Shown here: positions 1-44,883 of the stretch, piece after piece
Numbering within the stretch: position 1 is the first letter of the stretch
Layout: every line of letters begins with the position of its first letter
Assembly (NCBI GenBank): GCA_030395855.1
Contig: GCA_030395855.1_4325.1
Strand: one strand, 5' to 3'
Length of the DNA stretch: 44,883 nucleotides
From: a phage
Program-made: the position numbers and the translations under genes
Notes under the pieces: model-generated
What the model was told of the DNA's origin: nothing
Seen by the model: the letters and a program-made list of their open reading frames with translations, nothing else
Databases searched by the model: none

Positions 1-85
1 AGTCAGTAAGCGACCTTGTGGCTATGTGGGATAGTGACCCGTACACTTTTCTCAGCCAGTACCAACAAGAGCCTGTAGCGCTGGG
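1..85. repeat. 85-bp duplication: window positions 1..85 are identical to 44799..44883 (wrap-around of a circular/permuted genome)
   Basis: Direct comparison of first and last 85 nt; implies unit genome of 44798 bp. Confidence 0.9.
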
Positions 86-689
86 TGGTAACCTAATTAA
101 CGTAGATTGGTTCCAGCGCCTTAGTGATGCATTCAGGCCTCCAGCTAAGTATGATTACAGATTCATCACATGCGATACTGCGATGACCACAAAGAGTTAT
201 AGTGACTTCTCTGTACTTCAGTTGTGGGGATATAAAGATGCTAAGATTTACCTGATAGACCAGCGGCGTGGTAAATGGGAAGCGCCGGAGTTGGAAGCTG
301 AACTACTGGACTTCGAGAAGAAATCAAGGGCAACAAGTCAGACAGATGGCATCCTCCGAAAGATTATCATCGAGAAGAAAGCCTCTGGTATCGGCCTGAT
401 TCAATCGGCAGGTAGAGTTATGCGAACACCGATAGAGCCTTACGTGCCGGATAACGACAAGCTAACCAGGGTGATGAGCGCGTTGCCACAGATTAAGGCT
501 GGTAACGTCGTTCTTCCAGAGTCAGCGCCGTGGCTAAGCGGATTACTTACGGAGATTGCGGCTTTTACGGCAGACGACTCGCATAAGCATGATGACCAAA
601 TTGACTGCCTAACAATGGCGGTAAACCTTGTTCTAAATATCGCAGATGATCCTAAGGCCCGACTAATGCGCATAGCGGGAATTAAATAG
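1..689 (+). CDS. terminase large subunit, C-terminal part (continues the ORF starting at 43922 across the window junction)
   Basis: Reading frame is continuous from 43922..44798 into 3..689 (about 521 aa total); lies directly after the small terminase gene; stop TAG at 687-689. Confidence 0.8.
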   Translation, partial: SVSDLVAMWDSDPYTFLSQYQQEPVALGGNLINVDWFQRLSDAFRPPAKYDYRFITCDTAMTTKSYSDFSVLQLWGYKDAKIYLIDQRRGKWEAPELEAELLDFEKKSRATSQTDGILRKIIIEKKASGIGLIQSAGRVMRTPIEPYVPDNDKLTRVMSALPQIKAGNVVLPESAPWLSGLLTEIAAFTADDSHKHDDQIDCLTMAVNLVLNIADDPKARLMRIAGIK

Positions 690-729
690 CACGAATTGCC
701 AAACACTTAGGCCACGGATGGCGTATAGT
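687..729 (+). promoter_or_regulatory. conserved promoter/operator-like element copy (TAGCA-N5-TGCCA, 22-nt spacer, TATAGT)
   Basis: tagcacgaattgcca at 687-701, TATAGT at 724-729; upstream gene stop TAG lies inside the element. Confidence 0.6.
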
Positions 730-759
730 TACTTCACACAAACGAGAGGAGTTAAACAA

Positions 760-1143
760 ATGGCACGTACTTCAAAGGCTGTATATCTTGGTAACATTGG
801 TAATGAATACTGTGGATTCACAGTGGGTAAGGAATATGATGTCCACAATTATGAAACTAGATATAACTACATTGGTGTTTTTGGTGATGATGGTGGTTTT
901 CGTTACATCAGGAACGGAGCATTCCACGAGTTTGATATCCGCGAGGATGGCGAGGGTTTCGTAACTGAGACCGAGCACGAAGTCGTATCGTCTGGTGTTG
1001 ATAAAAATCCAGGACTCAGATATTACATAAACGGACATGAGGTTGACGAGATTGAGTTCGGAAGTGTGTACCGTACTGTATATGAGCTTGATCGGGATGG
1101 CATAAAGTGCGACACAATCAAGTTCGAAGTAAAATTCGAGTAA
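760..1143 (+). CDS. hypothetical protein (self-contained cassette between terminase and portal)
   Basis: ORF with RBS GAGAGGAG upstream of ATG 760; own promoter element upstream and intrinsic terminator downstream. Confidence 0.6.
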   Translation: MARTSKAVYLGNIGNEYCGFTVGKEYDVHNYETRYNYIGVFGDDGGFRYIRNGAFHEFDIREDGEGFVTETEHEVVSSGVDKNPGLRYYINGHEVDEIEFGSVYRTVYELDRDGIKCDTIKFEVKFE

Positions 1144-1164
1144 TTAAAAGCCGCGTGATAAACT

Positions 1165-1186
1165 AGCCCCTACATGGGGCTTTTTT
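1165..1186 (+). terminator. intrinsic terminator
   Basis: Hairpin agcccc-tacat-ggggc followed by TTTTTT. Confidence 0.7.
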
Positions 1187-1199
1187 ATTGGAGAAAAAC

Positions 1200-2468
1200 A
1201 TGGTCAAGACAGACAGCTACGCCAATATCTTTCTAGGCGGCAGTGATGGCAGTGAGATTTACGGGAGTTTACAGAATCAAGACCCTACAATTCTTGCTTC
1301 GATTTATGCGAATAATGCTCTGGTGCGTCGAATTATCGACACAATCCCTGAAACAGCATTGGCGGCAGGCTTCCACATTGATGGTATTGATGATGAGCCA
1401 GCATTCTGGTCGCGCTGGGATGATTTGGAGATGACGCAGAATATTAACGACGCGTGGTCATGGGCGCGATTATTTGGCGGCGCTGCAATTGTAGCTATCG
1501 TCAGGGACAATAGGGCGCTAACAAGTCCGGTCAGAGAAGGTGCCGAACTTGAAACCGTCCGTGTTTACGACCGTACGCAAGTAAAAGTACAAACTCGCGA
1601 GGAGAATCCCCGCAACGCACGTTTTGGTAAGCCACTAACCTATCGCATCACCACTAATGAGAGCGATATGTTCTATGATGTTCACTACAGCCGAATTCAC
1701 ATCATTGACGGAGAGCGAATCCCTAACGTAATGCGTCGGCAGAATGATGGTTGGGGCCGCAGCGTTCTTTCCAGTGACATTCTTGACTCAATCAAGGATT
1801 ACACCAACTGCGAACGACTGGCTACCCAACTACTGAGACGAAAGCAGCAAGCAGTGTGGAAAGCCAAAGGTCTGGCTGAGTTGTGTGATGATAGCGAGGG
1901 ATTTGGTGCCGCAAGGTTGCGCCTAGCACAGGTTGATAACAATAGCGGCGTTGGTCAGGCTATTGGCATTGACGCGGAATCTGAAGAATACAGCGTTCTA
2001 AACTCTGATATTGGCGGGATTGATGCGTTCCTGGATAAGAAGTTTGACAGAATCGTTGCACTGAGCGGAATTCATGAAATCATCCTGAAGAACAAGAACG
2101 TCGGAGGCGTATCGTCAAGCCAGAATACAGCGCTTGAGACATTCCATAAGCTGATTGACCGCAAGCGTAACTCTGAGCTGCTTCCTATTCTTGAGTTCTT
2201 AATCCCGTTTATCGTTAACGTTGACGAATGGTCAGTTGAGTTTAATCCGTTAGCTCAGGAGTCCAGCAAGGATAAGGCTGAGATTCTTGAGAAGAACGTA
2301 AGCAGCATCGCGACGCTAATTGCATCTGGCGCTATGGATATTGACGAGGCAAGAGATACATTGCGCACAATCGCTCCAGAGGTTAAGATTAGTGACGGTT
2401 CAGTAGAAACAGAGGTGACAATTAGTGAAACCAGTAATGACCCGCTGGAAGTACCCACAGACAATTGA
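1200..2468 (+). CDS. portal protein
   Basis: 423-aa ORF immediately after the large terminase region, RBS GGAG before ATG 1200; position and size typical of a portal. Confidence 0.7.
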   Translation: MVKTDSYANIFLGGSDGSEIYGSLQNQDPTILASIYANNALVRRIIDTIPETALAAGFHIDGIDDEPAFWSRWDDLEMTQNINDAWSWARLFGGAAIVAIVRDNRALTSPVREGAELETVRVYDRTQVKVQTREENPRNARFGKPLTYRITTNESDMFYDVHYSRIHIIDGERIPNVMRRQNDGWGRSVLSSDILDSIKDYTNCERLATQLLRRKQQAVWKAKGLAELCDDSEGFGAARLRLAQVDNNSGVGQAIGIDAESEEYSVLNSDIGGIDAFLDKKFDRIVALSGIHEIILKNKNVGGVSSSQNTALETFHKLIDRKRNSELLPILEFLIPFIVNVDEWSVEFNPLAQESSKDKAEILEKNVSSIATLIASGAMDIDEARDTLRTIAPEVKISDGSVETEVTISETSNDPLEVPTDN

Positions 2469-3156
2469 GAGTCAGGTAAACCGCAATCTTAGCATTGCGG
2501 TAACTGAGCTAATTTCAGCAATGAGGGAATCAGCAACAAGACTTAAAATTGATACTGCAGAGGAACTGGAGGAAGAGGATGGATATCTTGACGGGATAAT
2601 TGCGGCGCTGGTGGCTTCATTTATATCAACCATCCCAGCCATAGGTGCAGCTATATACAGATACAATAGCTCGCAATTTCTTGTGCTTGCAATAAAGACC
2701 GGAGGAAGGTCCAATCCTAGCGTTATGAACCTTGAGGTTAACGGCATCAATGGTGATGAGCCTTGGTATAATGATGACCTAAATCAGTGGATTTACACCA
2801 CTAATAAGTCAGCGATTAAATTACTGAATAACATTAAAGATGATTTCTTGCAGACGGCTGCAACAATACAGAATGGTGACTACGTTAACCTATCTGATAG
2901 GTACAAAATCTACAGGAAGCGAACGGCAAACATTGCGTCTGGGATTGTTTCAAGTCTGAATTCCACACTTATGAGACGCAGGCTTGAGGATGCTGGTGTT
3001 AGCCGTTACATCTGGCATGGCATGCTAGATGAAAGGGAACGGCTAACCCACATAAAAAAGGAGGGGGTTAGCTTTTCGCTTGATGGTGATGATTTTTTCC
3101 CTGGTCAAGAATACGGCTGTCGATGCTGGGCAGTTCCAGATTGGCAATCACAATAG
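2425..3156 (+). CDS. head morphogenesis protein (Mu F / SPP1 gp7-like)
   Basis: C-terminal PGQEYGCRC motif typical of Mu-F-like minor head proteins; overlaps portal stop; start GTG 2425 (RBS AGAGGTG) or ATG 2437. Confidence 0.65.
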   Translation: MKPVMTRWKYPQTIESQVNRNLSIAVTELISAMRESATRLKIDTAEELEEEDGYLDGIIAALVASFISTIPAIGAAIYRYNSSQFLVLAIKTGGRSNPSVMNLEVNGINGDEPWYNDDLNQWIYTTNKSAIKLLNNIKDDFLQTAATIQNGDYVNLSDRYKIYRKRTANIASGIVSSLNSTLMRRRLEDAGVSRYIWHGMLDERERLTHIKKEGVSFSLDGDDFFPGQEYGCRCWAVPDWQSQ

Positions 3157-3201
3157 GAGTGTGAATGATGAATTTGATGGCTTTTAGTGAGGAGAATTGG
3201 G

Positions 3202-4290
3202 ATGTGTAAAATCCGCTATGATAGTGTAAAGTTTAAAGCAACAATCGACGAGAATGGATTCTTGGTCGATACACCAGTAGTCGCACGTCTAGGTGTGCAA
3301 GTCTACTACATGGAGGACGGTCGCACGGTTCGAGAGTTTCGCCCAGCCGAGGAAGTCTTCAAGGATGAATCCCTCGCTAGTTACCAGGGTAAGCCAATGA
3401 CTCTTGATCATGTTTTCGTTAACTCAGAGAACGCTAAAGAGGTAGTGGTAGGTTCCGTTACTGGCAAAGCTGAGCCATTAGGTAGCTCAGTGGTTGCTCC
3501 GATTGTTGTTTACGATAACACAGCCATTCAGGAAGCTATGGCAGGTAACGCCAAGGAGTTATCCGTTGGCTACTCCGCAATTCTTGACGAAACTCCTGGC
3601 TGGGGCGACCCCATTACTGGCGAGTACGTCCTTAAATCTGATGGTGATCAATTCGATGCGCCAGAAGGATGGCAGGAGTTCGACGCAATTCAGCGTGACA
3701 TTAAAGTGAACCATCTCGCAATGGTATATCGCGGTCGCGCAGGTATTGCCAAATTGAATATGGACGGTGAGCAGGAAAACCCGTATACTACTGACGTTGA
3801 TATCAATAAAGAGGATAAACAGGAAATGACAGTTAAAATTAAACTGGACGGCGCGCAGGAATTTGAGGTCGCCCCGGAAATCGCTTCTCACATCGAAGCG
3901 CTGAACGCAAAGGCTGACACTGCAATCGCAGAGCGTGATGCACTGAAAGCCAAAGTAGATGCAATGCCTGCTGAAATCGAAGCTGCAGTTGCTAAAGCGA
4001 AAGCTGATGCTGATGCCTTGGCTGCTCTGGTCGCCGTTGCTGCTGAAGCTGGTGTTAAAGCTGATGGCCTGGATGCTAAAGGTATTAAAGTGGCCTACGT
4101 TAAAGAAGTCTCCGGCCTTGATGTTTCCGAGAAGTCTGACGCGTACATCGACGCAGCGTTCGACATTGCCAAAGAATCTGATAAAATGGCTGAAGTACGT
4201 AAAGCAACTACCGCTTCCGACAAATCTGACAGCGCCGATGAGCCTAAGAAATTAGACCCGCGTGCTCGTTTAGCTAAAATTAAGAAATAA
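3202..4290 (+). CDS. capsid scaffolding-like protein (Ala/Lys-rich coiled-coil C-terminus)
   Basis: RBS GAGGAG before ATG 3202; C-terminal low-complexity AEAKAD-type helical region; sits between head morphogenesis and capsid genes. Confidence 0.5.
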   Translation: MCKIRYDSVKFKATIDENGFLVDTPVVARLGVQVYYMEDGRTVREFRPAEEVFKDESLASYQGKPMTLDHVFVNSENAKEVVVGSVTGKAEPLGSSVVAPIVVYDNTAIQEAMAGNAKELSVGYSAILDETPGWGDPITGEYVLKSDGDQFDAPEGWQEFDAIQRDIKVNHLAMVYRGRAGIAKLNMDGEQENPYTTDVDINKEDKQEMTVKIKLDGAQEFEVAPEIASHIEALNAKADTAIAERDALKAKVDAMPAEIEAAVAKAKADADALAALVAVAAEAGVKADGLDAKGIKVAYVKEVSGLDVSEKSDAYIDAAFDIAKESDKMAEVRKATTASDKSDSADEPKKLDPRARLAKIKK

Positions 4291-4302
4291 GGAGTTATAA
4301 GC

Positions 4303-4797
4303 ATGGCAATTCGTTCCGTAGCACTGGCTGGTATGATTTCTGATACTTCGCTCTATAACATCGACGGCGCTTGCGTAGTTGGTGGTGCAGCACCGATTCC
4401 GGCTGGCACTGTTGTTAAGTTTTCAACCGCTCAGCCTGTAGATGGCCACAAGCTTGTGGAAGCGACTGGCCTCACTGCGGGTAATGCTCTCGGTGTGGTT
4501 GTTCGCTCTCATTATGGGACCCCGGATGGAACTGCTCGCGTAAATGAATCGGTTAACGTAATGACTCACGGTAGAATCTGGGTTCGCTCAAGCCTTACTT
4601 CTGCACCAACGTTTGGCCAACCAGTTAAAGTTTCTACCACTGGATTGGTTGAAGATTCAGGCACGATTGACACTGGATGGACTTTTGCGGGTGGTTACAT
4701 CAAAAACACGGGCACAGACCCGCAAGACCTAAGCGTTGATGGCGCACTAGTTGAAGTTCAGCTTATTCAATCCGCAGAATCAACTAATGCAGTTTAA
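4303..4797 (+). CDS. putative head decoration / minor capsid protein
   Basis: RBS AAGGAG before ATG; located between scaffold and major capsid genes; function inferred from position only. Confidence 0.35.
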   Translation: MAIRSVALAGMISDTSLYNIDGACVVGGAAPIPAGTVVKFSTAQPVDGHKLVEATGLTAGNALGVVVRSHYGTPDGTARVNESVNVMTHGRIWVRSSLTSAPTFGQPVKVSTTGLVEDSGTIDTGWTFAGGYIKNTGTDPQDLSVDGALVEVQLIQSAESTNAV

Positions 4798-4812
4798 TGG
4801 TTGGGACATATA

Positions 4813-4836
4813 AAGCCTCCTTCGGGAGGTTTTTTA
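4813..4836 (+). terminator. intrinsic terminator
   Basis: Hairpin cctcc-ttcg-ggagg followed by T-run. Confidence 0.7.
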
Positions 4837-4841
4837 TGTCA

Positions 4842-4869
4842 TTGCGTGGGCTAAAAACTCGTGTATAAT
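4842..4869 (+). promoter_or_regulatory. sigma70-like promoter upstream of major capsid gene
   Basis: TTGCGT (4842-4847), 16-nt spacer, TG + TATAAT (4864-4869). Confidence 0.5.
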
Positions 4870-4907
4870 GAATCCGTAGACACATAACTGAAAAGGAACA
4901 ATAAAGA

Positions 4908-5849
4908 ATGGCCATTAGATTTGATGCAGAACAAGCAAAAATCACCGCCCACCTCGAGCAGATGGGCGTAGATAAAGCAGATGCCGCTGGTATCTGGACT
5001 GTTAGCCAGCTTACCGCTGCTCTGAATCGCGCTTACGAAAAAGAATACGCAGAAAACTCAGTTGTTAATATCTTCCCTGTAACAAATGAAATTCCTGGTC
5101 ACGCGAAGTATTTCCAATACCCAGAATTTGATGGTGTTGGCATTGCTCAGATTATCGCTGATTACTCTGACGATCTGCCGCTGGTTGATGCCTTCATGAC
5201 TGAGAAACAGGGTAAAGTTTTCCGTTTCGGTAACGCATTCCTGATTTCTACCGATGAAATTAAAGCTGGCGCTGCAACTGGTCAGTCTCTGTCAACTCGC
5301 AAGCAGGAACTTGCTTTCGAAGCGCACGACAATCTGCTTGATAAGCTGGTTTGGTCTGGCTCTACTCCGCACGGTATCACTAGCGTATTCAACCATCCGA
5401 ACATCAACAACGTTGTTGCTGGTACGTGGAACTCCGCAGCTGCCGTCATGACTGATATCACCGCACTTATTGATGCAATCGAGACTTCGACCAATGGCAC
5501 TCACACCGCAACTGATATCTTGCTGCCCGCTTCCGCTCGCCGCCTGATGCAAGAGCTGGTTCCCAACACCTCTATCAGTTACGCGCAGCTGTTCGCTACC
5601 AACAACTCGGGCATCAATCTGCGTTATCTTCAGTTCCTGGATAACTACGATGGCGCAGGTGGCAAGGCTGCTCTGGCGTTTGAGAAGAATCCACTCAATA
5701 TGTCTATCGAGATTCCGGAAGCTACCAACGTTCTTCCAGGACAACCTAAGGACTTGCACTTTAAGTACCCTGTAACATCAAAAGCTACAGGTTTGATCGT
5801 TTATCGTCCACTGACGATGGCTGTAATGAAAGGCATCAAATTCTCGTGA
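4908..5849 (+). CDS. major capsid protein
   Basis: 313-aa ORF with its own promoter and flanking terminators, RBS AAGGAA; position after scaffold and decoration genes. Confidence 0.7.
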   Translation: MAIRFDAEQAKITAHLEQMGVDKADAAGIWTVSQLTAALNRAYEKEYAENSVVNIFPVTNEIPGHAKYFQYPEFDGVGIAQIIADYSDDLPLVDAFMTEKQGKVFRFGNAFLISTDEIKAGAATGQSLSTRKQELAFEAHDNLLDKLVWSGSTPHGITSVFNHPNINNVVAGTWNSAAAVMTDITALIDAIETSTNGTHTATDILLPASARRLMQELVPNTSISYAQLFATNNSGINLRYLQFLDNYDGAGGKAALAFEKNPLNMSIEIPEATNVLPGQPKDLHFKYPVTSKATGLIVYRPLTMAVMKGIKFS

Positions 5850-5855
5850 TAAATC

Positions 5856-5879
5856 GCCCTCTTCGGAGGGCTTTTTTTT
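5856..5879 (+). terminator. intrinsic terminator
   Basis: Hairpin gccctc-ttcg-gagggc followed by T8. Confidence 0.75.
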
Positions 5880-5943
5880 ACGTCTGTACCAAATGGAATT
5901 GTTGGGTTATAATCACTCAATCAGATAAACAAAGGAGACAAAA

Positions 5944-6189
5944 ATGATTCGTTTAGAGCATACTGGCGCTTGCCTTATCGTTTACAAGGGTGAGAAATAT
6001 TTACCTGGTGACACTCTCGAGGTTGATGTAATTTGCGACGGACTCAAGCGTTTAATCGCAGAGGGTAAACTCACTATTGAAGGTGACGCTAAAGCAACCA
6101 AGCAAATCGCGCAAGAAATTGCTAGCAAGAAAAAGCGCAAAGAACCGAAAACCATCTCCGAAGCTGAGACTGGCAACGAGTACAAATAA
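5944..6189 (+). CDS. hypothetical protein (promoter-gene-terminator cassette)
   Basis: 81-aa ORF, RBS AAAGGAGA, TATAAT at 5908-5913 upstream, terminator downstream. Confidence 0.55.
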   Translation: MIRLEHTGACLIVYKGEKYLPGDTLEVDVICDGLKRLIAEGKLTIEGDAKATKQIAQEIASKKKRKEPKTISEAETGNEYK

Positions 6190-6195
6190 CAAACA

Positions 6196-6217
6196 GGGCG
6201 CTTCGGCGCCCTTTATT
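6196..6217 (+). terminator. intrinsic terminator
   Basis: Hairpin gggcgc-ttcg-gcgccc followed by TTTATT. Confidence 0.6.
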
Positions 6218-6230
6218 GTATGGAGCTAAT

Positions 6231-6632
6231 ATGAATGATGCAATTTTGGCGTTTATGCGCTCGCTTGTTCCGGCACTCAAAGCGGTGGATGACGAATCAA
6301 TTAATGTATGGATTGATTTGGCACGTCTATACGTATGCGAAAGCAAATTTGGTGCAGACAAAGACAAGGCAGTAGGACTTTACGCGCTACACCTGATGAT
6401 TGCTGATGGCGCGTTTAAGGGTGAGAGTGAAGGGCTGGAAACATACAGCCGCAGGATGGCAAGTTATGCACTGAGCGGTGAATTCTCTGTCACCTATGAT
6501 AACCAATCAGCAGCATCTGGCGACTTATCATCTTCTCAATTCGGCCGTATGTACAAAGCACTGCTCCGCAAGAAAGGCGGCGGCTTCGGTTTAATTACTT
6601 CCGCTGGTGGCGGTGGGTGCGGTTGCCGATGA
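6231..6632 (+). CDS. putative head-tail connector / head completion protein
   Basis: ORF in head-tail joining block, RBS TGGAG; function inferred from position. Confidence 0.4.
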   Translation: MNDAILAFMRSLVPALKAVDDESINVWIDLARLYVCESKFGADKDKAVGLYALHLMIADGAFKGESEGLETYSRRMASYALSGEFSVTYDNQSAASGDLSSSQFGRMYKALLRKKGGGFGLITSAGGGGCGCR

Positions 6633-7000
6633 ACTACAACGAAATCGAATCAATCACTCGCGCTGGCATTAACTTCTTTAGTGATGCTAATGGCGTATAC
6701 GAGATGAGCACAGGTGATGGATATGTTGAAATTGTTAACGGCGTTGAAGTTGAAGTGCCAGCGCAAACATTCAAGCTAAAAGGTTTGGTGCGAGAAATCA
6801 AGACTCGCGATATTGATGGTGAGTTTATCCAGTTTGGCGATAAGCGTGGAATCTTTACGGCTCAGGTTGAAATCAAGCAGGGTTATCAGATTAAAGTTGA
6901 TGGTGAGATTTTTGTTGTTGTTGACCCGCGACCTGTAAAACCAACCGGGACAGTTGTTGGCTACAGGCCGATTCTTCGTAGGGTGGCTACTTATGGCTAG
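6629..7000 (+). CDS. putative head-tail joining protein
   Basis: ATGA start/stop overlap with upstream gene; position in head-tail block. Confidence 0.4.
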   Translation: MNYNEIESITRAGINFFSDANGVYEMSTGDGYVEIVNGVEVEVPAQTFKLKGLVREIKTRDIDGEFIQFGDKRGIFTAQVEIKQGYQIKVDGEIFVVVDPRPVKPTGTVVGYRPILRRVATYG

Positions 7001-7442
7001 TTTTATACCGAAGGCTAATGGCGGTGTTATTGAATTTAGCCGCTCCATTTCTGAATGGATAGATAAGGTTGAATCTGGAGTTGATGAGGTTGTTGCAGGA
7101 ACCATTATCAAGACAGCTAAGGGGCTGGTAGATCAGTCACCAGTTGACACTGGCAGGTTCAAAGCCAACTGGCAAATAACAGCTAACTCCCCGGCGCAAC
7201 AATCAGTAATTGATTATGATAAGGTCGGGACCGAGACAAAAAGAGCTCTTGCAAGACAGGCAAGGGCGGTAGCCAGAGCAAAGGGAACAAAGGTCATTTA
7301 CATAACAAACAGGCTTGATTACTCAATCCACCTTGAGTATGGCGGCTCAGGCCAAGCGCCAAACGGAATTATTAGGATTGTTCAGATGCGGCTTGGTAGA
7401 TACTTCCAGGAAGCGGTAGAGGAGGCTAAACGTGCACTATGA
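6993..7442 (+). CDS. HK97 gp10-like tail completion / head-tail connector protein
   Basis: Contains a DTGRFK motif resembling the HK97 gp10 family; position. Confidence 0.45.
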   Translation: MASFIPKANGGVIEFSRSISEWIDKVESGVDEVVAGTIIKTAKGLVDQSPVDTGRFKANWQITANSPAQQSVIDYDKVGTETKRALARQARAVARAKGTKVIYITNRLDYSIHLEYGGSGQAPNGIIRIVQMRLGRYFQEAVEEAKRAL

Positions 7443-7833
7443 ATTATCTATAGCTGCCAGAAAATATGTTAATGATTTGGTGGTGAACAACTTCCCTGTC
7501 AGATATCCAGTTGCGTGGGAGAATGCTTCATTCACTCCTCCAGCAGATGGCTCTATCTGGCTTAAGTACGACTACACAGAAGTTGATACTGTAACCTACG
7601 GATTAAGCAGGAAGTGCAAATACTATGTAGGAATGGTGCAGGTTTCTGTCTTCTTCAGTCCAGGTACTGGCATTGATAAGCCGAGACAAATCGCTAATCG
7701 ATTGGCAGAATCTATCGTTGATGGTACAATGCTTGACACCGGGACCATTTATGAGTCTGGAGTTGTTAACCCAGTTATCAAATCCAAGTCTGGGTGGTTT
7801 ATCCCGGTTCATTTTTATGTTCGTCTAGACTAA
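7432..7833 (+). CDS. putative tail terminator protein
   Basis: GTG start with RBS GAGGAGG, overlaps upstream stop; immediately precedes major tail protein gene. Confidence 0.4.
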   Translation: MHYELSIAARKYVNDLVVNNFPVRYPVAWENASFTPPADGSIWLKYDYTEVDTVTYGLSRKCKYYVGMVQVSVFFSPGTGIDKPRQIANRLAESIVDGTMLDTGTIYESGVVNPVIKSKSGWFIPVHFYVRLD

Positions 7834-7848
7834 CAAAAGGAAAAATAC

Positions 7849-8505
7849 ATGGCTCATTTATCAAATGGCACGCAGGTCTTCGTGGAAGGATCTCGCGGAA
7901 CTGCAATTGAAGTAACTGCAATCTCTAACGCAGCTACCCCTGTTTTAACTGTATCTGACGGATCCGGCCTGGCTAAGGGTGACTACCTTCTGTTTACCGC
8001 CTCCAGCTCAACCCTACTTAGCGACAAGCAGGTGAGAGTAACTGAAGTTTCTGGCACTTCGGTAACAGTTGAAGGTATTGATACCTCCAACACCACCAAG
8101 TTCCCGACCGGCTTAACTGGTGAAGTTGTTAAGATTGAATCATGGTTAGAAGTTCCGTGCGTTCAGGACGTTTCCACTGATGGCGGAGAACAGCAGTTCG
8201 TTAACTTCCAGTGTTTGTCCGATGACCGCGAGCAGCAGATTCCTACTTATAAATCTTCGGTAACTAACACCTTCACCTTTGCTCATGAGTACACCAACCC
8301 GGTTTATCCGGTTCTGCGTAAGTATGATGAGTCTGGTCAGGTTGTTGCTATTCGCCTGTTCGTACCTCGTGCCAAGGAAATGCGCTTGCAGTCCGGCACT
8401 ATCTCCTTCAACGACACCCCGACCATTGGTGTTAACGAAATCGAAACGGTATCCATCGCTGTATCCATTCGTGGCCGACTGTCCTCTGTGGCGGCTGAAG
8501 TTTAA
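7849..8505 (+). CDS. major tail (tube) protein
   Basis: 218-aa ORF directly upstream of chaperone and tape measure genes, strong terminator downstream. Confidence 0.6.
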   Translation: MAHLSNGTQVFVEGSRGTAIEVTAISNAATPVLTVSDGSGLAKGDYLLFTASSSTLLSDKQVRVTEVSGTSVTVEGIDTSNTTKFPTGLTGEVVKIESWLEVPCVQDVSTDGGEQQFVNFQCLSDDREQQIPTYKSSVTNTFTFAHEYTNPVYPVLRKYDESGQVVAIRLFVPRAKEMRLQSGTISFNDTPTIGVNEIETVSIAVSIRGRLSSVAAEV

Positions 8506-8513
8506 AACATAAA

Positions 8514-8534
8514 CCCTCTTCGGAGGGTTTTTTA
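8514..8534 (+). terminator. intrinsic terminator
   Basis: Hairpin ccctc-ttcg-gaggg followed by T7. Confidence 0.75.
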
Positions 8535-8539
8535 TTGCA

Positions 8540-8582
8540 TAGCACTTTTTGCTAAAGCACTTATACAATCTTACTGTATAGT
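8540..8582 (+). promoter_or_regulatory. conserved promoter/operator-like element copy
   Basis: tagcactttttgcta at 8540-8554, 22-nt spacer, TATAGT at 8577-8582, leader CATCGAAACGAA. Confidence 0.6.
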
Positions 8583-8615
8583 TCATTCATCGAAACGAAA
8601 TGAGGGAATTAAGAA

Positions 8616-8741
8616 ATGAAAGCAATCATCGCAATCTCAGCAGTAACCGCGGCAACAATCCTTTCAATTACTTATGTTAAGTTTTGCATGTCAGTGGCTG
8701 AGAGATACTCAATCTGGCAATTTGCAACTCATTGGCACTAA
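8616..8741 (+). CDS. small hydrophobic protein (41 aa, putative membrane protein)
   Basis: Not in ORF track (<60 aa); RBS GAGGGA before ATG 8616; predicted single hydrophobic helix; preceded by the conserved element. Confidence 0.35.
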   Translation: MKAIIAISAVTAATILSITYVKFCMSVAERYSIWQFATHWH

Positions 8742-8783
8742 GTGTTAGAATGCTTACTCACAAACAATAAGAGGATTAACAAA

Positions 8784-9098
8784 ATGGCAAAGTTCAAACT
8801 TTCACTGGCGGCACTCCCTGACTTTAAGCTGCCTGTAAAATTCAAGTTGGCTAATGACCAGGATGTAGAGGTTATCTTTACAGTCAAGCACAAGAAAACA
8901 TCTGAGTTGCAGGAATTGCTTAGCAAGGAGAATTTAAGCACCAAGGAACTCATTATGGCAATTGCTTCTGATTGGGATTTGGAAGAAGAATACAACGAGG
9001 ATAACGTTAATGAGTTCTCAGACCTGTTCCCAGCCTCAACAGTTGCACTGACCACCGCTTATATGCAAGCACTTGCTGGTCAGCGAGTAAAAAACTAA
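8784..9098 (+). CDS. tail assembly chaperone (lambda gpG-like)
   Basis: RBS AAGAGGA before ATG 8784; directly upstream of tape measure gene; ends just after a slippery heptamer. Confidence 0.65.
   Translation: MAKFKLSLAALPDFKLPVKFKLANDQDVEVIFTVKHKKTSELQELLSKENLSTKELIMAIASDWDLEEEYNEDNVNEFSDLFPASTVALTTAYMQALAGQRVKN
9089..9095 (+). other. programmed -1 ribosomal frameshift slippery site A_AAA_AAC
   Basis: Heptamer A AAA AAC in the G frame three codons before its stop; the -1 frame continues open to 9418. Confidence 0.65.
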
Positions 9099-9418
9099 AA
9101 CGAGCGGTGTATCTACAGTACCAGTCAGAGCCAACTGATGCCGAACTGGAAGCCATTGGGATGCGCCGCTCTGATTACGAAGATGAAGAGCCTGAAGTTT
9201 TACACTTCGACGAGAACATGATGAAGGCCTGGGACATTTATTGTTCAATGGCTACGCAGTGGAGAGTCGGAGCTAACGGAGCAACAGGCCTTGATTACAA
9301 CGTGCTAAATTTCCTCTTTAGAGTGTATAATGTTTCTGAAGAAGAATTGGTGCTCAGCGATTTACGCATCCTTGAAGCTAAGGCTCTAGAGATGATGGAT
9401 AACCTGAGGAAAAAATAA
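9095..9418 (+). CDS. T extension of tail assembly chaperone (expressed as G-T fusion by -1 frameshift)
   Basis: Open frame in -1 relative to G with no convincing independent start; conserved G/GT arrangement before tape measure gene. Confidence 0.55.
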   Translation, partial: LKRAVYLQYQSEPTDAELEAIGMRRSDYEDEEPEVLHFDENMMKAWDIYCSMATQWRVGANGATGLDYNVLNFLFRVYNVSEEELVLSDLRILEAKALEMMDNLRKK

Positions 9419-9453
9419 CCCGCTTCGGCGGGTTTTCTATTATGGAGGCTTAG

Positions 9454-12435
9454 ATGGCAACAAATGAATTAGCCGGAATCACACTAGCCGTAGACGTATT
9501 TCAAGTAGACAGGGGTACGCAATCCCTACAAAAGTTTAGGCAGGCAAACCAGCAAGCCGCTTCCGGCATTGGTGAATTCGTCAATGCAGAGCAGGTTGCA
9601 AAGACTCAGGCCAGGGACACAGCTCGTGCACTGGCTGAGCAGCAAGCATCTTTTGCCAAATTGCAAACAGCTATTGATCCAACTGCAGCAAAGTTCCGTA
9701 AGCTCCAGGAGGCTGCTGTAGGCTTGGACAAGGCTTTCGCGGCTGGCGTAGTTCCTGATGAGGAGTTTTTCCGATTAGGTGAGGCGCTTGAAACGCAAAA
9801 CGCAAAACTTGCTCGTTCACGCGCGGCTCTAACTGAAGAGGGAAGAGCGGCGGCGCAGGCTGCAAAGGATAAGGCAAAAGCGAAGGCTGAAGCTGACAGG
9901 TTCATTGCGTCACTTGAGCGACAGGCTCAAGCGGCAACATTGACGCGTGAGGAGTACTTAAAATTACAGGCTGCCCAGCTTGGCGTGAGTTCTCAGGCAG
10001 CGCCTATTATTGACAGAATCGCCGATGCATCACAGAAGGCAAACACCCAGCTAATTGCTCAGAGCAAGGCCTTTCAACGCTCTGGCTTAAGCGCAGGTCA
10101 ATACAAGGCTGCAATCTCTCAATTGCCAGCGCAGATTACAGATATTGGGACATCACTTGCTGGCGGCATTCCGATTTGGCTTATTGCAATTCAGCAAGGC
10201 GGACAAATTAAGGATGCATTTGGAGGTATTGGTAACACCTTTAGATTCGCGCTCGCAGCCTTAAATCCATTCAATGTTGCTGTTGGCGTTTTGGGTGGGG
10301 CACTTGTTGCTCTCGGTATCGGTGCTGCTCAGGCAGAGAGTGAATTCAGAGCATTAAACTCTGCAATAGCTTTTTCCAATAACTCAACAATCGCATCAAT
10401 CTCGCAGGTTAGAGAGTTGGTTAGCTCTGTTTCTGATGCTACTGGTGCAACCAGAGGACTTGTGACTAGCATCGCAACAAGCCTTATTGAGCAAGGGAAC
10501 CTTACTCTGACGCAGATTGACAAGATTACCAAATCAACCGCCAGATGGGCGCAGTTGACAGGTAAGGATGCTAGGGAGATTACTGGTTACTATAACCAGA
10601 TTGCAAGTGACCCAATCCATGGTTTAGTTGATTTGGATAAGCGCTTTAACTTCCTAACGCAGGGGCAGTTGACAACAATCGAAAACCTGAGAAAGACAAG
10701 GGGAGAAGTTGAGGCAGTTACTGCCGCGATTGATATTTTCAGCAAGTCACAGGAGGCCAACATTAACGACATTGCAGCACAGTTAACTCCACTTGAGTTA
10801 GCCTGGAATGATTTCAGAAAGTACACCTCTGATATCTGGGATGCAATTAGTCGTAGAACGGTTGGGGCGCTTAACCTGTTTGTTGACGTAATCGCCGGAA
10901 CAATTGAGCAGATCAGGGTATTCATTAACCAGGGCGACGCTCTGATTGGTGAATTTGTAATTAGCGCAACTCAGGCATTGCAGAACATCCCAGGCCTTGA
11001 TGGTGTCGGTGATGATGTAATCAAGAGTCAGCAGAAGATTATCGATGCCGCCAAGAGGCAAAACCTTGAGTTGGAAAAGTCTATCAAGGAGCGCGATGCC
11101 AGAATCAGAGACGGAGAGCTTGGTTACGTTACTCGCAGGGAAAATCAGAATACCAACGAGCAATCAGGCACGGATGAGGAGTTTGCAAAAAGGAAGAAGG
11201 CGCTTCAGGATGAACTTGATGCGATCAAGAAGAACAGGAAAGAAGAAAATGGTAGGGTTAAAGAGCAAAGAGACCTTACAATTGGTTACGAATCTGGCGT
11301 GCTGGCACTTCAGGCTCAACTCAAGGTTCTTCAGGAAAATAGGGATATTGGCGCAGTAATAAGTAATGAGCGAAAGCAGTATCTTCAGGAGGTTGCCAAA
11401 TTCCAGATTCTTGAGCAAAGACAAAGTGATGGCTCAATAAAAAAAGAGCAGGCAAGACTTCTAATTGAAAAGGATAAAGTTCTTGAGCTAGCTAGACAGA
11501 AGGCTGAGCTAGGCGACCAGATTGTTTTGCAGGAGAGAGCTAATAAGTTGGCTGAAGATAACCGCAAGAAGATTCTTCAGATTAACAATGAGGCAAGCAA
11601 TATTAATTTGGGGTCTGGATTATCATCTCGCGAGCAGCAAAGAGCTAAGGAGATTCAGGCACTCAAATCCAATCAGGTTAATGCTGGCGGTGCGATTGAT
11701 GACGTTGATTTTCAACAGCTACTGGAGGCAAGACGTAACTTTTATGCTCAGGAGGATGCGCTACGTGAAAACTGGCTCGCTGGTGTGAATCAATCCTTTG
11801 CAAATTGGGCTGAGAGCGCGACGGATGCATTCTCAATTGCTGGAAGTTTAACCACAACAGTCTTTGAGGGAATTACTGACCAGATCACTAACCTTGTAAC
11901 AACTGGCGAAACAAACTTCAGAGAGTTTACGGTTAGCATTCTTAAGCAGATTGCTAAGATTGCAACTCAGCTTCTTGTTGTCAAGGCTATCGAGTCTAGC
12001 TTGAGTAGCTTTGGTGGCACTGGTGGCGCTATTGGTTCTATAGCATCCGCGATTGGCGGCGGATTCGCTAGTGGTGGCTACACTGGTGATGGCGGGAAGT
12101 ATCAGCCAGCAGGAACGGTACACCGAGGTGAGTTTGTGTTCACAAAAGAAGCGACTAGCAGAATTGGTGTTAAGAACCTTTACGCACTAATGAAGGGTTA
12201 TGCGAATGGCGGCGCTGTAGGTGGTCCATCTGGTTATGCTAATGGCGGCTTGGTTTCTGGTGGTACAGATGTTAATGTTAGCGGCATCACTGTTAACGTA
12301 AACTCCGGTGTAGGTAGCGACCCAGAGCAAGCTAAGGCATTGCAAAGTGGTGTCAAGGCTATCGTAGCGGAAGAGATTGCGCAGTCTTTCCAGCAGGGCG
12401 GCAGGGCGTATCAGTACCTGCGCGGATTCAACTAA
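9454..12435 (+). CDS. tail tape measure protein
   Basis: 993-aa ORF, RBS GGAGG; Ala/Gln-rich helical N-terminus, Gly-rich C-terminal region; follows the G/GT chaperone. Confidence 0.85.
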   Translation: MATNELAGITLAVDVFQVDRGTQSLQKFRQANQQAASGIGEFVNAEQVAKTQARDTARALAEQQASFAKLQTAIDPTAAKFRKLQEAAVGLDKAFAAGVVPDEEFFRLGEALETQNAKLARSRAALTEEGRAAAQAAKDKAKAKAEADRFIASLERQAQAATLTREEYLKLQAAQLGVSSQAAPIIDRIADASQKANTQLIAQSKAFQRSGLSAGQYKAAISQLPAQITDIGTSLAGGIPIWLIAIQQGGQIKDAFGGIGNTFRFALAALNPFNVAVGVLGGALVALGIGAAQAESEFRALNSAIAFSNNSTIASISQVRELVSSVSDATGATRGLVTSIATSLIEQGNLTLTQIDKITKSTARWAQLTGKDAREITGYYNQIASDPIHGLVDLDKRFNFLTQGQLTTIENLRKTRGEVEAVTAAIDIFSKSQEANINDIAAQLTPLELAWNDFRKYTSDIWDAISRRTVGALNLFVDVIAGTIEQIRVFINQGDALIGEFVISATQALQNIPGLDGVGDDVIKSQQKIIDAAKRQNLELEKSIKERDARIRDGELGYVTRRENQNTNEQSGTDEEFAKRKKALQDELDAIKKNRKEENGRVKEQRDLTIGYESGVLALQAQLKVLQENRDIGAVISNERKQYLQEVAKFQILEQRQSDGSIKKEQARLLIEKDKVLELARQKAELGDQIVLQERANKLAEDNRKKILQINNEASNINLGSGLSSREQQRAKEIQALKSNQVNAGGAIDDVDFQQLLEARRNFYAQEDALRENWLAGVNQSFANWAESATDAFSIAGSLTTTVFEGITDQITNLVTTGETNFREFTVSILKQIAKIATQLLVVKAIESSLSSFGGTGGAIGSIASAIGGGFASGGYTGDGGKYQPAGTVHRGEFVFTKEATSRIGVKNLYALMKGYANGGAVGGPSGYANGGLVSGGTDVNVSGITVNVNSGVGSDPEQAKALQSGVKAIVAEEIAQSFQQGGRAYQYLRGFN

Positions 12436-12465
12436 TTAACGGGGCTTCGGCCCCTAAGGATTTTT

Positions 12466-12816
12466 ATGGCTATCGATACTTTTAACTGGTGCACGCAGAT
12501 TCAGGGAGGGTCCGCATCTTTCAGTAACACAAACAACGTGCGAATTGTTAGCTTCGGTAATGGTTACGAACAGCGCGGAACGGGAGGATACCGCAGCAAC
12601 AAGCGCAGTTATCAGATGGCTTACACTAACAAGGACTGGCGCGATGTGATGGACTTTTGCTTCAACCACATCATTACTCCATTTTTCTGGACTACGCCGC
12701 AGGGCGATACATCCATGTTTGTTATTCAGCAGGATAGCATTAGCGTCACTCCGCTCAGTAAGGAAGTTCAGACTGTGAGCATGCAATTCGTAGAAGTATT
12801 TAGTTCAATGCGTTAA
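12466..12816 (+). CDS. minor tail protein (lambda gpM-like)
   Basis: 116-aa ORF directly after tape measure gene; gene order H-M-L-K-I-J. Confidence 0.55.
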   Translation: MAIDTFNWCTQIQGGSASFSNTNNVRIVSFGNGYEQRGTGGYRSNKRSYQMAYTNKDWRDVMDFCFNHIITPFFWTTPQGDTSMFVIQQDSISVTPLSKEVQTVSMQFVEVFSSMR

Positions 12817-12820
12817 ACTA

Positions 12821-12843
12821 AGCCCCTATGCGGGGCTTTTTTA
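12821..12843 (+). terminator. intrinsic terminator-like hairpin
   Basis: agcccc-tatg-cggggct followed by T6. Confidence 0.5.
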
Positions 12844-12855
12844 TTGGAGAAATAT

Positions 12856-13611
12856 ATGCTAAGTCCAAAGTTTGAAAATCAGTTGCAAAGCCTTTTCCCT
12901 GGCGAGATTGTGACACTAATCCAGGTTGACGGAACCTCCTTCGGAAGTCTCGTTTACAACTTCCACAATGAGAACATTTCATACACGCCAGAAGAGATTA
13001 TGATGGCTCAAATGAATGGCGAGCCACTACCAGAAAAGACAATTACATTTCGCGGTGAAGAGTACGGTCCTAGACCTTTTGGTATCTCTGGCATCAATAT
13101 GACATCTGACGGCAAAGCCAACAAAGTGACGCTAACAGTATCAAACGTAGACCAGCGTATCAGCGCATTGATTCGCACATACAACGGACTTGTTAAGGCA
13201 AAGGTTACTATCTGGATTACTACGCGAGATAACATCAATGAAGACGGAAGCATTGCTGATGGTGATTATCGCAGATTTGTTTACTTCATTGAGCGACCTA
13301 AGCAGGTTGATTATAAGACGGCATCGTTTGAGCTAAGTAGCCCGATGGATATGGATGGTATTTATATCCCCGCAAGACTTGTTCAGTCTGTTTGTTATTG
13401 GGCTTCTAGGGGTTGGTATCGTAGCGGCAATGGCTGTTCCTATGCAGGTAATCGATACTTCGACAAAGATGACAACCCGGTAGACGACCCATCTCTAGAC
13501 TTCTGTGCAGGAACTGTTAACAGTTGCAAGCTTAGATTTGGTGAGAATAATCAGTTGGATTTCGGCGGTTGTGCAGCAGCAAGCCTTCAGGCCAAAGCGA
13601 ATCAGAGCTAA
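12856..13611 (+). CDS. minor tail protein (lambda gpL-like, Cys cluster)
   Basis: C-terminal cysteine cluster (CYWASRGW...CSYAG...CAGTVNSC...C) as in gpL; position. Confidence 0.6.
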   Translation: MLSPKFENQLQSLFPGEIVTLIQVDGTSFGSLVYNFHNENISYTPEEIMMAQMNGEPLPEKTITFRGEEYGPRPFGISGINMTSDGKANKVTLTVSNVDQRISALIRTYNGLVKAKVTIWITTRDNINEDGSIADGDYRRFVYFIERPKQVDYKTASFELSSPMDMDGIYIPARLVQSVCYWASRGWYRSGNGCSYAGNRYFDKDDNPVDDPSLDFCAGTVNSCKLRFGENNQLDFGGCAAASLQAKANQS

Positions 13612-13621
13612 GGGGAGATAA

Positions 13622-14380
13622 ATGTTAACACCAAAAGTTAAACTTGAGATATTCCAGCACGCAAAAGAAGTTTTCCCGCATGAGTGCTGTGGGATTGTTA
13701 CGCAGAAGGGTAGGGCACAGAAATACCACAGAATCAAGAACGCCAGTAAAGACCCAGAAAATGAGTTTATCCTTGATTCAAATGAGTATTCTAATATCGC
13801 ATTTGGCTTAGCTGACAATGAGTCAATTGTTTACGTAGTTCACTCCCACACGGGTGATGGAGCCACAACAAGACCCAGCCCTGCTGATATCTGTAGCTGC
13901 AATGAGTGCGAGATTCCGTATGTTATCGTAAGTATACCAGAGGGAGATATGAGAATCCTTGAACCATCAACGATGCCTCTTATTGGTCGCCCGTGGGGTT
14001 TGGGTAGCTTTGACTGCTGGGAGCTGGTGATGGCATTCCACAAGAAATACGGCGTAAAACTGAATGACTACCGCGTCAATTACCCGTGGTGGGAGAAGCG
14101 GTACGGTGAAAATATATATGACGACAACTGGGTTAAGGAAGGATTTGAGCTGGTAAAAACTTCAGATATTCCGATTGGCTCAGTGATTATGATGCAGGTG
14201 CAAAGCGAGGTGACGAACCATGCCGGAATCTACATTGGCAATAACAGATTCATTCATCACCTTTATGGTAAAATGAGTTCAGTTGATATCTACTCCGATT
14301 ACTGGCGAGAGCGCACAGTGCGGATCGTTCGCCATAAGGATTTACCAGAGGATGTAATTTATGACCCAGAAACTGATTGA
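13622..14380 (+). CDS. tail assembly protein (lambda gpK-like, JAB/MPN + NlpC/P60-like)
   Basis: HSHTGDG...SPAD motif (JAB-like); C-terminal Cys/His region; position between L-like and I-like genes. Confidence 0.6.
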   Translation: MLTPKVKLEIFQHAKEVFPHECCGIVTQKGRAQKYHRIKNASKDPENEFILDSNEYSNIAFGLADNESIVYVVHSHTGDGATTRPSPADICSCNECEIPYVIVSIPEGDMRILEPSTMPLIGRPWGLGSFDCWELVMAFHKKYGVKLNDYRVNYPWWEKRYGENIYDDNWVKEGFELVKTSDIPIGSVIMMQVQSEVTNHAGIYIGNNRFIHHLYGKMSSVDIYSDYWRERTVRIVRHKDLPEDVIYDPETD

Positions 14381-14933
14381 TATTAAGCTAGGCCTGTCTC
14401 TAGGTAGAAAGTTTGGAAAGATTCACCAAATGGCAGTGAGTAGTGTGCCCGAGGCTATGCGAGCGCTTTGCTCACAGATTCCTGCATTCAAAGAATTCAT
14501 GAACAGTCATGTCGGTCAGAACACAAGATACGCCGTGTTCGTTGATGGCAAAAATGTGAATGAGCATCGAATCTCTGATTTTAGTGCCGTTCAGGAGATA
14601 CGCATCCTGCCAATCCCTCAAGGTCGTAAGTCTGGCGGCTTGTTTCAGACTATTTTAGGCGCCGCTCTTATCACGGTTGGCATCTTTACCGGGCAGGTTT
14701 ATCTTGTTGGCGCTGGTGTTTCTCTGGCTGCTGGCGGTATTGCTCAATTACTCTCGCCGCAAGCAACTGGATTGAAGACTCAGAACAACCAAACAAGTAA
14801 CAGGGCCTCTTACGCATTTGGCTCAGCCGTAAACACGGTGGCTGCTGGATATCCAGTTTGTCTTCCTTATGGGTATCGAACGGTTGGCGGTTCGGTATTT
14901 TCGGCAGGCAGCTACGCCGAAGACAATGCTTAA
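14361..14933 (+). CDS. tail assembly protein (lambda gpI-like)
   Basis: Overlaps K-like gene; C-terminal hydrophobic Gly-rich segment; position before J-like gene. Confidence 0.55.
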   Translation: MTQKLIDIKLGLSLGRKFGKIHQMAVSSVPEAMRALCSQIPAFKEFMNSHVGQNTRYAVFVDGKNVNEHRISDFSAVQEIRILPIPQGRKSGGLFQTILGAALITVGIFTGQVYLVGAGVSLAAGGIAQLLSPQATGLKTQNNQTSNRASYAFGSAVNTVAAGYPVCLPYGYRTVGGSVFSAGSYAEDNA

Positions 14934-14940
14934 ACATCAT

Positions 14941-14963
14941 ACCCGCCTAGTGCGGGTTTTTTA
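14941..14963 (+). terminator. intrinsic terminator-like hairpin
   Basis: acccgc-ctagt-gcgggt followed by T6. Confidence 0.5.
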
Positions 14964-14974
14964 TTTAGTGTAGA

Positions 14975-17900
14975 ATGGCACAAATGATCAAAACAAACAT
15001 GAGGCTTTGTGATATGGCTGAAGAGATTAAGATTTATGGTGCTAAAGGTGGGAGCCAGAAGCAGCATCAACCAGTGGAGCAGGAAGACAACCTGATTTCA
15101 CTAAACAAGGTTAAGGTATTGCTTGCTGTAGCTGATGGAGAGGTGGATCCAAACTTCTCAATGAAGGATTTATACCTTGCTGACGTTCCGGTGCAAAACC
15201 AGAATGGTAGCTACAACTACGAAGGTGTTCGCGCTGAGTTCCGTGCTGGTACGCAGTATCAGGACTATATCGCTGGCCTTGATGGTGCAAATTCAGAGAT
15301 TCAGGCATCCAGAGAGATCACGAACGATACCCCGTACATCATTGCGGTTAACAATACTCAGCTATCAGCAATTCGAGTAAAGCTATACTGGCCTCGACTA
15401 GTTAAGCAAGAAAGCAATGGCGACCTGAACGGAACTACATGCGAGTATGCAATTGATCTTTCTGTTAATGGCGGCGCTTATCAGGAATACACTCGAGGAG
15501 TTGCAAACGGAAAAACAACTACAGGTTACGACCGCAGCATTCGTGTAAACCTTCCGGCAGAGTTCGATAGCGCCCTGGTTCGAATCCGTAAAATTACGCC
15601 AGATTCAACAAGTAGCACACTGGTTAATGGAATGCAGATTACAACCTATCAGGAAGTAATTGATGCTAAATTCCGCTATCCGCTTACGGCTCTGGTTTAC
15701 GTTGAGTTTGGTTCTGACTTGTTCCCTAACGGAATCCCGACAATCTCCATCAAGAAGAGATGGAAACTGATTCAGGTGCCGACAAACTACAACCCGGAGA
15801 CAAGGACTTACAGCGGCACGTGGAATGGCCTGTTCAAGATGGCATGGTCAAACAACCCGGCGTGGGTTCTTTATGACCTGGTAACAAACCGACGCTATGG
15901 TCTTGATCAGAGAGAGTTGGGTGTAGAGATTGATAAATGGGGACTGTACGAAGCTGCGCAATTCTGCGACCAGATGGTGCCAGATGGTAAGGGTGGGATG
16001 GAGCCGCGCTACCTATGCGACATGGTTGTGCAGAATAAAGTTGAGGCCTACACACTAATTCGTGATATCTGTTCAATCTTCCGTGGCCTGACTTTCTATG
16101 ACGGCGAAAAGATTGGCATCGTGGTTGATAAGCCTCGCAACCCATCTTACATCTTCACCAATGATAACGTTGTAAACGGATTGTTCAGTCGAACCTTTGC
16201 CAGTGATAAAAGCCTTTACACCACGGTAAACGTTCAGTTTGATGATGTTGAGAACAACTATCAACAAGATGTAGAGCCGGTATTTGAATTAGAGGCAACT
16301 CGTCGTTTTGGATTTAACCCTGTAGATTTAACTGCGATTGGATGCACGCGAAGAAGCGAAGCAAACAGACGTGGCAGATGGCTCCTGAAAACCAACCTGA
16401 GAAACGAAACTATCAGCTTCACTACCGGTCTGGAAGGCATGATTCCGATGATTGGCGAGGTAATTGCGGTCAATGACGCAGCATGGTCGAGCAACTATCA
16501 GCTAAACCTTTCCGGTCGTATTGAATCAGTTCAGGGATTGCAGGTTTTTACCCCATTTAAAGTTGACGCAGCGCCTGGTGACAGAATTCTCCTGAACAAG
16601 CCTGACGGAAGTCCAGAAGCAAGAACTATTGCAAGCGTATCTGAGGATGGTAGGACGATTAACCTTAACACGGCTTTCAGCTTTGTAGCTCAGCCTGATA
16701 CTGTATTCGCAATAGATAAGGATAATCTCGCTCTTCAGCAATATGTGGTGACCGGGATTCAAAAAGCAGATTCTGACGGTTCTGATTCGTTCCAGTATAC
16801 AATTACCGCGGTGGAGTATGACCCTAACAAGTATGACGAGATTGACTACGGCGTTAACATTGTTGACCGCCCGACTTCAATCGTTGAACCTGACAGATTG
16901 TCGCCACCTGATAACTTAACAGTATCAAGCTACAGCAAGGTTGTTCAGGGTTTATCTGTTGAGACGATGGTAATTGGTTGGGATAAAGCGCCATACGCTA
17001 AAACATACAATGTTCAATGGAGAAAGGAAAATGGCAACTGGATTAACGTACCCAGAACGGCTAGCACAGAAGTTGATATCGAAGGCATTTACGCAGGAAT
17101 CTATGACGTTAGGGTTCGCAGCGTATCAGATACTGAAAACGTGTCTTCTTGGTCTGATATTGTAACTGTATCGCTAACTGGCAAGATTGGACGCCCTTCC
17201 GCACCTACGGTTATCACGGCATCAACTGATGAAGTATTTGGCATTCGTGTTAAATGGGGATTCCCTGATGGCTCTGGTGACACCGCTTACACTGAACTTC
17301 AGCAGGTTCCAGACAATGGTGATGGTACATACAATCCTGATAACGCGAGCTTGCTTACACTGCTTCCGTATCCGGCCTACGAATACTGGCATACGCCAAT
17401 TCAGCCCGGTAAGGTGATTTGGTATCGCGCAAGATTGATCGACAGAATCGGCAATACCTCTGATTGGTCTAATTTCGCTAGAGGCATGAGTACTGACGAC
17501 GCCAACATCATCAACAATTATATCAAGGTTGATATTGAAGGCTCGGAAGGATTCAAATATCTAGAGCAGAATGCAATTGAGAAAAACCAGGACATTCAGA
17601 ATCAAGCCGAGGCAATCATCGAGAACGCACTGGCTAATGATGGTGATGTTCGCAGAATGACAAAGGAGAACGGCAAGCGTAAGGCTGAATATGTTCAGGC
17701 AGTGAATCTCATAGCCGATGAAACTCAGGCTCGAGTAGAGGCTCTAACGGCCCTTAAAGCGCAGATAGATGATGAGGTTGTTGGTCAGATTACAACAATT
17801 GAAACAGCGCTAGCCACAGAGACAGAGGCAAGAGCGACAGCCGACACGGCTTTGAGCGCAAGGGTTGGTAATAACGAGGCGGCTCTAAACCAGAAGCTGG

Positions 17901-18400
17901 ATGCTTTCTCTAATGCCACGTCAACTGGTGTGCAGTACGGAATTAGTCTTGGTCTGAAATACAATGGTCAGACTTATTCATCGGGGATGAGCATGGAACT
18001 TGTCGGCACTGGTGATAATGTTCGTAGTCAATTCATTTTTGACGCAAACAGATTCGCAATCAGTAACGGCATTGGTTCTGGTTCCGGACAATGGCAGCTC
18101 CCTTTCGTTGTCGAGAACGGAAACGTAATCATCCAAAGCGCAGTAATCGGCGATGGCTCAATTACTAACGCTAAGATTGGTAATATAATTTCATCAAATG
18201 ATTATGTAGTAGGCTCTCAGGGATGGGCGATACTGAAAAGTGGTGCTTCAGAGTTCAATAACACAACTGTAAGGGGCAGTCTTTACGCTGACAATGGTAA
18301 CTTTGCTTTTAACGGAACCAATAACACGGTTCAGATTAACAATAACGGAATCACTGTAAACTTACCGAACGGAGGAAGAGTGGTAGTTGGAGTGTGGTAA
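14975..18400 (+). CDS. central tail fibre / host specificity protein (lambda J-like)
   Basis: 1141-aa ORF following K/I-like genes; internal VPTNYNPETRTYSGTWNG segment resembles the conserved J core. Confidence 0.8.
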   Translation: MAQMIKTNMRLCDMAEEIKIYGAKGGSQKQHQPVEQEDNLISLNKVKVLLAVADGEVDPNFSMKDLYLADVPVQNQNGSYNYEGVRAEFRAGTQYQDYIAGLDGANSEIQASREITNDTPYIIAVNNTQLSAIRVKLYWPRLVKQESNGDLNGTTCEYAIDLSVNGGAYQEYTRGVANGKTTTGYDRSIRVNLPAEFDSALVRIRKITPDSTSSTLVNGMQITTYQEVIDAKFRYPLTALVYVEFGSDLFPNGIPTISIKKRWKLIQVPTNYNPETRTYSGTWNGLFKMAWSNNPAWVLYDLVTNRRYGLDQRELGVEIDKWGLYEAAQFCDQMVPDGKGGMEPRYLCDMVVQNKVEAYTLIRDICSIFRGLTFYDGEKIGIVVDKPRNPSYIFTNDNVVNGLFSRTFASDKSLYTTVNVQFDDVENNYQQDVEPVFELEATRRFGFNPVDLTAIGCTRRSEANRRGRWLLKTNLRNETISFTTGLEGMIPMIGEVIAVNDAAWSSNYQLNLSGRIESVQGLQVFTPFKVDAAPGDRILLNKPDGSPEARTIASVSEDGRTINLNTAFSFVAQPDTVFAIDKDNLALQQYVVTGIQKADSDGSDSFQYTITAVEYDPNKYDEIDYGVNIVDRPTSIVEPDRLSPPDNLTVSSYSKVVQGLSVETMVIGWDKAPYAKTYNVQWRKENGNWINVPRTASTEVDIEGIYAGIYDVRVRSVSDTENVSSWSDIVTVSLTGKIGRPSAPTVITASTDEVFGIRVKWGFPDGSGDTAYTELQQVPDNGDGTYNPDNASLLTLLPYPAYEYWHTPIQPGKVIWYRARLIDRIGNTSDWSNFARGMSTDDANIINNYIKVDIEGSEGFKYLEQNAIEKNQDIQNQAEAIIENALANDGDVRRMTKENGKRKAEYVQAVNLIADETQARVEALTALKAQIDDEVVGQITTIETALATETEARATADTALSARVGNNEAALNQKLDAFSNATSTGVQYGISLGLKYNGQTYSSGMSMELVGTGDNVRSQFIFDANRFAISNGIGSGSGQWQLPFVVENGNVIIQSAVIGDGSITNAKIGNIISSNDYVVGSQGWAILKSGASEFNNTTVRGSLYADNGNFAFNGTNNTVQINNNGITVNLPNGGRVVVGVW

Positions 18401-18405
18401 TAAAT

Positions 18406-18434
18406 AAAGCCCCTTAATTGGGGCTTTTCTTTTA
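18406..18434. terminator. bidirectional intrinsic terminator
   Basis: Hairpin agcccc-ttaatt-ggggct flanked by an A-run upstream and T-run downstream; between convergent genes. Confidence 0.7.
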
Positions 18435-19394
18435 GTAGAAGTTTGGGATAAATGGAAGTGCCATTGATATGTTCGTGTCGAAAGGAAACTGAGCGCCTGT
18501 CTGAGTTGAGTAGTTACCTATTACAGATCCAGGAACAGCCCTAACGGAGCCTCCAGACATGCAAACACCCTTGTATCGTAAGTTGTTATACCCTCCGGTA
18601 ACTCTAGTCGTAGCGCCGCACCTAAGCAGCGGGAAGAAACCACCATTTATTGACTGATATCCATTGCTTATTTGTATAAATCCACCAAGAACGAATGGGC
18701 GGCGAACACTTGAAAAAACAATCTGACCAGAACTATTTGACATTGTGAGTCCGGGTCCAGCTGGTGGTGGTTCATTCCTGAATATCACCAATTGAACGTA
18801 AGTACTTGCCGCAACATCATCTGTACCTCCGTAGGTTATATCCCTACACCATATTGTTGATCCATCTGATTCAAGTGATACGTTTGGATTATCCCACTTG
18901 CCGAATGGTATTCCGCTAACTGGTAGCGATGCTGCACCGTTAACCTGTATACCCCCAACCCATGCTGCTGACATTAGTCTCGAGTTGCTTGATATAGCAA
19001 GGAAATCAGTTGAGTTCTCAACAAGTATTCCAGGACTTGATGAGGATGAAGCCGGTAGTATCTCAAAGCAATTCCCTGCAAAGTCAATTATTCGACCATT
19101 AGCACCGTTAAAGTTACTAAGCGTTATCCTTCCAACTCCGTCATTAACCTTTTGGAATCCATTCATATAATAAACTTCAGGTATAACATCGTAAGCATCA
19201 ACGTGAACAGCCTTTATTGGTAGACAGAAGGCCGTAGAACCAGGTGACATTGTCAATCCAAAATCCCACGAACTTGCAGGAGTTGAAAGTCCATTGGTAT
19301 TTATTGAGCCAGTCACGGCTGGTGCCCTTAATCCTGCCGTTATTTCCATCGCTGGTCTTCCGTCATTGAGGTCAATCAATATACCCTGCGGCAT
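18432..19394 (-). CDS. hypothetical Gly/Ser/Asn-rich protein (320 aa), co-transcribed with upstream lipoprotein gene
   Basis: RBS AAGGAG before ATG at 19394; TAATG stop/start overlap with the lipoprotein gene. Confidence 0.6.
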   Translation of the reverse strand: MPQGILIDLNDGRPAMEITAGLRAPAVTGSINTNGLSTPASSWDFGLTMSPGSTAFCLPIKAVHVDAYDVIPEVYYMNGFQKVNDGVGRITLSNFNGANGRIIDFAGNCFEILPASSSSSPGILVENSTDFLAISSNSRLMSAAWVGGIQVNGAASLPVSGIPFGKWDNPNVSLESDGSTIWCRDITYGGTDDVAASTYVQLVIFRNEPPPAGPGLTMSNSSGQIVFSSVRRPFVLGGFIQISNGYQSINGGFFPLLRCGATTRVTGGYNNLRYKGVCMSGGSVRAVPGSVIGNYSTQTGAQFPFDTNISMALPFIPNFY

Positions 19395-19639
19395 TATTTC
19401 CACTCCTTGCTGCCATGATCTGCAATGGAGCCACCGTAACCGCCGCCAGCTTTGCTTTCAATGCCAGCGTAGCGAATATCAACCTCACCAGCCGGAACAA
19501 CTACGCCACCCTTCCATTTAGCTACGCACACACCAATTGCTTGCGTTGCACACCAACCATCCGGGCGAGGACCGGAAGAACAACCAACTGTCATGATTAC
19601 TGCTGCGGCGATGATTGCTGATTTGATTAGGTTAGTCAT
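19394..19639 (-). CDS. small lipoprotein (82 aa), candidate Cor-like superinfection exclusion protein
   Basis: N-terminal signal peptide ending in lipobox MTVGC; RBS GAGGAA; conserved promoter element upstream on minus strand. Confidence 0.55.
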
Positions 19640-19678
19640 TTTGTATTCCTCATTAAGTTGTTTCGTTTCGATGGAGTA

Positions 19679-19722
19679 ACTATACACGCAACCAGCGTTG
19701 GAGTCTTTAGCTATTTGTGCTA
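19679..19722 (-). promoter_or_regulatory. conserved promoter/operator-like element copy (minus strand)
   Basis: Minus strand reads tagcacaaatagcta, 23-nt spacer, TATAGT, then CCATCGAAACGAA leader. Confidence 0.55.
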
Positions 19723-19818
19723 TTGCATACGCGTAACCGATGTAACTCGATGTATACAATCTCATCCGCGGGAAATGATATACGATCTGTTACGCCAATT
19801 TACGCATTAGTTACATTA

Positions 19819-19882
19819 AAATATCTATATATATCAACCTTTTACTCTTATTATTATTATATATATATTACTGTGTATATCA
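19819..19882. repeat. AT-rich repeat block A (AATATCTATATATATCAACCTTTTACT + (TTA)n + TATATAT...TACTGTGTATA)
   Basis: Shares a 27-bp identical core and overall architecture with block B at 37846-37912; lies in a divergent intergenic region. Confidence 0.7.
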
Positions 19883-20183
19883 TGTAACTACTTCTATAGA
19901 GTGTTCCGGTTATAAATTTCTAACATGTACATTTATACAGTATTTAATCACACGCACACCAATGCACCCTCCGCTAGAAATGATATACACGATATACACG
20001 CTGGTTACATTGAGCTATAGCAGGGCTGAGGCTTTAAAAAACGTAACTAGTGGCAATACCTACAGGTAATTACAAGGATTCACGCGTAAACTTGAATCAG
20101 CGATTGGCAAAACCAATTGGACTGGTTACGGTGCCGAATATATAGTTAACCAATCGAAAGCAAACAACCAGAGAGATACAGAA

Positions 20184-20378
20184 ATGACCTACTACATTAT
20201 CAAAGAGAAAAACAACGCACTGTTCGGTGACTGCTACTTTGGTGGCACTGCTGGATACACCACAGATAAGAGTGAAGCTGACAGATTCGAGACTAAAGAA
20301 GAAGCCCGAGATGTGCTGACTGGTTACTTCACTGAAGAAGATTTGAAGTCTGTTAAAGTAGTTAAGGTAAAGGGGTGA
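20184..20378 (+). CDS. hypothetical protein (64 aa), first gene of rightward early operon
   Basis: RBS AGAGAGA before ATG 20184. Confidence 0.5.
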   Translation: MTYYIIKEKNNALFGDCYFGGTAGYTTDKSEADRFETKEEARDVLTGYFTEEDLKSVKVVKVKG

Positions 20379-20381
20379 GTT

Positions 20382-21347
20382 ATGAGCTTTAAGGTTTTTA
20401 CAAGGGAAGAGCTATCAAACTCGGAGTACCACGCTGAGACCGACCACATATCTGGTAGCTCACTTGTCGAGATTATCCAGGGTTCCCCGGCAAAGTGGAA
20501 ATTTAAGCAGCGCAACAATAATAGCAAAGCTCTTAAGTTTGGCACACTGAGCCACACGATGATTCTCGAGCAAGATGTATTCGAAAAGGAGTATTTGCGA
20601 GCTACAGACCTTGATGCAATTGAAGGCTTAATTACAAGTCAGACTGGATTATCGGCAGCGTTGAAAAAAGTTGGTGTAGCTGGGACGTCAGGTAAGGGCT
20701 ATAGCGAGCTCGTAGAGATGATGTATCGCTCTGGTGAGGATTGGGATGTTAAGTGGCTAATTGAGCAGCAGGAGAGCGCTCAGGCGCTTGCTGAGGGCAA
20801 GGAGCTAGTTAGCGCAGCAGACTATGACAAAGTGGTAGCGATGCGCGAGGTTCTTTGCAACATTCCGGCATATGATGCAATTGTGAACAGCGAGACGGCG
20901 CAGAAAGAGCTGTCAATCTTCGGTGAGATTCTAGGTGTTGGCGTTAAGATTCGAATCGACCATGTTGATGTTGTTGATGGTGTCGTCAAGCTGACGGATT
21001 ACAAAACGACCGCAGACGCAAGCCCAGAAGGATTCGGTAAGTCTGCATTCTCTCACGGATACCTTGCAAAAATGGCTCTTCAGCGCGATCTGTTTGTGAA
21101 GGCATTCAACGAGAAGCGAAAGGTTGTTGTAGGGTTGTTGGCGCAGGAGAAGGTAGAGCCATATTTACCAATGCTGTACACCTTGACGGACGAACAGCTA
21201 CGAATTGGCCGCTTGCAGTATCTTGAGGCGCTCGCCACTTACAAGAAGTGTAAGGAGCTAGATATCTGGCCTGGATACTCGAATGGCATTACAGAGCAAG
21301 AGTTACTAGTTCCTGAATGGGCCATTAAACAATACAAAGAAATCTAA
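20382..21347 (+). CDS. putative PD-(D/E)XK-type exonuclease (recombination exonuclease)
   Basis: 321-aa ORF with IDHVDVV...KLTDYKT motif region (D...D/E-x-K-like); sits upstream of Erf and SSB genes. Confidence 0.55.
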   Translation: MSFKVFTREELSNSEYHAETDHISGSSLVEIIQGSPAKWKFKQRNNNSKALKFGTLSHTMILEQDVFEKEYLRATDLDAIEGLITSQTGLSAALKKVGVAGTSGKGYSELVEMMYRSGEDWDVKWLIEQQESAQALAEGKELVSAADYDKVVAMREVLCNIPAYDAIVNSETAQKELSIFGEILGVGVKIRIDHVDVVDGVVKLTDYKTTADASPEGFGKSAFSHGYLAKMALQRDLFVKAFNEKRKVVVGLLAQEKVEPYLPMLYTLTDEQLRIGRLQYLEALATYKKCKELDIWPGYSNGITEQELLVPEWAIKQYKEI

Positions 21348-21348
21348 A

Positions 21349-21391
21349 TAGCACGAATCGCTAAAGACAAAATTAAAAGGTGGGGTATGAT
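21349..21391 (+). promoter_or_regulatory. conserved promoter/operator-like element copy
   Basis: tagcacgaatcgcta at 21349-21363, 22-nt spacer, TATGAT at 21386-21391 within the GGGGTA/TACCCC inverted repeat. Confidence 0.6.
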
Positions 21392-21420
21392 TACCCCATC
21401 AACAACGAACGAGGTTAAAG

Positions 21421-22071
21421 ATGCAAATTTCAGAATCATGCAAATCAATTTTAAACGCACTACACACTGCTAAATCGCTATTTGCGAAGGCTGAAAAGTC
21501 GAAGCAGAACTCGCACCTCAAGAACAAATACGCCACCCTAGAAGACGTTTTGGCGGCGGTTGAACCAGGACTTGATGAGTGTGGGTTGGTGATGTTCCAG
21601 AGCGTGCTTGATGACGAGCAAACGAATCGTATGAAGGTTGAGACAAAGCTGTTTCACGCAGAATCTGGAGAGTGGGTTAGCTTCTTGATGATCGTACCAA
21701 TCAGCAAGCAAGACGCTCAAGGTTACGGCTCAGCCTTAACATACGCTCGTCGCTACGGAATCACGGCGGCATTAGGACTTAGCCAGGCAGATGATGACGG
21801 CAATCTCGCAGCGAAGGGTGTTAAGGATTTCAAGCGAGAACTCGAGAAATGCAATACTCTTGATGAACTTCGTAATGTTTGGAAAGAAGCCAAACAGTCA
21901 CTTGATGCGGCAGGATGGAAGGTCTTTGAGCCTCATATTATCGAGCGCAAAGCAGAGATTGAAGCAAATGCAATGACTGGCTTCAACCCAGCAACACCAA
22001 AGAAAGTTGCAGAAAAAAGTAGTCCTGAAGAAAAGATTGAAGTAGAATCACAACAAATCGACACATTCTAA
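21421..22071 (+). CDS. Erf-family single-strand annealing recombinase
   Basis: Motifs NKYATLEDV and ALTYARRYGI resemble the Erf family; position between exonuclease and SSB. Confidence 0.65.
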   Translation: MQISESCKSILNALHTAKSLFAKAEKSKQNSHLKNKYATLEDVLAAVEPGLDECGLVMFQSVLDDEQTNRMKVETKLFHAESGEWVSFLMIVPISKQDAQGYGSALTYARRYGITAALGLSQADDDGNLAAKGVKDFKRELEKCNTLDELRNVWKEAKQSLDAAGWKVFEPHIIERKAEIEANAMTGFNPATPKKVAEKSSPEEKIEVESQQIDTF

Positions 22072-22114
22072 TTTAAGAGGGGCTTCGGCCCCAGAAAACA
22101 TAGAGAGATAAAAC

Positions 22115-22540
22115 ATGCACGTAATTACTGGTCAGATTCGCCGCGCTCCGTTCACCAAAGAGGGTCAAAACGCTAACGGTAACTGGAAAATGTTTGCGGT
22201 TGATTTAAGTGAGCGATACAAGGATAAAGATGGGCAGACTCAGTATAGTAACTATCGCGCCGTCTTCTTCGCGAATGAGTCAACGTTAGATTGGTACAAT
22301 GAGGCATTTCAAGATGGTAAAGTTGTCAGCGTTAGCGCAGAGACTCTTTCTGTTGATGTTCGCGATAAAGATGGCAAGACTTACGTAACAATCAACATGA
22401 ATAACCCTCGGCTTGAGTTTAGTCAGCGTGGTGATGGTGGCGTGCAACATCAGCAGCCTAGGCAGCAGCAACAATCACCACAGCAACAGCAGCAGCAACC
22501 GCAGCAGAAAAGCCAATTCGATGACGATATACCATTCTGA
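22115..22540 (+). CDS. ssb: single-stranded DNA-binding protein
   Basis: C-terminal acidic tip DDDIPF preceded by a Gln/Pro-rich linker; OB-fold-sized N-terminal domain. Confidence 0.85.
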   Translation: MHVITGQIRRAPFTKEGQNANGNWKMFAVDLSERYKDKDGQTQYSNYRAVFFANESTLDWYNEAFQDGKVVSVSAETLSVDVRDKDGKTYVTINMNNPRLEFSQRGDGGVQHQQPRQQQQSPQQQQQQPQQKSQFDDDIPF

Positions 22541-22544
22541 TAAA

Positions 22545-22573
22545 AGATAAAGCCCCTTTCGGGGCTTTTTATT
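22545..22573. terminator. bidirectional intrinsic terminator
   Basis: Hairpin agcccc-tttc-ggggct with A-rich upstream and T-rich downstream; between convergent ssb and tailspike. Confidence 0.75.
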
Positions 22574-25154
22574 AACCTATTTTAGTGTAAGTCCATTTGT
22601 AAGTAGCTGTGCCAACTGCAGTTATGCTAACAGTCCTTGAGCTAACATCCATTGTTGTAAATGCTGCCGTCTTAGTGACTGTAATTGATGATGTGGATCC
22701 ATCAAATAGAACGTCAGCTATGACGCTATAGTTTGTTCCAGCATTAGCCACCCAGGTACAAACCTTGTACAAACCTGGTGAGTTTGGTAATTCAAATAGC
22801 CCAGTTGGAACGCTTGCCTGTACCACCTTTGAACCTTTATCCGTATAAACACCATTAGTCTTCAATCCTTCTGATGAGTATGTCTGCTTATAACCACCAG
22901 CAATAGAACCACCCATAGGCTCAGTAAACCAGTTCACATTGCCCTGACTAACAACCGATATCGCAGGGGAGCCCCCTTTAGCTGACTGGAACCTACCGCT
23001 GAGAATATCAATCCTTGATGCCGAATCTGCCGCGTAAATTGTTACAGGGTATCCACCTGTTCCAGTGTAAACCAATCCGTCATTGTTAATATCATCTTCA
23101 GACGAGTCAATGATGACGTGAGAAGTTCCAGAGGCCTTGATATATGAAACCACACCACCAGAACCACCTCCAGTTGTTCTAACCTCGTTTTTCCATGAAG
23201 TTAGTCCGGAAATCCTGCCATTTGAGTTATTAAACCTAATAAGGCAGCAATCCTGAGAGCCGTTGGTGTCAATAATGTTACCTTCAACGTCCATCCCTAG
23301 TATGTTTACGCTATGACTGTTAATAAAGTTAATTCCAGCCCCACCATTAGAACCTGATGTTGATGATATATTACTGGCATCCATTGCGCAGTTAATCATT
23401 GTCACACTCATTACTGAACCAAATTCAAAAGGAGAAACGCAACCAGATGCGTAGCATGTTTCCATGAGAATTGTAGTTCCTGTGGCTTTAATGAATCCGT
23501 TTCTACAGTTCCTTGCCCATACGTTTTGCAGCTTTGTTTGATACGTTCCAGTAGTATCAAGGTAGCAACCCCACGCGCCATGAACTGTGCAATCTTTGAT
23601 GCATGAATTTTCTAGCCCTGTAGTGGAAGCAACATTAGAAGCAAAGTTGAATGCTATCTTTTTATCATTTCCTGATCTTACGGTTGGCGTAGTTCCTGGG
23701 TTATAAAAAATGTAAAGTCCCTCAATAAACACTTGATACATTCTTATGTTTTGCGCATCACCCTGAACCAGGGCAAACAGGTTTATGTTCCCATCAACTG
23801 AGATGAATGTTTGAGCCCTGTTAATCTGTCCCGTTCCTTCACCAATGATTCTTGTGCTATTTCCAATCCTTACCGTCCTGTTAATGAACATAAAACCTTT
23901 TGGTATGTATACCGTCTTGCCGGTATTAACTGCCGCCTGAAGCGCAACCGAGTCAAGCGACTCTTTAAGGTTTGATGCAAATGGATAAACAGCCCGTGCA
24001 GCCTCAATTGTAGAGAATTTAGATGACAGAGGAACTAAAGTACCATTGTTTGTAGCACCAAAATCCATGACGTTAACAAAGTCACCAAGTTTACTATCCT
24101 TACTCCTTTCTACAAACGAGGCCAATGTAGATTTGTAATTCATCGAACTGAATTGTGATTGAGTCTCTGTCTTTGAATAAACATCTGATCTTGGGTAAAC
24201 CTCTGATTTTGAATAAACATCAAGCAAACCCCTAGCTCTTTCAGCAGTGGCGCCGCCAGCCGACTTCCCGCCTTCAACCATAATGTATTCGCGTAAGTAG
24301 AACTTTCTTGATCCTTTAGCGCCCGTCATCCTGAGGTGAGTAGCCCTAAATGATGAATCAGAATTAAATGACGGATATATATCAATCTCATAAGAGCCTT
24401 GCGCTCCACTTGTGCCCCTAACACATATAAAAAGCGTAGCGTTGGCTGTAGTGTATGTCGCAGCTAGTGATGCTGGAACGTTTGTCATGTTAGATACTAC
24501 AACTCGATAATTACCACCACTTTTAAATTCAACTTGCTGCCAATCCAATGATGGCATAGATATTGTCGATGTGCTTGCGATACCCTCATTGGCTAGAGTA
24601 ACCAAAGTTGCAGCATCACCAGCGTTGGCAATGACATTAACTGTGTTGTTGTATGCCTCCTGCGCACTACTTGCGCTTGATTCAGCCTGAGCCTTGCTTG
24701 TAGCGGCAGCTTGCTGGCTGGCAGATGCAGCCGATTCGCTTGCAGCCGCATTTGTTTCGCTTGCCTTCGCCTCATCAACTAATCGTTGTAACTTACCGAA
24801 ATCAAAATCACCAGATTCAGCCAACTCAACAAGTGACGCAACCTCAGTTTCACGTGACTGATAGTAACGAAGAGTTTCCGCAACATCCTGAGCTAGCCCC
24901 TGAACGGTAATTCCATCATGCGCAAGGATAGCGTAACCAGTTCCAGCAGGAACAGTTTCGGAGTTAGGGTTGTAAACATTAATCTGCGTATCGCTGATAA
25001 TTTCTGAGATGGTGTAAATCTGTACTGGTTCAGTTTTAAATACAATGGTTGCACCTACGCGAATCAGTGTAAGAGGTGCTTTCCATGTTGTCCCGACGCC
25101 AGTCACCTCACCACTTGCTGCTAGAGAAGCTGTTCCTGAGTCATAAATTGCCAT
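22572..25154 (-). CDS. tailspike / polysaccharide depolymerase (beta-helix, pectate-lyase-like)
   Basis: 861-aa minus-strand ORF (start at MAIYDSG, RBS GGAGA); N-terminal Ala/Ser-rich linker; central NVMDFGATNNG segment typical of right-handed beta-helix glycanases. Confidence 0.7.
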   Translation of the reverse strand: MAIYDSGTASLAASGEVTGVGTTWKAPLTLIRVGATIVFKTEPVQIYTISEIISDTQINVYNPNSETVPAGTGYAILAHDGITVQGLAQDVAETLRYYQSRETEVASLVELAESGDFDFGKLQRLVDEAKASETNAAASESAASASQQAAATSKAQAESSASSAQEAYNNTVNVIANAGDAATLVTLANEGIASTSTISMPSLDWQQVEFKSGGNYRVVVSNMTNVPASLAATYTTANATLFICVRGTSGAQGSYEIDIYPSFNSDSSFRATHLRMTGAKGSRKFYLREYIMVEGGKSAGGATAERARGLLDVYSKSEVYPRSDVYSKTETQSQFSSMNYKSTLASFVERSKDSKLGDFVNVMDFGATNNGTLVPLSSKFSTIEAARAVYPFASNLKESLDSVALQAAVNTGKTVYIPKGFMFINRTVRIGNSTRIIGEGTGQINRAQTFISVDGNINLFALVQGDAQNIRMYQVFIEGLYIFYNPGTTPTVRSGNDKKIAFNFASNVASTTGLENSCIKDCTVHGAWGCYLDTTGTYQTKLQNVWARNCRNGFIKATGTTILMETCYASGCVSPFEFGSVMSVTMINCAMDASNISSTSGSNGGAGINFINSHSVNILGMDVEGNIIDTNGSQDCCLIRFNNSNGRISGLTSWKNEVRTTGGGSGGVVSYIKASGTSHVIIDSSEDDINNDGLVYTGTGGYPVTIYAADSASRIDILSGRFQSAKGGSPAISVVSQGNVNWFTEPMGGSIAGGYKQTYSSEGLKTNGVYTDKGSKVVQASVPTGLFELPNSPGLYKVCTWVANAGTNYSVIADVLFDGSTSSITVTKTAAFTTMDVSSRTVSITAVGTATYKWTYTKIG

Positions 25155-25178
25155 TGTGTAGAGTCTCCATTTGTAAAA

Positions 25179-25193
25179 TAGCACGAATTGCTA
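25179..25193. promoter_or_regulatory. palindromic operator-like site (TAGCACGAATTGCTA) without the usual -10/leader, just upstream of tailspike start
   Basis: Exact copy of the palindrome 25 nt upstream of the tailspike ATG, adjacent to the minus-strand terminator. Confidence 0.5.
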
Positions 25194-25218
25194 AAGTGGA
25201 TTGTAGCATCTTTATGAC

Positions 25219-25242
25219 ATAAAAAAACCTCCAGAAGGAGGT
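25219..25242 (-). terminator. intrinsic terminator (minus strand) after primase gene
   Basis: Hairpin acctcc-agaa-ggaggt; A7 on plus strand gives a T-run on the minus strand. Confidence 0.7.
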
Positions 25243-26168
25243 TAGTCTAGTAATTCACTTGCTTTGTATATTCTCTTTCTTATGCCTGACTTGAAAAAAT
25301 TACCATCATTTGGCATTACCACATCAAGATTGCGATCGTCAGCAACGGCGAGTAAATCAAAAGAGTGGCGAGCACAAGCGACGCGTAACTTGTAGTTTCT
25401 AAGCGCATAAGCAACCATTTCCATGTTGTAGCTGGAGTGGCAAACAAGCACGCAGCGGTTGCCAGCAGCAAGATGAACGCGAACACCATCAATCCAGTTA
25501 TCGACCAGATAAGCGTACTCACTATCCTTAAAGGCACCAACAACAGCAATAGACTGGCGAGTATAATCTTTTGCAGCATAACTAACATCTCCCTCTTCAT
25601 TGATAAACATTACGTTGCACATTTCTTCTGATATGCCGTCATTATAAGCCATAAAACACGGTATTGCGTGTATTAGTTCTCCTGATTTTGTTCTGCCAAC
25701 ATCAAAGCCAAACTCGCTATAGATACCCTCGTATGTACTGAGTGGAGTTGATTCTACTCTTTCCGTCCTTTCCATTATCTCTAAGCATCTTTCGTGGTCA
25801 ATCTGAGCGCCCATTTTGTATGGTGATGTTCTTGAAGCTCTTTTGTTTGCTTTTGATATAACCTCTACTGGAACTAGATTCAGCCAATCACCAAGCGTAT
25901 CTATTGTTTCACTATAACTCATTCCGGAACACTTCATTACCCAACCAACACCAGAATCATTTCCGCACTGGTTGCATATTGCTGCGCCATTTCCCTTTTC
26001 CTGACCTAACTCATCAGTGAAGCGAAACCTATCCCTGCCAAAGCAGTAAGGGCACGGACCATGTTTCTTGCTGAGATTCTCCTTTGTCCATCCAAGGTGC
26101 GATGAGTAGAATTCGCCCCACATTCCCTTCATTTTTGCTATCACTTCGTTCTTATCATGGTGACTCAT
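25242..26168 (-). CDS. DNA primase (zinc-finger type)
   Basis: N-terminal CPYCFGRDRFRF...CNQCG zinc-binding motif; RBS GGAGGT before ATG (MSHHDKN); conserved promoter element upstream. Confidence 0.65.
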   Translation of the reverse strand: MSHHDKNEVIAKMKGMWGEFYSSHLGWTKENLSKKHGPCPYCFGRDRFRFTDELGQEKGNGAAICNQCGNDSGVGWVMKCSGMSYSETIDTLGDWLNLVPVEVISKANKRASRTSPYKMGAQIDHERCLEIMERTERVESTPLSTYEGIYSEFGFDVGRTKSGELIHAIPCFMAYNDGISEEMCNVMFINEEGDVSYAAKDYTRQSIAVVGAFKDSEYAYLVDNWIDGVRVHLAAGNRCVLVCHSSYNMEMVAYALRNYKLRVACARHSFDLLAVADDRNLDVVMPNDGNFFKSGIRKRIYKASELLD

Positions 26169-26193
26169 AGTTACCTCCATAAACAATAAAGGC

Positions 26194-26236
26194 ACTATAC
26201 ACAATGTATAGCGCCACTGTTTATCAATTCGTGCTA
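26194..26236 (-). promoter_or_regulatory. conserved promoter/operator-like element copy (minus strand) driving primase
   Basis: Minus strand reads tagcacgaattgata, 22-nt spacer, TATAGT. Confidence 0.55.
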
Positions 26237-26716
26237 TTTCCCTTGCTCTTTAGCTTTTCGTGCTGCCTCGTTAGCGGCCTTAATCTTGCGCCATGATCGA
26301 CACTCTGGCTTGGTGGCTAATTCAGCCTCAGTAACAACACGCAGCATGTGACGCTTTTTGCAACGCAGAGTTAGCGGCTTCCCGTTACCGTCGAATTGCA
26401 AATCTGGTCGGCAGAATGTAGCGCGAAAACCCTCCCCAGTTCGTTTGTAGTAGTTGTGCGACAACTGAGCACCTCGCGCAGAAATCATACCGCGCTTAAA
26501 CCATTCCTCTACAGCCTGTGGTGTTACCTTTAATTGCTTTGCCATATTTGCCTTTGTGCCGAAGAAATCAAGAACTATCTCCAGGCGTGCCCGTAACCCG
26601 GCTCTTACTTCATCTTTTAAAACGTAGTAGCCTGAAGGTCGTTTTCGCTGCTTTTTATCTTCAGTGCGGATGGTTCCGTTATTGCCGTTAATGGTTCTCT
26701 TGTCGACTGTATTCAT
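26234..26716 (-). CDS. HTH DNA-binding protein (Cro/YdaS-like putative transcriptional regulator)
   Basis: Segment MAKQLKVTPQAVEEWFKRG resembles a helix-turn-helix; basic termini; RBS GAGGT; divergent from helicase gene. Confidence 0.55.
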   Translation of the reverse strand: MNTVDKRTINGNNGTIRTEDKKQRKRPSGYYVLKDEVRAGLRARLEIVLDFFGTKANMAKQLKVTPQAVEEWFKRGMISARGAQLSHNYYKRTGEGFRATFCRPDLQFDGNGKPLTLRCKKRHMLRVVTEAELATKPECRSWRKIKAANEAARKAKEQGK

Positions 26717-26817
26717 CTTATTACCTCGATAGCATTTTTTGTTAAAAGTCATCCTGATTTGATGGTAATATTGTACTCAATTAAACGCTACAAGACAATT
26801 TTTATAGGAATTTAGAT

Positions 26818-28812
26818 ATGTTGCCTATCGAGAAGCTGGTTGCAAACTTCGATAAAGAAAGAATTAAACAGATTCAGAAAGATTACCAGTTTGGCGAGAT
26901 AACCCCTTACGAGTTCCAGTGCGTTACATTTGATGCTATCGGAAAGGCTATTGGAAAGTACGAGGCACCATTTATCGCAGACCTTTCAGTATCTGCTGGT
27001 AAGACAATCATTCTCGCCATGATTGGAAAGCGCATGGAGCAATTGGGGTTGCCTTACATGGTTCTTTCTCGCCAGTCAGAGATAATAAGCCAGAACTCAG
27101 AAGAACTTCGTAATTTCGGCATCCGCAACAGCGTCTACTGCGCCGGACTTAACGTTAAATCAGTTTACTACCCAACCATAGTTGCTAGTGAGGGCACGGC
27201 AGCCAACGGCCTATTTAAGGGGCTTGGTGACTATGTTCCGGCAGTTATTGCAATCGATGAGTGTCATATGGTTGATCACATGGATATCGTTGAGGCTGAA
27301 GAGAACGAAGAAACATTTGAGCAAATGAGTACAAAGAAAGGCGAGATGGTTTTTAAGGATGGCGTTAATACTGGATTGCTTGGTACTGGTCGTGCGCAGT
27401 ACACGCTAATCATTACTGAGATGAAGCGTCGTTGTCGTGAGAAGTACGGGCGGGAGCTTCGTATATTCGGCCTAACTGGTAGCCCTTATCGAAACAATGA
27501 CCATATCGTCGTTAGCAATCCAAACATCCGTGGATTCTGGCGCAAAACAGTGATTCAGGTGCCAACCAATTACCTTGTTGATTTGGGTTTCGTGGTACCT
27601 ACTGTTTATGGCGAGGTTGGCGATTTAGGTTATGACCTTAGCGAGTTTGTTCCAGACGGTAGTGATGGCGTGAAAGACTTTAGCAAGAGAGAAATGGATG
27701 CAATGGCAGCGAAGATTCACGACAACCAATCCATGACTCAAAAGATAATGGGTTTTGTTGTAAAAATACTAGAGACTCGTAACGCCGCATTGGTAACGTG
27801 TGCTGGTAAACTTCACTGCGAAGAAGCTGCTGCAGCGCTACCAGATGGATACCCTTATGCCATCATCACCGACTCCACGGGAGAGAGGAGGCGCAGAGAG
27901 ATTCTGGCTGATTGCCAGACAGGGAAGTACAAAATAATATTCCAGATTGGTTGTCTAACCACAGGCGTAAACCAACCGCTGTGGGATACTAGCGTCATAC
28001 TACGCAAGATTGGCAGCCTAACCTTAATGATTCAGCTTCTTGGTCGTGGAATGCGAAAACTAAAAAAGGCGCACATAGATGCTGGATTTAAGAAAGATGA
28101 TCACCTTGTTTTAGACTTCGCTGGCGCGCTTGATGATATGGCGGAACTTTACTTTGACCCAATAATTGAGGAGATACAGGCCGAGAAGTTTAAATCTTCA
28201 AGAAAAGGTGGTGATGAGGTTCGCCAGTGTCCACAATGTGGATATGAGAACTCGCCATTTGCTAGACGCTGTAGCAATAAGATTAATGGCGTTAGATGCG
28301 ATCACTTTTTCCAGTTCACAACATGTGATGATATTACCGACCAACAAACAAAGGCGGTAATCAAGAAAGGTTGTGGAGCTAAAAATGACATAGCAGCAAA
28401 AGTTTGTCGTGAATGCGGAGAAATGCTTAAAGACCCAAACGCTAACCTGACTGGAAAGATGTATCGTCGCGGAGACTATTTGCGGGTTTATGATTTTCAA
28501 GTTGGTTTAACCAAGAATCAAACTGGCATTGTAGTTAAGTACAATATCATGGCCCACAACGGAGAAAGATTTAACGCTTGGGAGTTCTTTAATCCAGAAT
28601 CTGACCATAGGGTTTGTAGTGTGCTTTGGAAAAACTTTTGCCTTGATCACATTGAAAATCGCGCTGAAGCAGCACGAATTGGCAGACTGAAGAATGCCAG
28701 AATGATTATGACTAACGCAGATAAGTTTCGTGCGCCAGTCCAGGTGACACACCGCAAGAATAGCAAAGGAAAGGATATAATAGCTTTTAAGAATTTTGGA
28801 GAATTGTTATGA
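26818..28812 (+). CDS. superfamily-2 DNA helicase with C-terminal zinc ribbons
   Basis: Walker A SAGKT and DExH box IDECH; two C-terminal CxxC...CxxC clusters. Confidence 0.75.
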   Translation: MLPIEKLVANFDKERIKQIQKDYQFGEITPYEFQCVTFDAIGKAIGKYEAPFIADLSVSAGKTIILAMIGKRMEQLGLPYMVLSRQSEIISQNSEELRNFGIRNSVYCAGLNVKSVYYPTIVASEGTAANGLFKGLGDYVPAVIAIDECHMVDHMDIVEAEENEETFEQMSTKKGEMVFKDGVNTGLLGTGRAQYTLIITEMKRRCREKYGRELRIFGLTGSPYRNNDHIVVSNPNIRGFWRKTVIQVPTNYLVDLGFVVPTVYGEVGDLGYDLSEFVPDGSDGVKDFSKREMDAMAAKIHDNQSMTQKIMGFVVKILETRNAALVTCAGKLHCEEAAAALPDGYPYAIITDSTGERRRREILADCQTGKYKIIFQIGCLTTGVNQPLWDTSVILRKIGSLTLMIQLLGRGMRKLKKAHIDAGFKKDDHLVLDFAGALDDMAELYFDPIIEEIQAEKFKSSRKGGDEVRQCPQCGYENSPFARRCSNKINGVRCDHFFQFTTCDDITDQQTKAVIKKGCGAKNDIAAKVCRECGEMLKDPNANLTGKMYRRGDYLRVYDFQVGLTKNQTGIVVKYNIMAHNGERFNAWEFFNPESDHRVCSVLWKNFCLDHIENRAEAARIGRLKNARMIMTNADKFRAPVQVTHRKNSKGKDIIAFKNFGELL

Positions 28813-29228
28813 ACATTACAGACAAAGTTGATTACATTGAGTTTTACTCTGGACCTGTTAAGTCGTGTCCGAAAGAGGATGACGAACAAATCTTTTGCTC
28901 TGATTGGGTTAAGTATAACTATCCAGATATGGTATTTTTCCACTGCGTAAATGAGGGTAAGAAAACCATTGGTCAAGCAAGGAAGGACCAGGCTAAAGGA
29001 TTGCTCAAAGGGGTCTCGGACTGTTTATTCCTGATACCTGAATCGCTTAGAGGCAGTTATCCATTTGGAGCCATAGAGCTAAAGAGGGCAGGAAAAACTC
29101 AGGCTAGCCCGGTCAGCGATGAGCAGAGGTCCTTCCTTAAAAGCGTAAGGGAATCAGGAGGTTTCGCCGCCGTGGCCTACGGACGCGAGGGCTTTCTAGC
29201 AGCATTCAAAGAAATGATTTCAAAATAG
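28809..29228 (+). CDS. VRR-NUC domain nuclease
   Basis: DCLFL...GAIELK...SDEQ segment resembling the VRR-NUC PD-(D/E)XK core; ATGA overlap with helicase stop. Confidence 0.6.
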   Translation: MNITDKVDYIEFYSGPVKSCPKEDDEQIFCSDWVKYNYPDMVFFHCVNEGKKTIGQARKDQAKGLLKGVSDCLFLIPESLRGSYPFGAIELKRAGKTQASPVSDEQRSFLKSVRESGGFAAVAYGREGFLAAFKEMISK

Positions 29229-29268
29229 CACGAATTGCTAAAGACGATTTTAAAAGATGGGGTATAGT
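29226..29268 (+). promoter_or_regulatory. conserved promoter/operator-like element copy (canonical)
   Basis: tagcacgaattgcta 29226-29240, 22-nt spacer, TATAGT 29263-29268, leader CCATCGAAATGAA, then RBS and ATG 29305. Confidence 0.65.
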
Positions 29269-29304
29269 TACTCCATCGAAATGAAACAAAGAGAGAGAAA
29301 CAAA

Positions 29305-29517
29305 ATGGCTACTATCTACACCACTAAGAAATACATTTCACGTAAAACTGGTTATGAGTATGAATTAGTAATCACCGCTGATGGTTATGTTCTTGATGAT
29401 GGTGAAGGTTATGCTTTCGAAGTTAGCCCAACTTACAAGGATGATTTAGAAACTGTTAAAAACGAATTTGGCGAAAAATTTGATGAGGTATCAGACAATG
29501 GCAATTTTTACATTTGA
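29305..29517 (+). CDS. hypothetical protein (70 aa)
   Basis: RBS AGAGAGAGA before ATG 29305; downstream of the conserved element. Confidence 0.5.
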   Translation: MATIYTTKKYISRKTGYEYELVITADGYVLDDGEGYAFEVSPTYKDDLETVKNEFGEKFDEVSDNGNFYI

Positions 29518-29719
29518 GAATCAATGGGAAGCATTTAAGTTAATGGCAGTTCAGGAGCTCAAGAAATCTGGATATAACAAAAACCCGTGGGACTTAGCAT
29601 TTTGCCTGGACATGAGTTTTGAAGAAGATTACCTGAACACTGATATCGAAACATGGCGTGACTGTATGGTTGCTGATATCGAAGAAATGAAGAAAGATTG
29701 CCAGGAGGATTTTGAATAA
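29498..29719 (+). CDS. hypothetical protein (73 aa)
   Basis: RBS GAGGT before ATG 29498; overlaps previous gene end. Confidence 0.45.
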   Translation: MAIFTFENQWEAFKLMAVQELKKSGYNKNPWDLAFCLDMSFEEDYLNTDIETWRDCMVADIEEMKKDCQEDFE

Positions 29720-29844
29720 TGAAAATTGTAGACAAAGAGATGTTCGAAATTGCACAGACTTATGCAAGTGACGCAGTAAAAACTGGTTCAGAATATTGCT
29801 GGATGTGTGCTCGAGAATACCTGAAAATGGCTTACGGACTATGA
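29719..29844 (+). CDS. small hypothetical protein (41 aa)
   Basis: Not in ORF track; strong RBS AGGAGG 9 nt upstream of ATG 29719; ATGA coupling to next gene. Confidence 0.4.
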   Translation: MKIVDKEMFEIAQTYASDAVKTGSEYCWMCAREYLKMAYGL

Positions 29845-30089
29845 TAGTTGAAACCGGACGCGCCGCAGTTTGGGCGCACTGCGGAGAGGCGGGGTTGCAA
29901 GATGACATTAAGCAGATATCCCGATTCTTTGACATAAAAGATATCAGCGTTGTGTTTAATGGGAAGCTCTCTTACATGGAGGAGCGCCCAAGAAAATACG
30001 TAAGAGTTAAGCCAGGAGTTAGAATTGATGTTAACGAGTTCCTTAAATCTGAGGGATTCAAGTTTAAGATAACGAAGCCTAAGGATTGA
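29841..30089 (+). CDS. hypothetical protein (82 aa)
   Basis: ATG 29841 overlaps upstream stop (ATGA). Confidence 0.45.
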   Translation: MIVETGRAAVWAHCGEAGLQDDIKQISRFFDIKDISVVFNGKLSYMEERPRKYVRVKPGVRIDVNEFLKSEGFKFKITKPKD

Positions 30090-30091
30090 GT

Positions 30092-30343
30092 ATGTTGGGT
30101 TTGGATTTTCAGCCAGAGCATTACGATTTAGTGTATGGGCAAAGTGGGGCTAAGTTTAGGGCGATACCTATTACTGACTGGTTCCCTCCTGATTATTTGG
30201 ATGTGAACGCAAAAACTAAAGACTGTAAGTGGGTGCAGATTTACTACTCAGCAGCTTGCGGAAACCTGTGCATGACTGACCTTGACCAGAAATTAGCAAT
30301 TAGTGCGGAAGTTATCGACTACTGGTTGAAAGAAGTTGAATGA
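30092..30343 (+). CDS. hypothetical protein (83 aa)
   Basis: RBS AAGGA before ATG 30092. Confidence 0.45.
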   Translation: MLGLDFQPEHYDLVYGQSGAKFRAIPITDWFPPDYLDVNAKTKDCKWVQIYYSAACGNLCMTDLDQKLAISAEVIDYWLKEVE

Positions 30344-30426
30344 AGAGCCTGATACCAGTAGCATTAGTCCCACTGTTTAGCTTTACTATCTTATACTTTA
30401 TCGTAATGAATTAAGGAACTTATATA

Positions 30427-31557
30427 ATGGCAACTGCAAAAATAACCAACGAAGAGCTGCGCGAAGAACTGGCAAGCGGCATGACCAACAAGGCAATAGC
30501 AGAGAAGTACGGAATGAACATTCGCAACGTTGAATTGCGTCGTAGTAAGCTGGCTAAGAGTGGAGAATTGCACGGAAACCCAGGCATCAAGAAGCTAGTT
30601 CCTGACGGTTATTTGGTCAAAGGTACTTCAACCATGATTGACGCGGAAGGAAACGAGAAGATCCGTTGGGTTAAGACCTCAATTGATAATGAGCGCCTTG
30701 ATGTTCTGATGGAGAAAGCTCGCGAGGCATTCTGCTCTGATTTGCCAAAGGCAGATGTAGTCACCCACTCAGGTAATGAAGTTAACTCTGAATTGATGAC
30801 TCTTTATCCGATTTTCGATATCCATATCGGTATGATGGCACATCGTCATGAGTCTGGTGAGAATTATGACACGAACACGGCAGAGGAATTGATGGGATCA
30901 TATTTTGACCATGCAATTTCTGTATCTCCAGCCTCAGAGAAAGCAGTAATTTTAGTTGGCGGCGACTTCCTTCACTCAGACGGACTTGAGGCTGTAACCC
31001 CAGCAAGCGGACACTGCCTTGATCAAGATAGCCGATATGCTAAGTTAGTTTATGTGGCAATTCGCTCAATTCGTGGCGCGGTAGAGAAGATGCTTAAGAA
31101 ACACAAGGAAGTAGAGATTCAAATCATAGAGGGAAATCACGACCAGAGTGGTATGATTTGGCTCCGTGCGGCAATGGCTGCATTTTATGAAAACGAGAAT
31201 CGCGTGTTTGTTGATACTAGTCCGGCAATCATGCACAAGACGCGATTTGGCTCAACATTACTTGGTTACACGCACGGCCACACAATGAAGAAAGCTGAGG
31301 GTCGACTCGCGGCAATGGCGACAGACTACCGCAAAGACTTTGGTGAATGTGAATTCGTTTACTGCCATTCCGGCCATTTCCATCATGCAACCGTTACAGA
31401 ATGCACTCTTGGTATTGATGAGGTGCACCCTGCACTTGCCAGTAAGGATGCATATGCAGCACGGGGAGGGTGGCGATCATACCGACAGGCGGCTGCAATT
31501 GTTTACCACAAGAATTTTGGCGAGGTTGGTAGACACATTTATCGTCCTGGTATGTAA
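30427..31557 (+). CDS. calcineurin-like metallophosphoesterase with N-terminal HTH-like domain
   Basis: Motifs DIHIG, GGDFLHSD, GNHD, GHTH, GHFH match the metallophosphoesterase signature; N-terminal TNKAIAEKYGMNIRNVELRR is HTH-like. Confidence 0.7.
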   Translation: MATAKITNEELREELASGMTNKAIAEKYGMNIRNVELRRSKLAKSGELHGNPGIKKLVPDGYLVKGTSTMIDAEGNEKIRWVKTSIDNERLDVLMEKAREAFCSDLPKADVVTHSGNEVNSELMTLYPIFDIHIGMMAHRHESGENYDTNTAEELMGSYFDHAISVSPASEKAVILVGGDFLHSDGLEAVTPASGHCLDQDSRYAKLVYVAIRSIRGAVEKMLKKHKEVEIQIIEGNHDQSGMIWLRAAMAAFYENENRVFVDTSPAIMHKTRFGSTLLGYTHGHTMKKAEGRLAAMATDYRKDFGECEFVYCHSGHFHHATVTECTLGIDEVHPALASKDAYAARGGWRSYRQAAAIVYHKNFGEVGRHIYRPGM

Positions 31558-31558
31558 A

Positions 31559-31601
31559 TAGCACTTTTTGCCTAAAACATGCCGTAGAAATGCGGCATAA
31601 T
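31559..31601 (+). promoter_or_regulatory. conserved promoter/operator-like element copy
   Basis: tagcactttttgcct, 22-nt spacer, CATAAT, leader AAATCGAAACGAG. Confidence 0.55.
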
Positions 31602-31631
31602 CACCAAATCGAAACGAGATGAGGAATTGTA

Positions 31632-32105
31632 ATGATTTACGTATTTGATATCGATGGAACTATAGCTAATAATGAGCATAGAAGTCACCTCTTGCCATCC
31701 AGCGACCTTCACTTGACTTCAAGTTGGAAGGATTACAATAAAGCCTGTTCTGGAGACTCACCAATAATCCCAATGATAAAAATGATGAATGCTTTAGCTG
31801 AGTCATCTCAAGTTTACATAATGACCTCAAGAAGTGATGAAGTTGAATTGAGAACCCTTGAGTGGCTTCAGGATAATGAGATTGAGTGTGATTCGATATA
31901 CATGAGAAGTAGACATGACAACCGAAAAGATTACAAAATAAAAGAGCAATGGCTTAATGAAATCAGTGGTGGCGATAAAGGCAATGTGGTTATTTTTGAA
32001 GATAACCCAAAAGTAATTAAGCACCTAAGAAGTCGCGGATACACAGTTATGGCTGTATGTGAATATGAAGAACTACCTAAAGATTGCGAATCTCACGGAG
32101 AATGA
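31632..32105 (+). CDS. HAD-superfamily phosphatase (polynucleotide 3-phosphatase-like)
   Basis: N-terminal FDIDGT motif (HAD motif I); 157 aa. Confidence 0.6.
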   Translation: MIYVFDIDGTIANNEHRSHLLPSSDLHLTSSWKDYNKACSGDSPIIPMIKMMNALAESSQVYIMTSRSDEVELRTLEWLQDNEIECDSIYMRSRHDNRKDYKIKEQWLNEISGGDKGNVVIFEDNPKVIKHLRSRGYTVMAVCEYEELPKDCESHGE

Positions 32106-32107
32106 AA

Positions 32108-32662
32108 ATGACTAAATTATTTATCCTTAACGGACCGGCTGGAGTTGGCAAGGACACTATCGCAGATATTATGCTCGAGTTGGGTGTTGTTGATGGGAAA
32201 GTTTCATTCAAGTCACCAATGTTCGATGTAGCCAGGGGGATGCTATCAAAGGGTGAATTTGATTGGTTTATTGAGAACTACAACAACCGAGACGAGAAAG
32301 AAAAGCATCAAGAGATACTTGGCGGTAAAAGCATTCGAGAATTCATGATTTGGATTAGCGAGTCTGTAATGAAGCCAGTCTTTGGTGATGATGTCTTCGG
32401 TAAAAGGCTCGCCCAGTCACTTGGTGATGGTTGCTACATTTGCGCTGACGGTGGATTTACTAGCGAGATTAAGACACTGGTCGACGCTGGTGTTGAGGTC
32501 ACGTTAATTAGATTGCATAGGGAAGGGTACACATTTGATGGCGATAGTCGCTCATACATTCACGGGGTGTGCGCAAGAGAAATTGATGTTCGTGTTGTTG
32601 ATTGTGATATTAATGAAACATCAGCATTGGTAAGGCACGTAATAAATAGCACGAATTTCTAA
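32108..32662 (+). CDS. P-loop kinase, dNMP-kinase-like (paralog 1)
   Basis: Walker A GPAGVGKDT near N-terminus; about 45 percent identical by eye to the ORF at 39543..40160. Confidence 0.6.
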   Translation: MTKLFILNGPAGVGKDTIADIMLELGVVDGKVSFKSPMFDVARGMLSKGEFDWFIENYNNRDEKEKHQEILGGKSIREFMIWISESVMKPVFGDDVFGKRLAQSLGDGCYICADGGFTSEIKTLVDAGVEVTLIRLHREGYTFDGDSRSYIHGVCAREIDVRVVDCDINETSALVRHVINSTNF

Positions 32663-32688
32663 AACACAAATCAAAAGATGGGGTATAT
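32646..32688 (+). promoter_or_regulatory. conserved promoter/operator-like element copy
   Basis: tagcacgaatttcta, 22-nt spacer, TATATT; the element encodes the last codons and stop of the kinase gene. Confidence 0.6.
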
Positions 32689-32721
32689 TTACTCCATCGA
32701 AACAAACGAGAGTATACAAAT

Positions 32722-32907
32722 ATGGCTAAGTTCAAACAATCAGATGCACAGATCGAAGTTAAAAACGTTGGCCTTGGTAATACATTTAAGATTGCCCAGG
32801 CGTATGGTTCTAGCGAAGAAGGTGTGAAAGTTGACACCATTAACCTTACTGCTAAAAACGCGCGTGAAATTGCTAACGCAATCCTTTCGGTACTTGGAGA
32901 AAAATAA
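32722..32907 (+). CDS. hypothetical protein (61 aa)
   Basis: Downstream of the conserved element; ATG 32722. Confidence 0.5.
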   Translation: MAKFKQSDAQIEVKNVGLGNTFKIAQAYGSSEEGVKVDTINLTAKNAREIANAILSVLGEK

Positions 32908-32908
32908 C

Positions 32909-33094
32909 ATGGCTGACTTTTCATCAACAAAATATGATAGTTCTTTCGAAGACTGGTTTGAGCAGGTAGTCACGCTTGTAGAGTTTAACGGCTACAATCC
33001 AAGAATGATTGACGAAGATACTTTTAGATTCAAATACGATGATGGCGACATGGTTGACGATGCATTCTATTCTGAATACGACATTGAGGATTAA
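32909..33094 (+). CDS. hypothetical acidic protein (61 aa)
   Basis: RBS GGAGA before ATG 32909. Confidence 0.45.
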   Translation: MADFSSTKYDSSFEDWFEQVVTLVEFNGYNPRMIDEDTFRFKYDDGDMVDDAFYSEYDIED

Positions 33095-33098
33095 AGAA

Positions 33099-33272
33099 AT
33101 GAATAAATTATTCTGCGTTAGCAACAAATCTAAATCACTGCCTTTCACTGTAAACAATACTTACAGCGCTGAGTGCCAGGGTGATGGATACTACAAGATT
33201 TATGGCGACGATATGACGCACATCTTAGCGCCGATTGATGGTTCGTTAGTTGAATTTATTGTCGCTGACTAG
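33099..33272 (+). CDS. hypothetical protein (57 aa)
   Basis: RBS GAGGA before ATG 33099. Confidence 0.4.
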   Translation: MNKLFCVSNKSKSLPFTVNNTYSAECQGDGYYKIYGDDMTHILAPIDGSLVEFIVAD

Positions 33273-33298
33273 CGCAGAAAAAACATAGCGTTACGAAC

Positions 33299-33324
33299 GG
33301 GGAGCCTTTTGGCTCCCTTTTTTT
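33299..33324 (+). terminator. intrinsic terminator
   Basis: Hairpin ggggagcc-tttt-ggctccc followed by T7. Confidence 0.7.
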
Positions 33325-33403
33325 ATGCTTCTTTTCCGAGCGGTGATAATGTATCATTCTTTTACTAACTTAAACATTGACAAATACATAAGTGGAGGAT
33401 CAC

Positions 33404-33619
33404 ATGAGGGAAGTAATCAACGCTGCTACTGCGTCAACTGGCGGTGCTGCGTTTACTGGAGCGGCAACTGGTCAAATGACTATAGCAATAATCAGCCTTA
33501 TCGCTCTAATCATTTTTGGAGCATGGGGTGCTTACTGGAAGTATAAGGATAGCCAGGCGATTCGCAGAGCTCTTGAATCGGGAGACTTGAAAACAGCAAT
33601 CAATATAAGGAGTAAATAA
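33404..33619 (+). CDS. holin, pinholin-like (two hydrophobic segments)
   Basis: 71 aa; weakly hydrophobic Gly/Ala-rich segment followed by a strongly hydrophobic helix and charged C-terminus; immediately upstream of endolysin. Confidence 0.55.
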   Translation: MREVINAATASTGGAAFTGAATGQMTIAIISLIALIIFGAWGAYWKYKDSQAIRRALESGDLKTAINIRSK

Positions 33620-34105
33620 ATGAAGCAGAAGCTGCTAATTAGCGCGGCTACGGCTTCGGCAATATACATCGCAGCGCCGATTATTGAGCTCGTTGAGGGT
33701 GTGGAGAACAAACCTTACATTGACATTGCCGGAATACCTACAGTCTGCGCGGGTATCACTGGTCCTGACGTAGTTTGGGGTAAGACTTACAGCAACAGGG
33801 AGTGCCGGAACCTGCTTGAGAATCGCATCCAGATTCATGGAAAGCATGTTCAGGATGCAGTTACCTACCCAATTACACCGCAGACAAGGGCAGCGTTAAT
33901 CAGCTTTAGCTATAACGTTGGTGGTCATGCCATGAAGAATTCAACGGCCGTTAAGTTAATCAACCAGGGTAAAGTGGAGCAAGGTTGTAAGGCTTTGGGT
34001 CTTTGGAATAAAGCTACCGTTAATGGTAAGAAGGTTGTGGTTAAGGGTTTGGTAAACCGCAGGAATGAGGAGATTAAGTTATGCTTAAGAGGATTGCAGC
34101 GTTAG
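33620..34105 (+). CDS. endolysin, lysozyme-like with N-terminal signal-anchor (SAR-type)
   Basis: N-terminal hydrophobic Ala/Ile-rich segment followed by E...D...T catalytic-like region typical of phage lysozymes. Confidence 0.65.
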   Translation: MKQKLLISAATASAIYIAAPIIELVEGVENKPYIDIAGIPTVCAGITGPDVVWGKTYSNRECRNLLENRIQIHGKHVQDAVTYPITPQTRAALISFSYNVGGHAMKNSTAVKLINQGKVEQGCKALGLWNKATVNGKKVVVKGLVNRRNEEIKLCLRGLQR

Positions 34106-34470
34106 TAATGTGCGTAGCTTTATCTGGATGCTCAGCGACATCCGCACTGACCGGATTAATTGGCAGTAAGCCAGAGATTAGCGCCCAGGCTGGTTCCGAG
34201 AACAATAAGGTTGGTGTTGGGTTAACGAACAAGGTTGACTCCAGTAGCTCCAGTGAAGCCACGGTTAAAGATTCTAAGGTTGGGTCACTGGATAGCTCTA
34301 GCGGGAAAAAGACTGCTGACAACTCGATTAAGGCCTCCACAATCACTGCCGAAAAGATTGAAATTACCAATAACGAATCATCAGCGCTTCCGTGGGTTGG
34401 AACAGGAGCTATGGGTCTGCTGGTTTTAATTCTCATGGCATTAATCTTAAGGCGTAAAAAAGCCTCCTAA
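34081..34470 (+). CDS. unimolecular spanin (N-terminal lipoprotein signal + C-terminal transmembrane helix)
   Basis: Lipobox LSGC at residues 14-17 and C-terminal hydrophobic helix followed by RRKKAS; last gene of the lysis cassette. Confidence 0.6.
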   Translation: MLKRIAALVMCVALSGCSATSALTGLIGSKPEISAQAGSENNKVGVGLTNKVDSSSSSEATVKDSKVGSLDSSSGKKTADNSIKASTITAEKIEITNNESSALPWVGTGAMGLLVLILMALILRRKKAS

Positions 34471-34486
34471 TGGAGGCTATATTTTT
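34455..34486. terminator. bidirectional intrinsic terminator
   Basis: Hairpin agcctcc-taa-tggaggct flanked by A5 and a T-run; between convergent operons. Confidence 0.7.
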
Positions 34487-34820
34487 AGCTAAATAACTCG
34501 TCGTCAGTCATTGTTCCTATATTCATCATCTCTTTTATGTACTTGCTCTGATACCCGCTAAGTGCCTCGAAGTTAAACTCAAATGGCCTTTTCAAACTCC
34601 CCTTGCTAACAAACTCACCGCACTTACCATCAATGTAACCTGCACTCAACATCTTCGCGCAAAACTCCTTTGATGCAGCACTGCAAAACTCTCTATGCGG
34701 CAACCCGGCCGCCTTGCTGAACCTCTCAGAGTCCTTATGTTGGTAGATGAATCGCGCCAAATGCTGGCGCGTGAAATAGGAATACGACTCGCAGAACTTA
34801 AATATATCCAGCAGGAACAT
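34485..34820 (-). CDS. hypothetical protein (111 aa)
   Basis: Minus-strand ORF, RBS GGGGTG, downstream of the DUF3987-like gene in the same operon. Confidence 0.5.
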   Translation of the reverse strand: MFLLDIFKFCESYSYFTRQHLARFIYQHKDSERFSKAAGLPHREFCSAASKEFCAKMLSAGYIDGKCGEFVSKGSLKRPFEFNFEALSGYQSKYIKEMMNIGTMTDDELFS

Positions 34821-34823
34821 TCA

Positions 34824-36407
34824 TCACCCCAATAGTCTTGGATTAATGTAAACTTTATCACCAATCAGGCATGTATAGTTTTTCTCATCAAGCATTGGCA
34901 GTAAGTGATCTTTAATCTTCGTCATTACTCCCGCCTGGGCCTCGAACGGCTTAACCTTACGCGCTGCCTCGTACAGAGAACGAATACCCACTACACCTTT
35001 GCCGTTCCTTCCTTGCTTAATCAGAATATCAATCAGCTTATTCATCTCTGCATTGTCGCCAGCGTGACCAGCGGCGTTGGCAGATGACAAATAAGTCTTA
35101 CTCAGTTCCTGGAACATAATCACAGCCTCTTGCATGGTATCGAGTTCAATCTCTCTGGACTTCTGAGGGCTACCGCCATTTGGGTTGAACCAGTTACGAA
35201 CAGTGTGAAGGACAGCCGCAATCCTGATGGCTTGCTTATCGAACTTACCCAGAGCGCCGCGCAACATTGTGTGTGAATACTTCCCGCCGTCAGCAAGGTG
35301 AGGTTCCATTTCCTGACGCGCGCGGTTGAGATATTTCATTGCTGAATTACTAACTGTCAACTTAACTTCCTGCTCATTCATTATCTCGTGAACTAAACGG
35401 AAGTAATCAGCCTTCAACCCGGCATCAATTGGTTCATAAGTCGATTCGCCATTTTCATCAACGAATACACGCTCGCCCAGTAATGACTTTTCACGTACAA
35501 GCAGGAAACGCTCAGATACACCGATACCACGCGCGCCAGCGTTCATGATAGCGTTGATTGTCTCATCCTGCGCAATTACAGAGATGCAACCCATAGCGAC
35601 GAAACTCATGTTGTTTTCTGCGTTCGCACGCGCAATGGACACGTTACCAGCATCCCACGCCTTCAGAACAAGCTCGCTGTTAGTTTTCTTAGAGCCGTCA
35701 CCATAGGTCATTCCAAGAAGCGAGTTCACGCTCGTTGCTTCGTCAGAAATTACCGCAAAGTTTCCCTGGCGGTTGTTTATTCTCGCAAGGCCCTCTGGTG
35801 TGGTGTCTGATACGGGGAAAACGATATCGCAAAGTTTCTCGAGCTTTTCCTCAAGCTCATCCTTCTCCTCGAAAAGAGAAGCCATCTCTGACGGGGATTT
35901 TTCCTGCTTCATCTCTTTGGATAATGCAGATAGTTTAGCCATGATCTTTTTGCGCTCACGCTTTCGGACTTCATTCAGTCGCTCAGTCTCAGCAATCATT
36001 GGAGCAATAGATAGCGAGTTAATGGCTGACTTACCAGTCGATGGAGGCTGGCTTGTTACTACGTAAAGCGAGGTTGGTTGTTGAGTTCCATTATATTCCA
36101 CCGTAAAACGGCCTAGCATCGCAGCGGAAATACACCCCAGGAAGTGCATGTAAGCTGAAGACTCTGGAAACTGAACCGAACGGGCGATGTTAGATGAAAG
36201 TTTACCAACAACATCAACATCATTTCCGAGTGAGATTACGGGATACTTGTCGTTAGCTGCATCAATCTCGACCGGAGCCTTCCAGAATGATTGAGACTGG
36301 CGATAGCCATTAGCATTAATAGCGACTCGCAGGGGTGGGAGGTTGTCTGCGGCAGCAATTGCCATAACCTGTTCAACAGATAGCTTATCTTCGTTGAAAT
36401 CAAACAT
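34824..36407 (-). CDS. putative replication NTPase (DUF3987-like, helicase/primase-associated)
   Basis: 527 aa; Walker-A-like PPSTGKSA; RBS GGAGAG; family assignment from memory of motif pattern, not verified. Confidence 0.45.
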   Translation of the reverse strand: MFDFNEDKLSVEQVMAIAAADNLPPLRVAINANGYRQSQSFWKAPVEIDAANDKYPVISLGNDVDVVGKLSSNIARSVQFPESSAYMHFLGCISAAMLGRFTVEYNGTQQPTSLYVVTSQPPSTGKSAINSLSIAPMIAETERLNEVRKRERKKIMAKLSALSKEMKQEKSPSEMASLFEEKDELEEKLEKLCDIVFPVSDTTPEGLARINNRQGNFAVISDEATSVNSLLGMTYGDGSKKTNSELVLKAWDAGNVSIARANAENNMSFVAMGCISVIAQDETINAIMNAGARGIGVSERFLLVREKSLLGERVFVDENGESTYEPIDAGLKADYFRLVHEIMNEQEVKLTVSNSAMKYLNRARQEMEPHLADGGKYSHTMLRGALGKFDKQAIRIAAVLHTVRNWFNPNGGSPQKSREIELDTMQEAVIMFQELSKTYLSSANAAGHAGDNAEMNKLIDILIKQGRNGKGVVGIRSLYEAARKVKPFEAQAGVMTKIKDHLLPMLDEKNYTCLIGDKVYINPRLLG

Positions 36408-36481
36408 TACTTCTCTCCGTATTGTTTCTAAGCGGCCATTATAACAACGACCGCTTATAATTCATTATCAATTTGTGCTTA

Positions 36482-36835
36482 TTATCGGTATTGCGCCTCA
36501 AAGCGATAGTCGCCACAAACTGTAACAAAGCCAACATCTTCGTCACGATATAGCTGCCATGCGCTACCCTCTTTATCGTAAATGTATCCAGCACGCTGCC
36601 CAAGTCCAGCGTGGAGATCTACTTGATATCGCCTCCCTTCAGTGAAGTACTTGCGAATGGATGAGCGATGATTAACCTTTGTGCAGTAGATGGTCTTGGT
36701 CTTGATGTACTTACCACGCTCTTCCAGGTTAATCCATTTTCCATCTTTCTTAATCTGCTCTACACCATCTTTAACGCGAGCTTTGTATAGCACGTTTTCT
36801 TTGCTGATCCAGTTTTTAGTAATCGTAGTAGTCAT
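36482..36835 (-). CDS. hypothetical protein (117 aa)
   Basis: Minus-strand ORF directly downstream of a conserved element. Confidence 0.5.
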   Translation of the reverse strand: MTTTITKNWISKENVLYKARVKDGVEQIKKDGKWINLEERGKYIKTKTIYCTKVNHRSSIRKYFTEGRRYQVDLHAGLGQRAGYIYDKEGSAWQLYRDEDVGFVTVCGDYRFEAQYR

Positions 36836-36871
36836 TTTGATTGCCTTTGCATGTTTCGTTTCGATGAGATG

Positions 36872-36914
36872 AATATACAGGAAAAGCCCCGAAGGGCCTT
36901 AGCAATTCGTGCTA
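36872..36914 (-). promoter_or_regulatory. conserved promoter/operator-like element copy (minus strand)
   Basis: Minus strand reads tagcacgaattgcta, 22-nt spacer containing a gccc-cgaa-gggc hairpin, TATATT, leader CATCGAAACGAA. Confidence 0.55.
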
Positions 36915-37063
36915 TTACGTGCCTGTTCTATCGCCTTGAGCATAATTTCGTGACTTTCTAGCAAGTCCTCGCGAAACCAATCCCCGCATGGCCAACCCTT
37001 ACCGCTGTAAGCTGCAATGGTGCAAAGATCGTAATAGTTGATATCTGATGGCAATAGCATCAT
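36899..37063 (-). CDS. small hypothetical protein (54 aa)
   Basis: Not in ORF track; RBS GAGGTG; ATGA coupling to upstream gene; its stop TAA lies inside the conserved palindrome. Confidence 0.35.
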   Translation of the reverse strand: MMLLPSDINYYDLCTIAAYSGKGWPCGDWFREDLLESHEIMLKAIEQARNSTNC

Positions 37064-37299
37064 TTCACCTCGTCAAAAGTTGCAATCCCAGGGATGAGCA
37101 TTCCAACCTTCCAGCCTGCAATGGCAATCCACCCAGAATCGTGCTTGTGCGGTCGCTCAGCGCCATTAATCAACCATTCGTTCTGGATTACCTTGCCGTT
37201 AATGATTAGTGGCTCAGCGTCGTATACAGAGCCTTTTACGAATGGTGTTAATACTTTCTTATCGGTACTGGTGATGCAATTGGTGCAGTGAATTTTCAT
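37060..37299 (-). CDS. hypothetical protein (79 aa)
   Basis: RBS GAGGA before ATG at 37299. Confidence 0.5.
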   Translation of the reverse strand: MKIHCTNCITSTDKKVLTPFVKGSVYDAEPLIINGKVIQNEWLINGAERPHKHDSGWIAIAGWKVGMLIPGIATFDEVK

Positions 37300-37302
37300 A
37301 TC

Positions 37303-37488
37303 TCAATCCTCAAATGAATGGTAAACATTCGACGCAGCCAAGTCCATCGCAGCACGGAATTCATCCTCTGACTGGAATTGCCTGGCAATGTCAATATCAA
37401 TCTTGCCGAGCAAAACAAGTGCAGTGTAAATCTCATTCAACCCAATCAGTGTGCATTCGTGACGTAATTCATCTTTATCAATCTTCAT
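37303..37488 (-). CDS. hypothetical protein (61 aa), first gene of leftward operon
   Basis: RBS GAGGG before ATG at 37488; conserved element upstream. Confidence 0.5.
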   Translation of the reverse strand: MKIDKDELRHECTLIGLNEIYTALVLLGKIDIDIARQFQSEDEFRAAMDLAASNVYHSFED

Positions 37489-37515
37489 ATCTATACCCTC
37501 GTTGTTGATGAGCTA

Positions 37516-37559
37516 ACTATATCCTCACTAACTCCTAATGTCTTTAGCAAAAAGTGCTA
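37516..37559 (-). promoter_or_regulatory. conserved promoter/operator-like element copy (minus strand)
   Basis: Minus strand reads tagcactttttgcta, 23-nt spacer, TATAGT. Confidence 0.55.
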
Positions 37560-37845
37560 TTCGTTAGATTTATGGATTGATGCAGATATTGCAATGATTC
37601 ATATGATTATTGCACATACAGCAATATTGCTTCCGATGCAATGATGTTTTTGATTGTTGCGAAAAGTGAAATGAAGTGGGGAGTGAGTGAATGAAAGATT
37701 GATGGACTACCATACAAGTTGATTTTTACCAATCTATGGGAGCCTCACGGATATACGCGTATCCTCCGTATACTCATTGTCGTCACAAAAGTTAGTGACC
37801 ACTAACCTACGTTTTTACGCGATATATACACACGATATACAATAT

Positions 37846-37912
37846 AATATCTATATATATCAACCTTTTACTTTATTATTATTATTATTATTATATATAT
37901 GTATACTGTGTA
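37846..37912. repeat. AT-rich repeat block B (same core as block A, with longer (TTA)n tract)
   Basis: AATATCTATATATATCAACCTTTTACT + (TTA)5-6 + TATATAT + TACTGTGTATA; second divergent intergenic region. Confidence 0.7.
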
Positions 37913-38189
37913 TACCGGCAATTGGTGAGATTATTGATATGTTCCGCGCAGATATTCTGACACCTGTCAGAAATGGATGGCATTGTAGGAATAAAAGGCA
38001 CATATATAGGGAATGGCTTCAAAAATCTGTACACATCGGATACGGCACATTTACAACCAGCAATGGAGGGGCCTCTGGAGGCAAAAAGCGTATCCATGAT
38101 AAAATAGACGAAAATATACATTGACCGACACGTAAATAGATGGCAATATAGCAGTCACTGAAACGAAGTAAAACAAACGAGGTATCAAC

Positions 38190-38738
38190 ATGCAGAAAGT
38201 AACACTAGGTGAAGTTATCCGTGAGATGGTGCGCAACGCGATGGTGTCCGAGAGTGGTGAGTTTAAAGTTCCGGTTAGCCAGATATTCAAACTGGTTCGC
38301 GGCAAGGAATACCCTGAAATGGTGTATGACGAAGAGACTAGTGAGATCCTCAACCTGGCAGATAGGGCGATACCGGAACTAAAGAACTCATACATCTATA
38401 ACACAGTGTCGAGAATGACAGAGCTTCGCGATGCTAATAAGCGAGCGAGATATAAGTTCATCTGGATTGATGATGACGGAGAGCAAACAAGGCCCGGTAG
38501 CTTCGATGGTGATGGCGCTGATAAATACCTGGTCATATACATTGAGAACGGCGCGCACTGGACTGGGAGTCGCGAAAAGAAAAAGCAGGAAGCGGAGAAA
38601 GAGGCGGCTATCATTGAAAAGTTCAAGTCTAGACTGCTCAAGCTGTCACCAAGTGTTGCTGGCTTGGAAGGTGAAGAACTTAAGGGCGCTGTTACAATGA
38701 TTAATGCTTATCAGGAAATGATTAAGGAGACTAAGTAG
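38190..38738 (+). CDS. hypothetical protein (182 aa), first gene of second rightward operon
   Basis: RBS ACGAGG before ATG 38190. Confidence 0.55.
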   Translation: MQKVTLGEVIREMVRNAMVSESGEFKVPVSQIFKLVRGKEYPEMVYDEETSEILNLADRAIPELKNSYIYNTVSRMTELRDANKRARYKFIWIDDDGEQTRPGSFDGDGADKYLVIYIENGAHWTGSREKKKQEAEKEAAIIEKFKSRLLKLSPSVAGLEGEELKGAVTMINAYQEMIKETK

Positions 38739-38826
38739 TAGACTACCATACCACTTGAGGTACAGTGAGGAGGTTGAGTCGGCAATTGAGTTCTGCCGGA
38801 AAGCTAAATCACTCCTGAGTGGTGAA

Positions 38827-38869
38827 TAGCACGAATTGCTAAACAATAAATCGGGTAGTCGGTTATGAT
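38827..38869 (+). promoter_or_regulatory. conserved promoter/operator-like element copy
   Basis: tagcacgaattgcta, 22-nt spacer, TATGAT, leader CCCCATCGACAACGAA. Confidence 0.6.
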
Positions 38870-38893
38870 TACCCCATCGACAACGAAGAGGAA

Positions 38894-39100
38894 ATGAAGA
38901 TGATGGCTGTAATTATCGAAGATTTCGTAGGTGACAGCACTGAGGTGTCGGCTTCAGTATATTACGACGGAATAGTGAGCATTGACATTGACACGGATAA
39001 CTTAGGTGATGAATGCACGCTAGCTCACTATACACCAGAGGCAGCGCGCAAACTTGCGGCGGCATTAATCCTGGCGGCGGACGAGGCGGATAAGCAATGA
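38894..39100 (+). CDS. hypothetical acidic protein (about 66-68 aa)
   Basis: Several in-frame ATGs at 38894-38905 after RBS GAAGAGG. Confidence 0.45.
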   Translation: MKMMAVIIEDFVGDSTEVSASVYYDGIVSIDIDTDNLGDECTLAHYTPEAARKLAAALILAADEADKQ

Positions 39101-39360
39101 AACGTTTAATGACATGCATGACCATTATTGCGGCAATGATTGCTCTTACTGGTTGCGAGAAGGCACCAGAGGTTCAGATTCAGTCAGGTGAATTCAATGT
39201 GGAGCGTCTATTCACAGTGGATGGATGTACCGCCTACAGATTCCGAGATAGCGATAGAGCCATCTACTACACAAATTGCCATGGCAGTACGCAGAGTGAG
39301 TACAGGTCCGGCAAGGTCATGAAGAAAGAAACAGTTCAGACAGATCGCACGAATTGGTAA
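39097..39360 (+). CDS. putative lipoprotein (87 aa)
   Basis: Signal peptide MKRLMTCMTIIAAMIALTGC with lipobox LTGC; ATGA overlap with upstream gene. Confidence 0.55.
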   Translation: MKRLMTCMTIIAAMIALTGCEKAPEVQIQSGEFNVERLFTVDGCTAYRFRDSDRAIYYTNCHGSTQSEYRSGKVMKKETVQTDRTNW

Positions 39361-39542
39361 AAGGGGGTTCATCATGACTGGTATAATCCCCAGCATCAAC
39401 CACATGAATGGAAGTTAAGTGACGATATACGAACATAAATTCAGTAGCAGGGGTATTGATATGCTCCTGCACTATATAGACGAAAAATACTCAAAGCTCA
39501 TGCTTAAGACGCATGGCGGCACAATAACGAGGATTAACATAA

Positions 39543-40160
39543 ATGGCTAAAATCATCATTCTCAACGGTCCGGCTTCGGTTGGCAAAGACACTATCGGTA
39601 ACGCGCTTGCTAAAGATTACAATTGCATCCCGACGAGCTTTAAGATTCCTATGTTTGAGATCGCAGCGTCAATCCTGGGCGCTCGGGCGTTCAGCAAATT
39701 CATCACCGCTTATGATGATCGAGATCAGAAAGAGATGCCTCATGATTTTCTCGGTGGGAAAACCTGCCGTGAGTTCATGATCTGGATTAGCGAGTCGGTG
39801 GTCAAGCCGCTATTTGGCAATCAGCAGTTCGGTAAGCTGACGAGCGAGCGCATCCAGCTTTGTGACGAGGGATTTAGCTTTGTTTGCACTGATGGCGGTT
39901 TTCCTGATGAGGTTATCCGTCTGGTGGAAGACGGCCACTATGTTACCGTTGTGCGCCTATTTATGGATGGCAAGACCTTCGATGGAGATAGTCGTGATTA
40001 TATCCGCATCAAGGAATCGCATTTCCCTGATTATAAGCAATATAACGAGCATGACGTGCATCTGTTGAATGGTGATATTGACGGCGGCGTCATGGCAGTG
40101 GTTCGCGCCTGCGGTATCCGTCCTGCAATCGACGAGTGGGCCGACAATATTCCCTGGTAA
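39543..40160 (+). CDS. P-loop kinase, dNMP-kinase-like (paralog 2)
   Basis: Walker A GPASVGKDT; shared FMIWISESV and TFDGDSR blocks with the ORF at 32108..32662. Confidence 0.6.
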   Translation: MAKIIILNGPASVGKDTIGNALAKDYNCIPTSFKIPMFEIAASILGARAFSKFITAYDDRDQKEMPHDFLGGKTCREFMIWISESVVKPLFGNQQFGKLTSERIQLCDEGFSFVCTDGGFPDEVIRLVEDGHYVTVVRLFMDGKTFDGDSRDYIRIKESHFPDYKQYNEHDVHLLNGDIDGGVMAVVRACGIRPAIDEWADNIPW

Positions 40161-40161
40161 A

Positions 40162-40204
40162 TAGCACGAATTGCCAAACCCGCTCCGGCGGGTTTTGTTA
40201 TAGT
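40162..40204 (+). promoter_or_regulatory. conserved promoter/operator-like element copy with terminator hairpin in its spacer
   Basis: tagcacgaattgcca, spacer containing cccgc-tccg-gcggg + TTTTGTT, TATAGT at 40199-40204. Confidence 0.6.
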
Positions 40205-40232
40205 TAGTTAACACCAAACGAGAGGAAAGAAA

Positions 40233-40325
40233 ATGAAGCAATACCCATCAAGCGATCACCATAACGGTCACATCATGCAGTTCTATCGCCACAATCTGAA
40301 GACGAAAGGAGTATTTGGAAAATGA
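40233..40325 (+). CDS. small hypothetical protein (30 aa)
   Basis: Not in ORF track; RBS GAGAGGAAAG before ATG 40233; ATGA coupling to next gene. Confidence 0.3.
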
Positions 40326-40552
40326 TTACGATTAACCTGTCAGATAAAGACGCGGCGATGATAAAGAGTATCATCATGAAACCAATGTACTCCACGCTAT
40401 CATTCGAACAGATGCGCGTAGTGAAAGAAGTTGGCGCGCAGATTAATAATCAACAACTCGACGTTAGTGACTTCGAGTCATCGCGTCAATACGAGGCGCT
40501 AAGCGTTAATGCTGCGTACCTGACTAACTGGGATAAGGCGACAAAGAAATGA
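40322..40552 (+). CDS. hypothetical protein (76 aa)
   Basis: ORF track; start overlaps upstream stop. Confidence 0.45.
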
Positions 40553-40686
40553 TTTACATCCACACATACTACACTGGCAAGTTTAATAGCGTTAAGCACG
40601 CCATTGTTCACGATAGCTACGATAGCGCAAAGGCTCAATGGTTGGTTCTTGGCGGCGATATTAATTCATATAGAATCGCTAAATAG
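40549..40686 (+). CDS. small hypothetical protein (45 aa)
   Basis: Not in ORF track; ATGA coupling; stop TAG embedded in the next conserved element. Confidence 0.3.
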   Translation: MIYIHTYYTGKFNSVKHAIVHDSYDSAKAQWLVLGGDINSYRIAK

Positions 40687-40727
40687 CACGAATTGCTAAA
40701 ACAGTATTGGGGGTAATTTGTTATAGT
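40684..40727 (+). promoter_or_regulatory. conserved promoter/operator-like element copy
   Basis: tagcacgaattgcta, 23-nt spacer, TATAGT inside a GGGGGTAA/TTACCCC inverted repeat, leader CCCCATCGAAACGAA. Confidence 0.6.
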
Positions 40728-40757
40728 TACCCCATCGAAACGAACCAGGAATAAGAA

Positions 40758-40970
40758 ATGAAAATTGAAATTATCGACGTAGACTATGTTGCTGATGGCA
40801 ACACGCTTACCCTGGAAGAATGCGGATTTAAGGTTGGCGATGTGGTCGAGGTGTGCGGCGAATGCAATAATGGCGACTTGTCGATTCAGGCAATCCGTGA
40901 GACTAGGTTCGTCAATATCGGCAATGAAGTAAGTATCAGTGAGCATGAATACAAGGTGGTGGAAGAATGA
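40758..40970 (+). CDS. hypothetical protein (70 aa, Cys-x-x-Cys pair)
   Basis: RBS AGGAA before ATG 40758; CGEC motif. Confidence 0.5.
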   Translation: MKIEIIDVDYVADGNTLTLEECGFKVGDVVEVCGECNNGDLSIQAIRETRFVNIGNEVSISEHEYKVVEE

Positions 40971-41146
40971 GATTTCAACAATCAGAACCAAAGCTACAAG
41001 TAAACAACTTCGACGGATGCGCAACGTTCATCATTGCACAGGCTTGCGGAATGCGTGAAGACCCACAGGTTCACACCATCCATATGACCGAGGAACAGGC
41101 TCGGGAGATGGCTTACGAAATTCTTGAGCAATTGAACCGAATTTAA
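40967..41146 (+). CDS. small hypothetical protein (59 aa)
   Basis: Not in ORF track; ATGA coupling to upstream gene. Confidence 0.35.
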   Translation: MRFQQSEPKLQVNNFDGCATFIIAQACGMREDPQVHTIHMTEEQAREMAYEILEQLNRI

Positions 41147-41195
41147 AGCGCCTAAAACGCATTCTAACGAACTATAATTTAAGTAAGGTGATTCT

Positions 41196-41357
41196 ATGAT
41201 TGAGATTGTTTATGTAGGTGAGAGTGATTATGTGGCACTCATTCAACGCGGTGATGTGCTATTCGCAGAGTTGAGTGAGGATGGTAGTTGCTACATCGTA
41301 AAGAATAAGAATGGCGAGGATATTTACCTCTCAAAAGATGAGGTCATCATTTACTAA
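41196..41357 (+). CDS. small hypothetical protein (53 aa)
   Basis: Not in ORF track; RBS AAGGTG before ATG 41196. Confidence 0.35.
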   Translation: MIEIVYVGESDYVALIQRGDVLFAELSEDGSCYIVKNKNGEDIYLSKDEVIIY

Positions 41358-41488
41358 TGGATAACTACGAATCACCAGTAGAGTGGTGCAAGCGAATGCA
41401 GGACAAAGCCAAAACGGGCGAAGATGCTATGGCTTACTACGAGCTGGCGCAAATTTGGATGGAGAGGGAGGACAAAAGCAATGGTTAA
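41357..41488 (+). CDS. small hypothetical protein (43 aa)
   Basis: Not in ORF track; TAATG stop/start overlap with upstream ORF. Confidence 0.3.
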   Translation: MDNYESPVEWCKRMQDKAKTGEDAMAYYELAQIWMEREDKSNG

Positions 41489-41633
41489 CACTTGCATTTA
41501 TTTTTATGGACATGAATTTATTGATGACTTAATGTACTTTCACGAAAAGTATGGCGACACATTCGAATGCGATGGTGACAGTCTTGAGGTTCTGGGAACA
41601 TTCAATAGAGGTGGCAAAAATGAGGCTCACTGA
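41481..41633 (+). CDS. small hypothetical protein (50 aa)
   Basis: RBS GGAGG before ATG 41481; part of track ORF 41424..41633. Confidence 0.35.
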   Translation: MVNTCIYFYGHEFIDDLMYFHEKYGDTFECDGDSLEVLGTFNRGGKNEAH

Positions 41634-41763
41634 ATATGTAATAGCGTGCGAGAGACTCGTCTTCGATATGAAGACTTTCCACTGGTTCATCATTAAGGAT
41701 TTAGTTAAGCCTTATAAGAAAGGCGTTGCGCCAGAGGCTTTTGTTAAGTCATTCTATAAATAG
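41620..41763 (+). CDS. small hypothetical protein (47 aa)
   Basis: RBS GAGGTGG before ATG 41620; stop TAG embedded in the next conserved element. Confidence 0.35.
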   Translation: MRLTEYVIACERLVFDMKTFHWFIIKDLVKPYKKGVAPEAFVKSFYK

Positions 41764-41803
41764 CACGAATTGCTAAATGCAGTCGCCACGGATGGCATAT
41801 AAT
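41761..41803 (+). promoter_or_regulatory. conserved promoter/operator-like element copy
   Basis: tagcacgaattgcta, 22-nt spacer, TATAAT. Confidence 0.6.
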
Positions 41804-41833
41804 TACCACATCAACACAACGAGAGATTGAGAT

Positions 41834-41944
41834 ATGACAAGTTATGGCTCTTACACACTTGGTGAGCTATATGACGCTTACTCATGGGGTGGTTCGGCAT
41901 CACAATGCGATGCAGACGCAAAGACAGTAATCATTGAGGGTTGA
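41834..41944 (+). CDS. small hypothetical protein (36 aa)
   Basis: Not in ORF track; RBS GAGAG before ATG 41834. Confidence 0.3.
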   Translation: MTSYGSYTLGELYDAYSWGGSASQCDADAKTVIIEG

Positions 41945-41947
41945 ATA

Positions 41948-42187
41948 ATGTTCGGACTAAATGAAGCGATGTTAAACGCAGTCAAGGGTCAGGCCAAAAA
42001 ACTAAACGATAAGTATGAGTCACTAGGTAAGCTGGACCGCAAGAATGACAAGTTGGTTGCTGGAGTTATCACTGAGATTTGGGAGCCTGTTTCTACAGTG
42101 ATTAGCAGGGATCGATTTGTTTGGGTGGCTGGTTATTTGCGAGGCCTGGTTGGTCATGACGAGAATGGGAATAGCCTTTATGAGTGA
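41948..42187 (+). CDS. hypothetical protein (79 aa)
   Basis: RBS GAGGG before ATG 41948. Confidence 0.5.
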   Translation: MFGLNEAMLNAVKGQAKKLNDKYESLGKLDRKNDKLVAGVITEIWEPVSTVISRDRFVWVAGYLRGLVGHDENGNSLYE

Positions 42188-42278
42188 GTTAACAATCTGG
42201 TTTATCGCGGGGCTGATTACTTGGGCTTACTTTTTAATCGTTTGGATGTGGATTGTTAAAAAGAGCTTGCATCACTGA
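42180..42278 (+). CDS. small hydrophobic protein (32 aa, putative membrane peptide)
   Basis: Not in ORF track; single hydrophobic helix IWFIAGLITWAYFLIVWMWIV; overlaps upstream stop. Confidence 0.3.
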   Translation: MSELTIWFIAGLITWAYFLIVWMWIVKKSLHH

Positions 42279-42579
42279 CCGGAATTATCTAACATTAACC
42301 ACGTAGACAAACAAAGCCATCCAAGATGGAGCGGCGCACGGAGCGAAACTACTAAGTCCGTTGCTCATTAAGTAGCGTATGCGGCACACATGGCCAGTGA
42401 GGGTAAGTCGTAAACCTCAATAAGTCGGCCCCAAGTCGAATAGTACGAGTCGACGTAAGGTTGCATAACATCCAAGTATGAGATTTATTCTCTTAGGGAC
42501 TTGTAAGACCTAGCGCAAATAGGCAAATCAAATCGGTCGTTTCAGTCGACTCCGGAGCCGTAACCGGAACCCATTCAAA

Positions 42580-42657
42580 GATCTGCTAGCTCAACAGGAA
42601 AGAAGCAACGACCTTCTAAGTCGTAGGTTACTGGTTCGAATCCAGTGCGGATCGCCA
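42580..42657 (+). tRNA. tRNA-Arg (anticodon UCU), with encoded CCA
   Basis: Folded by eye: acceptor stem GATCTGC/GCGGATC (one G-U), anticodon stem ACGAC/GTCGT, loop CTTCTAA (anticodon TCT at 42615-42617), T arm ACTGG-TTCGAAT-CCAGT, discriminator G, CCA. Confidence 0.8.
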
Positions 42658-42672
42658 ATTAAGGAGTTCATT

Positions 42673-42855
42673 ATGTGGGATGTGAAACTGTCCATTCGCC
42701 TAATGGGCCGCTCATGCAAGAATTGCACTCAAGATTACATCGCGTCAGTTGCCGCAATCAGCGCTGAGGATGCGGTAGCGAAAGTAAAAGAGATGTCAGG
42801 CGCTGACCCTGATACTCACAAATTCCTGGTAGCTTACGTTCGTGAGCGAAAGTAA
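42673..42855 (+). CDS. hypothetical protein (60 aa)
   Basis: Strong RBS AAGGAG before ATG 42673; terminator downstream. Confidence 0.5.
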   Translation: MWDVKLSIRLMGRSCKNCTQDYIASVAAISAEDAVAKVKEMSGADPDTHKFLVAYVRERK

Positions 42856-42900
42856 AAAAGTGTTATACCCTCGTTAAGTTTCGTTTCTCTCGTTGTTTTC

Positions 42901-42925
42901 AGCCCTCGCTTGAGGGCTTTTTTTC
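42901..42925 (+). terminator. intrinsic terminator
   Basis: Hairpin agccctc-gcttg-agggct followed by T7. Confidence 0.75.
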
Positions 42926-42934
42926 GTAAGCATG

Positions 42935-42963
42935 TTGACAATAATATATAGGTGCATTAGTAT
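42935..42963 (+). promoter_or_regulatory. sigma70-like promoter (consensus -35)
   Basis: TTGACA (42935-42940), 17-nt spacer, TAGTAT (42958-42963). Confidence 0.55.
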
Positions 42964-43004
42964 TATCTCATCGGGGCGACCCACTAACCAGAAGGAGATT
43001 CAAA

Positions 43005-43271
43005 ATGATGACATTAAAAGCAGTGTACAAAGACGGCAGCGAGGCAGTATTCGAGGTTAAGAACTACGGATATAGTGCGCCTAACGATAAAATTAGCTAC
43101 CACGTCGCAGATGGTGATGCTGGAGATATTCCTATCAGTGGCGATGTTGTTGTTGTTTACGCAATGAACTCAGCGGGTAGCACTATCGGTAAGTACTACA
43201 ATCACAGTATAGAAAGAGCAAAAGCAGAGCAAACATCAAGCCCCTTAATTGGGGCTTTTTTACGTCTGTAA
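43005..43271 (+). CDS. hypothetical protein (88 aa)
   Basis: RBS GAAGGAGA before ATG 43005; reading frame runs through the downstream terminator hairpin. Confidence 0.5.
   Translation: MMTLKAVYKDGSEAVFEVKNYGYSAPNDKISYHVADGDAGDIPISGDVVVVYAMNSAGSTIGKYYNHSIERAKAEQTSSPLIGAFLRL
43239..43261 (+). terminator. intrinsic terminator
   Basis: Hairpin agcccc-ttaatt-ggggct (same sequence as the 18409 hairpin) followed by T6. Confidence 0.7.
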
Positions 43272-43273
43272 TA

Positions 43274-43282
43274 TGGTATAAT
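43274..43282 (+). promoter_or_regulatory. extended -10 promoter element (TGgTATAAT)
   Basis: TGG + TATAAT at 43274-43282, immediately after a terminator and before the small terminase gene; no clear -35. Confidence 0.4.
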
Positions 43283-43305
43283 CTGACCTCAACAAAGGAG
43301 GATTT

Positions 43306-43812
43306 ATGAGCAAAGCAGCATTAAAGATGGGTGAGGGAAATTTCAAGGCGCTCTACAACAAGAAGTATGGCGATATTGCTATGGTGGCAATCAACCGCAA
43401 GTACACGCCTGAGGAAGTTTTCGATTTCGCAGTGAGATATTTCTCCTGGGCAGAGAGCGAGGCAATCAAAGCTATTGAGACGGCGGCTTTTCAGGGCGTA
43501 GTTAGTGAAAACCTTGTACACAAGCCTCGAGTGTTCACCTTAACTGGCCTGGCGCTCTTCATGGGTGTTAACATCAATAGATTCGCTAAATGGCGTACTG
43601 AGGCTGGATACTCTGATGTGATGGAATTCATTGATAACGTAATCTACGAGCAAAAATATCAGCTTGGCGTTGCAGGCATCATCAACTCCACCATCGTTGG
43701 TAAAGAGCTTGGCATTGATAAGCCGCAGGAGATTAAGATTAGCAACAACTCCACAGCTAACGACGTTGATAGCATGAAGGAAGCGCTAGAGTCTGTGATT
43801 AGTAAGCTATAA
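43306..43812 (+). CDS. terminase small subunit
   Basis: 168-aa ORF, RBS AAAGGAGGA, immediately upstream of the large terminase gene. Confidence 0.6.
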   Translation: MSKAALKMGEGNFKALYNKKYGDIAMVAINRKYTPEEVFDFAVRYFSWAESEAIKAIETAAFQGVVSENLVHKPRVFTLTGLALFMGVNINRFAKWRTEAGYSDVMEFIDNVIYEQKYQLGVAGIINSTIVGKELGIDKPQEIKISNNSTANDVDSMKEALESVISKL

Positions 43813-43921
43813 CAATGCGAGGGTATAATATGGTTATTTGCACATTTCTTGGCTGGTGGATGATGGCCAGGAATCTTAACGCAGGACTGCTATATATAGT
43901 TATTAATATGGGGGTTTCTCA

Positions 43922-44883
43922 ATGTCTTTAGTATGGGAAGAAATGACCATTCAGGAAAAGATGGCCGTCAAAGCGATATCAGAGCATAGCTTCGAGGGCT
44001 TTTTAAGGTGCTGGTTTTCAATAACGCAAGGCGAGCGATACATCCCTAACTGGCATCACAAATATCTATGCAGAATTATTGACGAGATTATCGCAGGAGA
44101 GCGCAAGGATACTATCATTAACATAGCACCAGGCAGCGGAAAGACAGAAATCGCTTCAATCCATTTTCCGGCCTACTCTATGGTTAAGCTGAAGAAGGTG
44201 CGCAACCTTAACATCTCTTTTGCCGACTCATTGGTTAAGCGTAACTCTAAGCGCGTTCGTGATCTTATCAAGTCTCAAGAATTTCAATCACTCTGGCCTT
44301 GCAAATTTGGCACATGTAAAGACGATGAGCTTCAAGTTCTTGATGAGAGTGGTAAGGTTAGATTTGAGTCAATATCGAAAGCGGCTGGTGGTCAGATTAC
44401 CGGTGCTCGCGGTGGGTACATAACCGAAACATACAGCGGAGCCGTTCTGTTGGATGATTTTGACAAACCCGCAGATATGCTATCAGCAGTGTACCGCTCG
44501 AATAATCACGTAATGCTCAAGAACACGATTAGATCACGCCGAGCTAGCTCTGTAAAAGAAAAGGCGACACCAATCATTTCGATACAGCAGCGCTTGCACG
44601 TTAATGACTCCACCTGGTTCATGATGGAAGGTGGTATGGGTATCGACTTTGACTTGATTAAGATACCGGCATTGGTCACTGAGGATTACATCGATTCACT
44701 TCCTGACTGGATTAAAGAGCAGTTTGCAGAGGATGTACTAAGCAGCGAATGCATTGAGCGAGATGGCGTAAAGTACTATAGCTACTTCCCAAAAAAGGAG
44801 TCAGTAAGCGACCTTGTGGCTATGTGGGATAGTGACCCGTACACTTTTCTCAGCCAGTACCAACAAGAGCCTGTAGCGCTGGG
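43922..44883 (+). CDS. terminase large subunit, N-terminal (ATPase) part, truncated by window end; continues at 1..689
   Basis: Walker-A-like APGSGKT; frame is continuous through the 85-bp duplicated junction into ORF 18..689. Confidence 0.8.
   Translation, partial: MSLVWEEMTIQEKMAVKAISEHSFEGFLRCWFSITQGERYIPNWHHKYLCRIIDEIIAGERKDTIINIAPGSGKTEIASIHFPAYSMVKLKKVRNLNISFADSLVKRNSKRVRDLIKSQEFQSLWPCKFGTCKDDELQVLDESGKVRFESISKAAGGQITGARGGYITETYSGAVLLDDFDKPADMLSAVYRSNNHVMLKNTIRSRRASSVKEKATPIISIQQRLHVNDSTWFMMEGGMGIDFDLIKIPALVTEDYIDSLPDWIKEQFAEDVLSSECIERDGVKYYSYFPKKESVSDLVAMWDSDPYTFLSQYQQEPVAL

What the first reader, a model, noticed from the sequence alone, without database searches (positions are those of the whole stretch)
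8784..9418. Programmed -1 frameshift site (A_AAA_AAC) producing a G-T tail chaperone fusion
The chaperone ORF ends at 9098. Three codons earlier is the slippery heptamer A AAA AAC (9089-9095), and the -1 frame stays open for another 107 codons with no convincing start of its own. This matches the conserved G/GT frameshift of lambda-like tail assembly chaperones upstream of the tape measure gene.
Basis: partly seen in the sequence, partly recalled or inferred. Interest (0 to 1): 0.45.

Follow-up and report, generated by a model that had tools for sequence, protein, structure and literature searches.

The report
Tail chaperone G/GT frameshift site
This is the usual programmed -1 ribosomal frameshift that lets a T1-like E. 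coli phage make a short and a long form of its tail assembly chaperone; it is real and strongly conserved, but it is already known in this phage family.

Summary
The G ORF runs from ATG 8784 to TAA 9096-9098. A_AAA_AAC lies at 9089-9095 in the zero-frame register. The -1 frame stays open for 107 codons, to TAA 9416-9418. The pair sits between the major tail gene (7849-8505) and the tape measure gene (9454-12435).

G is Pfam Phage_TAC_4, T is DUF1799, and one PHROG profile spans both halves. Of 71 distinct junctions from relatives, 54 carry A_AAA_AAC at the same position. Two distant phages carry G_GGA_AAC there.

The first -1-frame codons (L-K-R-A-V-Y-L) are conserved through synonymous changes, upstream of any start codon. 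GTG 9107 occurs in only 10 of 68 sequences, has a poor Shine-Dalgarno match and lies inside a hairpin arm.

The window is a Drexlerviridae (Braunvirinae) phage. GenBank already annotates the joined product in family members LL5 and KLPN1.

One addition: a stable hairpin (9102-9171) starts 6 nt after the heptamer and is a candidate stimulator. Other lineages pair the same 5' arm with a different 3' arm. No fusion protein has been observed for this phage.

The parts
7849..8505 (+). Major tail (tube) protein gene, the upstream neighbour
   Evidence: PF08813 Phage_tail_3, 4.8e-67; phrog_584, 6.9e-89
8769..8775 (+). Shine-Dalgarno sequence AAGAGGA for G
   Evidence: Anti-SD duplex -5.8 kcal/mol upstream of ATG 8784; flank conserved in relatives
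8784..9098 (+). G: tail assembly chaperone, zero-frame product, 104 aa, 11.8 kDa
   Evidence: PF08748 Phage_TAC_4, 4.9e-33 (114 bits against a cut-off of 21.1); phrog_569 and phrog_17368 positions 1-107
9089..9095 (+). Slippery heptamer A_AAA_AAC, in register, directly followed by the G stop TAA 9096-9098
   Evidence: same motif at the same position in 54 of 71 distinct junctions of relatives
9095..9418 (+). T segment: -1 frame, 107 codons plus TAA. With 8784-9095 it gives the 211-aa, 24.3-kDa GT fusion, join(8784..9095,9095..9418)
   Evidence: PF08809 DUF1799, 2.8e-16; phrog_17368 positions 109-210; codon periodicity and synonymous-only changes from the first codon
9107..9109 (+). GTG, the candidate independent start of T (judged unlikely to be the main route)
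   Evidence: Anti-SD duplex only -2.2 kcal/mol; present in 10 of 68 distinct relatives; lies inside the 5' arm of the hairpin
9102..9171 (+). Predicted mRNA hairpin, a candidate frameshift stimulator. It has a 13-bp outer stem (9102-9114 paired with 9159-9171) plus inner helices, and a 6-nt spacer after the heptamer
   Evidence: -30.6 kcal/mol alone; z -3.36 against dinucleotide shuffles and against synonymous-codon randomisation (1 of 200); pair probabilities 0.99-1.0; persists in a 221-nt context. No covariation within the clade. The function is inferred.
9417..9434 (+). Terminator-like hairpin plus T-run between T and the tape measure gene
   Evidence: the T1 and AHP24 records annotate terminators at the equivalent place
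9454..12435 (+). Tape measure protein gene, the downstream neighbour and presumed client of G/GT
   Evidence: PF06791 TMP_2, 3.9e-49; PF09718, 6.4e-20; phrog_24, 1e-231; SD GGAGG at -9.3 kcal/mol

Best explanation
Most ribosomes translating the chaperone gene G (8784-9098) terminate at TAA 9096 and release the 104-aa G protein. A minority slip back one base on A_AAA_AAC (9089-9095) while tRNA-Lys and tRNA-Asn occupy AAA and AAC. They then read CTA at 9095 and continue for 107 codons, giving a 211-aa GT fusion (...QRVKN-LKRAVYL...).

The weak heptamer sets a low GT:G ratio. It is possibly assisted by the stop codon next to it and by the hairpin that starts 6 nt downstream.

By analogy with lambda, G and the G part of GT would coat the tape measure protein, and the T part would recruit the major tail protein. 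Neither protein would end up in the virion.

Shown here: the sequence anatomy, the family memberships, the conservation of the site, and selection on the -1 frame starting at the site.
Inferred: the slip itself, its efficiency, the role of the hairpin and the assembly function.
For: - Anatomy: in-register heptamer abutting the stop, with the -1 frame open for 107 codons.
- Synteny: major tail protein, G, T, tape measure protein, each with a Pfam hit above threshold.
- phrog_17368 (213 positions) matches G at positions 1-107 and T at 109-210, so it is a family built on annotated fusions.
- tblastn of the fusion finds 1136 phage records. In every listed record whose match spans both halves, it falls into two pieces in different frames.
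- Heptamers at -7 from the G stop, among 71 distinct junctions: A_AAA_AAC in 54, G_GGA_AAC in 2 distant phages, A_AAG or A_AAA_G lysine-slip variants in 12. The remaining 3 come from error-laden assemblies.
- Codon periodicity in the T frame begins immediately after the heptamer: entropy 0.69 / 0.57 / 1.38 at codon positions 1 / 2 / 3. Amino-acid identity is 0.66 in the T frame against 0.36 and 0.39 in the other frames.
- Arg at codon 3 is encoded by AGG, CGG, CGC or CGA. Within the window's own clade, AAACGA changes to AAGAGG: three substitutions, all synonymous, upstream of the GTG.
- The alignment across the junction has no gaps, and L105 and A108 are invariant.
- Joined CDSs are annotated in LL5 and KLPN1, with lengths that fit a -1 shift.
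- Literature: the T1-like phage Stevie (PMC4319613); the lambda G/GT mechanism and 30:1 ratio (PMC5009743); A_AAA_AAC is the proven IS1 shift site and is weaker than A_AAA_AAG in E. coli (PMC4066793 and PMC5009743).
Against: - There is no protein-level evidence for this phage or, as far as I found, for any Braunvirinae member.
- A_AAA_AAC is a poor shifter in E. coli, because tRNA-Asn re-pairs non-cognately on AAA (PMC4066793).
- The window's clade does have a GTG at codon 5 of the T frame, only 8 nt after the G stop. The nearest GenBank records annotate T as a separate CDS from it.
- The hairpin has no compensatory covariation within the clade.
- Seven A_AAA_AAC sequences among the relatives lack a significant structure at this position.
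Confidence: 0.9

Rival explanations
1. T is made as a separate 103-aa protein from GTG 9107. Initiation would be either independent or by termination-reinitiation of ribosomes that have just finished G at TAA 9096, 8 nt upstream. No fusion would be needed.
For: The GTG is present and close to the G stop. The nearest GenBank relatives annotate T this way. Gene callers elsewhere also call separate T ORFs.
Against: - The GTG is found in only 10 of 68 distinct junctions, and 27 of 68 have no ATG/GTG/TTG in the first ~30 T codons examined.
- The four codons before it (L-K-R-A) are conserved through synonymous changes, even within the GTG-bearing clade.
- The Shine-Dalgarno match is poor, -2.2 kcal/mol against -5.8 for G and -9.3 for the tape measure gene.
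- The GTG lies inside a stem with pair probability of about 1.0.
- The called T ORFs in databases start at many different positions, including residues 9, 20, 23 and 42, which is typical of arbitrary start calls.
Confidence: 0.05
2. The frame change happens at transcription. RNA polymerase stutters on the A6 run (9089-9094) and adds one A to a fraction of mRNAs, which standard translation then reads as GT.
For: The site is a run of six A residues. Inserting one A gives the same downstream frame. Transcriptional slippage is used by some IS elements and by dnaX of Thermus (PMC5009743).
Against: - Relatives keep the frameshift at the same position with G_GGA_AAC, A_AAG_GTC or A_AAG_CCT, which have no long homopolymer.
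- What is conserved is the codon register of a ribosomal X_XXY_YYZ site.
- From my own knowledge, appreciable slippage by E. coli RNA polymerase usually needs runs of about 8-9 or more.
- A hairpin placed 6 nt downstream fits ribosomal stimulation.
Confidence: 0.04
3. The T frame is a non-functional remnant, and the heptamer is a coincidence of Lys-Asn coding at the C-terminus of G.
For: About 0.07 in-register heptamers are expected by chance in the overlap. The K-N C-terminus of G is itself conserved.
Against: The T frame is under strong purifying selection across 68 distinct sequences and matches a Pfam family. It is retained in 1136 phage records.
Confidence: 0.01

Closest known systems
Lambda G/GT tail assembly chaperone frameshift (Levin, Hendrix & Casjens 1993; Xu, Hendrix & Duda 2004, 2013, 2014)
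   Same: The two ORFs lie between the major tail and tape measure genes. The second is in the -1 frame without its own start. There is an in-register X_XXY_YYZ heptamer near the end of G. A low-level fusion product is expected.
   Different: - There is no detectable sequence similarity to lambda G or T (hhalign probability 0.17%); the Pfam families here are PF08748 and PF08809.
- The heptamer is A_AAA_AAC, not G_GGA_AAG.
- It abuts the stop codon, whereas lambda's heptamer ends 16 nt before the G stop.
- A stable hairpin is predicted 6 nt downstream. From my own recollection, lambda's site needs no downstream structure.
Annotated tape measure chaperone frameshift of other Drexlerviridae: LL5 (MH491968, CPT_LL5_45), KLPN1 (NC_028760, gp36), Stevie (PMC4319613)
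   Same: These are orthologous genes (44-59% amino-acid identity over GT). LL5 has the same A_AAA_AAC at the same position. The joined CDS lengths fit a -1 shift.
   Different: - The window's clade (Braunvirinae) and phage T1 itself are deposited with two separate CDSs and no join.
- KLPN1 has A_AAA_GTT instead of the canonical heptamer.
- The window's clade uses a long-range 3' arm for the hairpin instead of the local GGGCGGUUU...AAACCGCCC hairpin of LL5 and T1.
IS1 insA-insB' -1 frameshift
   Same: It uses the same A_AAA_AAC heptamer in E. coli, gives low efficiency, and fuses an upstream ORF to a -1 ORF (PMC4066793).
   Different: The proteins and biology are unrelated. IS1 has no established stimulator, whereas this site has a candidate hairpin and an adjacent stop codon.

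Membership tests
G/GT tail assembly chaperone programmed frameshift of long-tailed phages (Xu et al. 2004) | Two consecutive ORFs between the major tail protein gene and the tape measure gene | tested here: met
   7849-8505 is PF08813; 8784-9098 is G; 9095-9418 is T; 9454-12435 is PF06791 + PF09718
G/GT tail assembly chaperone programmed frameshift of long-tailed phages (Xu et al. 2004) | The second ORF overlaps the first in the -1 frame and has no conserved start of its own | tested here: met
   The -1 frame is open 9014-9418. The GTG occurs in only 10 of 68 relatives, 27 of 68 have no start codon in the first ~30 T codons examined, and the SD match is -2.2 kcal/mol
G/GT tail assembly chaperone programmed frameshift of long-tailed phages (Xu et al. 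2004) | A canonical slippery sequence in the zero-frame register within the overlap, conserved among relatives | tested here: met
   A_AAA_AAC at 9089-9095. It occurs in 54 of 71 distinct junctions, G_GGA_AAC in 2, and A_AAG or A_AAA_G variants in 12
G/GT tail assembly chaperone programmed frameshift of long-tailed phages (Xu et al. 2004) | Protein-level selection on the -1 frame starting at the shift site | tested here: met
   Third-position entropy is 1.38 against 0.69 and 0.57. L-K-R-A-V-Y-L is kept through synonymous codons
G/GT tail assembly chaperone programmed frameshift of long-tailed phages (Xu et al. 2004) | A fusion protein is detected, both G and GT are needed for tail assembly, and both are absent from virions | not testable with these tools
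   Needs expression, mass spectrometry and genetics. I found no such data for Braunvirinae.
Pfam PF08748 Phage_TAC_4 | Score above the gathering threshold over the full-length model | tested here: met
   114.4 bits against 21.1; residues 1-104 on model positions 1-124 of 124
Pfam PF08809 DUF1799 (T segment) | Score above the gathering threshold | tested here: met
   59.9 bits against 26; residues 21-101 on model positions 1-80 of 80. 488 cluster representatives at E <= 1e-3
Lambda gpG / gpT sequence families | Detectable sequence homology to lambda G-T | tested here: not met
   hhalign of the 14-sequence GT profile against lambda GT gives probability 0.17%, E 0.34. The relation is one of position and mechanism, not sequence.
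Tail assembly chaperone fold | The predicted structure of G resembles solved chaperone structures | tested here: inconclusive
   The single-sequence AlphaFold2 model has mean pLDDT 53.6, too low for a fold search. There are no PDB relatives by sequence or by profile. A deeper alignment could not be supplied.
Downstream stem-loop stimulator of -1 frameshifting (dnaX / IS3 type) | A stable structure starting about 5-9 nt 3' of the heptamer | tested here: met
   The stem starts at 9102, a 6-nt spacer. -30.6 kcal/mol, pair probabilities 0.99-1.0
Downstream stem-loop stimulator of -1 frameshifting (dnaX / IS3 type) | More stable than coding constraints alone explain | tested here: met
   z is -3.2 to -4.7 against synonymous-codon randomisation in all 10 clade sequences (0-1 of 200). 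33 of 54 A_AAA_AAC junctions score 10 of 200 or fewer
Downstream stem-loop stimulator of -1 frameshifting (dnaX / IS3 type) | Compensatory base-pair covariation | tested here: not met
   Within the clade there is only one one-sided change (A-U to G-U) and one break, and no double changes. The clade is too shallow for a fair test. Across lineages the 3' arm is replaced rather than covarying.
Downstream stem-loop stimulator of -1 frameshifting (dnaX / IS3 type) | Disrupting the stem lowers frameshifting and compensatory repair restores it | not testable with these tools
   Needs a reporter assay.

The most novel reading that the evidence does not exclude
The hairpin at 9102-9171 is a real stimulator that tunes a weak heptamer. 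On this reading, Drexlerviridae lineages have kept the 5' arm, which is fixed by the K-R-A-V-Y-L codons, while changing its 3' partner. T1, LL5 and the Tempevirinae use a local arm (AAACCGCC, about 30 nt downstream). Braunvirinae use a distal arm (GGAUGCGCCGCUC, about 60 nt downstream). Rogunavirinae instead switched to the more shift-prone A_AAG motif and lost the structure. That pattern would mean motif strength and structure co-evolve to hold the G:GT ratio constant.
Probability: 0.4. Interest if true: 0.3.

Novelty: already known. Interest (0 to 1): 0.12.

Why it matters
Mainly for annotation. The nearest deposited genomes (vB_EcoS-12210I, BEK1-1, BEK3, ZL19, DTL) and the T1 reference record list G and T as two separate genes. 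Some truncate T, and some call them 'tape measure protein'. The correct feature is join(8784..9095,9095..9418) with ribosomal slippage.

The G:GT ratio is critical for lambda tail assembly, so a correct model matters for engineering T1-like phages. The lineage-specific hairpins offer a small natural experiment on how frameshift efficiency is kept constant. That is a refinement of known biology, not a new kind of system.

Tried and rejected
- The search for homologous proteins with the 211-aa fusion returned a single hit, P0001, a T-frame ORF fragment. No deep alignment could be built from it.
T alone was searched instead.
- The single-sequence AlphaFold2 model of G had pLDDT 53.6, too poor to use, so no fold search was run.
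- PDB searches by sequence and by profile found nothing. NCBIfam gave no hit.
- Rfam gave only sub-threshold hits, on the terminator.
- Comparison of the GT profile with lambda GT showed no homology.
- P0058, a 1149-aa 'T homologue' with 7 matched stretches, is a repetitive spurious protein.
- A second in-register heptamer with a long -1 frame, G_GGA_AAA at 39756, lies in a shadow ORF inside the real gene 39543-40160 and is not a frameshift candidate.
- Loci L087, L089 and L090 looked like exceptions, but their assemblies have several frame breaks in G and T.
- An upstream Shine-Dalgarno-like stimulator, as in dnaX, was looked for. Only a weak -3.1 kcal/mol match was found.
- The +1 frame closes 40 nt after the G stop, so a +1 shift is excluded.

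Full report
**What is in the sequence**

The ORF starting at ATG 8784 is preceded by AAGAGGA at 8769-8775. It ends with ...CAG CGA GTA AAA AAC TAA, with the stop at 9096-9098, and encodes 104 aa. The run AAAAAAC at 9089-9095 is in the X_XXY_YYZ register (GT[A AAA AAC]) and is the only such in-register heptamer in the ORF.

The -1 frame is open from 9014 to TAA 9416-9418. Re-reading C 9095 gives CTA AAA CGA GCG GTG TAT..., that is 107 codons starting LKRAVYLQYQ.

About 0.07 in-register heptamers would be expected by chance in the 27-codon overlap (118 XXXYYYZ in 44,883 nt). The motif alone is therefore only suggestive.

A window-wide scan gives a stronger result. Of 73 in-register heptamers in stop-to-stop ORFs of at least 80 codons on both strands, the median -1 extension is 10 codons. 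Only two exceed 100. One is this site. The other, at 39756, lies in a shadow ORF inside the real gene 39543-40160.

**What the genes are**

- The window is a T1-like siphophage of E. coli. It is about 90% identical in DNA to Braunvirinae/Veterinaerplatzvirus phages of the Drexlerviridae, namely BEK1-1, ZL19 and vB_EcoS-12210I.
- The upstream gene 7849-8505 is the major tail tube protein (PF08813).
- G is PF08748 Phage_TAC_4 (4.9e-33, full-length model).
- The -1 segment is PF08809 DUF1799 (2.8e-16).
- The downstream gene 9454-12435 is the tape measure protein (PF06791 + PF09718).
- phrog_17368, a 213-position profile, matches G at positions 1-107 and the -1 segment at 109-210. That family is therefore built from annotated G-T fusions.

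**Comparative evidence**

tblastn of the conceptual 211-aa fusion finds 1136 phage records. Wherever a listed match spans both halves, it splits into two pieces in different frames.

I collected 21 annotated GenBank loci and 80 IMG/VR loci. Together with the window's own junction they gave 71 distinct junction sequences.

| Motif in the 7 nt before the G stop | Distinct junctions | Where |
|---|---|---|
| A_AAA_AAC | 54 | includes T1, LL5, tiwna, herni, a Yersinia phage and a Dhillonvirus |
| G_GGA_AAC | 2 | distant Pseudomonas and Ralstonia phages (26-33% identity) |
| A_AAG_GTC | 5 | Rogunavirinae |
| A_AAA_GTY | 6 | Webervirus |
| A_AAG_CCT | 1 | HJK1 |
| unclear | 3 | assemblies with several frame breaks |

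The last three motif types in the table all retain a lysine-codon slip site.

Replacement of one canonical heptamer by another at the same codon position is what a ribosomal slip site predicts. It argues against RNA polymerase stuttering on an A run.

**Selection on the -1 frame starts at the site**

Over the 22 codons after the heptamer, in 68 distinct sequences:

- Entropy is 0.69 / 0.57 / 1.38 at T-frame codon positions 1 / 2 / 3.
- Amino-acid identity is 0.66 in the T frame, against 0.36 and 0.39 in the other two frames.
- The other two frames contain stop codons in 68 and 48 of the sequences.
- The first residues L-K-R-A-V-Y-L are nearly invariant while their codons vary. Arg is encoded by AGG, CGG, CGC or CGA, and Val by GTT, GTG, GTC or GTA.

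Within the window's own clade, the two codons before the GTG differ by three substitutions (AAACGA against AAGAGG), all synonymous in the -1 frame.

The protein alignment crosses the junction without gaps, and L105 and A108 are invariant.

**The rival start at GTG 9107**

- It occurs in only 10 of 68 distinct sequences, and 27 of 68 have no ATG/GTG/TTG in the first ~30 T codons examined.
- Its anti-Shine-Dalgarno pairing is -2.2 kcal/mol. G has -5.8 and the tape measure gene -9.3.
- It lies inside a stem whose pairs have probability of about 1.0.
- T-family ORFs called in a 1.84-billion-protein library begin at many different alignment positions, including 1, 9, 20, 23 and 42. None of the real top hits carries an in-frame G domain.

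**Prior knowledge**

- GenBank annotates a joined 'frameshift product' CDS for the orthologues in LL5 (Tlsvirus) and KLPN1 (Webervirus), and their lengths fit a -1 shift.
- The nearest relatives of the window and the T1 reference record list two separate CDSs. The gap is in annotation, not in knowledge.
- The lambda paradigm is summarised in PMC5009743: a G:GT ratio of about 30:1, G binds the tape measure protein, T binds the major tail protein, and neither is in the virion.
- A_AAA_AAC is the proven IS1 shift site. In E. coli it is much less shift-prone than A_AAA_AAG (PMC4066793 and PMC5009743), which suits a low-level product.
- The G-T pair here has no detectable sequence similarity to lambda G-T (hhalign probability 0.17%).

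**An addition: a candidate stimulatory hairpin**

RNA folding places a hairpin at 9102-9171, starting 6 nt after the heptamer. Its outer stem is 13 bp, GAGCGGUGUAUCU paired with GGAUGCGCCGCUC.

- Its energy is -30.6 kcal/mol when folded alone.
- The z-score is -3.36 against dinucleotide shuffles.
- The z-score is -3.36 against randomisation of synonymous codons in the T frame (1 of 200).
- It persists in a 221-nt context.
- Its pair probabilities are 0.99-1.0.
- All 10 distinct sequences of the clade behave alike, with z from -3.2 to -4.7.

Other A_AAA_AAC lineages (T1, LL5, Tempevirinae) pair the same 5' arm with a local 3' arm instead (GGGCGGUUU...AAACCGCCC, spacer 6-7 nt). The window has lost that local arm: Q-K-P-P has become Q-S-E-P. 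Overall, 33 of 54 A_AAA_AAC junctions score 10 of 200 or fewer against synonymous controls. The five Rogunavirinae junctions, which carry the intrinsically shiftier A_AAG, show no structure, with a median z of +0.5.

Several cautions apply.

- The sequences are phylogenetically related, so they are not independent observations.
- There is no compensatory covariation within the clade.
- Seven A_AAA_AAC sequences among the relatives lack a significant structure at this position.
- No Rfam family matches.

The stimulator role is therefore an inference, at roughly 40%.

**Verdict**

This is a textbook feature that is already annotated within the same phage family, so both novelty and interest are low. 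The practical output is a corrected annotation, join(8784..9095,9095..9418), and a better experimental design. Reporter fragments must include the hairpin through 9171, and the junction peptide needs a protease other than trypsin.

Noticed in passing
window 686-41777 (17 sites, for example 8539-8556, 25178-25195, 40683-40700): The T1/Stevie-type repeat ATAGCAYKWWTTGYTAAA occurs 17 times with up to 2 mismatches, against 0.09 expected by chance. Most copies are on the + strand. One copy lies just after the terminator that follows the major tail gene. The repeat is known from T1-like phages (PMC4319613), and that paper calls its role in T1 and Stevie unknown.
   Followed up: partly
window 8616-8741: A 41-aa hydrophobic ORF (MKAIIAISAVTAATILSITYVKFCM...) sits between the major tail gene and G. 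Relatives 12210I and BEK3 carry an unrelated 82-aa ORF at the same place. The flanks, including the ribosome binding site and first codons, are conserved, so this looks like a cassette swap. It has no Pfam or PHROG hit.
   Followed up: partly
window 8511-8530, 8722-8751 and 9417-9434: Terminator-like hairpins bracket the small-ORF/G/T block, and a promoter-like site (TTGCAA, 18 nt, TAGAAT, with TG) lies just upstream of G. The AHP24 and T1 records annotate terminators at equivalent places, and AHP24 also annotates a promoter. A terminator between T and the tape measure gene implies read-through or separate transcription of that gene.
   Followed up: no
L006, L010 (Rogunavirinae); L008, L021 (Webervirus); L014 (HJK1): These relatives lack a canonical heptamer at the conserved position. 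They have GCA_AAG_GTC, GCA_AAA_GTY or CAA_AAG_CCT instead, which are single tRNA-Lys slip sites of the A_AAG / A_AAA_G type. KLPN1 is nevertheless annotated with a joined CDS.
   Followed up: partly
L087 and L090 (IMG/VR isolate genomes): The A run at the slip site appears to be A5 rather than A6 (G reads ...QRVKTK...), which puts T in the +1 frame. Both assemblies have other frame breaks in G or T, so homopolymer sequencing errors are the likely cause. Real indel variants at the slippery run were not excluded.
   Followed up: partly
L009 (phage T1, NC_005833) 18872-19506; L001, L002, L003, L015, L016: The T1 RefSeq record and all the closest relatives of the window lack the joined GT CDS. T1 gene 39 is truncated to an internal ATG (19339). 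PHROG-derived names label G and T as 'tail length tape measure protein'.
   Followed up: yes
window 39756-39762: G_GGA_AAA is in register in a 66-aa shadow ORF (39580-39780), with 132 open codons in the -1 frame. It is a false positive, because the '-1 frame' is the real 205-aa gene 39543-40160.
   Followed up: yes
L025 (IMGVR_UViG_3300000290_000010, 46,391 bp): This metagenome-derived viral contig has a best tblastn segment 99% identical to the query, compared with 98.1% over the whole fusion for the best GenBank isolate, BEK3. It may be the same species as the window.
   Followed up: no

Follow-up and report, generated by a model that had tools for sequence, protein, structure and literature searches.

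For small siphoviruses, the receptor is predicted by the locus downstream of gpJ (PMC8594841; bioRxiv 10.64898/2026.04.02.716166). An LptD-type "bona fide RBP locus" in this position has been described for Rtp (Rtp44/Rtp45) and for the corresponding gene pairs of AugustePiccard (Bas01), Oekolampad (Bas18), and OzMSK (Maffei 2021; Black 2025; Dunbar 2025). Cryo-EM placed RBP_Oeko on the extracellular face of LptDE (PMC12685063). Rtp45 was found on the periplasmic face of LptDE, with loop EL4 of LptD displaced by up to 20 Å (PMC12685063). On the basis of the structure, this displacement prevents docking of the receptor-binding protein (PMC12685063). No in vivo exclusion assay for Rtp45 was found in the literature examined, and the mechanism rests on structure; AlphaFold models of Rtp45 and of the Rtp45–LptDE complex were reported to be wrong (Dunbar et al., PMC12685063). 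OzMSK fails on two lptD loop-deletion mutants, and Black et al. sort the loop sequences into three groups, whose binding may differ somewhat (PMC13035648).

The window analyzed here, the whole of a 44,883-nucleotide stretch of phage DNA (contig GCA_030395855.1_4325.1), derives from a coliphage of the Braunvirinae (Drexlerviridae, Rtp-like). Immediately past a J-like tail gene, the minus strand carries a promoter-like module, a lipoprotein gene, a gene for a 320-residue protein, and a terminator-like hairpin, in that order, and the open reading frames of both genes are well beyond chance. A preliminary description of this DNA had placed an antisense two-gene operon past the J-like gene, which is indeed present. 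Sequence comparison and analogy lead us to regard the whole cassette, with high confidence, as an LptD-type host-recognition unit of the phage. Both genes correspond to the already described LptD host-recognition cassette of T1/Rtp-like coliphages, real but ordinary, and nothing in the mechanism of the cassette is new. Its features, in the numbering of the window, are:

14975–18400, plus strand: gene for a J-like central tail fiber/tip attachment protein of 1141 aa (phrog_31; Pfam FNIII-A_GpJ, Phage_Tail_Tip, and Phage-tail_3)
18406–18427, both strands: bidirectional intrinsic-terminator-like hairpin, AAAGCCCCTTAATTGGGGCTTT, whose 8-bp stem includes 5 GC pairs, with T-runs on either strand
18432–19394, minus strand: gene for a predicted receptor-binding protein of the LptD-specific type (Rtp44/RBP_Oeko/OzMSK_038 family), 320 aa plus stop (DUF6453; PDB 9RPT_C)
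19394–19639, minus strand: gene for a very likely superinfection-exclusion lipoprotein of the Rtp45 family, 81 aa plus stop (PF24052; phrog_4281; PDB 9RPS_D)
19403–19408, minus strand: Shine–Dalgarno sequence AAGGAG, read from the sequence 8 nt ahead of the start codon of the 320-residue protein and contained in the lipoprotein gene's 3′ end
19659–19724, minus strand: promoter/operator-like module repeated across the phage, AATAGCACAAATAGCTAAAG ... TGTATAGTTACTCCATCGAAACGAAAC; its TATAGT at 19684–19679 resembles a −10 element

The 320-residue protein is rich in Gly, Ser, and Asn, as noted earlier (together 30.3%), but the accompanying statements that it has no recognizable domain and is unexplained do not survive homology searching. 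It matches Pfam DUF6453 (PF20051) at 1.1e-139 (score 465 bits, cut-off 25; residues 4–297 on profile positions 1–291) and phrog_1265 at 7.8e-130. Over residues 1–320, it is 43% identical to RBP_Oeko of Oekolampad (PDB 9RPT_C, E 1e-66) and 39% identical to Rtp44, and it differs from OzMSK_038 by 10 substitutions (97% identity). Within this family, more than 30% identity at essentially full coverage to LptD-specific members matched LptD specificity (bioRxiv 10.64898/2026.04.02.716166), and all three comparisons (Oeko 43%, Rtp44 39%, OzMSK_038 97%) fall in that range. A profile built from 52 DUF6453 sequences retrieved 9RPT from the PDB at 2.2e-138; searched for a solved Kuravirus (SU10) homologue, the same profile found 9RPT alone. 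In the structure prediction proposed in the preliminary description as a check, the AF2 model is all-beta (pLDDT 86.1, pTM 0.86), and its sole significant Foldseek match in the PDB is 9RPT_C (E 1.3e-21, target-normalized TM 0.90; next match E 0.38).

Neither a signal peptide nor a membrane segment was detected in this protein (maximum Kyte–Doolittle 19-residue mean 1.1), and no hydrophobic region was found at its N-terminus. The "membrane protein/moron" label of PHROG 1265 was rejected for it, given the missing hydrophobic segment and a model that is a soluble beta-sandwich. The earlier suggestion of a second exclusion or host-modifying factor is not supported, given the lack of such segments, the extracellular binding of LptD by a homologue, and the place of the gene directly after J in the tail operon of prophage-type relatives. 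Of the three original guesses, structural protein comes closest, although the protein would be a compact beta-sandwich at the tail tip and not a fiber. By sequence and predicted fold, it is assigned to the Rtp44/RBP_Oeko family as an LptD receptor-binding protein. Virion proteomics of AHP24 and Rogue1, two relatives for which the major gel bands were analyzed, does not list the DUF6453 protein; a low-copy tip protein would be expected to be missed in this way, and the result speaks neither for nor against its presence in virions.

The upstream gene encodes a lipoprotein with the lipobox MTVGC, as first described, although its length is corrected from 82 to 81 residues. The lipoprotein prediction that had been called for is positive: the lipobox fits a PS51257-type rule with predicted processing at Cys20, giving a predicted mature form of 62 aa, and Ser-Ser at +2/+3, of which the +2 Ser is compatible with predicted outer-membrane sorting. 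The protein matches PF24052 (Phage_lipoprotein; E 4.5e-38; score 129.5 bits, cut-off 27; residues 1–80 on profile positions 1–80), the sole match in a Pfam scan at E ≤ 0.1, as well as phrog_4281 (1.4e-35). It is closest to Rtp45 (PDB 9RPS chain D; phmmer E 2.8e-35), to which it is identical at 61 of 81 positions by BLASTP (75%). The lipobox Cys20 is present together with Cys30 and Cys38, which correspond to the Rtp45 disulfide pair. When all PDB chains were searched by phmmer at E ≤ 1, Rtp45 came up along with weak, unrelated matches, and no Llp chain was among them. The ribosome site is GAGGA, 7 nt before the ATG at 19639. A 123-aa open reading frame starting at 19765 was considered as the lipoprotein gene and rejected: the PF24052 profile and Rtp45 both align from the ATG at 19639, and the Shine–Dalgarno sequence at 19639 and the position of the promoter module inside the longer frame also rule it out. 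Most probably, the protein serves in superinfection exclusion by blocking the receptor that the phage itself uses. Receptor-blocking exclusion had been proposed for it and is favored by the identity to Rtp45; the Cor-type assignment made at the same time is not, as the similarity to T1 Cor amounts to a 25-residue signal peptide and the target would be LptD, not FhuA. Membership in the Cor family was rejected because nothing beyond the signal peptide is similar.

The conserved element noted ahead of the operon in the preliminary description is real. It is a module of ~60 nt, AATAGCACGAATTGCTAAA-N19-22-(G)TATAGTTACYCCATCGAAACGA, located 25–30 nt upstream of ATGs, and 16 copies were read in the window on both strands, each ahead of an ATG. 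A search with the 17-nt core gave 18 matches against 4.5 expected, a count reached by 0 of 100 shuffles. Copies also precede replication and recombination genes. The copy at 19724–19659 (minus strand) directly precedes the lipoprotein gene, a position at which the module is kept in Rtp, OzMSK, AugustePiccard, and the relatives L004, L005, L007, and L015, and it would serve as the promoter driving the two-gene operon. A sigma-70 consensus scan of positions 18300–20300 yielded 6 promoter-like sites against 5.3 expected. The junction between the two genes reads GAAATAATGCCG; the sequence confirms the reported TAATG overlap of the lipoprotein stop and the start of the 320-residue protein (19392–19396), in which TAA and ATG share one base. 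Together with the internal Shine–Dalgarno sequence, this overlap indicates probable translational coupling of the lipoprotein and receptor-binding protein genes.

The J-like protein presumably carries the receptor-binding protein. Its overall identity to Rtp43 is 95.5%, and its divergence from the J proteins of Rtp (Rtp43) and Bas01 is concentrated immediately ahead of a C-terminal motif. This motif comprises the last ~40 residues (LYADNGNFAFNGTNNTVQINNNGITVNLPNGGRVVVGVW) and is common to the DUF6453-carrying phages examined. It co-occurs with DUF6453, is kept even in prophage-type J proteins with just 30–43% overall identity, and is not conserved in T1 gp33. The receptor-binding protein may dock at this motif. 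The J and receptor-binding protein genes converge, with 31 nt between their stops, and both are served by the hairpin at 18406–18427, of which a 96% identical copy lies at 43235–43259.

The order J, receptor-binding protein, lipoprotein, recE is also found in Rtp (rtp43–45), OzMSK, and AugustePiccard. A J gene adjoins the DUF6453 gene in all 80 related loci, and a lipoprotein homologue abuts the start of the receptor-binding protein gene in 13 of 13 Drexlerviridae-type loci. At the 67 prophage-type loci, DUF6453 directly follows J on the same strand in the tail operon, and in such relatives it lies between J and a side-fiber-like gene. Adjacency of the lipoprotein and receptor-binding protein genes is not universal, since prophage-type and Gordonclarkvirinae genomes separate them. 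DNA identity between the window and Rtp falls from ~90% to ~50% only over the 3′ end of J and the receptor-binding protein gene, a pattern that a swapped specificity allele would produce. Homologues of both proteins also occur, at separate loci, in Gordonclarkvirinae podophages, an indication that LptD may be used by these phages too.

In T1, the corresponding antisense position behind the J locus is occupied by cor, and this would fit a Cor-type lipoprotein (phi80/N15/T1) that inactivates FhuA, accompanied by a nonvirion 320-residue moron "membrane" protein acting in exclusion or host modification. The label "moron ... membrane protein" of PHROG 1265, copied in many GenBank records, points the same way, as do the common transcript and a promoter module found also ahead of replication and recombination genes. 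Yet the resemblance to T1 Cor is that of the signal peptide alone (25 residues), whereas the lipoprotein shares 75% identity with an LptDE binder, Rtp45. The 320-residue protein lacks the signal peptide or hydrophobic segment of a membrane protein (maximum KD19 1.1), its homologue attaches to LptD's extracellular face, and prophage-type relatives keep DUF6453 in the tail operon between J and the side-fiber-like gene. The sequence has already largely refuted this explanation, to which we attach almost no credence.

A cassette of the LptD family could also hold a divergent allele whose receptor is now a different outer-membrane protein, or one that requires an additional receptor besides LptD. 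AugustePiccard requires NupG plus LptD, dual-receptor phenotypes have been reported in Braunvirinae, and identity to Rtp44 and RBP_Oeko is just 39–43%, with the differences in variable parts of the alignment. Either reading is nevertheless very improbable: two lptD loop mutants block OzMSK, whose protein is 97% identical (10 substitutions), and LptD specificity went with family membership at more than 30% identity and full coverage (bioRxiv 10.64898/2026.04.02.716166). In the NupG-associated segment, the window J follows Rtp43 and not Bas01, which is 26–52% identical there, and a NupG-type dual receptor via J is not predicted. There is a small chance that the OzMSK/Rogue1-type allele pair engages LptDE differently, for instance through other loops or a closed state, as might be read from the 39–43% identity of the receptor-binding protein to Rtp44/RBP_Oeko and a 5-residue Gly-rich insertion in the lipoprotein. 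In that event, cross-exclusion among LptD phages would be nonreciprocal and the host would have a different escape route.

In the LptD host-recognition cassette that we favor, a single transcript would start at the copy of the standard promoter module and end at the terminator common with J, and both products would target LptDE, the LPS translocon of the outer membrane, approaching it from opposite sides. Translation would be coupled through the TAATG overlap and internal Shine–Dalgarno sequence, and receptor masking would therefore be made together with the receptor-binding protein. The latter would be synthesized in the cytoplasm and then, as co-conservation suggests, attach noncovalently to the conserved J C-terminus. 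On a new cell, its distal loops would enter the extracellular mouth of LptD, and this docking would trigger irreversible adsorption and DNA delivery, as shown for homologues. The lipoprotein would undergo Sec/LspA processing and lipidation at Cys20. Given Ser rather than Asp at +2, established lipoprotein rules would place it in the inner leaflet of the outer membrane. There it would bind the periplasmic side of LptDE and push a hairpin up the lumen, as structurally shown for the 75% identical Rtp45. With EL4 displaced, the receptor-binding proteins of the window phage and of related phages would be unable to dock; superinfecting phages would be excluded, and progeny would not be wasted on lysed-cell debris. 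For the window phage, we infer LptD dependence, lipoprotein processing, exclusion, and virion incorporation by analogy with these relatives.

The annotation predicts LptD, an essential and conserved protein, as the terminal receptor. Hosts with a deletion of lptD loop 11 should be resistant, and cross-exclusion with other LptD phages is expected. Public records still widely mislabel both genes ("membrane protein", "hypothetical protein", "Cor"), and correct labels would be useful. Wider value lies in the occurrence of both protein families in Gordonclarkvirinae podophages and in the conserved J C-terminal motif.

Among known systems, Cor of phi80, N15, and T1 resembles the window lipoprotein in being small and encoded antisense just past the J locus, with T1 cor in the same slot, and both are presumed to inactivate the receptor of their own phage. 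Cor is a positional and functional analogue only: BLASTP similarity to T1 Cor is limited to residues 1–25 (the signal peptide), and the mature parts are unrelated. T1 also differs in its partner genes, orf31/32, which lie on the plus strand, and in its receptor. A functional likeness is also offered by T5 pb5 (oad) and Llp, according to PMC12685063 and PMC9586334. As proposed for the window pair, one partner is a monomeric tip protein that attaches to the outside of an outer-membrane beta-barrel; the other, Llp, is a small lipoprotein that binds the barrel from the periplasm, alters its extracellular loops, and blocks binding. The FhuA–Llp complex has been solved and is in the PDB (PMC9586334). 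Llp differs in targeting FhuA rather than LptD and is unrelated in sequence (no Llp chain by phmmer against the PDB at E ≤ 1), and Rtp45 acts by physical displacement of EL4 as opposed to long-range allostery (Dunbar et al., PMC12685063). Some features set the window apart among the Rtp, Bas01, Bas18, and OzMSK pairs. Its receptor-binding protein belongs to the OzMSK/Rogue1/JK06 allele type, with just 39% identity to Rtp44 and 43% to RBP_Oeko, the lipoprotein carries near its C-terminus a 5-residue Gly-rich insertion (SKAGGGYGG) compared with Rtp45, and the window is without the upstream methyltransferase insertion found in both OzMSK and Bas01. The window otherwise shares with these four pairs the gene order, orientation, and overlap, with J convergent with the receptor-binding protein gene and the lipoprotein gene immediately upstream of it, as well as the combination of DUF6453 with PF24052, the promoter module, and the flanking genes (J; recE/erf/ssb).

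Past the J-like central tail fibre gene (J), the window carries an antisense two-gene cassette of the Rtp44/Rtp45 (LptD) type, an already known kind named here for the receptor-binding protein (RBP) and lipoprotein of coliphage Rtp; LptD belongs to the host outer-membrane LPS translocon, LptDE. The layout read from the sequence, including the lipobox and the TAATG overlap, is that of the preliminary description, apart from the lipoprotein length, put there at 82 aa.

14975..18400, plus strand: J-like gene (open reading frame and family matches)
18280-18397: J C-terminal motif (LYADNGNFAFNGTNNTVQINNNGITVNLPNGGRVVVGVW), J residues ~1102-1141
18406-18427: bidirectional terminator-like hairpin, 3' of the J gene
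stop end 18432, minus strand: 320-aa ORF, its ATG overlapped by the lipoprotein TAA (TAATG)
ATG 19639 to TAA 19394, minus strand: lipoprotein ORF, 81 aa

By sequence rule the lipoprotein possesses a lipobox with Cys20, followed by Ser-Ser at +2/+3, which bears out its earlier classification. AAGGAG lies 8 nt 5' of the ATG of the 320-aa ORF, whose product is indeed Gly/Ser/Asn-rich (G+S+N = 30.3%). The order J (+), RBP (-), lipoprotein (-), promoter module, recE-erf-ssb (+) is common to the window, Rtp, OzMSK, and AugustePiccard (Bas01). The divergent lipoprotein operon and the plus-strand recombination genes are separated by a 545-nt AT-rich intergenic region (19640-20183) with a short tandem GTGTATATC repeat at about 19985-20002. 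A DNA methylase lies on a 758-nt insertion at the equivalent point in OzMSK, where AugustePiccard has a Dcm-like methyltransferase and three further genes; the window lacks all of these. The window ends (1-85 and 44799-44883) form an exact 85-nt direct repeat, so the window probably represents a whole genome of ~44.8 kb, the repeat reflecting either terminal redundancy or an overlap left by assembly.

The window phage is a Drexlerviridae coliphage, with best DNA matches to Veterinaerplatzvirus T145P1 (94%), OzMSK/MSK (91%), and ACG-M12. Profile searches placed the lipoprotein in Pfam PF24052 ("Phage lipoprotein family", 4.5e-38) and phrog_4281, and the 320-aa protein, previously thought to lack a recognisable domain, in Pfam DUF6453 (1.1e-139) and phrog_1265. 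Among solved structures, the lipoprotein had one significant match, Rtp45 (PDB 9RPS chain D, E 2.8e-35; 75% identity, Cys30 and Cys38 kept). For the 320-aa protein, only chain C of 9RPT, 9RPW, and 9RQI was significant (E 1e-66), which is the Oekolampad RBP (RBP_Oeko) bound to LptDE (PDB). Once considered unexplained, this protein is very probably an RBP, 43% identical to RBP_Oeko over its full length, 39% to Rtp44, and 97% to OzMSK_038 (10 substitutions). Its AlphaFold2 model, built with 52 homologues as input, is all-beta (pLDDT 86.1), and Foldseek against the PDB returned 9RPT_C as the sole significant match (E 1.3e-21, next E 0.38; target-normalised TM 0.90). As the protein has no hydrophobic segment, its PHROG/GenBank label "membrane protein, moron" finds no support.

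At the "bona fide RBP loci" that immediately follow gpJ in small siphoviruses, the allele present agrees with the terminal receptor, and the rtp44/rtp45-type allele corresponds to LptD, backed by resistant lptD mutants (Maffei et al. 2021, PMC8594841). Two lptD loop-deletion strains could not be infected by OzMSK, whose OzMSK_038 is annotated as a putative LptD-binding RBP (Black et al. 2025, PMC13035648). A 2026 preprint (bioRxiv 10.64898/2026.04.02.716166) found that the LptD family at the locus downstream of gpJ tracks LptD specificity, using a criterion of >30% identity with full coverage. Structurally, RBP_Oeko inserts into the extracellular mouth of open LptDE, and Rtp45 occupies a periplasmic site flanked by LptE and LptM (Dunbar et al. 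2025, PMC12685063); the Rtp45 hairpin runs up the lumen and shifts the LptD loop EL4 by as much as 20 A, a state incompatible with RBP binding (PMC12685063). The literature searched gave no in vivo exclusion phenotype for a protein of the Rtp45 type, nor a report of the RBP in virions of close relatives, whose proteomics covered major bands.

The conserved element said to drive the operon is a ~60-nt promoter/operator-like module: a near-palindromic box (TAGCAcgaatTGCTA) is followed, after a spacer that varies over 19-22 nt, by (G)TATAGTTACYCCATCGAAACGA, with a -10-like TATAGT and then TTACYCCATCGAAACGA. Sixteen copies were read in the window on both strands, every one 25-30 nt upstream of an ATG (minus-strand copies marked):

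684-742, 8537-8595, 19659-19724(-), 21346-21404, 25175-25205, 26189-26239(-), 29223-29281, 31556-31614
32644-32702, 36854-36916(-), 37499-37561(-), 38824-38882, 39341-39371, 40159-40217, 40680-40744, 41758-41816

A window search with the 17-nt core gave 18 matches versus 4.5 expected. The copy at 19724..19659 (-) lies directly upstream of the lipoprotein gene, and the same module precedes the homologous genes of Rtp, OzMSK, AugustePiccard, and several IMG/VR relatives. At ~22 nt, TTGCTA and TATAGT stand farther apart than a canonical sigma-70 -35/-10 pair allows. In Rtp, Wietzorrek (2006) reportedly described ~10 conserved inverted repeats at which the putative regulator Rtp52 was proposed to act.

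The C-terminal ~40 residues of J (LYAxxGxFAFNGxNNTVxINxNGxTVNLxxGGRVVVG) are kept in all DUF6453 phages examined, including prophage-type J only 30-43% identical overall, and are absent from T1 gp33; this distribution makes the motif a plausible RBP docking site. The ~50 residues before it co-vary with RBP subtype, the window being 58-62% identical to Rtp43 (the J of Rtp) and Bas01 there, and most other J >95% versus Rtp43. DNA identity to Rtp is about 90% on both flanks, about 50% across 18200-19400 (J 3' end and RBP gene), and 79% in the lipoprotein gene. Such a drop is the hallmark of a specificity allele swapped within an otherwise conserved backbone. In a segment that diverges strongly in Bas01 and that has been linked to NupG, the window J resembles Rtp43, not Bas01; a second receptor by way of J is therefore not predicted.

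Gene order was compared across 80 DUF6453-encoding loci from IMG/VR, which fell into two groups. A lipoprotein homologue abuts the RBP start in all 13 Drexlerviridae-type loci (lipobox ORF called in 12, with a 1-nt overlap or 2-nt gap). In the 67 prophage-type loci (L017-L083; 44-47% identity), the DUF6453 gene (match at ~5001-5957) lies on the same strand as J, directly after it and before a side-tail-fibre-like gene (MSAGTLTLTNNSA...), followed in loci inspected by integrase- or umuC-like genes, as judged by eye. This placement next to J speaks for a role of DUF6453 as part of the tail. Because none of these 67 loci has an adjacent lipoprotein and Cronobacter phage ESP2949-1 carries its Rtp45-like gene about 12 kb away, the antisense operon is specific to virulent Drexlerviridae/Dhillonvirus-type lineages, which shows RBP-lipoprotein linkage to be a feature of virulent lineages. 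DUF6453 proteins 30-32% identical (P0112, P0115, P0116) are also common in Enterobacter cloacae complex assemblies (a cluster of 1656 members, with contigs as long as 4.9 Mb), and a Pseudomonas marginalis plasmid carries one; these bacterial-assembly genes presumably lie in prophages, and the family therefore extends beyond E. coli phages.

Both families also occur, at separate loci, in Gordonclarkvirinae podophages (Kuravirus, Nieuwekanaalvirus, and relatives), including many ~75-78 kb Escherichia podophages. SkaterBoy_Bas90 gene 0015 (Bas90_0015, L003:3902-4933) encodes a DUF6453/PF20051 protein (84.6 bits; ~25% identity to the RBP of the window) between a transglycosylase gene and the gene for a 322-aa "tail fiber", judged from gene order to be the likely counterpart of the SU10 gp18 tail needle. 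The positional equivalent of Bas90_0015 in SU10 is gp19, a protein absent from the discussion in the SU10 structure paper. The Rtp45-like lipoprotein lies at a distant locus among small early genes, as in EP335 ORF106 (L085:2468-2749; PF24052, 123.5 bits, RPDGWC...GVC motif kept). The presence of both families suggests LptD as the terminal receptor of Gordonclarkvirinae, with Rtp45-type exclusion. The literature searched does not connect these phages with LptD, and the BASEL follow-up paper assumes that their short fibres bind LPS core.

By analogy with the homologues, the RBP would bind extracellular LptD, and the lipoprotein would bind periplasmic LptDE and remodel EL4. A single transcript would run from the promoter module to the terminator shared with J, with the two genes translationally coupled; after Lgt/LspA processing, Lol would deliver the lipoprotein (Ser at +2) to the outer membrane, and the RBP may dock on the J C-terminus. 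Superinfecting LptD phages would thereby be excluded and progeny protected from debris. The Cor-type exclusion proposed earlier thus holds in kind, as receptor masking, but not in family or receptor, which are Rtp45 and LptD. Membership in the Cor family was rejected, as likeness to T1 Cor is confined to the signal peptide; Cor of T1/phi80 is a positional analogue, T1 cor occupying the same antisense slot. T5 pb5/Llp, with no sequence kinship to the cassette in the lipoprotein search of solved structures, works alike on FhuA.

Follow-up and report, generated by a model that had tools for sequence, protein, structure and literature searches.

A duplicated AT-rich repeat module in a T1-family coliphage as a candidate pair of replication origins

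What role is played by the AT-rich repeat block that separates two divergent operons in this phage? The window, the whole 44,883-nucleotide stretch analysed here, is the complete genome of an Rtp/T1-like coliphage (Drexlerviridae, Braunvirinae); its nearest records are Veterinaerplatzvirus T145P1 and phage 2725-N35. Positions 1-85 are identical to 44799-44883, and this exact 85-bp terminal overlap shows that the assembly was circularised and that the complete genome measures 44,798 bp. The gene layout was assigned by comparison with Rtp, EC3a and T1; the genome has a single tRNA gene (42580-42654, plus strand). The block, hereafter block A, has a leftward lipoprotein/membrane-protein operon on one side and a rightward operon coding for a 64-aa protein, recE, erf and ssb on the other (region A). 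A related block, B, is found in region B (37489-38189), flanked on one side by a leftward small-gene operon that ends with the gene for a DUF3987 helicase and on the other by small early genes in a rightward operon that continues to the terminase. The genome reaches its lowest G+C content (0.327) at 19801-20100, over block A. An earlier reading of the sequence, the original prediction, proposed that region A could be an early promoter cluster, a replication origin with iterons or a binding region for a nucleoid protein.

Region A was initially delimited as an ORF-free segment of 418 bp (19766-20183). The segment is indeed non-coding, but the gap extends further to the left. The ORF at 19394-19765 (minus strand), which gives a product of 123 aa from the ATG at 19765, overcalls the leftward lipoprotein gene. 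The 81-aa product that starts at the ATG at 19639, with the ribosome-binding site GAGGAA, matches the Pfam model Phage_lipoprotein over positions 1-80 of 80. Because this shorter product fits the model end to end, the gene most likely starts at 19639 and not at 19765, and the non-coding gap is therefore 544 bp long (19640-20183). An insertion hot spot occupies the stretch from the lipoprotein gene to block A (19640-19780 and its equivalents in other phages), where an anti-repressor, a DNA methylase, an HNH endonuclease or small ORFs are found in related phages, with block A intact.

Each of the flanking operons has a promoter of its own. Inside the gap lies a reverse copy of the ATAGCAC promoter (19723-19704, with the -10 at 19684-19679) that had previously been overlooked. 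For the rightward genes, the absence of this conserved element had been noted and a different promoter postulated. We found no ATAGCAC box there either; the promoter is a sigma-70-like sequence, TGGACT-17-TATAGT (20118-20146), whose -10 and leader are the same as those of the conserved element. Since both operons are thus provided for, the block probably lies in an untranscribed gap.

The ATAGCAC promoter copy is one instance of a family-wide intergenic element, ATAGCACgaaTTGCTAAAg, which is found on the plus strand at 686, 8539, 21348, 25178, 29225, 32646, 38826, 39344, 40161, 40683 and 41760, and on the minus strand at 19723, 26237, 36915 and 37560. The element fits AYnGCACnnWnnRYYAAAYn, the E. 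coli marbox consensus (the MarA/SoxS/Rob site), at 12-14 of the 14 specified positions, and marbox-like matches with a GCAC core number 23, compared to 4.2 ± 2.2 in shuffled sequences. A TATAGT-like -10 sits 18-19 nt past the 20-mer, which places the box at about -50 to -31, in forward orientation and overlapping the -35, a geometry that corresponds to class II as defined in PMC12052159. The function of this type of repeat was listed as an open question in the TLS paper. It may be that T1-like promoters, judging from this resemblance, depend on host Rob/MarA/SoxS or on a phage mimic.

A second copy of the 27-nt core of block A, AATATCTATATATATCAACCTTTTACT, had been claimed, and the core does occur exactly twice in the genome, at 19820 and 37846 and both times on the plus strand. 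In A the core is succeeded by (TTA)4(TA)4, in B by (TTA)7(TA)3, and TACTGTGTATA comes next in both. The repeat is thus real, but its extent had been underestimated: it had been assigned to 19819-19882, and the similarity begins about 30 nt to the left of that. In the best local alignment between the intergenic regions, 19790-19879 is paired with 37815-37914 and 80 of 100 columns are identical; the score of 98 compares with 21.6 ± 2.5 in shuffled sequences (maximum 31). Block A forms the middle of a conserved module about 300 bp long, which consists of opposed, helically phased arrays of short TTACGC/TACAY repeats (spacing 9-11 bp), an IHF consensus and a (TTA)n(TA)n microsatellite. The order of the repeats was obtained by marking the motif (T/A)TAC(G/A)N on both strands. 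The tandem GATATACAC pair is present at 19982 and 19991 as described, and an additional, inverted third copy lies at 19873, within block A; the tandem pair and the flanks of the block are one repeat family, a relationship that had escaped notice. The elements of the module, and of its counterpart in region B, are as follows.

19679-19723, minus strand: promoter of the leftward lipoprotein/membrane-protein operon, with an ATAGCAC...TAAAG element (19723-19704) and a TATAGT -10 (19684-19679); left boundary of the module.
19731-19759, minus strand: three left-pointing phased repeats, GCGTAA (19731-36), ATGTAA (19740-45) and ATGTAT (19750-55), spacing 9-10 bp.
19780-19816, plus strand: four right-pointing phased repeats, ATACGA, TTACGC, TTACGC and TTACAT, spacing 10, 10 and 11 bp.
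19820-19846, plus strand: 27-nt core common to block B, with a perfect match to the IHF core consensus WATCAANNNNTTR in the form TATCAACCTTTTA (19832-19844) and an A/T tract before it.
19848-19867, no strand assigned: (TTA)4(TA)4 microsatellite of variable length, proposed DNA-unwinding element.
19868-19891, minus strand: right arm TTACTGTGTATATCATGTAAC, in which two inverted, left-pointing repeats, GATATACAC and GTTACAT (19873-19887, spacing 9 bp), stand opposite the left array on the far side of the AT tract.
19925-19942, plus strand: conserved stretch ATGTACATTTATACAGTAT, with further TACAT/TACAG repeat-like units; the motif marking places a unit near 19935.
19982-20011, plus strand: GATATACAC GATATACAC GCTGGTTACAT, three right-pointing phased repeats, spacing 9 and 11 bp.
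20118-20146, plus strand: sigma-70-like promoter TGGACT-17-TATAGT of the rightward 64-aa/recE/erf/ssb operon; right boundary of the module.
37807-37914, plus strand: block B, with its elements in the same order as in A, namely phased repeats (37807-37842), the identical 27-nt core (37846-37872) with its IHF consensus (37858-37870), (TTA)7(TA)3 (37873-37899) and an inverted repeat pair (37899-37913).

The left-pointing array overlaps the palindrome TGTATACA and is nearly invariant in 15 phages. Together with the right-pointing array at 19780-19816 it forms an imperfect palindrome around CCGCGG (19766-19771). In the group of three repeats further right (19985-20010), the tandem GATATACAC pair is accompanied by GGTTACAT.

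The phased repeats are concentrated in the two regions. Phased TACRY pairs number 10 in the whole genome, nine of them in regions A and B, against 2.8 expected; all five phased triples are in A or B, against 0.12 expected, and the density of the repeat in these regions is about six times the genome average. Blocks A and B are also the two least stable duplex segments of the genome at scales of 30, 50 and 100 bp (z about 5, the next segment about 3). The same was found in 11 of the 12 Drexlerviridae genomes tested, including those of T1, TLS and KP36, the exception being phiEB49, which has a third low-stability site. We considered this AT-rich site (about 18577) as a further block, and rejected it as an ordinary AT-rich gene start devoid of repeat arrays. 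Moreover, two of the four perfect IHF consensus matches in the genome are the A and B cores (TATCAACCTTTTA at 19832 and 37858), and variant cores retain WAT(C/T)AA-N4-TTA. The proposal of a nucleoid-protein binding region holds up in this one form, as a predicted IHF site.

Two copies, on the same strand and at the same two places, were present in every genome examined, a family-wide architecture that the original prediction had not recognised. The set comprised Rtp, T145P1, EC3a, 12210I, IME253, IME542, ES and DTL, together with CJ19 and TH21 (Nouzillyvirus) and e4/1c, phiEB49 and BECP10 (Rogunavirinae); for DTL, a partial locus, and for TH21, with 50,000 of 52,087 bases covered, a single copy was recovered. 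From 18 sources, 12 of them whole genomes and six partial loci, 26 A and B elements were collected. In these 26 elements the ACGC/ACAY positions of the four-repeat array hold a phase of 10-11 bp and the spacers vary, a footprint-like pattern; at block A, the ACGC/ACAT positions are invariant across the phages. In an alignment of 15 phages, the segment at 19705-20020 is more conserved than the adjoining coding DNA. The Nouzillyvirus phage CJ19 matches the 119 nt around block A at 100% identity, in an enclosing region that is 69% identical overall, and about 83 phage records contain block A at an identity of 95% or more. The B copies vary far more between phages than the A copies, with the architecture kept, and the two cores of a genome vary jointly; in e4/1c, for example, both read ATCCTTATATAT(T/A)AAGG. 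A comparison of (TTA)n among relatives, as had been suggested, gave a total length of the AT tract of 18-27 nt, which differs among phages as well as between the A and B copies. The exact core was detected in 11 IMG/VR loci, apparently mostly from phages also in GenBank. We also considered a host or plasmid origin of the block, and dismissed it: similar DNA was absent from the 5,426 E. coli genomes and 72,556 plasmids searched, and there was no sign of satellites or host sites that share the element.

The comparison was extended to T1, TLS and the Klebsiella phage KP36, in each of which the two least stable 60-mers of the genome are the equivalents of A and B. The flanking repeats are lineage-specific: TTACGC/TACAY here, ATTACGCC/GATTAACAC in T1, GTGAACA/TGGAACA in TLS and ATCTTAC in KP36. 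The TLS repeat is found as GTGAACA/TGTTCAC at 28760-28790, 28995-29015, 140-150 and 410-440 of that locus (L030), and GTGAACA is the complement of seven of the eight bases of the P4 type I origin repeat, TGTTCACC. Because the repeats differ among T1, TLS and the Rtp-like phages, all of which infect E. coli, the protein that would recognise them is probably phage-encoded. For the same reason, that the repeat changes between lineages infecting one host, we dropped the host regulators DnaA (TTATNCACA), LexA, OmpR, CpxR (GTAAA-N5-GTAAA) and RstA, which in a comparison by eye showed partial resemblances. Block A always lies upstream of the recE operon and points toward it, also in different neighbourhoods: a leftward, divergent operon is missing from this place in TLS, and KP36 has the recE operon and the block inverted together.

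A similar arrangement was found in three distant phages whose DUF3987 helicase is 34-40% identical to the one studied here. In all three, an AT block of (TA)n or (TAA)n, the least stable 50-mer of each examined locus (z 4.1-5.3), lies just upstream of a contiguous helicase operon. These operons code for the DUF3987 and SF2 helicases, with recE in L026 and L027 and a primase in L027 and L029. The blocks are the following.

L026, 9240-9640: AT block with locus-specific GGGGGTA repeats on both sides.
L027, 8600-8930: AT block with locus-specific CCTTACCGRAA repeats on both sides.
L029, 1-180: AT block that runs off the end of the locus, with CCTTACC/ATCTTACAT repeats on the one readable side.

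One of these loci has a separate, near-consensus promoter of the TTGACA type about 300 bp from the block.

Which phage proteins could act at the two blocks? The genome codes for a primase, for an SF2 helicase and for two proteins that we regard as candidate binders of the repeats.

34824-36407, minus strand: DUF3987 helicase.
26234-26752: Cro-like HTH protein of 172 aa.

The primase has a homologue in T1 that carries an annotation of similarity to P4 alpha, and this T1 protein is homologous to the TLS primase as well. The structure of the DUF3987 helicase, predicted with confidence (pLDDT 89.4, pTM 0.87), gave MCM2-7 subunits as best PDB matches, with Foldseek TM-scores of about 0.3, and the secondary structure of its C-terminal part (about residues 451-521) reads as a winged helix in the model. 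This suggests that the DUF3987 protein is an MCM-like replicative helicase, here in a classical coliphage family. A DUF3987 protein from a different mobile element is an SF6 replicative helicase with 5'-3' polarity (PMC11724360). We compared the two candidate binders with the repeats across the three lineages available. The winged helix of the helicase in this phage is closer to that of TLS, which has different repeats, than to that of T1, which has similar ones, so that covariation does not support it as the specificity determinant. The recognition helix of the HTH protein has a Gln in this phage and in T1 and a Lys in TLS; with three lineages, the HTH protein fits slightly better than the winged helix as the putative determinant.

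Phased, opposed arrays, a site for a host bending protein and an AT tract of minimal stability, in a gap that is probably untranscribed, near genes for replication and recombination and with repeats that are lineage-specific, are the reasons why we read block A as the core at which DNA unwinds in an origin-like site of DNA-protein assembly about 300 bp long. All T1-family phages examined carry two copies, A and B, and the pair would be the replication origin. We give this reading a probability of about 0.45. Among the functions offered originally it is the best supported, by the phased arrays, the lowest duplex stability, the proximity of replication genes and the conservation in the family. 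From the sequence we infer protein binding, dependence on IHF, unwinding and initiation of replication in the following manner. A phage-encoded protein would bind the short TTACGC/TACAY repeats in their opposed arrays of 9-11 bp spacing, and host IHF would bind TATCAACCTTTTA in the core and bend the DNA. The neighbouring (TTA)n(TA)n tract, the least stable duplex of the genome, could then melt, whereupon the MCM-like DUF3987 helicase and the P4-alpha-like primase of the phage would load. Divergent transcription from the flanking promoters may assist through negative supercoiling.

Known origins offer several likenesses. In the origin of SaPI, the Staphylococcus pathogenicity island, an AT-rich region of about 60-80 bp, the presumed site of melting, reportedly lies between two sets of short repeats, next to a primase gene and to the gene for a helicase that doubles as initiator (Rep), and the repeat sequence is said to be element-specific. 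Here too, repeats of element-specific sequence flank an AT-rich region near primase and helicase genes, but there are two copies per genome, the units are 5-7 nt long and spaced 9-11 bp in opposed arrays, and the core contains an IHF consensus. In P4, ori and crr are two separate cis sites with the same short repeat, bound by the alpha primase-helicase. The T1-family genomes examined all have the same repeats at two separated sites, and their primase is annotated as alpha-like; however, we identified no origin-binding domain of the alpha type in this phage, and its helicase is DUF3987/MCM-like and not of the P4 SF3 kind. SPP1, a virulent Bacillus siphovirus that packages from a pac site, reportedly has two distant and similar origins, oriL and oriR, with repeated boxes beside an AT-rich segment that are bound by one phage protein. 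The two distant, similar regions with repeats beside AT-rich DNA are shared, whereas the sequences and proteins are unrelated and one of the SPP1 origins is inside the initiator gene, both copies here being intergenic. SPP1 oriL/oriR and P4 ori/crr are precedents for two origin-like sites in one phage. Finally, phased arrays with a site for a host bending protein and an adjacent AT element of low stability are also features of iteron origins with IHF and an unwinding element, such as lambda ori, pSC101, R6K and oriC with its phased low-affinity DnaA sites. The repeats are much shorter here than the 17-22 bp of plasmid iterons, however, and the unwinding element would be a microsatellite of variable length; on inspection by eye, no good DnaA box was seen in the block.

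Some observations weigh against an origin. Two copies per genome are unusual for one, the variation of the AT tract from 18 to 27 nt shifts the helical phase between the arrays, and the position and orientation of A relative to recE are fixed. The last of these is explained at least as well if the blocks are early promoter/operator regions, the main rival reading, which we hold to be less probable. The (TA)n/(TAA)n tract would then give the -10 elements of one or two early promoters, the TTACGC/TACAY repeats would be operators for a phage regulator, for example the Cro-like HTH protein, IHF would shape the complex, and the two copies would control two early regions in the manner of lambda OL/OR. 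Early transcription of the recE and small-gene operons must begin exactly at the places of blocks A and B, block A keeps its position and orientation relative to recE in TLS and KP36, and AT-rich divergent intergenic regions with repeated operators are typical of early control; had an ancestral replication operon been split, a control region would be needed for each half, hence two copies. Divergent promoters were predicted here by software in the EC3a and ETEP102 records, and on the minus strand of every variant a -35-like hexamer from the right-arm repeats lies 16-18 nt from an AATAAT/TATAAT -10. Yet promoter-like matches are not enriched over shuffled sequences (5 against 2.6 ± 1.5 and 7 against 4.6 ± 2.0), and a fixed rightward promoter, TTTACT-17/18-TATATT, was rejected because it is lost in the B copies with longer tracts. 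The flanking operons, moreover, already have promoters beside their first genes, and the arrays are up to 100-300 bp away from these and do not overlap them. The weak covariation of the HTH recognition helix with the repeat type, in three lineages only, would suit an operator, but the three distant phages retain the repeat/AT block with no homologue of the 172-aa protein detectable within 10 kb. In lambda OL/OR and in the early operator of Mu, as here, repeated sites are present at two places in the genome, and there they control divergent early transcription; in Mu, IHF binds between the operators, which recalls the IHF consensus within the core. Inside the present block, in contrast to both systems, we found no conserved, well-placed promoter, and the repeats flank the recognisable promoters and do not overlap them. 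Mapped transcript 5' ends were not found for any T1-like phage in the literature searched. The origin and promoter readings are compatible and not mutually exclusive, and T7 and T4, for example, have origins that contain both a promoter and an unwinding element.

A purely architectural role, in which a flexible, IHF-bound AT tract organises the chromosome or insulates the divergent operons and has no part in initiation or promotion, is very unlikely in our view. It would account for the perfect IHF consensus, for the extreme AT content with its TA steps and for the location between divergent promoters, but it leaves unexplained the lineage-specific arrays of phased repeats, the near-invariance of 120 nt across genera and the association with the replication module in distant phages. 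We consider it similarly improbable that the blocks are accessory sites for packaging or recombination, either related to pac or hot spots of recombination or concatemer processing for terminase or RecE/Erf. Block B is about 230 bp from the point at which the T1 and Rtp records begin, T1 having its positions 1-2800 marked as terminal repeat, and block A adjoins recE/erf; furthermore, the P1 pac site likewise joins short repeats and an IHF site. However, the likely pac signal is a different family of repeats, TTGCAATGAT-like, at 37568-37690 and not near A. Block A is better conserved than B, yet 26.8 kb separate the two, and direct repeats of 60-90 bp so far apart would if anything cause harmful deletions. 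As a pac site itself, block A was rejected: the ends of the T1 and Rtp records correspond to about 37620, within the TTGCAATGAT-type repeats, and block B is some 230 bp to the right of this point. A structured or small RNA was also set aside, with no Rfam match at the gathering score or at E <= 1 and fold z-scores of +0.65 and -1.27 relative to shuffled sequences.

The region at 37568-37690 contains TTGCAATGAT-type repeats at 37590 and 37637 and the palindrome GCAATATTGC at 37621, and it is 94% identical to CJ19, where the background identity is about 70%. Position 37620 corresponds to the start of the Rtp record, and position 1 of T1, the annotated start of its terminal repeat, is at the equivalent place. 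On the basis of these matches, the region is a probable pac, or terminase recognition, site.

Returning to the reading of A and B as origins, we extend it, tentatively and with less confidence than we have in the reading itself, to the family as a whole: T1-family phages may replicate from a pair of bipartite origins, A upstream of recE and B beside pac, each built from an IHF bend, a microsatellite unwinding element and lineage-specific repeats of 6-7 nt by which the MCM-like DUF3987 helicase is recruited, in a design ancestral to a wider group of phages that share the helicase. Papers on T1-like phages report that no replication origin was found (PMC11447400, PMC7718038). In the searchable literature we found neither the element nor an origin described for T1-like phages, and no results from marker-frequency analysis, 2D gels or plasmid amplification; a mention in the T1 (Virology 2004) or Rtp genome papers is possible. 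The kind of element is familiar; this family of elements and its two-copy conservation across the Drexlerviridae appear to be undescribed.

T1 belongs to the original T phages, and the analysis provides two precise candidate origin sites, of about 100 bp each and with defined sub-elements, namely arrays of repeats, an AT tract and an IHF site. If the reading is correct, the still-unmapped origin of a classical T phage would be located and a new pairing of origin and initiator defined. It would explain how replication starts with an MCM-like helicase and a split P4-like primase, and the two sites could serve as phage-dependent replicons for the engineering of Drexlerviridae, phages often met with in phage therapy collections and as contaminants of fermentations. 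If the blocks are early promoter/operator regions instead, the early control circuit of the family would be defined, and a gap would be filled either way.

What the first reader, a model, noticed from the sequence alone, without database searches (positions are those of the whole stretch)
22572..25193. Tailspike/depolymerase gene placed apart from the tail module, convergent with ssb, with operator-only site upstream
The 861-aa beta-helix tailspike is on the minus strand between the recombination genes and the primase gene, more than 4 kb from the J-like tail gene. It is preceded by the conserved palindrome without the usual -10 and leader, suggesting it is regulated differently from other genes carrying the element. 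Its catalytic domain probably defines capsule or O-antigen specificity, so it is the likely host-range module and a natural site for modular exchange.
Basis: partly seen in the sequence, partly recalled or inferred. Interest (0 to 1): 0.5.

Follow-up and report, generated by a model that had tools for sequence, protein, structure and literature searches.

The report
Ordinary T1-type phage tailspike gene
This is the standard side tail fibre (tailspike) gene of a T1-like E. coli phage, sitting where every phage of this family keeps it; the one mildly new point is that it has its own promoter, with the phage's common regulatory palindrome placed on the transcription start instead of upstream.

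Summary
An 860-aa gene (minus strand, ATG 25154, stop 22572) lies between exoVIII-erf-ssb and primase. It is convergent with ssb, 4.2 kb from the J-like gene, and preceded by a perfect copy of the genome's promoter palindrome.

It is not unusual. The window is a Drexlerviridae (Braunvirinae) genome, and T1, Rtp, SU57, JeanPiccard and 2725-N35 all share this layout. The protein has three modules:
- a family-wide N-terminal anchor (residues 1-100);
- a variable shaft (about 101-340);

The receptor module recurs at 35-61% identity behind P22-type, T7-type and PF18668 anchors, always joined at residues about 306-360. Modular exchange is therefore well supported, and it is already described in the literature.

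The regulatory point needs refining. The palindrome is inverted relative to the gene and lacks the usual -10 and leader. An invariant extended -10 (TGCTACAAT) lies 6 nt upstream of it, so the palindrome covers about +1 to +15. In 15 other promoters it is centred near -42. This architecture is seen in 10 of 13 Drexlerviridae examined. It probably means factor-independent transcription that the palindrome-binding factor damps, but this is untested.

The parts
22572..25154 (-). Lateral tail fibre / tailspike CDS, 860 aa plus stop (stop codon at 22572-22574)
   Evidence: ORF and translation. PHROG tail-fibre families. 93% aa identity to Veterinaerplatzvirus T145P1. Homologues are annotated 'lateral tail fiber protein' in JeanPiccard and 'tail spike protein' in SU57.
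24855..25154 (-). Module A, residues 1-100: virion-anchor domain conserved across Drexlerviridae
   Evidence: tblastn found 901 phage records, almost all 44-53 kb Drexlerviridae. 54% identity to the T1 gp26 N-terminus. Residues 1-200 match PDB 7vyv/7lzj Klebsiella siphovirus depolymerases at E=4e-41. 92-100% identity within Braunvirinae.
24135..24854 (-). Module B, residues about 101-340: variable shaft, with long Ala/Ser-rich helices (87-189) and a compact beta domain (about 195-293)
   Evidence: Identity falls to 0-48% against SU57, JeanPiccard, 2725-N35 and Rtp, but stays 92-100% against T145P1. The full-length AF2 model is poor overall (pLDDT 47.9); only residues about 190-293 reach 72-88.
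22575..24134 (-). Module C, residues 341-860: right-handed parallel beta-helix receptor-binding and probably glycan-degrading module, ending in an all-beta domain
25165..25168 (-). Shine-Dalgarno GGAG, 10 nt upstream of the ATG
   Evidence: Read from the sequence. Invariant in 6 Braunvirinae.
25179..25193 (+). Conserved palindrome TAGCACGAATTGCTA, a perfect copy oriented opposite to the tailspike gene; it covers about +1 to +15 of the predicted tailspike transcript
   Evidence: The same inverted placement is seen in 10 of 13 Drexlerviridae, including T1.
25200..25208 (-). Extended -10 promoter element TGCTACAAT, the predicted tailspike promoter
   Evidence: Invariant in 6 Braunvirinae. TGnTAnnnT is present in all 13 Drexlerviridae examined, while the surrounding intergenic sequence diverges. 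Promoter function is inferred, not shown.
25219..25243 (-). Intrinsic terminator of the primase operon (AACCTCC-TTCT-GGAGGTT plus a T-run)
   Evidence: Annotated in SU57.
22549..22568 (.). Bidirectional terminator shared by ssb (+) and the tailspike (-)
   Evidence: The equivalent is annotated on both strands in T1.
26234..26752 (-). Cro-like HTH regulator (homologue of T1 gp23 / Rtp52), a candidate palindrome-binding factor by inference only
   Evidence: phrog_2856 'transcriptional regulator', E=1e-84. P22_Cro HTH match below threshold. No binding data exist.

Best explanation
The gene encodes the lateral tail fibre (tailspike) of a T1-like Drexlerviridae (Braunvirinae) coliphage, in its family-typical slot between ssb and primase.

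It is a three-module protein:
- a conserved N-terminal anchor that docks it on the tail;
- a variable helical shaft;
- a C-terminal beta-helix module that binds, and probably cleaves, a surface polysaccharide of smooth E. coli strains, most likely an O-antigen. This would give reversible primary adsorption before the J/RBP tip engages the terminal outer-membrane receptor.

The C-terminal module is a horizontally exchanged cassette, joined at residues about 340-360.

The primase operon ends at an intrinsic terminator just upstream, so the gene is transcribed from its own sigma-70 extended -10 promoter (TGCTACAAT). The phage's promoter palindrome sits near -42 in 15 promoters that lack a good -35, which is a class II activator position. 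Here it lies on the transcription start. The same factor that switches on the other promoters would therefore be expected to damp this one.

Shown: the sequence, the fold, the synteny, the mosaicism and the conservation of the motifs.
Inferred: enzyme activity, glycan target, promoter use and the direction of regulation.
For: Identity and position:
- PHROG tail-fibre hits.
- Identical synteny in SU57, JeanPiccard, Rtp, 2725-N35 and T1.
- The Rtp record already says 'putative tail fiber with beta-helix fold; similarity to T1 gp26 limited to N-terminal region'.

Anchor: 901 phage records; PDB 7vyv/7lzj N-terminus at E=4e-41; 54% identity to T1 gp26.

Exchange:
- Block-wise identity profile.
- The same module sits behind PF18668, PF09008, PF03906 and Calx-beta N-termini.
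- It occurs in a J-adjacent siphovirus slot, in an E. coli prophage next to an Acyl_transf_3+SGNH acyltransferase, and in a T7-like tail-fibre slot.

Biology of relatives:
- SU57 (module C 89% identical) makes haloed plaques (PMC7718038).
- Drexlerviridae lateral fibres are proposed to bind O-antigen and are conserved only at the far N-terminus (PMC8594841).

Promoter:
- The terminator, the extended -10 and the inverted palindrome are conserved.
- The 15 standard promoters have the palindrome 22-23 nt from a 5-6/6 -10, with only 2-4/6 in the -35.
- The 5' UTR has no significant RNA structure (z=0.67).
Against: - No catalytic residues could be assigned. Invariant acidic residues (D533, D592, E624 in full-length numbering) were not mapped onto an active site.
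- PF12708 is below its gathering score for this protein.
- The target glycan is unknown. JeanPiccard, with about 90% identical module C, was isolated on rough K-12, so the module is dispensable there.
- TGNTANNAT is not enriched in the window (12 minus-strand hits against 11 expected). The promoter call rests on position and conservation alone.
- Three of 13 relatives lack the palindrome, so it is not obligatory.
- No transcript or binding data for any T1-like phage were found in the searchable literature.
Confidence: 0.8

Rival explanations
1. The protein is a non-enzymatic lateral tail fibre. On this view the beta-helix only binds glycan or another surface structure, without depolymerase activity.
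For: - GenBank relatives are named 'lateral tail fiber'.
- The Pfam pectate-lyase match is sub-threshold.
- No catalytic motif was identified.
Against: - The top Foldseek hits are all enzymatic tailspikes.
- Several acidic residues are invariant across 30 homologues down to 37% identity.
- SU57, with 89% identical module C, forms halos (PMC7718038).
- Homologues occupy the tailspike slot of P22-like and T7-like phages.
Confidence: 0.2
2. The target is a capsule (K antigen or colanic-acid-like polymer), not the O-antigen.
For: - The N-terminal 200 residues are homologous to the Klebsiella K2 capsule depolymerases DpK2 and Depo32.
- Many structural neighbours are capsule depolymerases.
- Halos are typical of capsule depolymerases.
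Against: - The N-terminal homology concerns the anchor, not the receptor module.
- Module C homologues carry the P22 head-binding domain (PF09008). One sits next to an O-antigen-type acyltransferase (Acyl_transf_3+SGNH) in a prophage.
- The literature on this family favours O-antigen (PMC8594841, PMC13164509).
Confidence: 0.25
3. The palindrome upstream of the gene has no effect on tailspike expression. It could be a relic, a site used for another purpose such as looping to the primase promoter copy at 26222-26236, or it could even act positively.
For: - Three of 13 Drexlerviridae keep the extended -10 but lack the palindrome, and one Braunvirinae copy is degenerate.
- There is no experimental evidence for any binding factor.
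Against: - Placement and inverted orientation are maintained in Tunavirinae, Braunvirinae, Tempevirinae, Vilniusvirus and LF82-10.
- This holds for both centre variants of the motif (CGAAT and CTTTT), although the surrounding sequence has diverged.
- The full 22-nt element including its flanks (AAATAGCACGAATTGCTAAAG) is intact.
Confidence: 0.3
4. The gene is silent or poorly expressed because it follows a terminator. This doubt was raised for SU57.
For: [quoted passage not shown] BPROM annotated no promoter there.
Against: - The ORF is intact across hundreds of phages, with a strongly conserved N-terminus.
- An extended -10 and an RBS are invariant between terminator and ATG.
- Homologous proteins of Klebsiella relatives are named tail spike depolymerases in PDB (7lzj, 7vyv).
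Confidence: 0.03

Closest known systems
Drexlerviridae lateral tail fibre: T1 gp26, Rtp gp50, JeanPiccard bas02_0034, SU57 gp50
   Same: - Same genomic slot (ssb > < fibre < primase < regulator).
- Same N-terminal anchor: 54% identity to T1, 92-100% over residues 1-80 within Braunvirinae.
- Same upstream terminator / extended -10 / palindrome arrangement.
- Module C is 85-96% identical to SU57, JeanPiccard and 2725-N35.

   Different: - Module B (residues about 101-340) matches only T145P1.
- Rtp and T1 carry unrelated C-terminal modules.
- The backbone is about 89% identical to OzMSK and the BEK phages, which have a different fibre module.

Klebsiella Webervirus tailspike depolymerases DpK2 (PDB 7LZJ) and Depo32 (7VYV/7VZ3)
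   Same: Homologous N-terminal 200 residues (E=4e-41); trimeric beta-helix tailspike of a T1-like siphovirus.
   Different: - The receptor module is only about 10-13% identical; those enzymes cleave K2 capsule.
- In GH-K3 the gene is co-oriented with ssb and lacks the palindrome.

Podovirus O-antigen tailspikes (P22, Sf6, HK620) and Pseudomonas LKA1 gp49 / phi297 gp61
   Same: - Right-handed parallel beta-helix fold.
- Short sequence match over residues 355-455 to 4ru4/4ru5 (E=1e-12).
- Module C homologues at 45-54% identity carry the P22 head-binding domain.

   Different: - Different anchor and a different virion type.
- 10-20% identity to the solved structures.
- Hydrolase versus lyase chemistry could not be assigned.
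Dual-position regulator sites, as with lambda cI at OR2 (about -42 for PRM) and CRP/FNR class II sites versus start-site-overlapping operators (comparison from general knowledge)
   Same: A 15-bp dyad is centred at about -42 of promoters with a good -10 and a poor -35. The same dyad overlaps +1 at one promoter that has an extended -10.
   Different: - The binding protein is unidentified.
- The 5-5-5 dyad TAGCA-N5-TGCTA matches no E. coli factor site that I know of.
- The analogy is positional only.

Membership tests
Drexlerviridae lateral tail fibre (T1 gp26 / Rtp50 type) | N-terminal anchor domain of about 100 aa homologous to T1 gp26 | tested here: met
   54% identity over 59 aa to T1 gp26. 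901 records with at least 80% coverage of residues 1-110.
Drexlerviridae lateral tail fibre (T1 gp26 / Rtp50 type) | Gene located between the ssb/recombination block and the primase gene | tested here: met
   Window. Identical order in T1, Rtp, SU57, JeanPiccard and 2725-N35.
Drexlerviridae lateral tail fibre (T1 gp26 / Rtp50 type) | Variable C-terminal receptor module behind the conserved N-terminus | tested here: met
   Identity profile. DNA hits of most relatives are limited to the first about 340 nt of the gene.
Drexlerviridae lateral tail fibre (T1 gp26 / Rtp50 type) | Physical presence on the virion as side fibres | not testable with these tools
   Needs virion mass spectrometry or cryo-EM.
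Phage tailspike with pectate-lyase-like right-handed beta-helix (Pfam PF12708 / IPR011050) | Right-handed parallel beta-helix fold | tested here: met
Phage tailspike with pectate-lyase-like right-handed beta-helix (Pfam PF12708 / IPR011050) | PF12708 score above the curated cut-off | tested here: not met
   16.9-18.8 bits against a 27-bit cut-off. However, 14 of 30 homologues match at E<=0.01, best 3e-15.
Phage tailspike with pectate-lyase-like right-handed beta-helix (Pfam PF12708 / IPR011050) | Acidic catalytic residues in the groove; glycan-cleaving activity | tested here: inconclusive
   Invariant D364, D533, D592 and E624 in 30 homologues, but they were not mapped to an active site. Activity needs biochemistry.
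Phage tailspike with pectate-lyase-like right-handed beta-helix (Pfam PF12708 / IPR011050) | Homotrimer | not tested
   Only monomer models were run.
Standard palindrome-dependent promoter of this phage | Palindrome oriented with the gene, a -10 hexamer 22-23 nt downstream, and the CCATCGAAACGAA leader | tested here: not met
   The copy at 25179-25193 is inverted, has no such -10 or leader, and lies only 24 nt from the ATG.

The most novel reading that the evidence does not exclude
The tailspike promoter is a family-conserved 'inverse' member of the phage's regulon. A single phage factor, possibly the Cro-like gp23 homologue at 26234-26752, would activate about 15 promoters from a class II position and repress the factor-independent extended -10 promoter of the tailspike from +1.

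The slow-folding trimeric tailspike would then be made from the first minutes of a roughly 14-minute infection cycle and throttled later. That would also explain why the gene has sat among early replication and recombination genes since the common ancestor of T1 and Rtp.
Probability: 0.3. Interest if true: 0.5.

Novelty: already known. Interest (0 to 1): 0.25.

Why it matters
For annotation, this is a routine call:
- It is the lateral tail fibre/tailspike of a Braunvirinae phage.
- Its receptor module is shared with SU57, JeanPiccard, 2725-N35 and T145P1.
- That module is useful for predicting or engineering host range on smooth E. coli, with residues about 340-360 as the natural swap junction.

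The small added value is regulatory. It answers the doubt published for SU57 about whether the gene is transcribed at all, because a conserved extended -10 follows the terminator. It also points to a simple, testable circuit in which one dyad is used in an activating position at most promoters and in a repressing position at this one. Transcriptional control in T1-like phages is almost unstudied, so a TSS map and one gel-shift experiment would settle it.

Tried and rejected
- **GTG 25184 as the start codon.** Rejected: there is no RBS, and homologues start at MAIY/MALY.
- **A plus-strand promoter driven by the palindrome copy, antisense to primase.** Rejected: the hexamer 22-23 nt downstream is GACATA, GTCATA or GGCATA, and its conservation is explained by the terminator's T-run.
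- **An RNA hairpin role for the palindrome in the 5' UTR.** Rejected: MFE -4.2 kcal/mol, z=0.67.
- **Full-length AF2 model.** Poor (pLDDT 47.9). Used only for secondary structure and the domain at about 195-293.
- **Literature search for the motif or for T1-like transcription maps.** Nothing relevant was found, and the Rtp genome paper is not held. I therefore cannot exclude that the T1 or Rtp genome papers described the palindrome.
- **Exact-pattern scan of viral contigs for the extended -10 plus palindrome.** Only 5 loci, which adds little.
- **Link to the O16-specific tailspike group of the extended BASEL collection.** None of those phages appeared among the tblastn hits, so no serotype can be assigned.
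Full report
**What the window is**

The window is a complete, circularly overlapped genome. Bases 1-85 repeat at 44799-44883. It belongs to a T1-like siphovirus of the Drexlerviridae, subfamily Braunvirinae.

The structural half is about 89% identical to phages OzMSK, BEK6 and Veterinaerplatzvirus T145P1. The finding region itself is 90.6% identical over its full length to T145P1.

**Checking the observation**

The longest ORF is 22572..25184, starting at a GTG. The real start is the ATG at 25154:
- GGAG lies 10 nt upstream of it.
- The product begins MAIYDSGTAS, which aligns from residue 1 with T1 gp26 (54% identity) and with the Klebsiella depolymerases in PDB 7vyv/7lzj.

The protein is therefore 860 aa.

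PHROG assignments confirm the neighbours:

| Gene | Coordinates | Strand |
|---|---|---|
| J-like central fibre | 14975-18400 | + |
| DUF6453 protein | 18432-19403 | - |
| Cor-like lipoprotein | 19394-19765 | - |
| exoVIII | 20382-21347 | + |
| Erf | 21421-22071 | + |
| SSB | 22115-22540 | + |
| tailspike | 22572-25154 | - |
| primase | 25242-26204 | - |
| HTH regulator | 26234-26752 | - |
| helicase | 26818-28812 | + |

The Pfam families of the DUF6453 protein and the lipoprotein come. ssb and the tailspike are convergent on a bidirectional terminator at 22549-22568. The gap from the J-like gene is 4171 nt. All descriptive parts of the finding are correct.

**The position is canonical, not odd**

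The order exoVIII-erf-ssb > < fibre < primase < regulator, helicase > is identical in:
- SU57, JeanPiccard (Bas02), Rtp and 2725-N35;
- T1 itself, as gp27 > terminators < gp26 < gp24 < gp23.

The Rtp record already reads 'putative tail fiber with beta-helix fold; sequence similarity to gp26 of phage T1 limited to N-terminal region'. [quoted passage not shown] The BASEL paper states that the Drexlerviridae lateral-fibre locus is very diverse and conserved only at the far N-terminus (PMC8594841).

In Webervirus GH-K3 the gene is co-oriented with ssb, so the cassette can be inverted within the family.

**Protein architecture**

*Module A (residues 1-100).* This is the family anchor. tblastn finds 901 phage records, almost all 44-53 kb Drexlerviridae of Escherichia, Klebsiella, Shigella, Salmonella and others. 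There are faint matches (33-36% identity) to side-fibre N-termini of lambdoid phages HK75 and HK446.

*Module B (residues about 101-340).* This is variable. Identity to SU57, JeanPiccard, 2725-N35 and Rtp falls to 0-48%; only T145P1 shares it, at 92-100%. The full-length AF2 model is poor (pLDDT 47.9). It consistently shows long helices at 87-189 and a compact beta domain at about 195-293 (pLDDT 72-88).

*Module C (residues 341-860).*
- It models with high confidence (pLDDT 89.4, pTM 0.77) as a long beta-helix with a C-terminal all-beta domain.
- Foldseek against PDB returns phage tailspikes first: phi297 gp61, LKA1 gp49, Acinetobacter tailspikes, Sf6 and Det7.
- Sequence identity to all of these is 8-20%.
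- PF12708 is below threshold for this protein, but 14 of 30 homologues match it.

The fold class is therefore secure. The chemistry (hydrolase, lyase or binding only) is not.

**Modular exchange**

A search with module C found 107 proteins.

- Those at 88% identity or more are almost all Drexlerviridae-type fibres of 777-860 aa. Among cultured phages only eight Braunvirinae records carry the module at about 89% or more.
- At 35-61% identity the same module sits behind other adaptors: PF18668 Tail_spike_N (11 of 30 sampled), the P22 head-binding domain PF09008, the T7 fibre N-terminus PF03906, and a Calx-beta domain.
- Homology always begins at window residues about 306-360.

The genomic contexts confirm three different virion types:
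- directly downstream of a J-like gene in a 43.6-kb siphovirus contig;
- in an E. coli prophage, beside an Acyl_transf_3+SGNH acyltransferase and the lysis cassette;
- in the tail-fibre slot of a T7-like podovirus.

The prophage neighbour and the P22-type anchors favour an O-antigen target, but only by inference. The extended BASEL study describes exactly this behaviour for pectin-lyase-like tailspike domains (PMC11990801).

SU57, with 89% identical module C, makes haloed plaques. JeanPiccard, also about 90% identical, grows on rough K-12, and its terminal receptor was inferred to be LptD. The fibre is therefore an accessory host-range determinant for smooth strains, not the only one.

**The upstream element: standard promoters**

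The genome carries a 22-nt element, AAATAGCACGAATTGCTAAAG. The core dyad has 22 matches at up to 3 mismatches, against 1.5 expected.

In 15 copies:
- it is oriented with the downstream gene;
- a 5-6/6 -10 hexamer follows at 22-23 nt, then the leader TTAC(C/T)CCATCGAAACGAA;
- the best -35 match is only 2-4/6;
- only 3 of the 15 have an extended-10 TG.

With the -10 at -12 to -7, the dyad centre falls at about -42. That is the class II activator position (my inference from general promoter knowledge).

**The upstream element: the tailspike copy**

The copy at 25179-25193 is perfect but points away from the tailspike gene. It ends 24 nt from the ATG and has neither the standard -10 nor the leader.

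This is an extended -10, lying 6 nt upstream of the dyad and just after the primase terminator.

In six Braunvirinae the whole intergenic region is 96% conserved. I then compared 13 Drexlerviridae from eight lineages: Braunvirinae, Tunavirinae including T1, Tempevirinae, Vilniusvirus, LF82-10, Kyungwonvirus, Rogunavirinae and Webervirus.
- All 13 have a terminator followed by TGnTAnnnT.
- Ten have the inverted dyad 6-12 nt further on and 18-24 nt before the ATG. This holds for both centre variants of the motif.
- One Braunvirinae copy is degenerate.
- SG01, phiKP26 and GH-K3 lack the dyad.

The dyad therefore covers about +1 to +21 of the predicted transcript. There is no significant RNA fold and no plus-strand promoter.

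**Most likely mechanism**

My reading is that transcription of the tailspike is factor-independent and is limited by whatever binds the dyad. The Cro-like regulator two genes upstream is the obvious candidate, but nothing ties it to the site.

This answers the published doubt that the SU57 gene might not be transcribed because of the terminator.

The regulator-helicase divergent region also carries factor-independent promoters: TGGTAATAT on the plus strand, and TTGTCT-17-TACAAT on the minus strand. This fits an early-regulator cascade, but that too is inference.

**Verdict**

The gene, its position and its modularity are real and already known for this family. The closest relatives are deposited and annotated with the same function.

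The regulatory refinement did not turn up in the literature I could search, but the T1 and Rtp genome papers could not be read. It rests on conservation only.

Interest is low to modest.

Noticed in passing
window 1-85 and 44799-44883: Perfect 85-bp direct repeat at the two ends of the window. This is most simply the assembly overlap of a circularly permuted or terminally redundant genome of about 44.8 kb.
   Followed up: no
window 687, 8540, 19722(-), 21349, 26236(-), 29226, 31559, 32647, 36914(-), 37559(-), 38827, 39345, 40162, 40684, 41761: Fifteen promoters share one design: the dyad TAGCAC(GAAT/TTTT)TGCTA, 22-23 nt, TATAGT-like -10, then a conserved leader CCATCGAAACGAA before the RBS. 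The -35 is poor (2-4/6). This looks like a single activator-dependent regulon covering both structural and early genes. The conserved leader is unexplained.
   Followed up: partly
window 19766-20183: A non-coding, AT-rich stretch of about 420 nt with repeats (GATATACACG, TATATATATCAACCT). At its end is a promoter with the standard -10 and leader (TATAGTTAACCAATCGAAAGC), but a different inverted repeat (TTGGCAAAACCAA) where the usual dyad would be. It could be an origin or an early control region.
   Followed up: no
window 26753-26817: The divergent regulator/helicase intergenic region holds overlapping face-to-face promoters without the dyad: an extended -10 TGGTAATAT on the plus strand, and TTGTCT-17-TACAAT on the minus strand. 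These are candidate factor-independent early promoters.
   Followed up: partly
window 32106-32403 and 39541-39835: Two paralogous P-loop (GPAGVGKDTI-type) genes, 72-79% identical at DNA level and about 7.4 kb apart (families D4 and D11).
   Followed up: no
window 18432-19765 (-): A DUF6453 protein and a Cor-like phage lipoprotein lie on the minus strand directly downstream of the J-like gene. This is the 'bona fide RBP' / superinfection-exclusion locus of small siphoviruses, which sets the terminal receptor (PMC8594841).
   Followed up: no
L007 (Klebsiella phage GH-K3) 942-3327: In Webervirus the fibre gene follows ssb on the same strand instead of converging on it. It keeps the extended -10 but has no dyad, so the cassette has been inverted within the family.
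   Followed up: partly
window 24855-25154 (residues 1-100): The fibre anchor has weak similarity (33-36% identity over about 95 aa) to tail-fibre N-termini of lambdoid phages HK75, HK446 and ECP1. This hints at a docking domain shared with lambda-type side fibres.
   Followed up: no
L018 8292-10007: In an E. coli prophage, the homologous tailspike (53% identity in module C) is adjacent to an Acyl_transf_3+SGNH acyltransferase. This is the arrangement seen for O-antigen-modifying (seroconversion) genes next to tailspikes.
   Followed up: no

What the first reader, a model, noticed from the sequence alone, without database searches (positions are those of the whole stretch)
26194..26818. HTH regulator divergently transcribed from helicase: candidate protein that binds the palindrome
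The Cro/YdaS-like HTH protein (26234..26716) sits between a conserved element driving primase on the minus strand and the divergent helicase promoter region. It is the only clearly stand-alone HTH regulator in the genome, which makes it the first candidate for the factor recognising TAGCA-N5-TGCTA. The N-terminal HTH of the 30427 phosphoesterase is a second candidate.
Basis: inference. Interest (0 to 1): 0.4.

Follow-up and report, generated by a model that had tools for sequence, protein, structure and literature searches.

The report
T1-type phage Cro-like regulator gene
This is the orthologue of phage T1 gp23, an untested Cro-like DNA-binding protein found in all T1-like phages; it is the leading but doubtful candidate for the factor that reads a repeated promoter element controlling most of the phage's genes.

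Summary
The window is a T1/Rtp-like coliphage (Drexlerviridae). The ORF at 26234..26716(-) is real: 160 aa, 97% identical to Rtp52, orthologous to T1 gp23, and already annotated 'transcriptional regulator'. It has a Cro/YdaS-type HTH fold and is the only HTH-family hit among 57 non-structural ORFs.

The 'palindrome' is the pseudo-dyad core of a directional 20-bp element, aAATAGCAC-nww-TTGyTAAAa, already published for phage TLS with no known function or binder. In 17 window copies it ends 21-23 bp upstream of a -10 hexamer, so its centre is near -42, and there is no usable -35.

For gp23 as reader:
- It co-occurs with the element in 12/12 T1-like genomes, and both are absent from two related outgroups.
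- It has its own positionally conserved -35/-10 promoter.
- A reversed element copy lies in its 5'UTR, which is also -42 of the helicase promoter. Another reversed copy covers about +1..+15 of the tail-fibre promoter.

Against:
- Its recognition helix is its least conserved structured segment, while the element is invariant.
- Seven small core proteins of unknown function share its distribution.

The second candidate, the HTH-phosphoesterase, is disfavoured: Jerseyvirus keeps it but lacks the element. Interpretation partly supported; P about 0.4.

The parts
26234..26716 (-). gp23/Rtp52-like gene. 160 aa: basic N-terminal arm (aa 5-27), long helix (35-52), Cro/YdaS-type HTH (55-75), RPD loop, basic C-terminal tail.
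26770..26798 (-). Putative sigma-70 promoter of the HTH gene: -35 TTGTCT (26798-26793), 17-bp spacer, -10 TACAAT (26775-26770). No element at -42.
   Evidence: 9/12 match, chance-level on its own. Positionally conserved promoter-like pair in 12/12 genomes, with -35 quality varying from good to poor.
26730..26744 (+). T-type element copy TAGCATTTTTTGTTA. Centre is about -42 of the helicase promoter. On the other strand it lies about +19..+33 of the HTH transcript, 13 nt before its ATG.
26766..26771 (+). -10 hexamer TAATAT of the helicase promoter. It overlaps the -10 of the HTH promoter on the opposite strand.
26818..28812 (+). SF2 helicase gene (T1 gp22-like), divergent from the HTH gene.
26222..26236 (-). 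Element copy TAGCACGAATTGATA of the primase promoter. It overlaps the HTH stop codon.
26191..26215 (-). 11-pair hairpin followed by a T-run, a terminator-like end of the HTH transcript. Its 3' arm contains the primase -10 TATAGT (26199-26194).
   Evidence: T1 annotates a terminator at the same place.
25242..26168 (-). Primase gene (Zn-ribbon, T1 gp24-like).
25179..25193 (+). 'Orphan' element copy with no -10 of its own. It lies 6 nt downstream of the tail-fibre extended -10 on the other strand, so it covers about +1..+15 of that transcript, an operator position.
   Evidence: Same layout in 9/11 genomes.
25200..25208 (-). Extended -10 TGCTACAAT of the tail-fibre gene promoter.
29226..29240 (+). 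Representative canonical element copy, TAGCACGAATTGCTA then 22 bp then TATAGT and the leader tactCCATCGAAAtGAA. It is one of 17 oriented promoter copies: 687+, 8540+, 19708-, 21349+, 26222-, 26730+, 29226+, 31559+, 32647+, 36466-, 36900-, 37545-, 38827+, 39345+, 40162+, 40684+, 41761+.
30427..31557 (+).
   Evidence: Disfavoured.

Best explanation
The ORF encodes the T1 gp23 / Rtp52 orthologue, a Cro/YdaS-fold HTH protein with a highly conserved basic N-terminal arm.

Proposed mechanism (inferred, not shown):
1. Unmodified host RNA polymerase transcribes the gene early from its own -35/-10 promoter.
2. The protein binds, probably as a dimer, to the pseudo-dyad TAGCA-N5-TGyTA inside the directional element aAATAGCAC-nww-TTGyTAAAa.
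3. Where the element is centred near -42 of a -10 hexamer with no usable -35 (17 promoters in this genome, including helicase and primase), the protein acts as a class-II-type activator, as lambda cI does at OR2/PRM.
4. Where a reversed copy lies downstream of a promoter, it represses. This applies to its own 5'UTR (which also shifts polymerase from the HTH promoter to the overlapping helicase promoter) and to +1..+15 of the tail-fibre promoter.

Shown here: the gene, the fold, the element geometry, the conserved layout and the phyletic co-occurrence. Inferred: binding, dimerisation, the sign of regulation and the timing.
For: 1. It is the only HTH-family hit among 57 non-structural ORFs. The Cro-type fold is supported.
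2. Geometry. In 17 copies, all co-directional with the downstream gene, the palindrome ends 21-23 bp before a TATAGT-like -10, putting its centre at about -42. None has a good -35 and only 3 have TGn.
3. The half-site centres are 10 bp apart, which fits an HTH dimer.
4. Co-occurrence. The element and a gp23 homologue are present in 12/12 T1-like genomes across three subfamilies plus metagenomic relatives as distant as about 50% identity or less. Multi-copy occurrences in IMG/VR were on T1-sized contigs (one on a 28-kb contig), while single hits on other contig sizes look like chance.
5. Segzyvirus keeps the divergent primase/helicase pair but lacks gp23 and the element, and uses canonical promoters. 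Jerseyvirus also lacks both.
6. A promoter-like pair for gp23 is positionally conserved in 12/12 genomes. The reversed element was located 22-25 nt after its -10 (9 genomes) and 10-13 nt before the ATG (10 genomes); variant copies in the last two were missed by the regex. This is the same copy that sits at -42 of the helicase promoter.
7. A reversed copy lies at +1..+15 of the tail-fibre extended -10 promoter in 9/11 genomes. This fits a protein operator better than an RNAP-recognition element.
Against: 1. Over 22 homologues the putative recognition helix (aa 66-75) is the least conserved structured segment: mean top-residue frequency 0.44, and 0/10 positions conserved at 90% or more. The N-arm scores 0.77 (9/23 positions). 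Yet the element is essentially invariant in the same genomes, for example in those encoding PQAVEEW, NQTVQGW, RHRVARW or VCRLTNAY.
2. The element is directional and only pseudo-symmetric.
3. Pfam HTH scores are below the gathering thresholds.
4. The gp23 promoter match in this window is 9/12, which is chance-level in isolation.
5. Seven small core proteins of unknown function have the same phyletic pattern.
6. No experimental or transcriptomic data were found for any T1-like phage. The TLS authors name no binder.
Confidence: 0.4

Rival explanations
1. gp23 is a local or replication-module protein, and another phage-encoded factor reads the global element. gp23 could be a Cro-like autoregulator of the gp23/helicase divergent promoters with lineage-specific specificity, or an initiator/loader partner of primase and helicase. 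The reader would then be one of the small core proteins of unknown function.
For: - The variable recognition helix looks like lineage-specific specificity.
- The gene always sits between primase and helicase.
- Seven small core unknowns share the Drexlerviridae-only distribution: windows 420-689, 29498-29719, 34485-34652(-), 36482-36835(-), 40549-40686, 41948-42187 and 42673-42855.
- Some genomes have lineage-specific inverted repeats flanking the overlapping -10s, for example T1 AACGTTTAC-N20-GTAAACGTT.
Against: - None of the small core proteins hits a DNA-binding family.
- The lineage-specific inverted repeats are not found consistently.
- The element copies bracket gp23 in every genome.
Confidence: 0.22
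2. The element is read by the host: directly by RNA polymerase (alpha-CTD or sigma-70 region 4, as an unusual UP/-35 substitute), or by a conserved host protein. In that case gp23 is not the reader.
For: - The element is invariant across phages of Escherichia, Klebsiella, Salmonella and others, which would fit a highly conserved host reader.
- Element promoters precede the small early-type genes at both genome arms, so a reader present at time zero would be convenient.
- The TLS authors suggested UP-like enhancers.
- From memory only: the arms TAGCA...TGCTA match the Lrp SELEX consensus YAGHAWATTWTDCTR.
Against: - The invariant G/C positions (GCAC, TTG) are unlike A/T-rich UP elements.
- TTGyTA is 5 bp too far upstream for a -35.
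- Sigma-54-like TGGCAC-N5-TTGC spacing is 2 bp short.
- Reversed copies at +1..+15 of the tail-fibre promoter and in the gp23 5'UTR make sense for a repressor/operator, not for an RNAP module.
- Related Segzyvirus and Jerseyvirus on the same hosts do not use the element.
- An RB-TnSeq screen with two Klebsiella Drexlerviridae does not mention Lrp anywhere in its text, and the hit reported for Drexlerviridae in the passages read was dsbA (PMC13412088).
- Classical T1-resistant mutants map to tonA/tonB only (established knowledge).
Confidence: 0.2
3. The N-terminal LuxR/FixJ-like HTH of the 376-aa phosphoesterase (30427..31557, T1 gp16-like) binds the element.
For: - The three-helix HTH is modelled with pLDDT 72-89, and its best local fold matches are LuxR/FixJ/NarL-type domains. 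Weak sequence hits agree: GerE, TtrR, FixJ.
- Its putative recognition helix keeps R33, E36, R38, L42 and K44 invariant in 9 genomes where gp23's helix has no invariant position.
- LuxR-type activators typically bind dyads near -42.5 (established knowledge).
Against: - The protein occurs in 2017 phage records, including Jerseyvirus, Vibrio and Yersinia phages.
- Jerseyvirus f18SE keeps the HTH (RNVxLR..LAK.G), but its genome has no element-like site and TAGCAC is not enriched (16 found, 20 expected).
- All fold and sequence matches are non-significant (E 0.03-1).
- It is fused to an Mre11/SbcD-like nuclease domain annotated as a DNA repair exonuclease.
Confidence: 0.05

Closest known systems
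Lambda cI at OR2 / PRM-PR (Cro/cI-fold HTH acting as class II activator and repressor)
   Same: - A 15-bp pseudo-dyad centred at about -42, abutting the -35 position of a promoter with a poor -35.
- Divergent promoters sharing one operator region, so that one bound protein could activate one promoter and repress the other.
   Different: - The phage is virulent, with no lysogeny module.
- There are about 18 sites per genome in front of most transcription units, not a single immunity region.
- The element is directional with asymmetric flanks.
- The recognition helix is not conserved, while a long basic N-terminal arm is.
- No binding or sigma contact has been shown.
Phage Mu Mor and C middle/late activators
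   Same: A small phage-encoded HTH protein is proposed to bind an imperfect dyad at about -33 to -51 of promoters that have a -10 but no -35, switching on sets of phage genes with host sigma-70 polymerase (established knowledge for Mu; the geometry here comes).
   Different: No sequence or fold relation: Mor/C did not appear. Mor/C act at a handful of promoters, whereas this element marks early-type, replication and some late units.
P22 Cro / YdaS family (Pfam PF14549, PF15943)
   Same: - Best sequence and structure matches.
- The FGT...AK.L.V...AV..W pattern aligns with P22 Cro residues 5-34.
- The RPD motif after helix 4 is shared with about 80-aa Cro/YdaS-like relatives found by the profile search.
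   Different: - Scores are below the Pfam gathering cut-offs.
- The protein has an additional 50-aa N-terminal region (conserved arm plus long helix) and a 50-aa C-terminal extension.
- It is found only in T1-like virulent phages.
The 21-nt direct repeat of phage TLS (Kropinski-type PHIRE repeat; PMC11447400)
   Same: It is the same DNA element, consensus aaATAGCACnnnTTGnTAAAA. [quoted passage not shown] This was reproduced here in T1, Rtp and TLS.
   Different: The paper treats the repeat as of unknown function (stoperator, enhancer site or UP-like) and names no binder. The fixed 21-23 bp distance to a -10, the reversed operator-position copies and the link to gp23 come from this analysis.
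Mycobacteriophage L5 gp71 stoperators
   Same: Many copies of an asymmetric, orientation-biased site for one phage HTH protein, spread through the genome. A few copies here lie inside transcribed leaders.
   Different: L5 sites lie downstream of promoters and block elongation in a temperate phage. Here 17/18 copies lie at a fixed upstream position relative to a -10 hexamer, which fits initiation control.
T4 MotA/AsiA middle promoters
   Same: A phage-specific upstream box replaces the -35 at sigma-70 -10 promoters. The box sequence is superficially similar (tTGCTTtA against TTGCTAAA).
   Different: The MotA box is centred at -30, 12 bp from the -10. Here TTGyTA is 22 bp from the -10. No MotA or AsiA family hit was found among 57 ORFs.

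Membership tests
Cro/YdaS-type HTH (Pfam P22_Cro PF14549 / YdaS PF15943) | Sequence score at or above the curated gathering threshold | tested here: not met
   26.1 bits against 30.2 for P22_Cro, and 19.8 against 30 for YdaS. Some homologues carry these Pfam hits in precomputed tables.
Cro/YdaS-type HTH (Pfam P22_Cro PF14549 / YdaS PF15943) | All-alpha helix-turn-helix fold superposable on solved Cro proteins | tested here: met
   [not shown]
Cro/YdaS-type HTH (Pfam P22_Cro PF14549 / YdaS PF15943) | Sequence-specific binding of a dimer to a (pseudo)palindromic operator through helix 3 | not testable with these tools
   Indirect evidence is negative: helix 3 has 0/10 positions conserved at 90% or more, while the candidate site is invariant.
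Class II (about -41.5) transcription activators | Binding site centred near -41.5/-42 relative to the start, overlapping or abutting the -35 region | tested here: met
   The palindrome ends 21-23 bp upstream of the -10 in 17 copies here and in copies from 11 other genomes. The transcription start is inferred from the -10, not mapped.
Class II (about -41.5) transcription activators | Target promoters are weak without the activator (poor -35) | tested here: inconclusive
   No hexamer with more than 4/6 matches to TTGACA at 16-18 bp, and TGn in only 3/17 copies. Promoter strength was not measured.
Class II (about -41.5) transcription activators | The protein binds the site and contacts sigma-70 region 4 or alpha | not testable with these tools
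   No protein-DNA or multimer prediction tool was available.
T4 MotA-type sigma appropriation | Box centred at -30, about 12 bp from the -10, plus MotA/AsiA homologues | tested here: not met
   The box-to-(-10) distance is 22 bp. No MotA or AsiA Pfam hit among 57 ORFs.
UP element (RNAP alpha-CTD site) | A/T-rich sequence from -38 to -59 with no invariant G/C | tested here: not met
   G3, C4, C6 and G12 are near-invariant at 1.2-2 bits.
Sigma-54 promoter | GG and GC separated by exactly 10 nt (TGGCAC-N5-TTGC) | tested here: not met
   TAGCAC-N3-TTGC has 2 nt less spacing and A instead of G at -25. A sigma-70-type -10 lies at a fixed distance downstream.
L5-type stoperators | Asymmetric sites inside transcription units, oriented so as to block elongation | tested here: not met
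   17/18 copies lie upstream of a -10 at a fixed distance. Only the gp23-leader and tail-fibre copies lie downstream of a promoter, and both are reversed.

The most novel reading that the evidence does not exclude
One early Cro-fold protein runs almost the whole transcription programme of T1-like phages. It would read an invariant, directional 20-bp element mainly through its invariant basic N-terminal arm (DKRTINGNNGTxRGxD..RKRP) rather than through its variable recognition helix. It would activate 17-25 promoters per genome that lack a -35 from about -42, and repress its own promoter and the tail-fibre promoter from reversed copies. That would be a promoter-class switch in a classical coliphage whose regulation has never been worked out, using an unusual mode of HTH-protein/DNA recognition.
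Probability: 0.2. Interest if true: 0.65.

Novelty: new member of a known kind. Interest (0 to 1): 0.4.

Why it matters
T1 is one of the original T phages, and Drexlerviridae are among the commonest coliphages and Klebsiella phages, including therapy candidates and fermentation contaminants. Even so, how they time gene expression without a polymerase or sigma factor of their own is unknown.

The repeated element was published in 2024 with no function or binder. If gp23 binds it, a single protein and a 20-bp site would explain:
- promoter recognition at most transcription units;
- the replication-gene switch;
- late tail-fibre control.

That would also give a compact orthogonal promoter/regulator pair. 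The conflict between an invariant site and a variable recognition helix makes the outcome informative whichever way it falls. The test is simple: EMSA or footprinting, plus a reporter assay with and without gp23.

Tried and rejected
- TTGCTA as an ordinary -35: nothing -10-like lies 16-18 bp downstream, and the real -10 is 22 bp away.
- Other sigma factors were considered by eye. Sigma-54 (TGGCAC-N5-TTGC) has the wrong spacing. Sigma-32 (CCCCAT in the leader) has its upstream box about 30 bp away rather than 13-17 bp. Sigma-28 and sigma-24 do not fit.
- UP element: rejected because of invariant G/C positions.
- MotA box: rejected on geometry.
- Lineage-specific inverted repeats as gp23 operators in the gp23-helicase spacer: present in T1, L008 and L012 but not consistently.
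- De novo 8-mer counting in distant loci gave only noise.
- The search for related loci in viral contigs with distant homologues P0101 and P0097 found nothing. The look-up of encoding contigs worked instead.
- A homologue search with the phosphoesterase N-terminal 105 aa returned only 3 proteins, so its AF2 model is shallow (mean pLDDT 66).
- Literature searches for T1-like transcriptomes, mapped transcription starts or gp23 experiments found nothing relevant.
- Rfam finds no known RNA in the region, only a tRNA at 42580-42654.
- The longer start at ATG 26752 was rejected in favour of 26716, on RBS position and relatives' annotation.
Full report
**What the window is.** The 44.9-kb window is an essentially complete T1/Rtp-like coliphage genome. 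It is 92% identical over 4 kb to Escherichia phage vB_EcoS_FP (Drexlerviridae, Braunvirinae) and close to Veterinaerplatzvirus and Rtp. The only Rfam hit is a tRNA at 42580-42654.

- A minus-strand ORF ends at 26234. The start at 26716 (160 aa) is preferred over ATG 26752. It has a GAGGT RBS at 26723-26727 and matches the 483-nt CDS of the closest relative.
- The helicase gene starts at 26818 on the other strand. The primase gene (25242..26168) follows the ORF on the same strand.
- Pfam hits to P22_Cro (26.1 bits) and YdaS (19.8 bits) are below the gathering thresholds, but the HTH is real on other grounds:
  - PHROG 2856 'transcriptional regulator', E 5.6e-84.
  - The family profile hits P22 Cro 1RZS at E 0.011.
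  - An AlphaFold2 model (pLDDT 85.8) shows a low-confidence basic N-terminal arm, a long helix, then a Cro-type HTH.
- Among 57 non-structural ORFs scanned against Pfam, no other HTH family appears at E<0.011.
- The gene is not new. It is 97% identical to Rtp52 (Rtp note: 'strong prediction of DNA-binding helix-turn-helix'). It is orthologous to T1 gp23 and TLS gp58, all annotated 'transcriptional regulator'. tblastn finds it in 825 phage records, overwhelmingly phages of enterobacterial hosts; every record examined was T1-like, and the 20 labelled Campylobacter and one Pseudomonas are probably mislabelled.

**What the 'palindrome' really is.**
- TAGCA-N5-TGCTA occurs 8 times exactly against 0.05 expected, and 19 times with at most 1 mismatch against 1.8 expected.
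- Read in context, it is the core of a longer directional module: aAA-TAGCAC-(g/t)ww-TTGCTA-AA, then 21-23 bp, then a TATAGT-like hexamer, then a conserved leader tacyCCATCGAAACGA, then RBS and ATG.
- Seventeen copies have this form. All point towards the downstream gene, with the palindrome 53-69 nt (two outliers at 246 and 269 nt by my crude gene calls) before a start codon.
- If the hexamer is the -10, the palindrome spans about -49 to -35, with its centre at -42. TTGCTA is then 5 bp too far upstream to serve as a -35.
- No hexamer better than 4/6 lies at 16-18 bp, and only 3/17 copies have an extended -10 TGn.
- Anchoring on one half and measuring the other shows both halves strongly conserved, but the symmetry is imperfect. 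Position 13 is C or T while its partner G3 is invariant. C6 has no symmetric partner. The flanks are AA...AA, not symmetric.
- The element is already published. The 2024 TLS re-annotation reports a 21-nt direct repeat aaATAGCACnnnTTGnTAAAA with 21 copies, in the direction of transcription, also seen in T1, Rtp and Rogue1. It offers 'stoperator', enhancer-binding site or UP-like element as possibilities and names no binding protein (PMC11447400).
- I reproduced it in T1 (25 hits), Rtp (22) and TLS (23).

**Evidence linking the protein to the element.**
1. *Co-occurrence.* Twelve genomes or contigs carry a gp23 homologue: the window, Rtp, T1, TLS and eight metagenomic relatives as distant as about 50% identity or less, found through a profile search of 1.8 billion representatives. 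All twelve carry the same element with the same spacing to a -10. In IMG/VR, multi-copy occurrences were on T1-sized contigs (one on a 28-kb contig).
2. *Outgroups.*
   - Segzyvirus LPSTLL shares primase, helicase, VRR-NUC, RecE-like and Erf genes. Primase and helicase are still divergent, but the gp23 gene is missing from between them.
   - Segzyvirus has no element-like site, and TAGCAC occurs 12 times against 23 expected. It uses canonical promoters of the form TTGACGTAGA...TGTAGATT.
   - Jerseyvirus f18SE also lacks both gp23 and the element.
3. *Layout around the gene*, conserved in all twelve genomes.
   - A T-type element copy lies 10-13 nt upstream of the gp23 ATG on the opposite strand. 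There it is the -42 site of the helicase promoter.
   - On the gp23 strand, 22-25 nt further upstream, there is a -35/-10 pair with 16-18 bp spacing. Examples are TTGTCT-17-TACAAT here, TTGAAT-17-TATAAT in T1 and TTGACT-17-TATCAT in TLS. In several metagenomic relatives the -35 is poor.
   - The -10 of this pair overlaps the helicase -10.
   - So gp23 has a promoter that does not depend on the element. A protein bound at this copy would sit at -42 for the helicase promoter and at about +19..+33 for the gp23 promoter, as in the lambda PR/PRM logic.
   - A second copy overlaps the gp23 stop codon and serves the primase promoter. An 11-pair hairpin with a T-run, 26215..26191, overlaps that promoter's -10. 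T1 annotates a terminator there.
4. *The 'orphan' copy* at 25179-25193 has no -10 of its own. It starts 6 nt downstream of an extended -10 (TGCTACAAT, 25200-25208) for the tail-fibre gene, in reversed orientation, so it covers about +1..+15. The same layout is found in 9 of 11 genomes. A site that sits at -42 in one set of promoters and over the start site in another is what one expects of a protein operator with dual activator and repressor roles. It is hard to explain as an RNAP-recognition module.

**Evidence against.**
- In an alignment of 22 diverse homologues, the putative recognition helix (aa 66-75, PQAVEEWFKR) is the least conserved structured segment. Its mean top-residue frequency is 0.44, with 0/10 positions conserved at 90% or more.
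- The N-terminal arm (DKRTINGNNGTxRGxD..R) scores 0.77 with 9/23 such positions. The RPD loop scores 0.72.
- Genomes whose proteins carry NQTVQGW, RHRVARW, NPLEYREM, GLRMVLW or VCRLTNAY in place of PQAVEEW all have the same element.
- For orthologous HTH regulators that share one operator, one would expect the base-contacting positions to be conserved.
- Seven small core proteins of unknown function have the same Drexlerviridae-only distribution.
- No transcriptome, mapped transcription start or biochemical datum was found for any T1-like phage.

- The 376-aa protein at 30427 is T1 gp16-like (PHROG 704 'DNA repair exonuclease').
- Its N-terminus models as a three-helix HTH with pLDDT 72-89. 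The best local matches are LuxR/FixJ/NarL domains, none significant.
- Its putative recognition helix is well conserved: R33, E36, R38, L42 and K44 are invariant in 9 genomes.
- The protein is present in 2017 phage records, far beyond T1-like phages.
- Jerseyvirus f18SE keeps the HTH almost unchanged while having no element. The conservation is therefore not tied to the element.

**Host readers.**
- A host or RNAP reader would explain the element's invariance and would solve the time-zero problem for early-type genes.
- Several points argue against it:
  - The invariant G/C positions.
  - The 5-bp displacement from a -35.
  - The reversed operator-position copies.
  - The absence of the element from related phages of the same hosts.
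- From memory, the arms match the Lrp SELEX consensus. Against a required non-essential host factor:
  - A Klebsiella RB-TnSeq study with two Drexlerviridae does not mention Lrp in its text, and dsbA is the hit it reports for Drexlerviridae in the passages read (PMC13412088).
  - Classical T1 resistance maps only to tonA/tonB (established knowledge).

**Verdict.**
I could strengthen it through geometry, conserved operator layout and phyletic co-occurrence. I could also weaken it through the variable recognition helix, the pseudo-symmetry and the other unannotated core proteins.
- Probabilities:

| Reader of the element | Probability |
|---|---|
| gp23 | about 0.4 |
| Another phage protein | about 0.2 |
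| Host factor or RNAP | about 0.2 |
| The phosphoesterase HTH | about 0.05 |

- In kind, this is an uncharacterised member of the Cro/YdaS HTH regulators, working (if the hypothesis holds) like lambda cI at PRM or Mu Mor/C.
- Interest is moderate. The gene and the repeat are both already described, but the link would explain the transcription programme of a classical phage family, and it is directly testable.

Noticed in passing
window 25179-25208: A reversed element copy lies 6 nt downstream of an extended -10 (TGCTACAAT) for the tail-fibre gene, directly after the primase terminator. That is an operator-like position over +1..+15, and it is conserved in 9/11 T1-like genomes.
   Followed up: yes
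window 37560-38190: A noncoding stretch of about 630 bp lies between the two divergent arms of small early-type genes. It contains repeated TTGCA/TGCAAT-like words (37570-37650) and a (TAT)n/(TA)n low-complexity run (37870-37900). By position it corresponds to the physical genome ends/pac region of T1, and it may also hold element-independent early promoters or an origin.
   Followed up: no
window 38100-38190: The first gene of the rightward arm (38190, DUF7174) has the common -10/leader module (TATAGCagtcacTGAAACGAAg) but no element upstream. Instead there is a TTGACC about 20 bp away. It may be another element-independent, immediate-early promoter.
   Followed up: partly
window, leaders of the 17 element promoters (e.g. 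29269-29290): A conserved sequence tacyCCATCGAAACGA follows the -10, so it would be the first nucleotides of the transcripts. In several copies the spacer plus leader form a short inverted repeat around the -10 (gatgggg-TATAGTTA-ctccatc). Function unknown.
   Followed up: partly
window 43250-43305 and 14950-15013: Late-gene units (terS, tail J-like) are preceded by a terminator hairpin followed by -10-type promoters without the element: TGGTATAAT at 43274 before terS, and GTGTAGAAT before the J-like gene. This suggests a second, element-independent promoter class for late genes.
   Followed up: partly
L002 (T1) 8359-8381 and 25018-25040; L006 (TLS) 24905-24927: In T1 and TLS, element copies sit immediately upstream (2-15 nt) of the start codons of terS and the tail J gene, with no -10 at the usual distance. 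No equivalent copy was found at these genes in the window.
   Followed up: no
window 30427-31557; L135 19950-21080: The HTH-metallophosphoesterase (T1 gp16-like) is very widespread: 2017 phage records including Jerseyvirus, Vibrio, Yersinia and Rhodobacter phages. Its N-terminal LuxR-like HTH is conserved, and the target of that HTH is unknown.
   Followed up: partly
L134 (Segzyvirus LPSTLL) 13831-13974: The outgroup lacking gp23 has 18-bp direct repeats (GAAACAATCAATCGTTAC / GAAACAATTAATCGTTAC) in its primase-helicase divergent spacer. It also has a repeated promoter-like motif, TTGACGTAGA...TGTAGATTGAACTCAT, elsewhere.
   Followed up: no
window 42580-42654: A tRNA gene (Rfam 55.7 bits) lies among the small genes upstream of the terminase, as reported for other T1-like phages (one arginyl-tRNA in the AHP24 group).
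   Followed up: no
gp23 family, aa 5-27 (window 26636-26704 on the minus strand): The motif DKRTINGNNGTxRGxD..RKRP is the most conserved part of the protein family (9/23 positions conserved at 90% or more), yet AlphaFold2 models it with low confidence (pLDDT 53-56). Its partner (DNA, RNAP or a replication protein) is unknown.
   Followed up: partly
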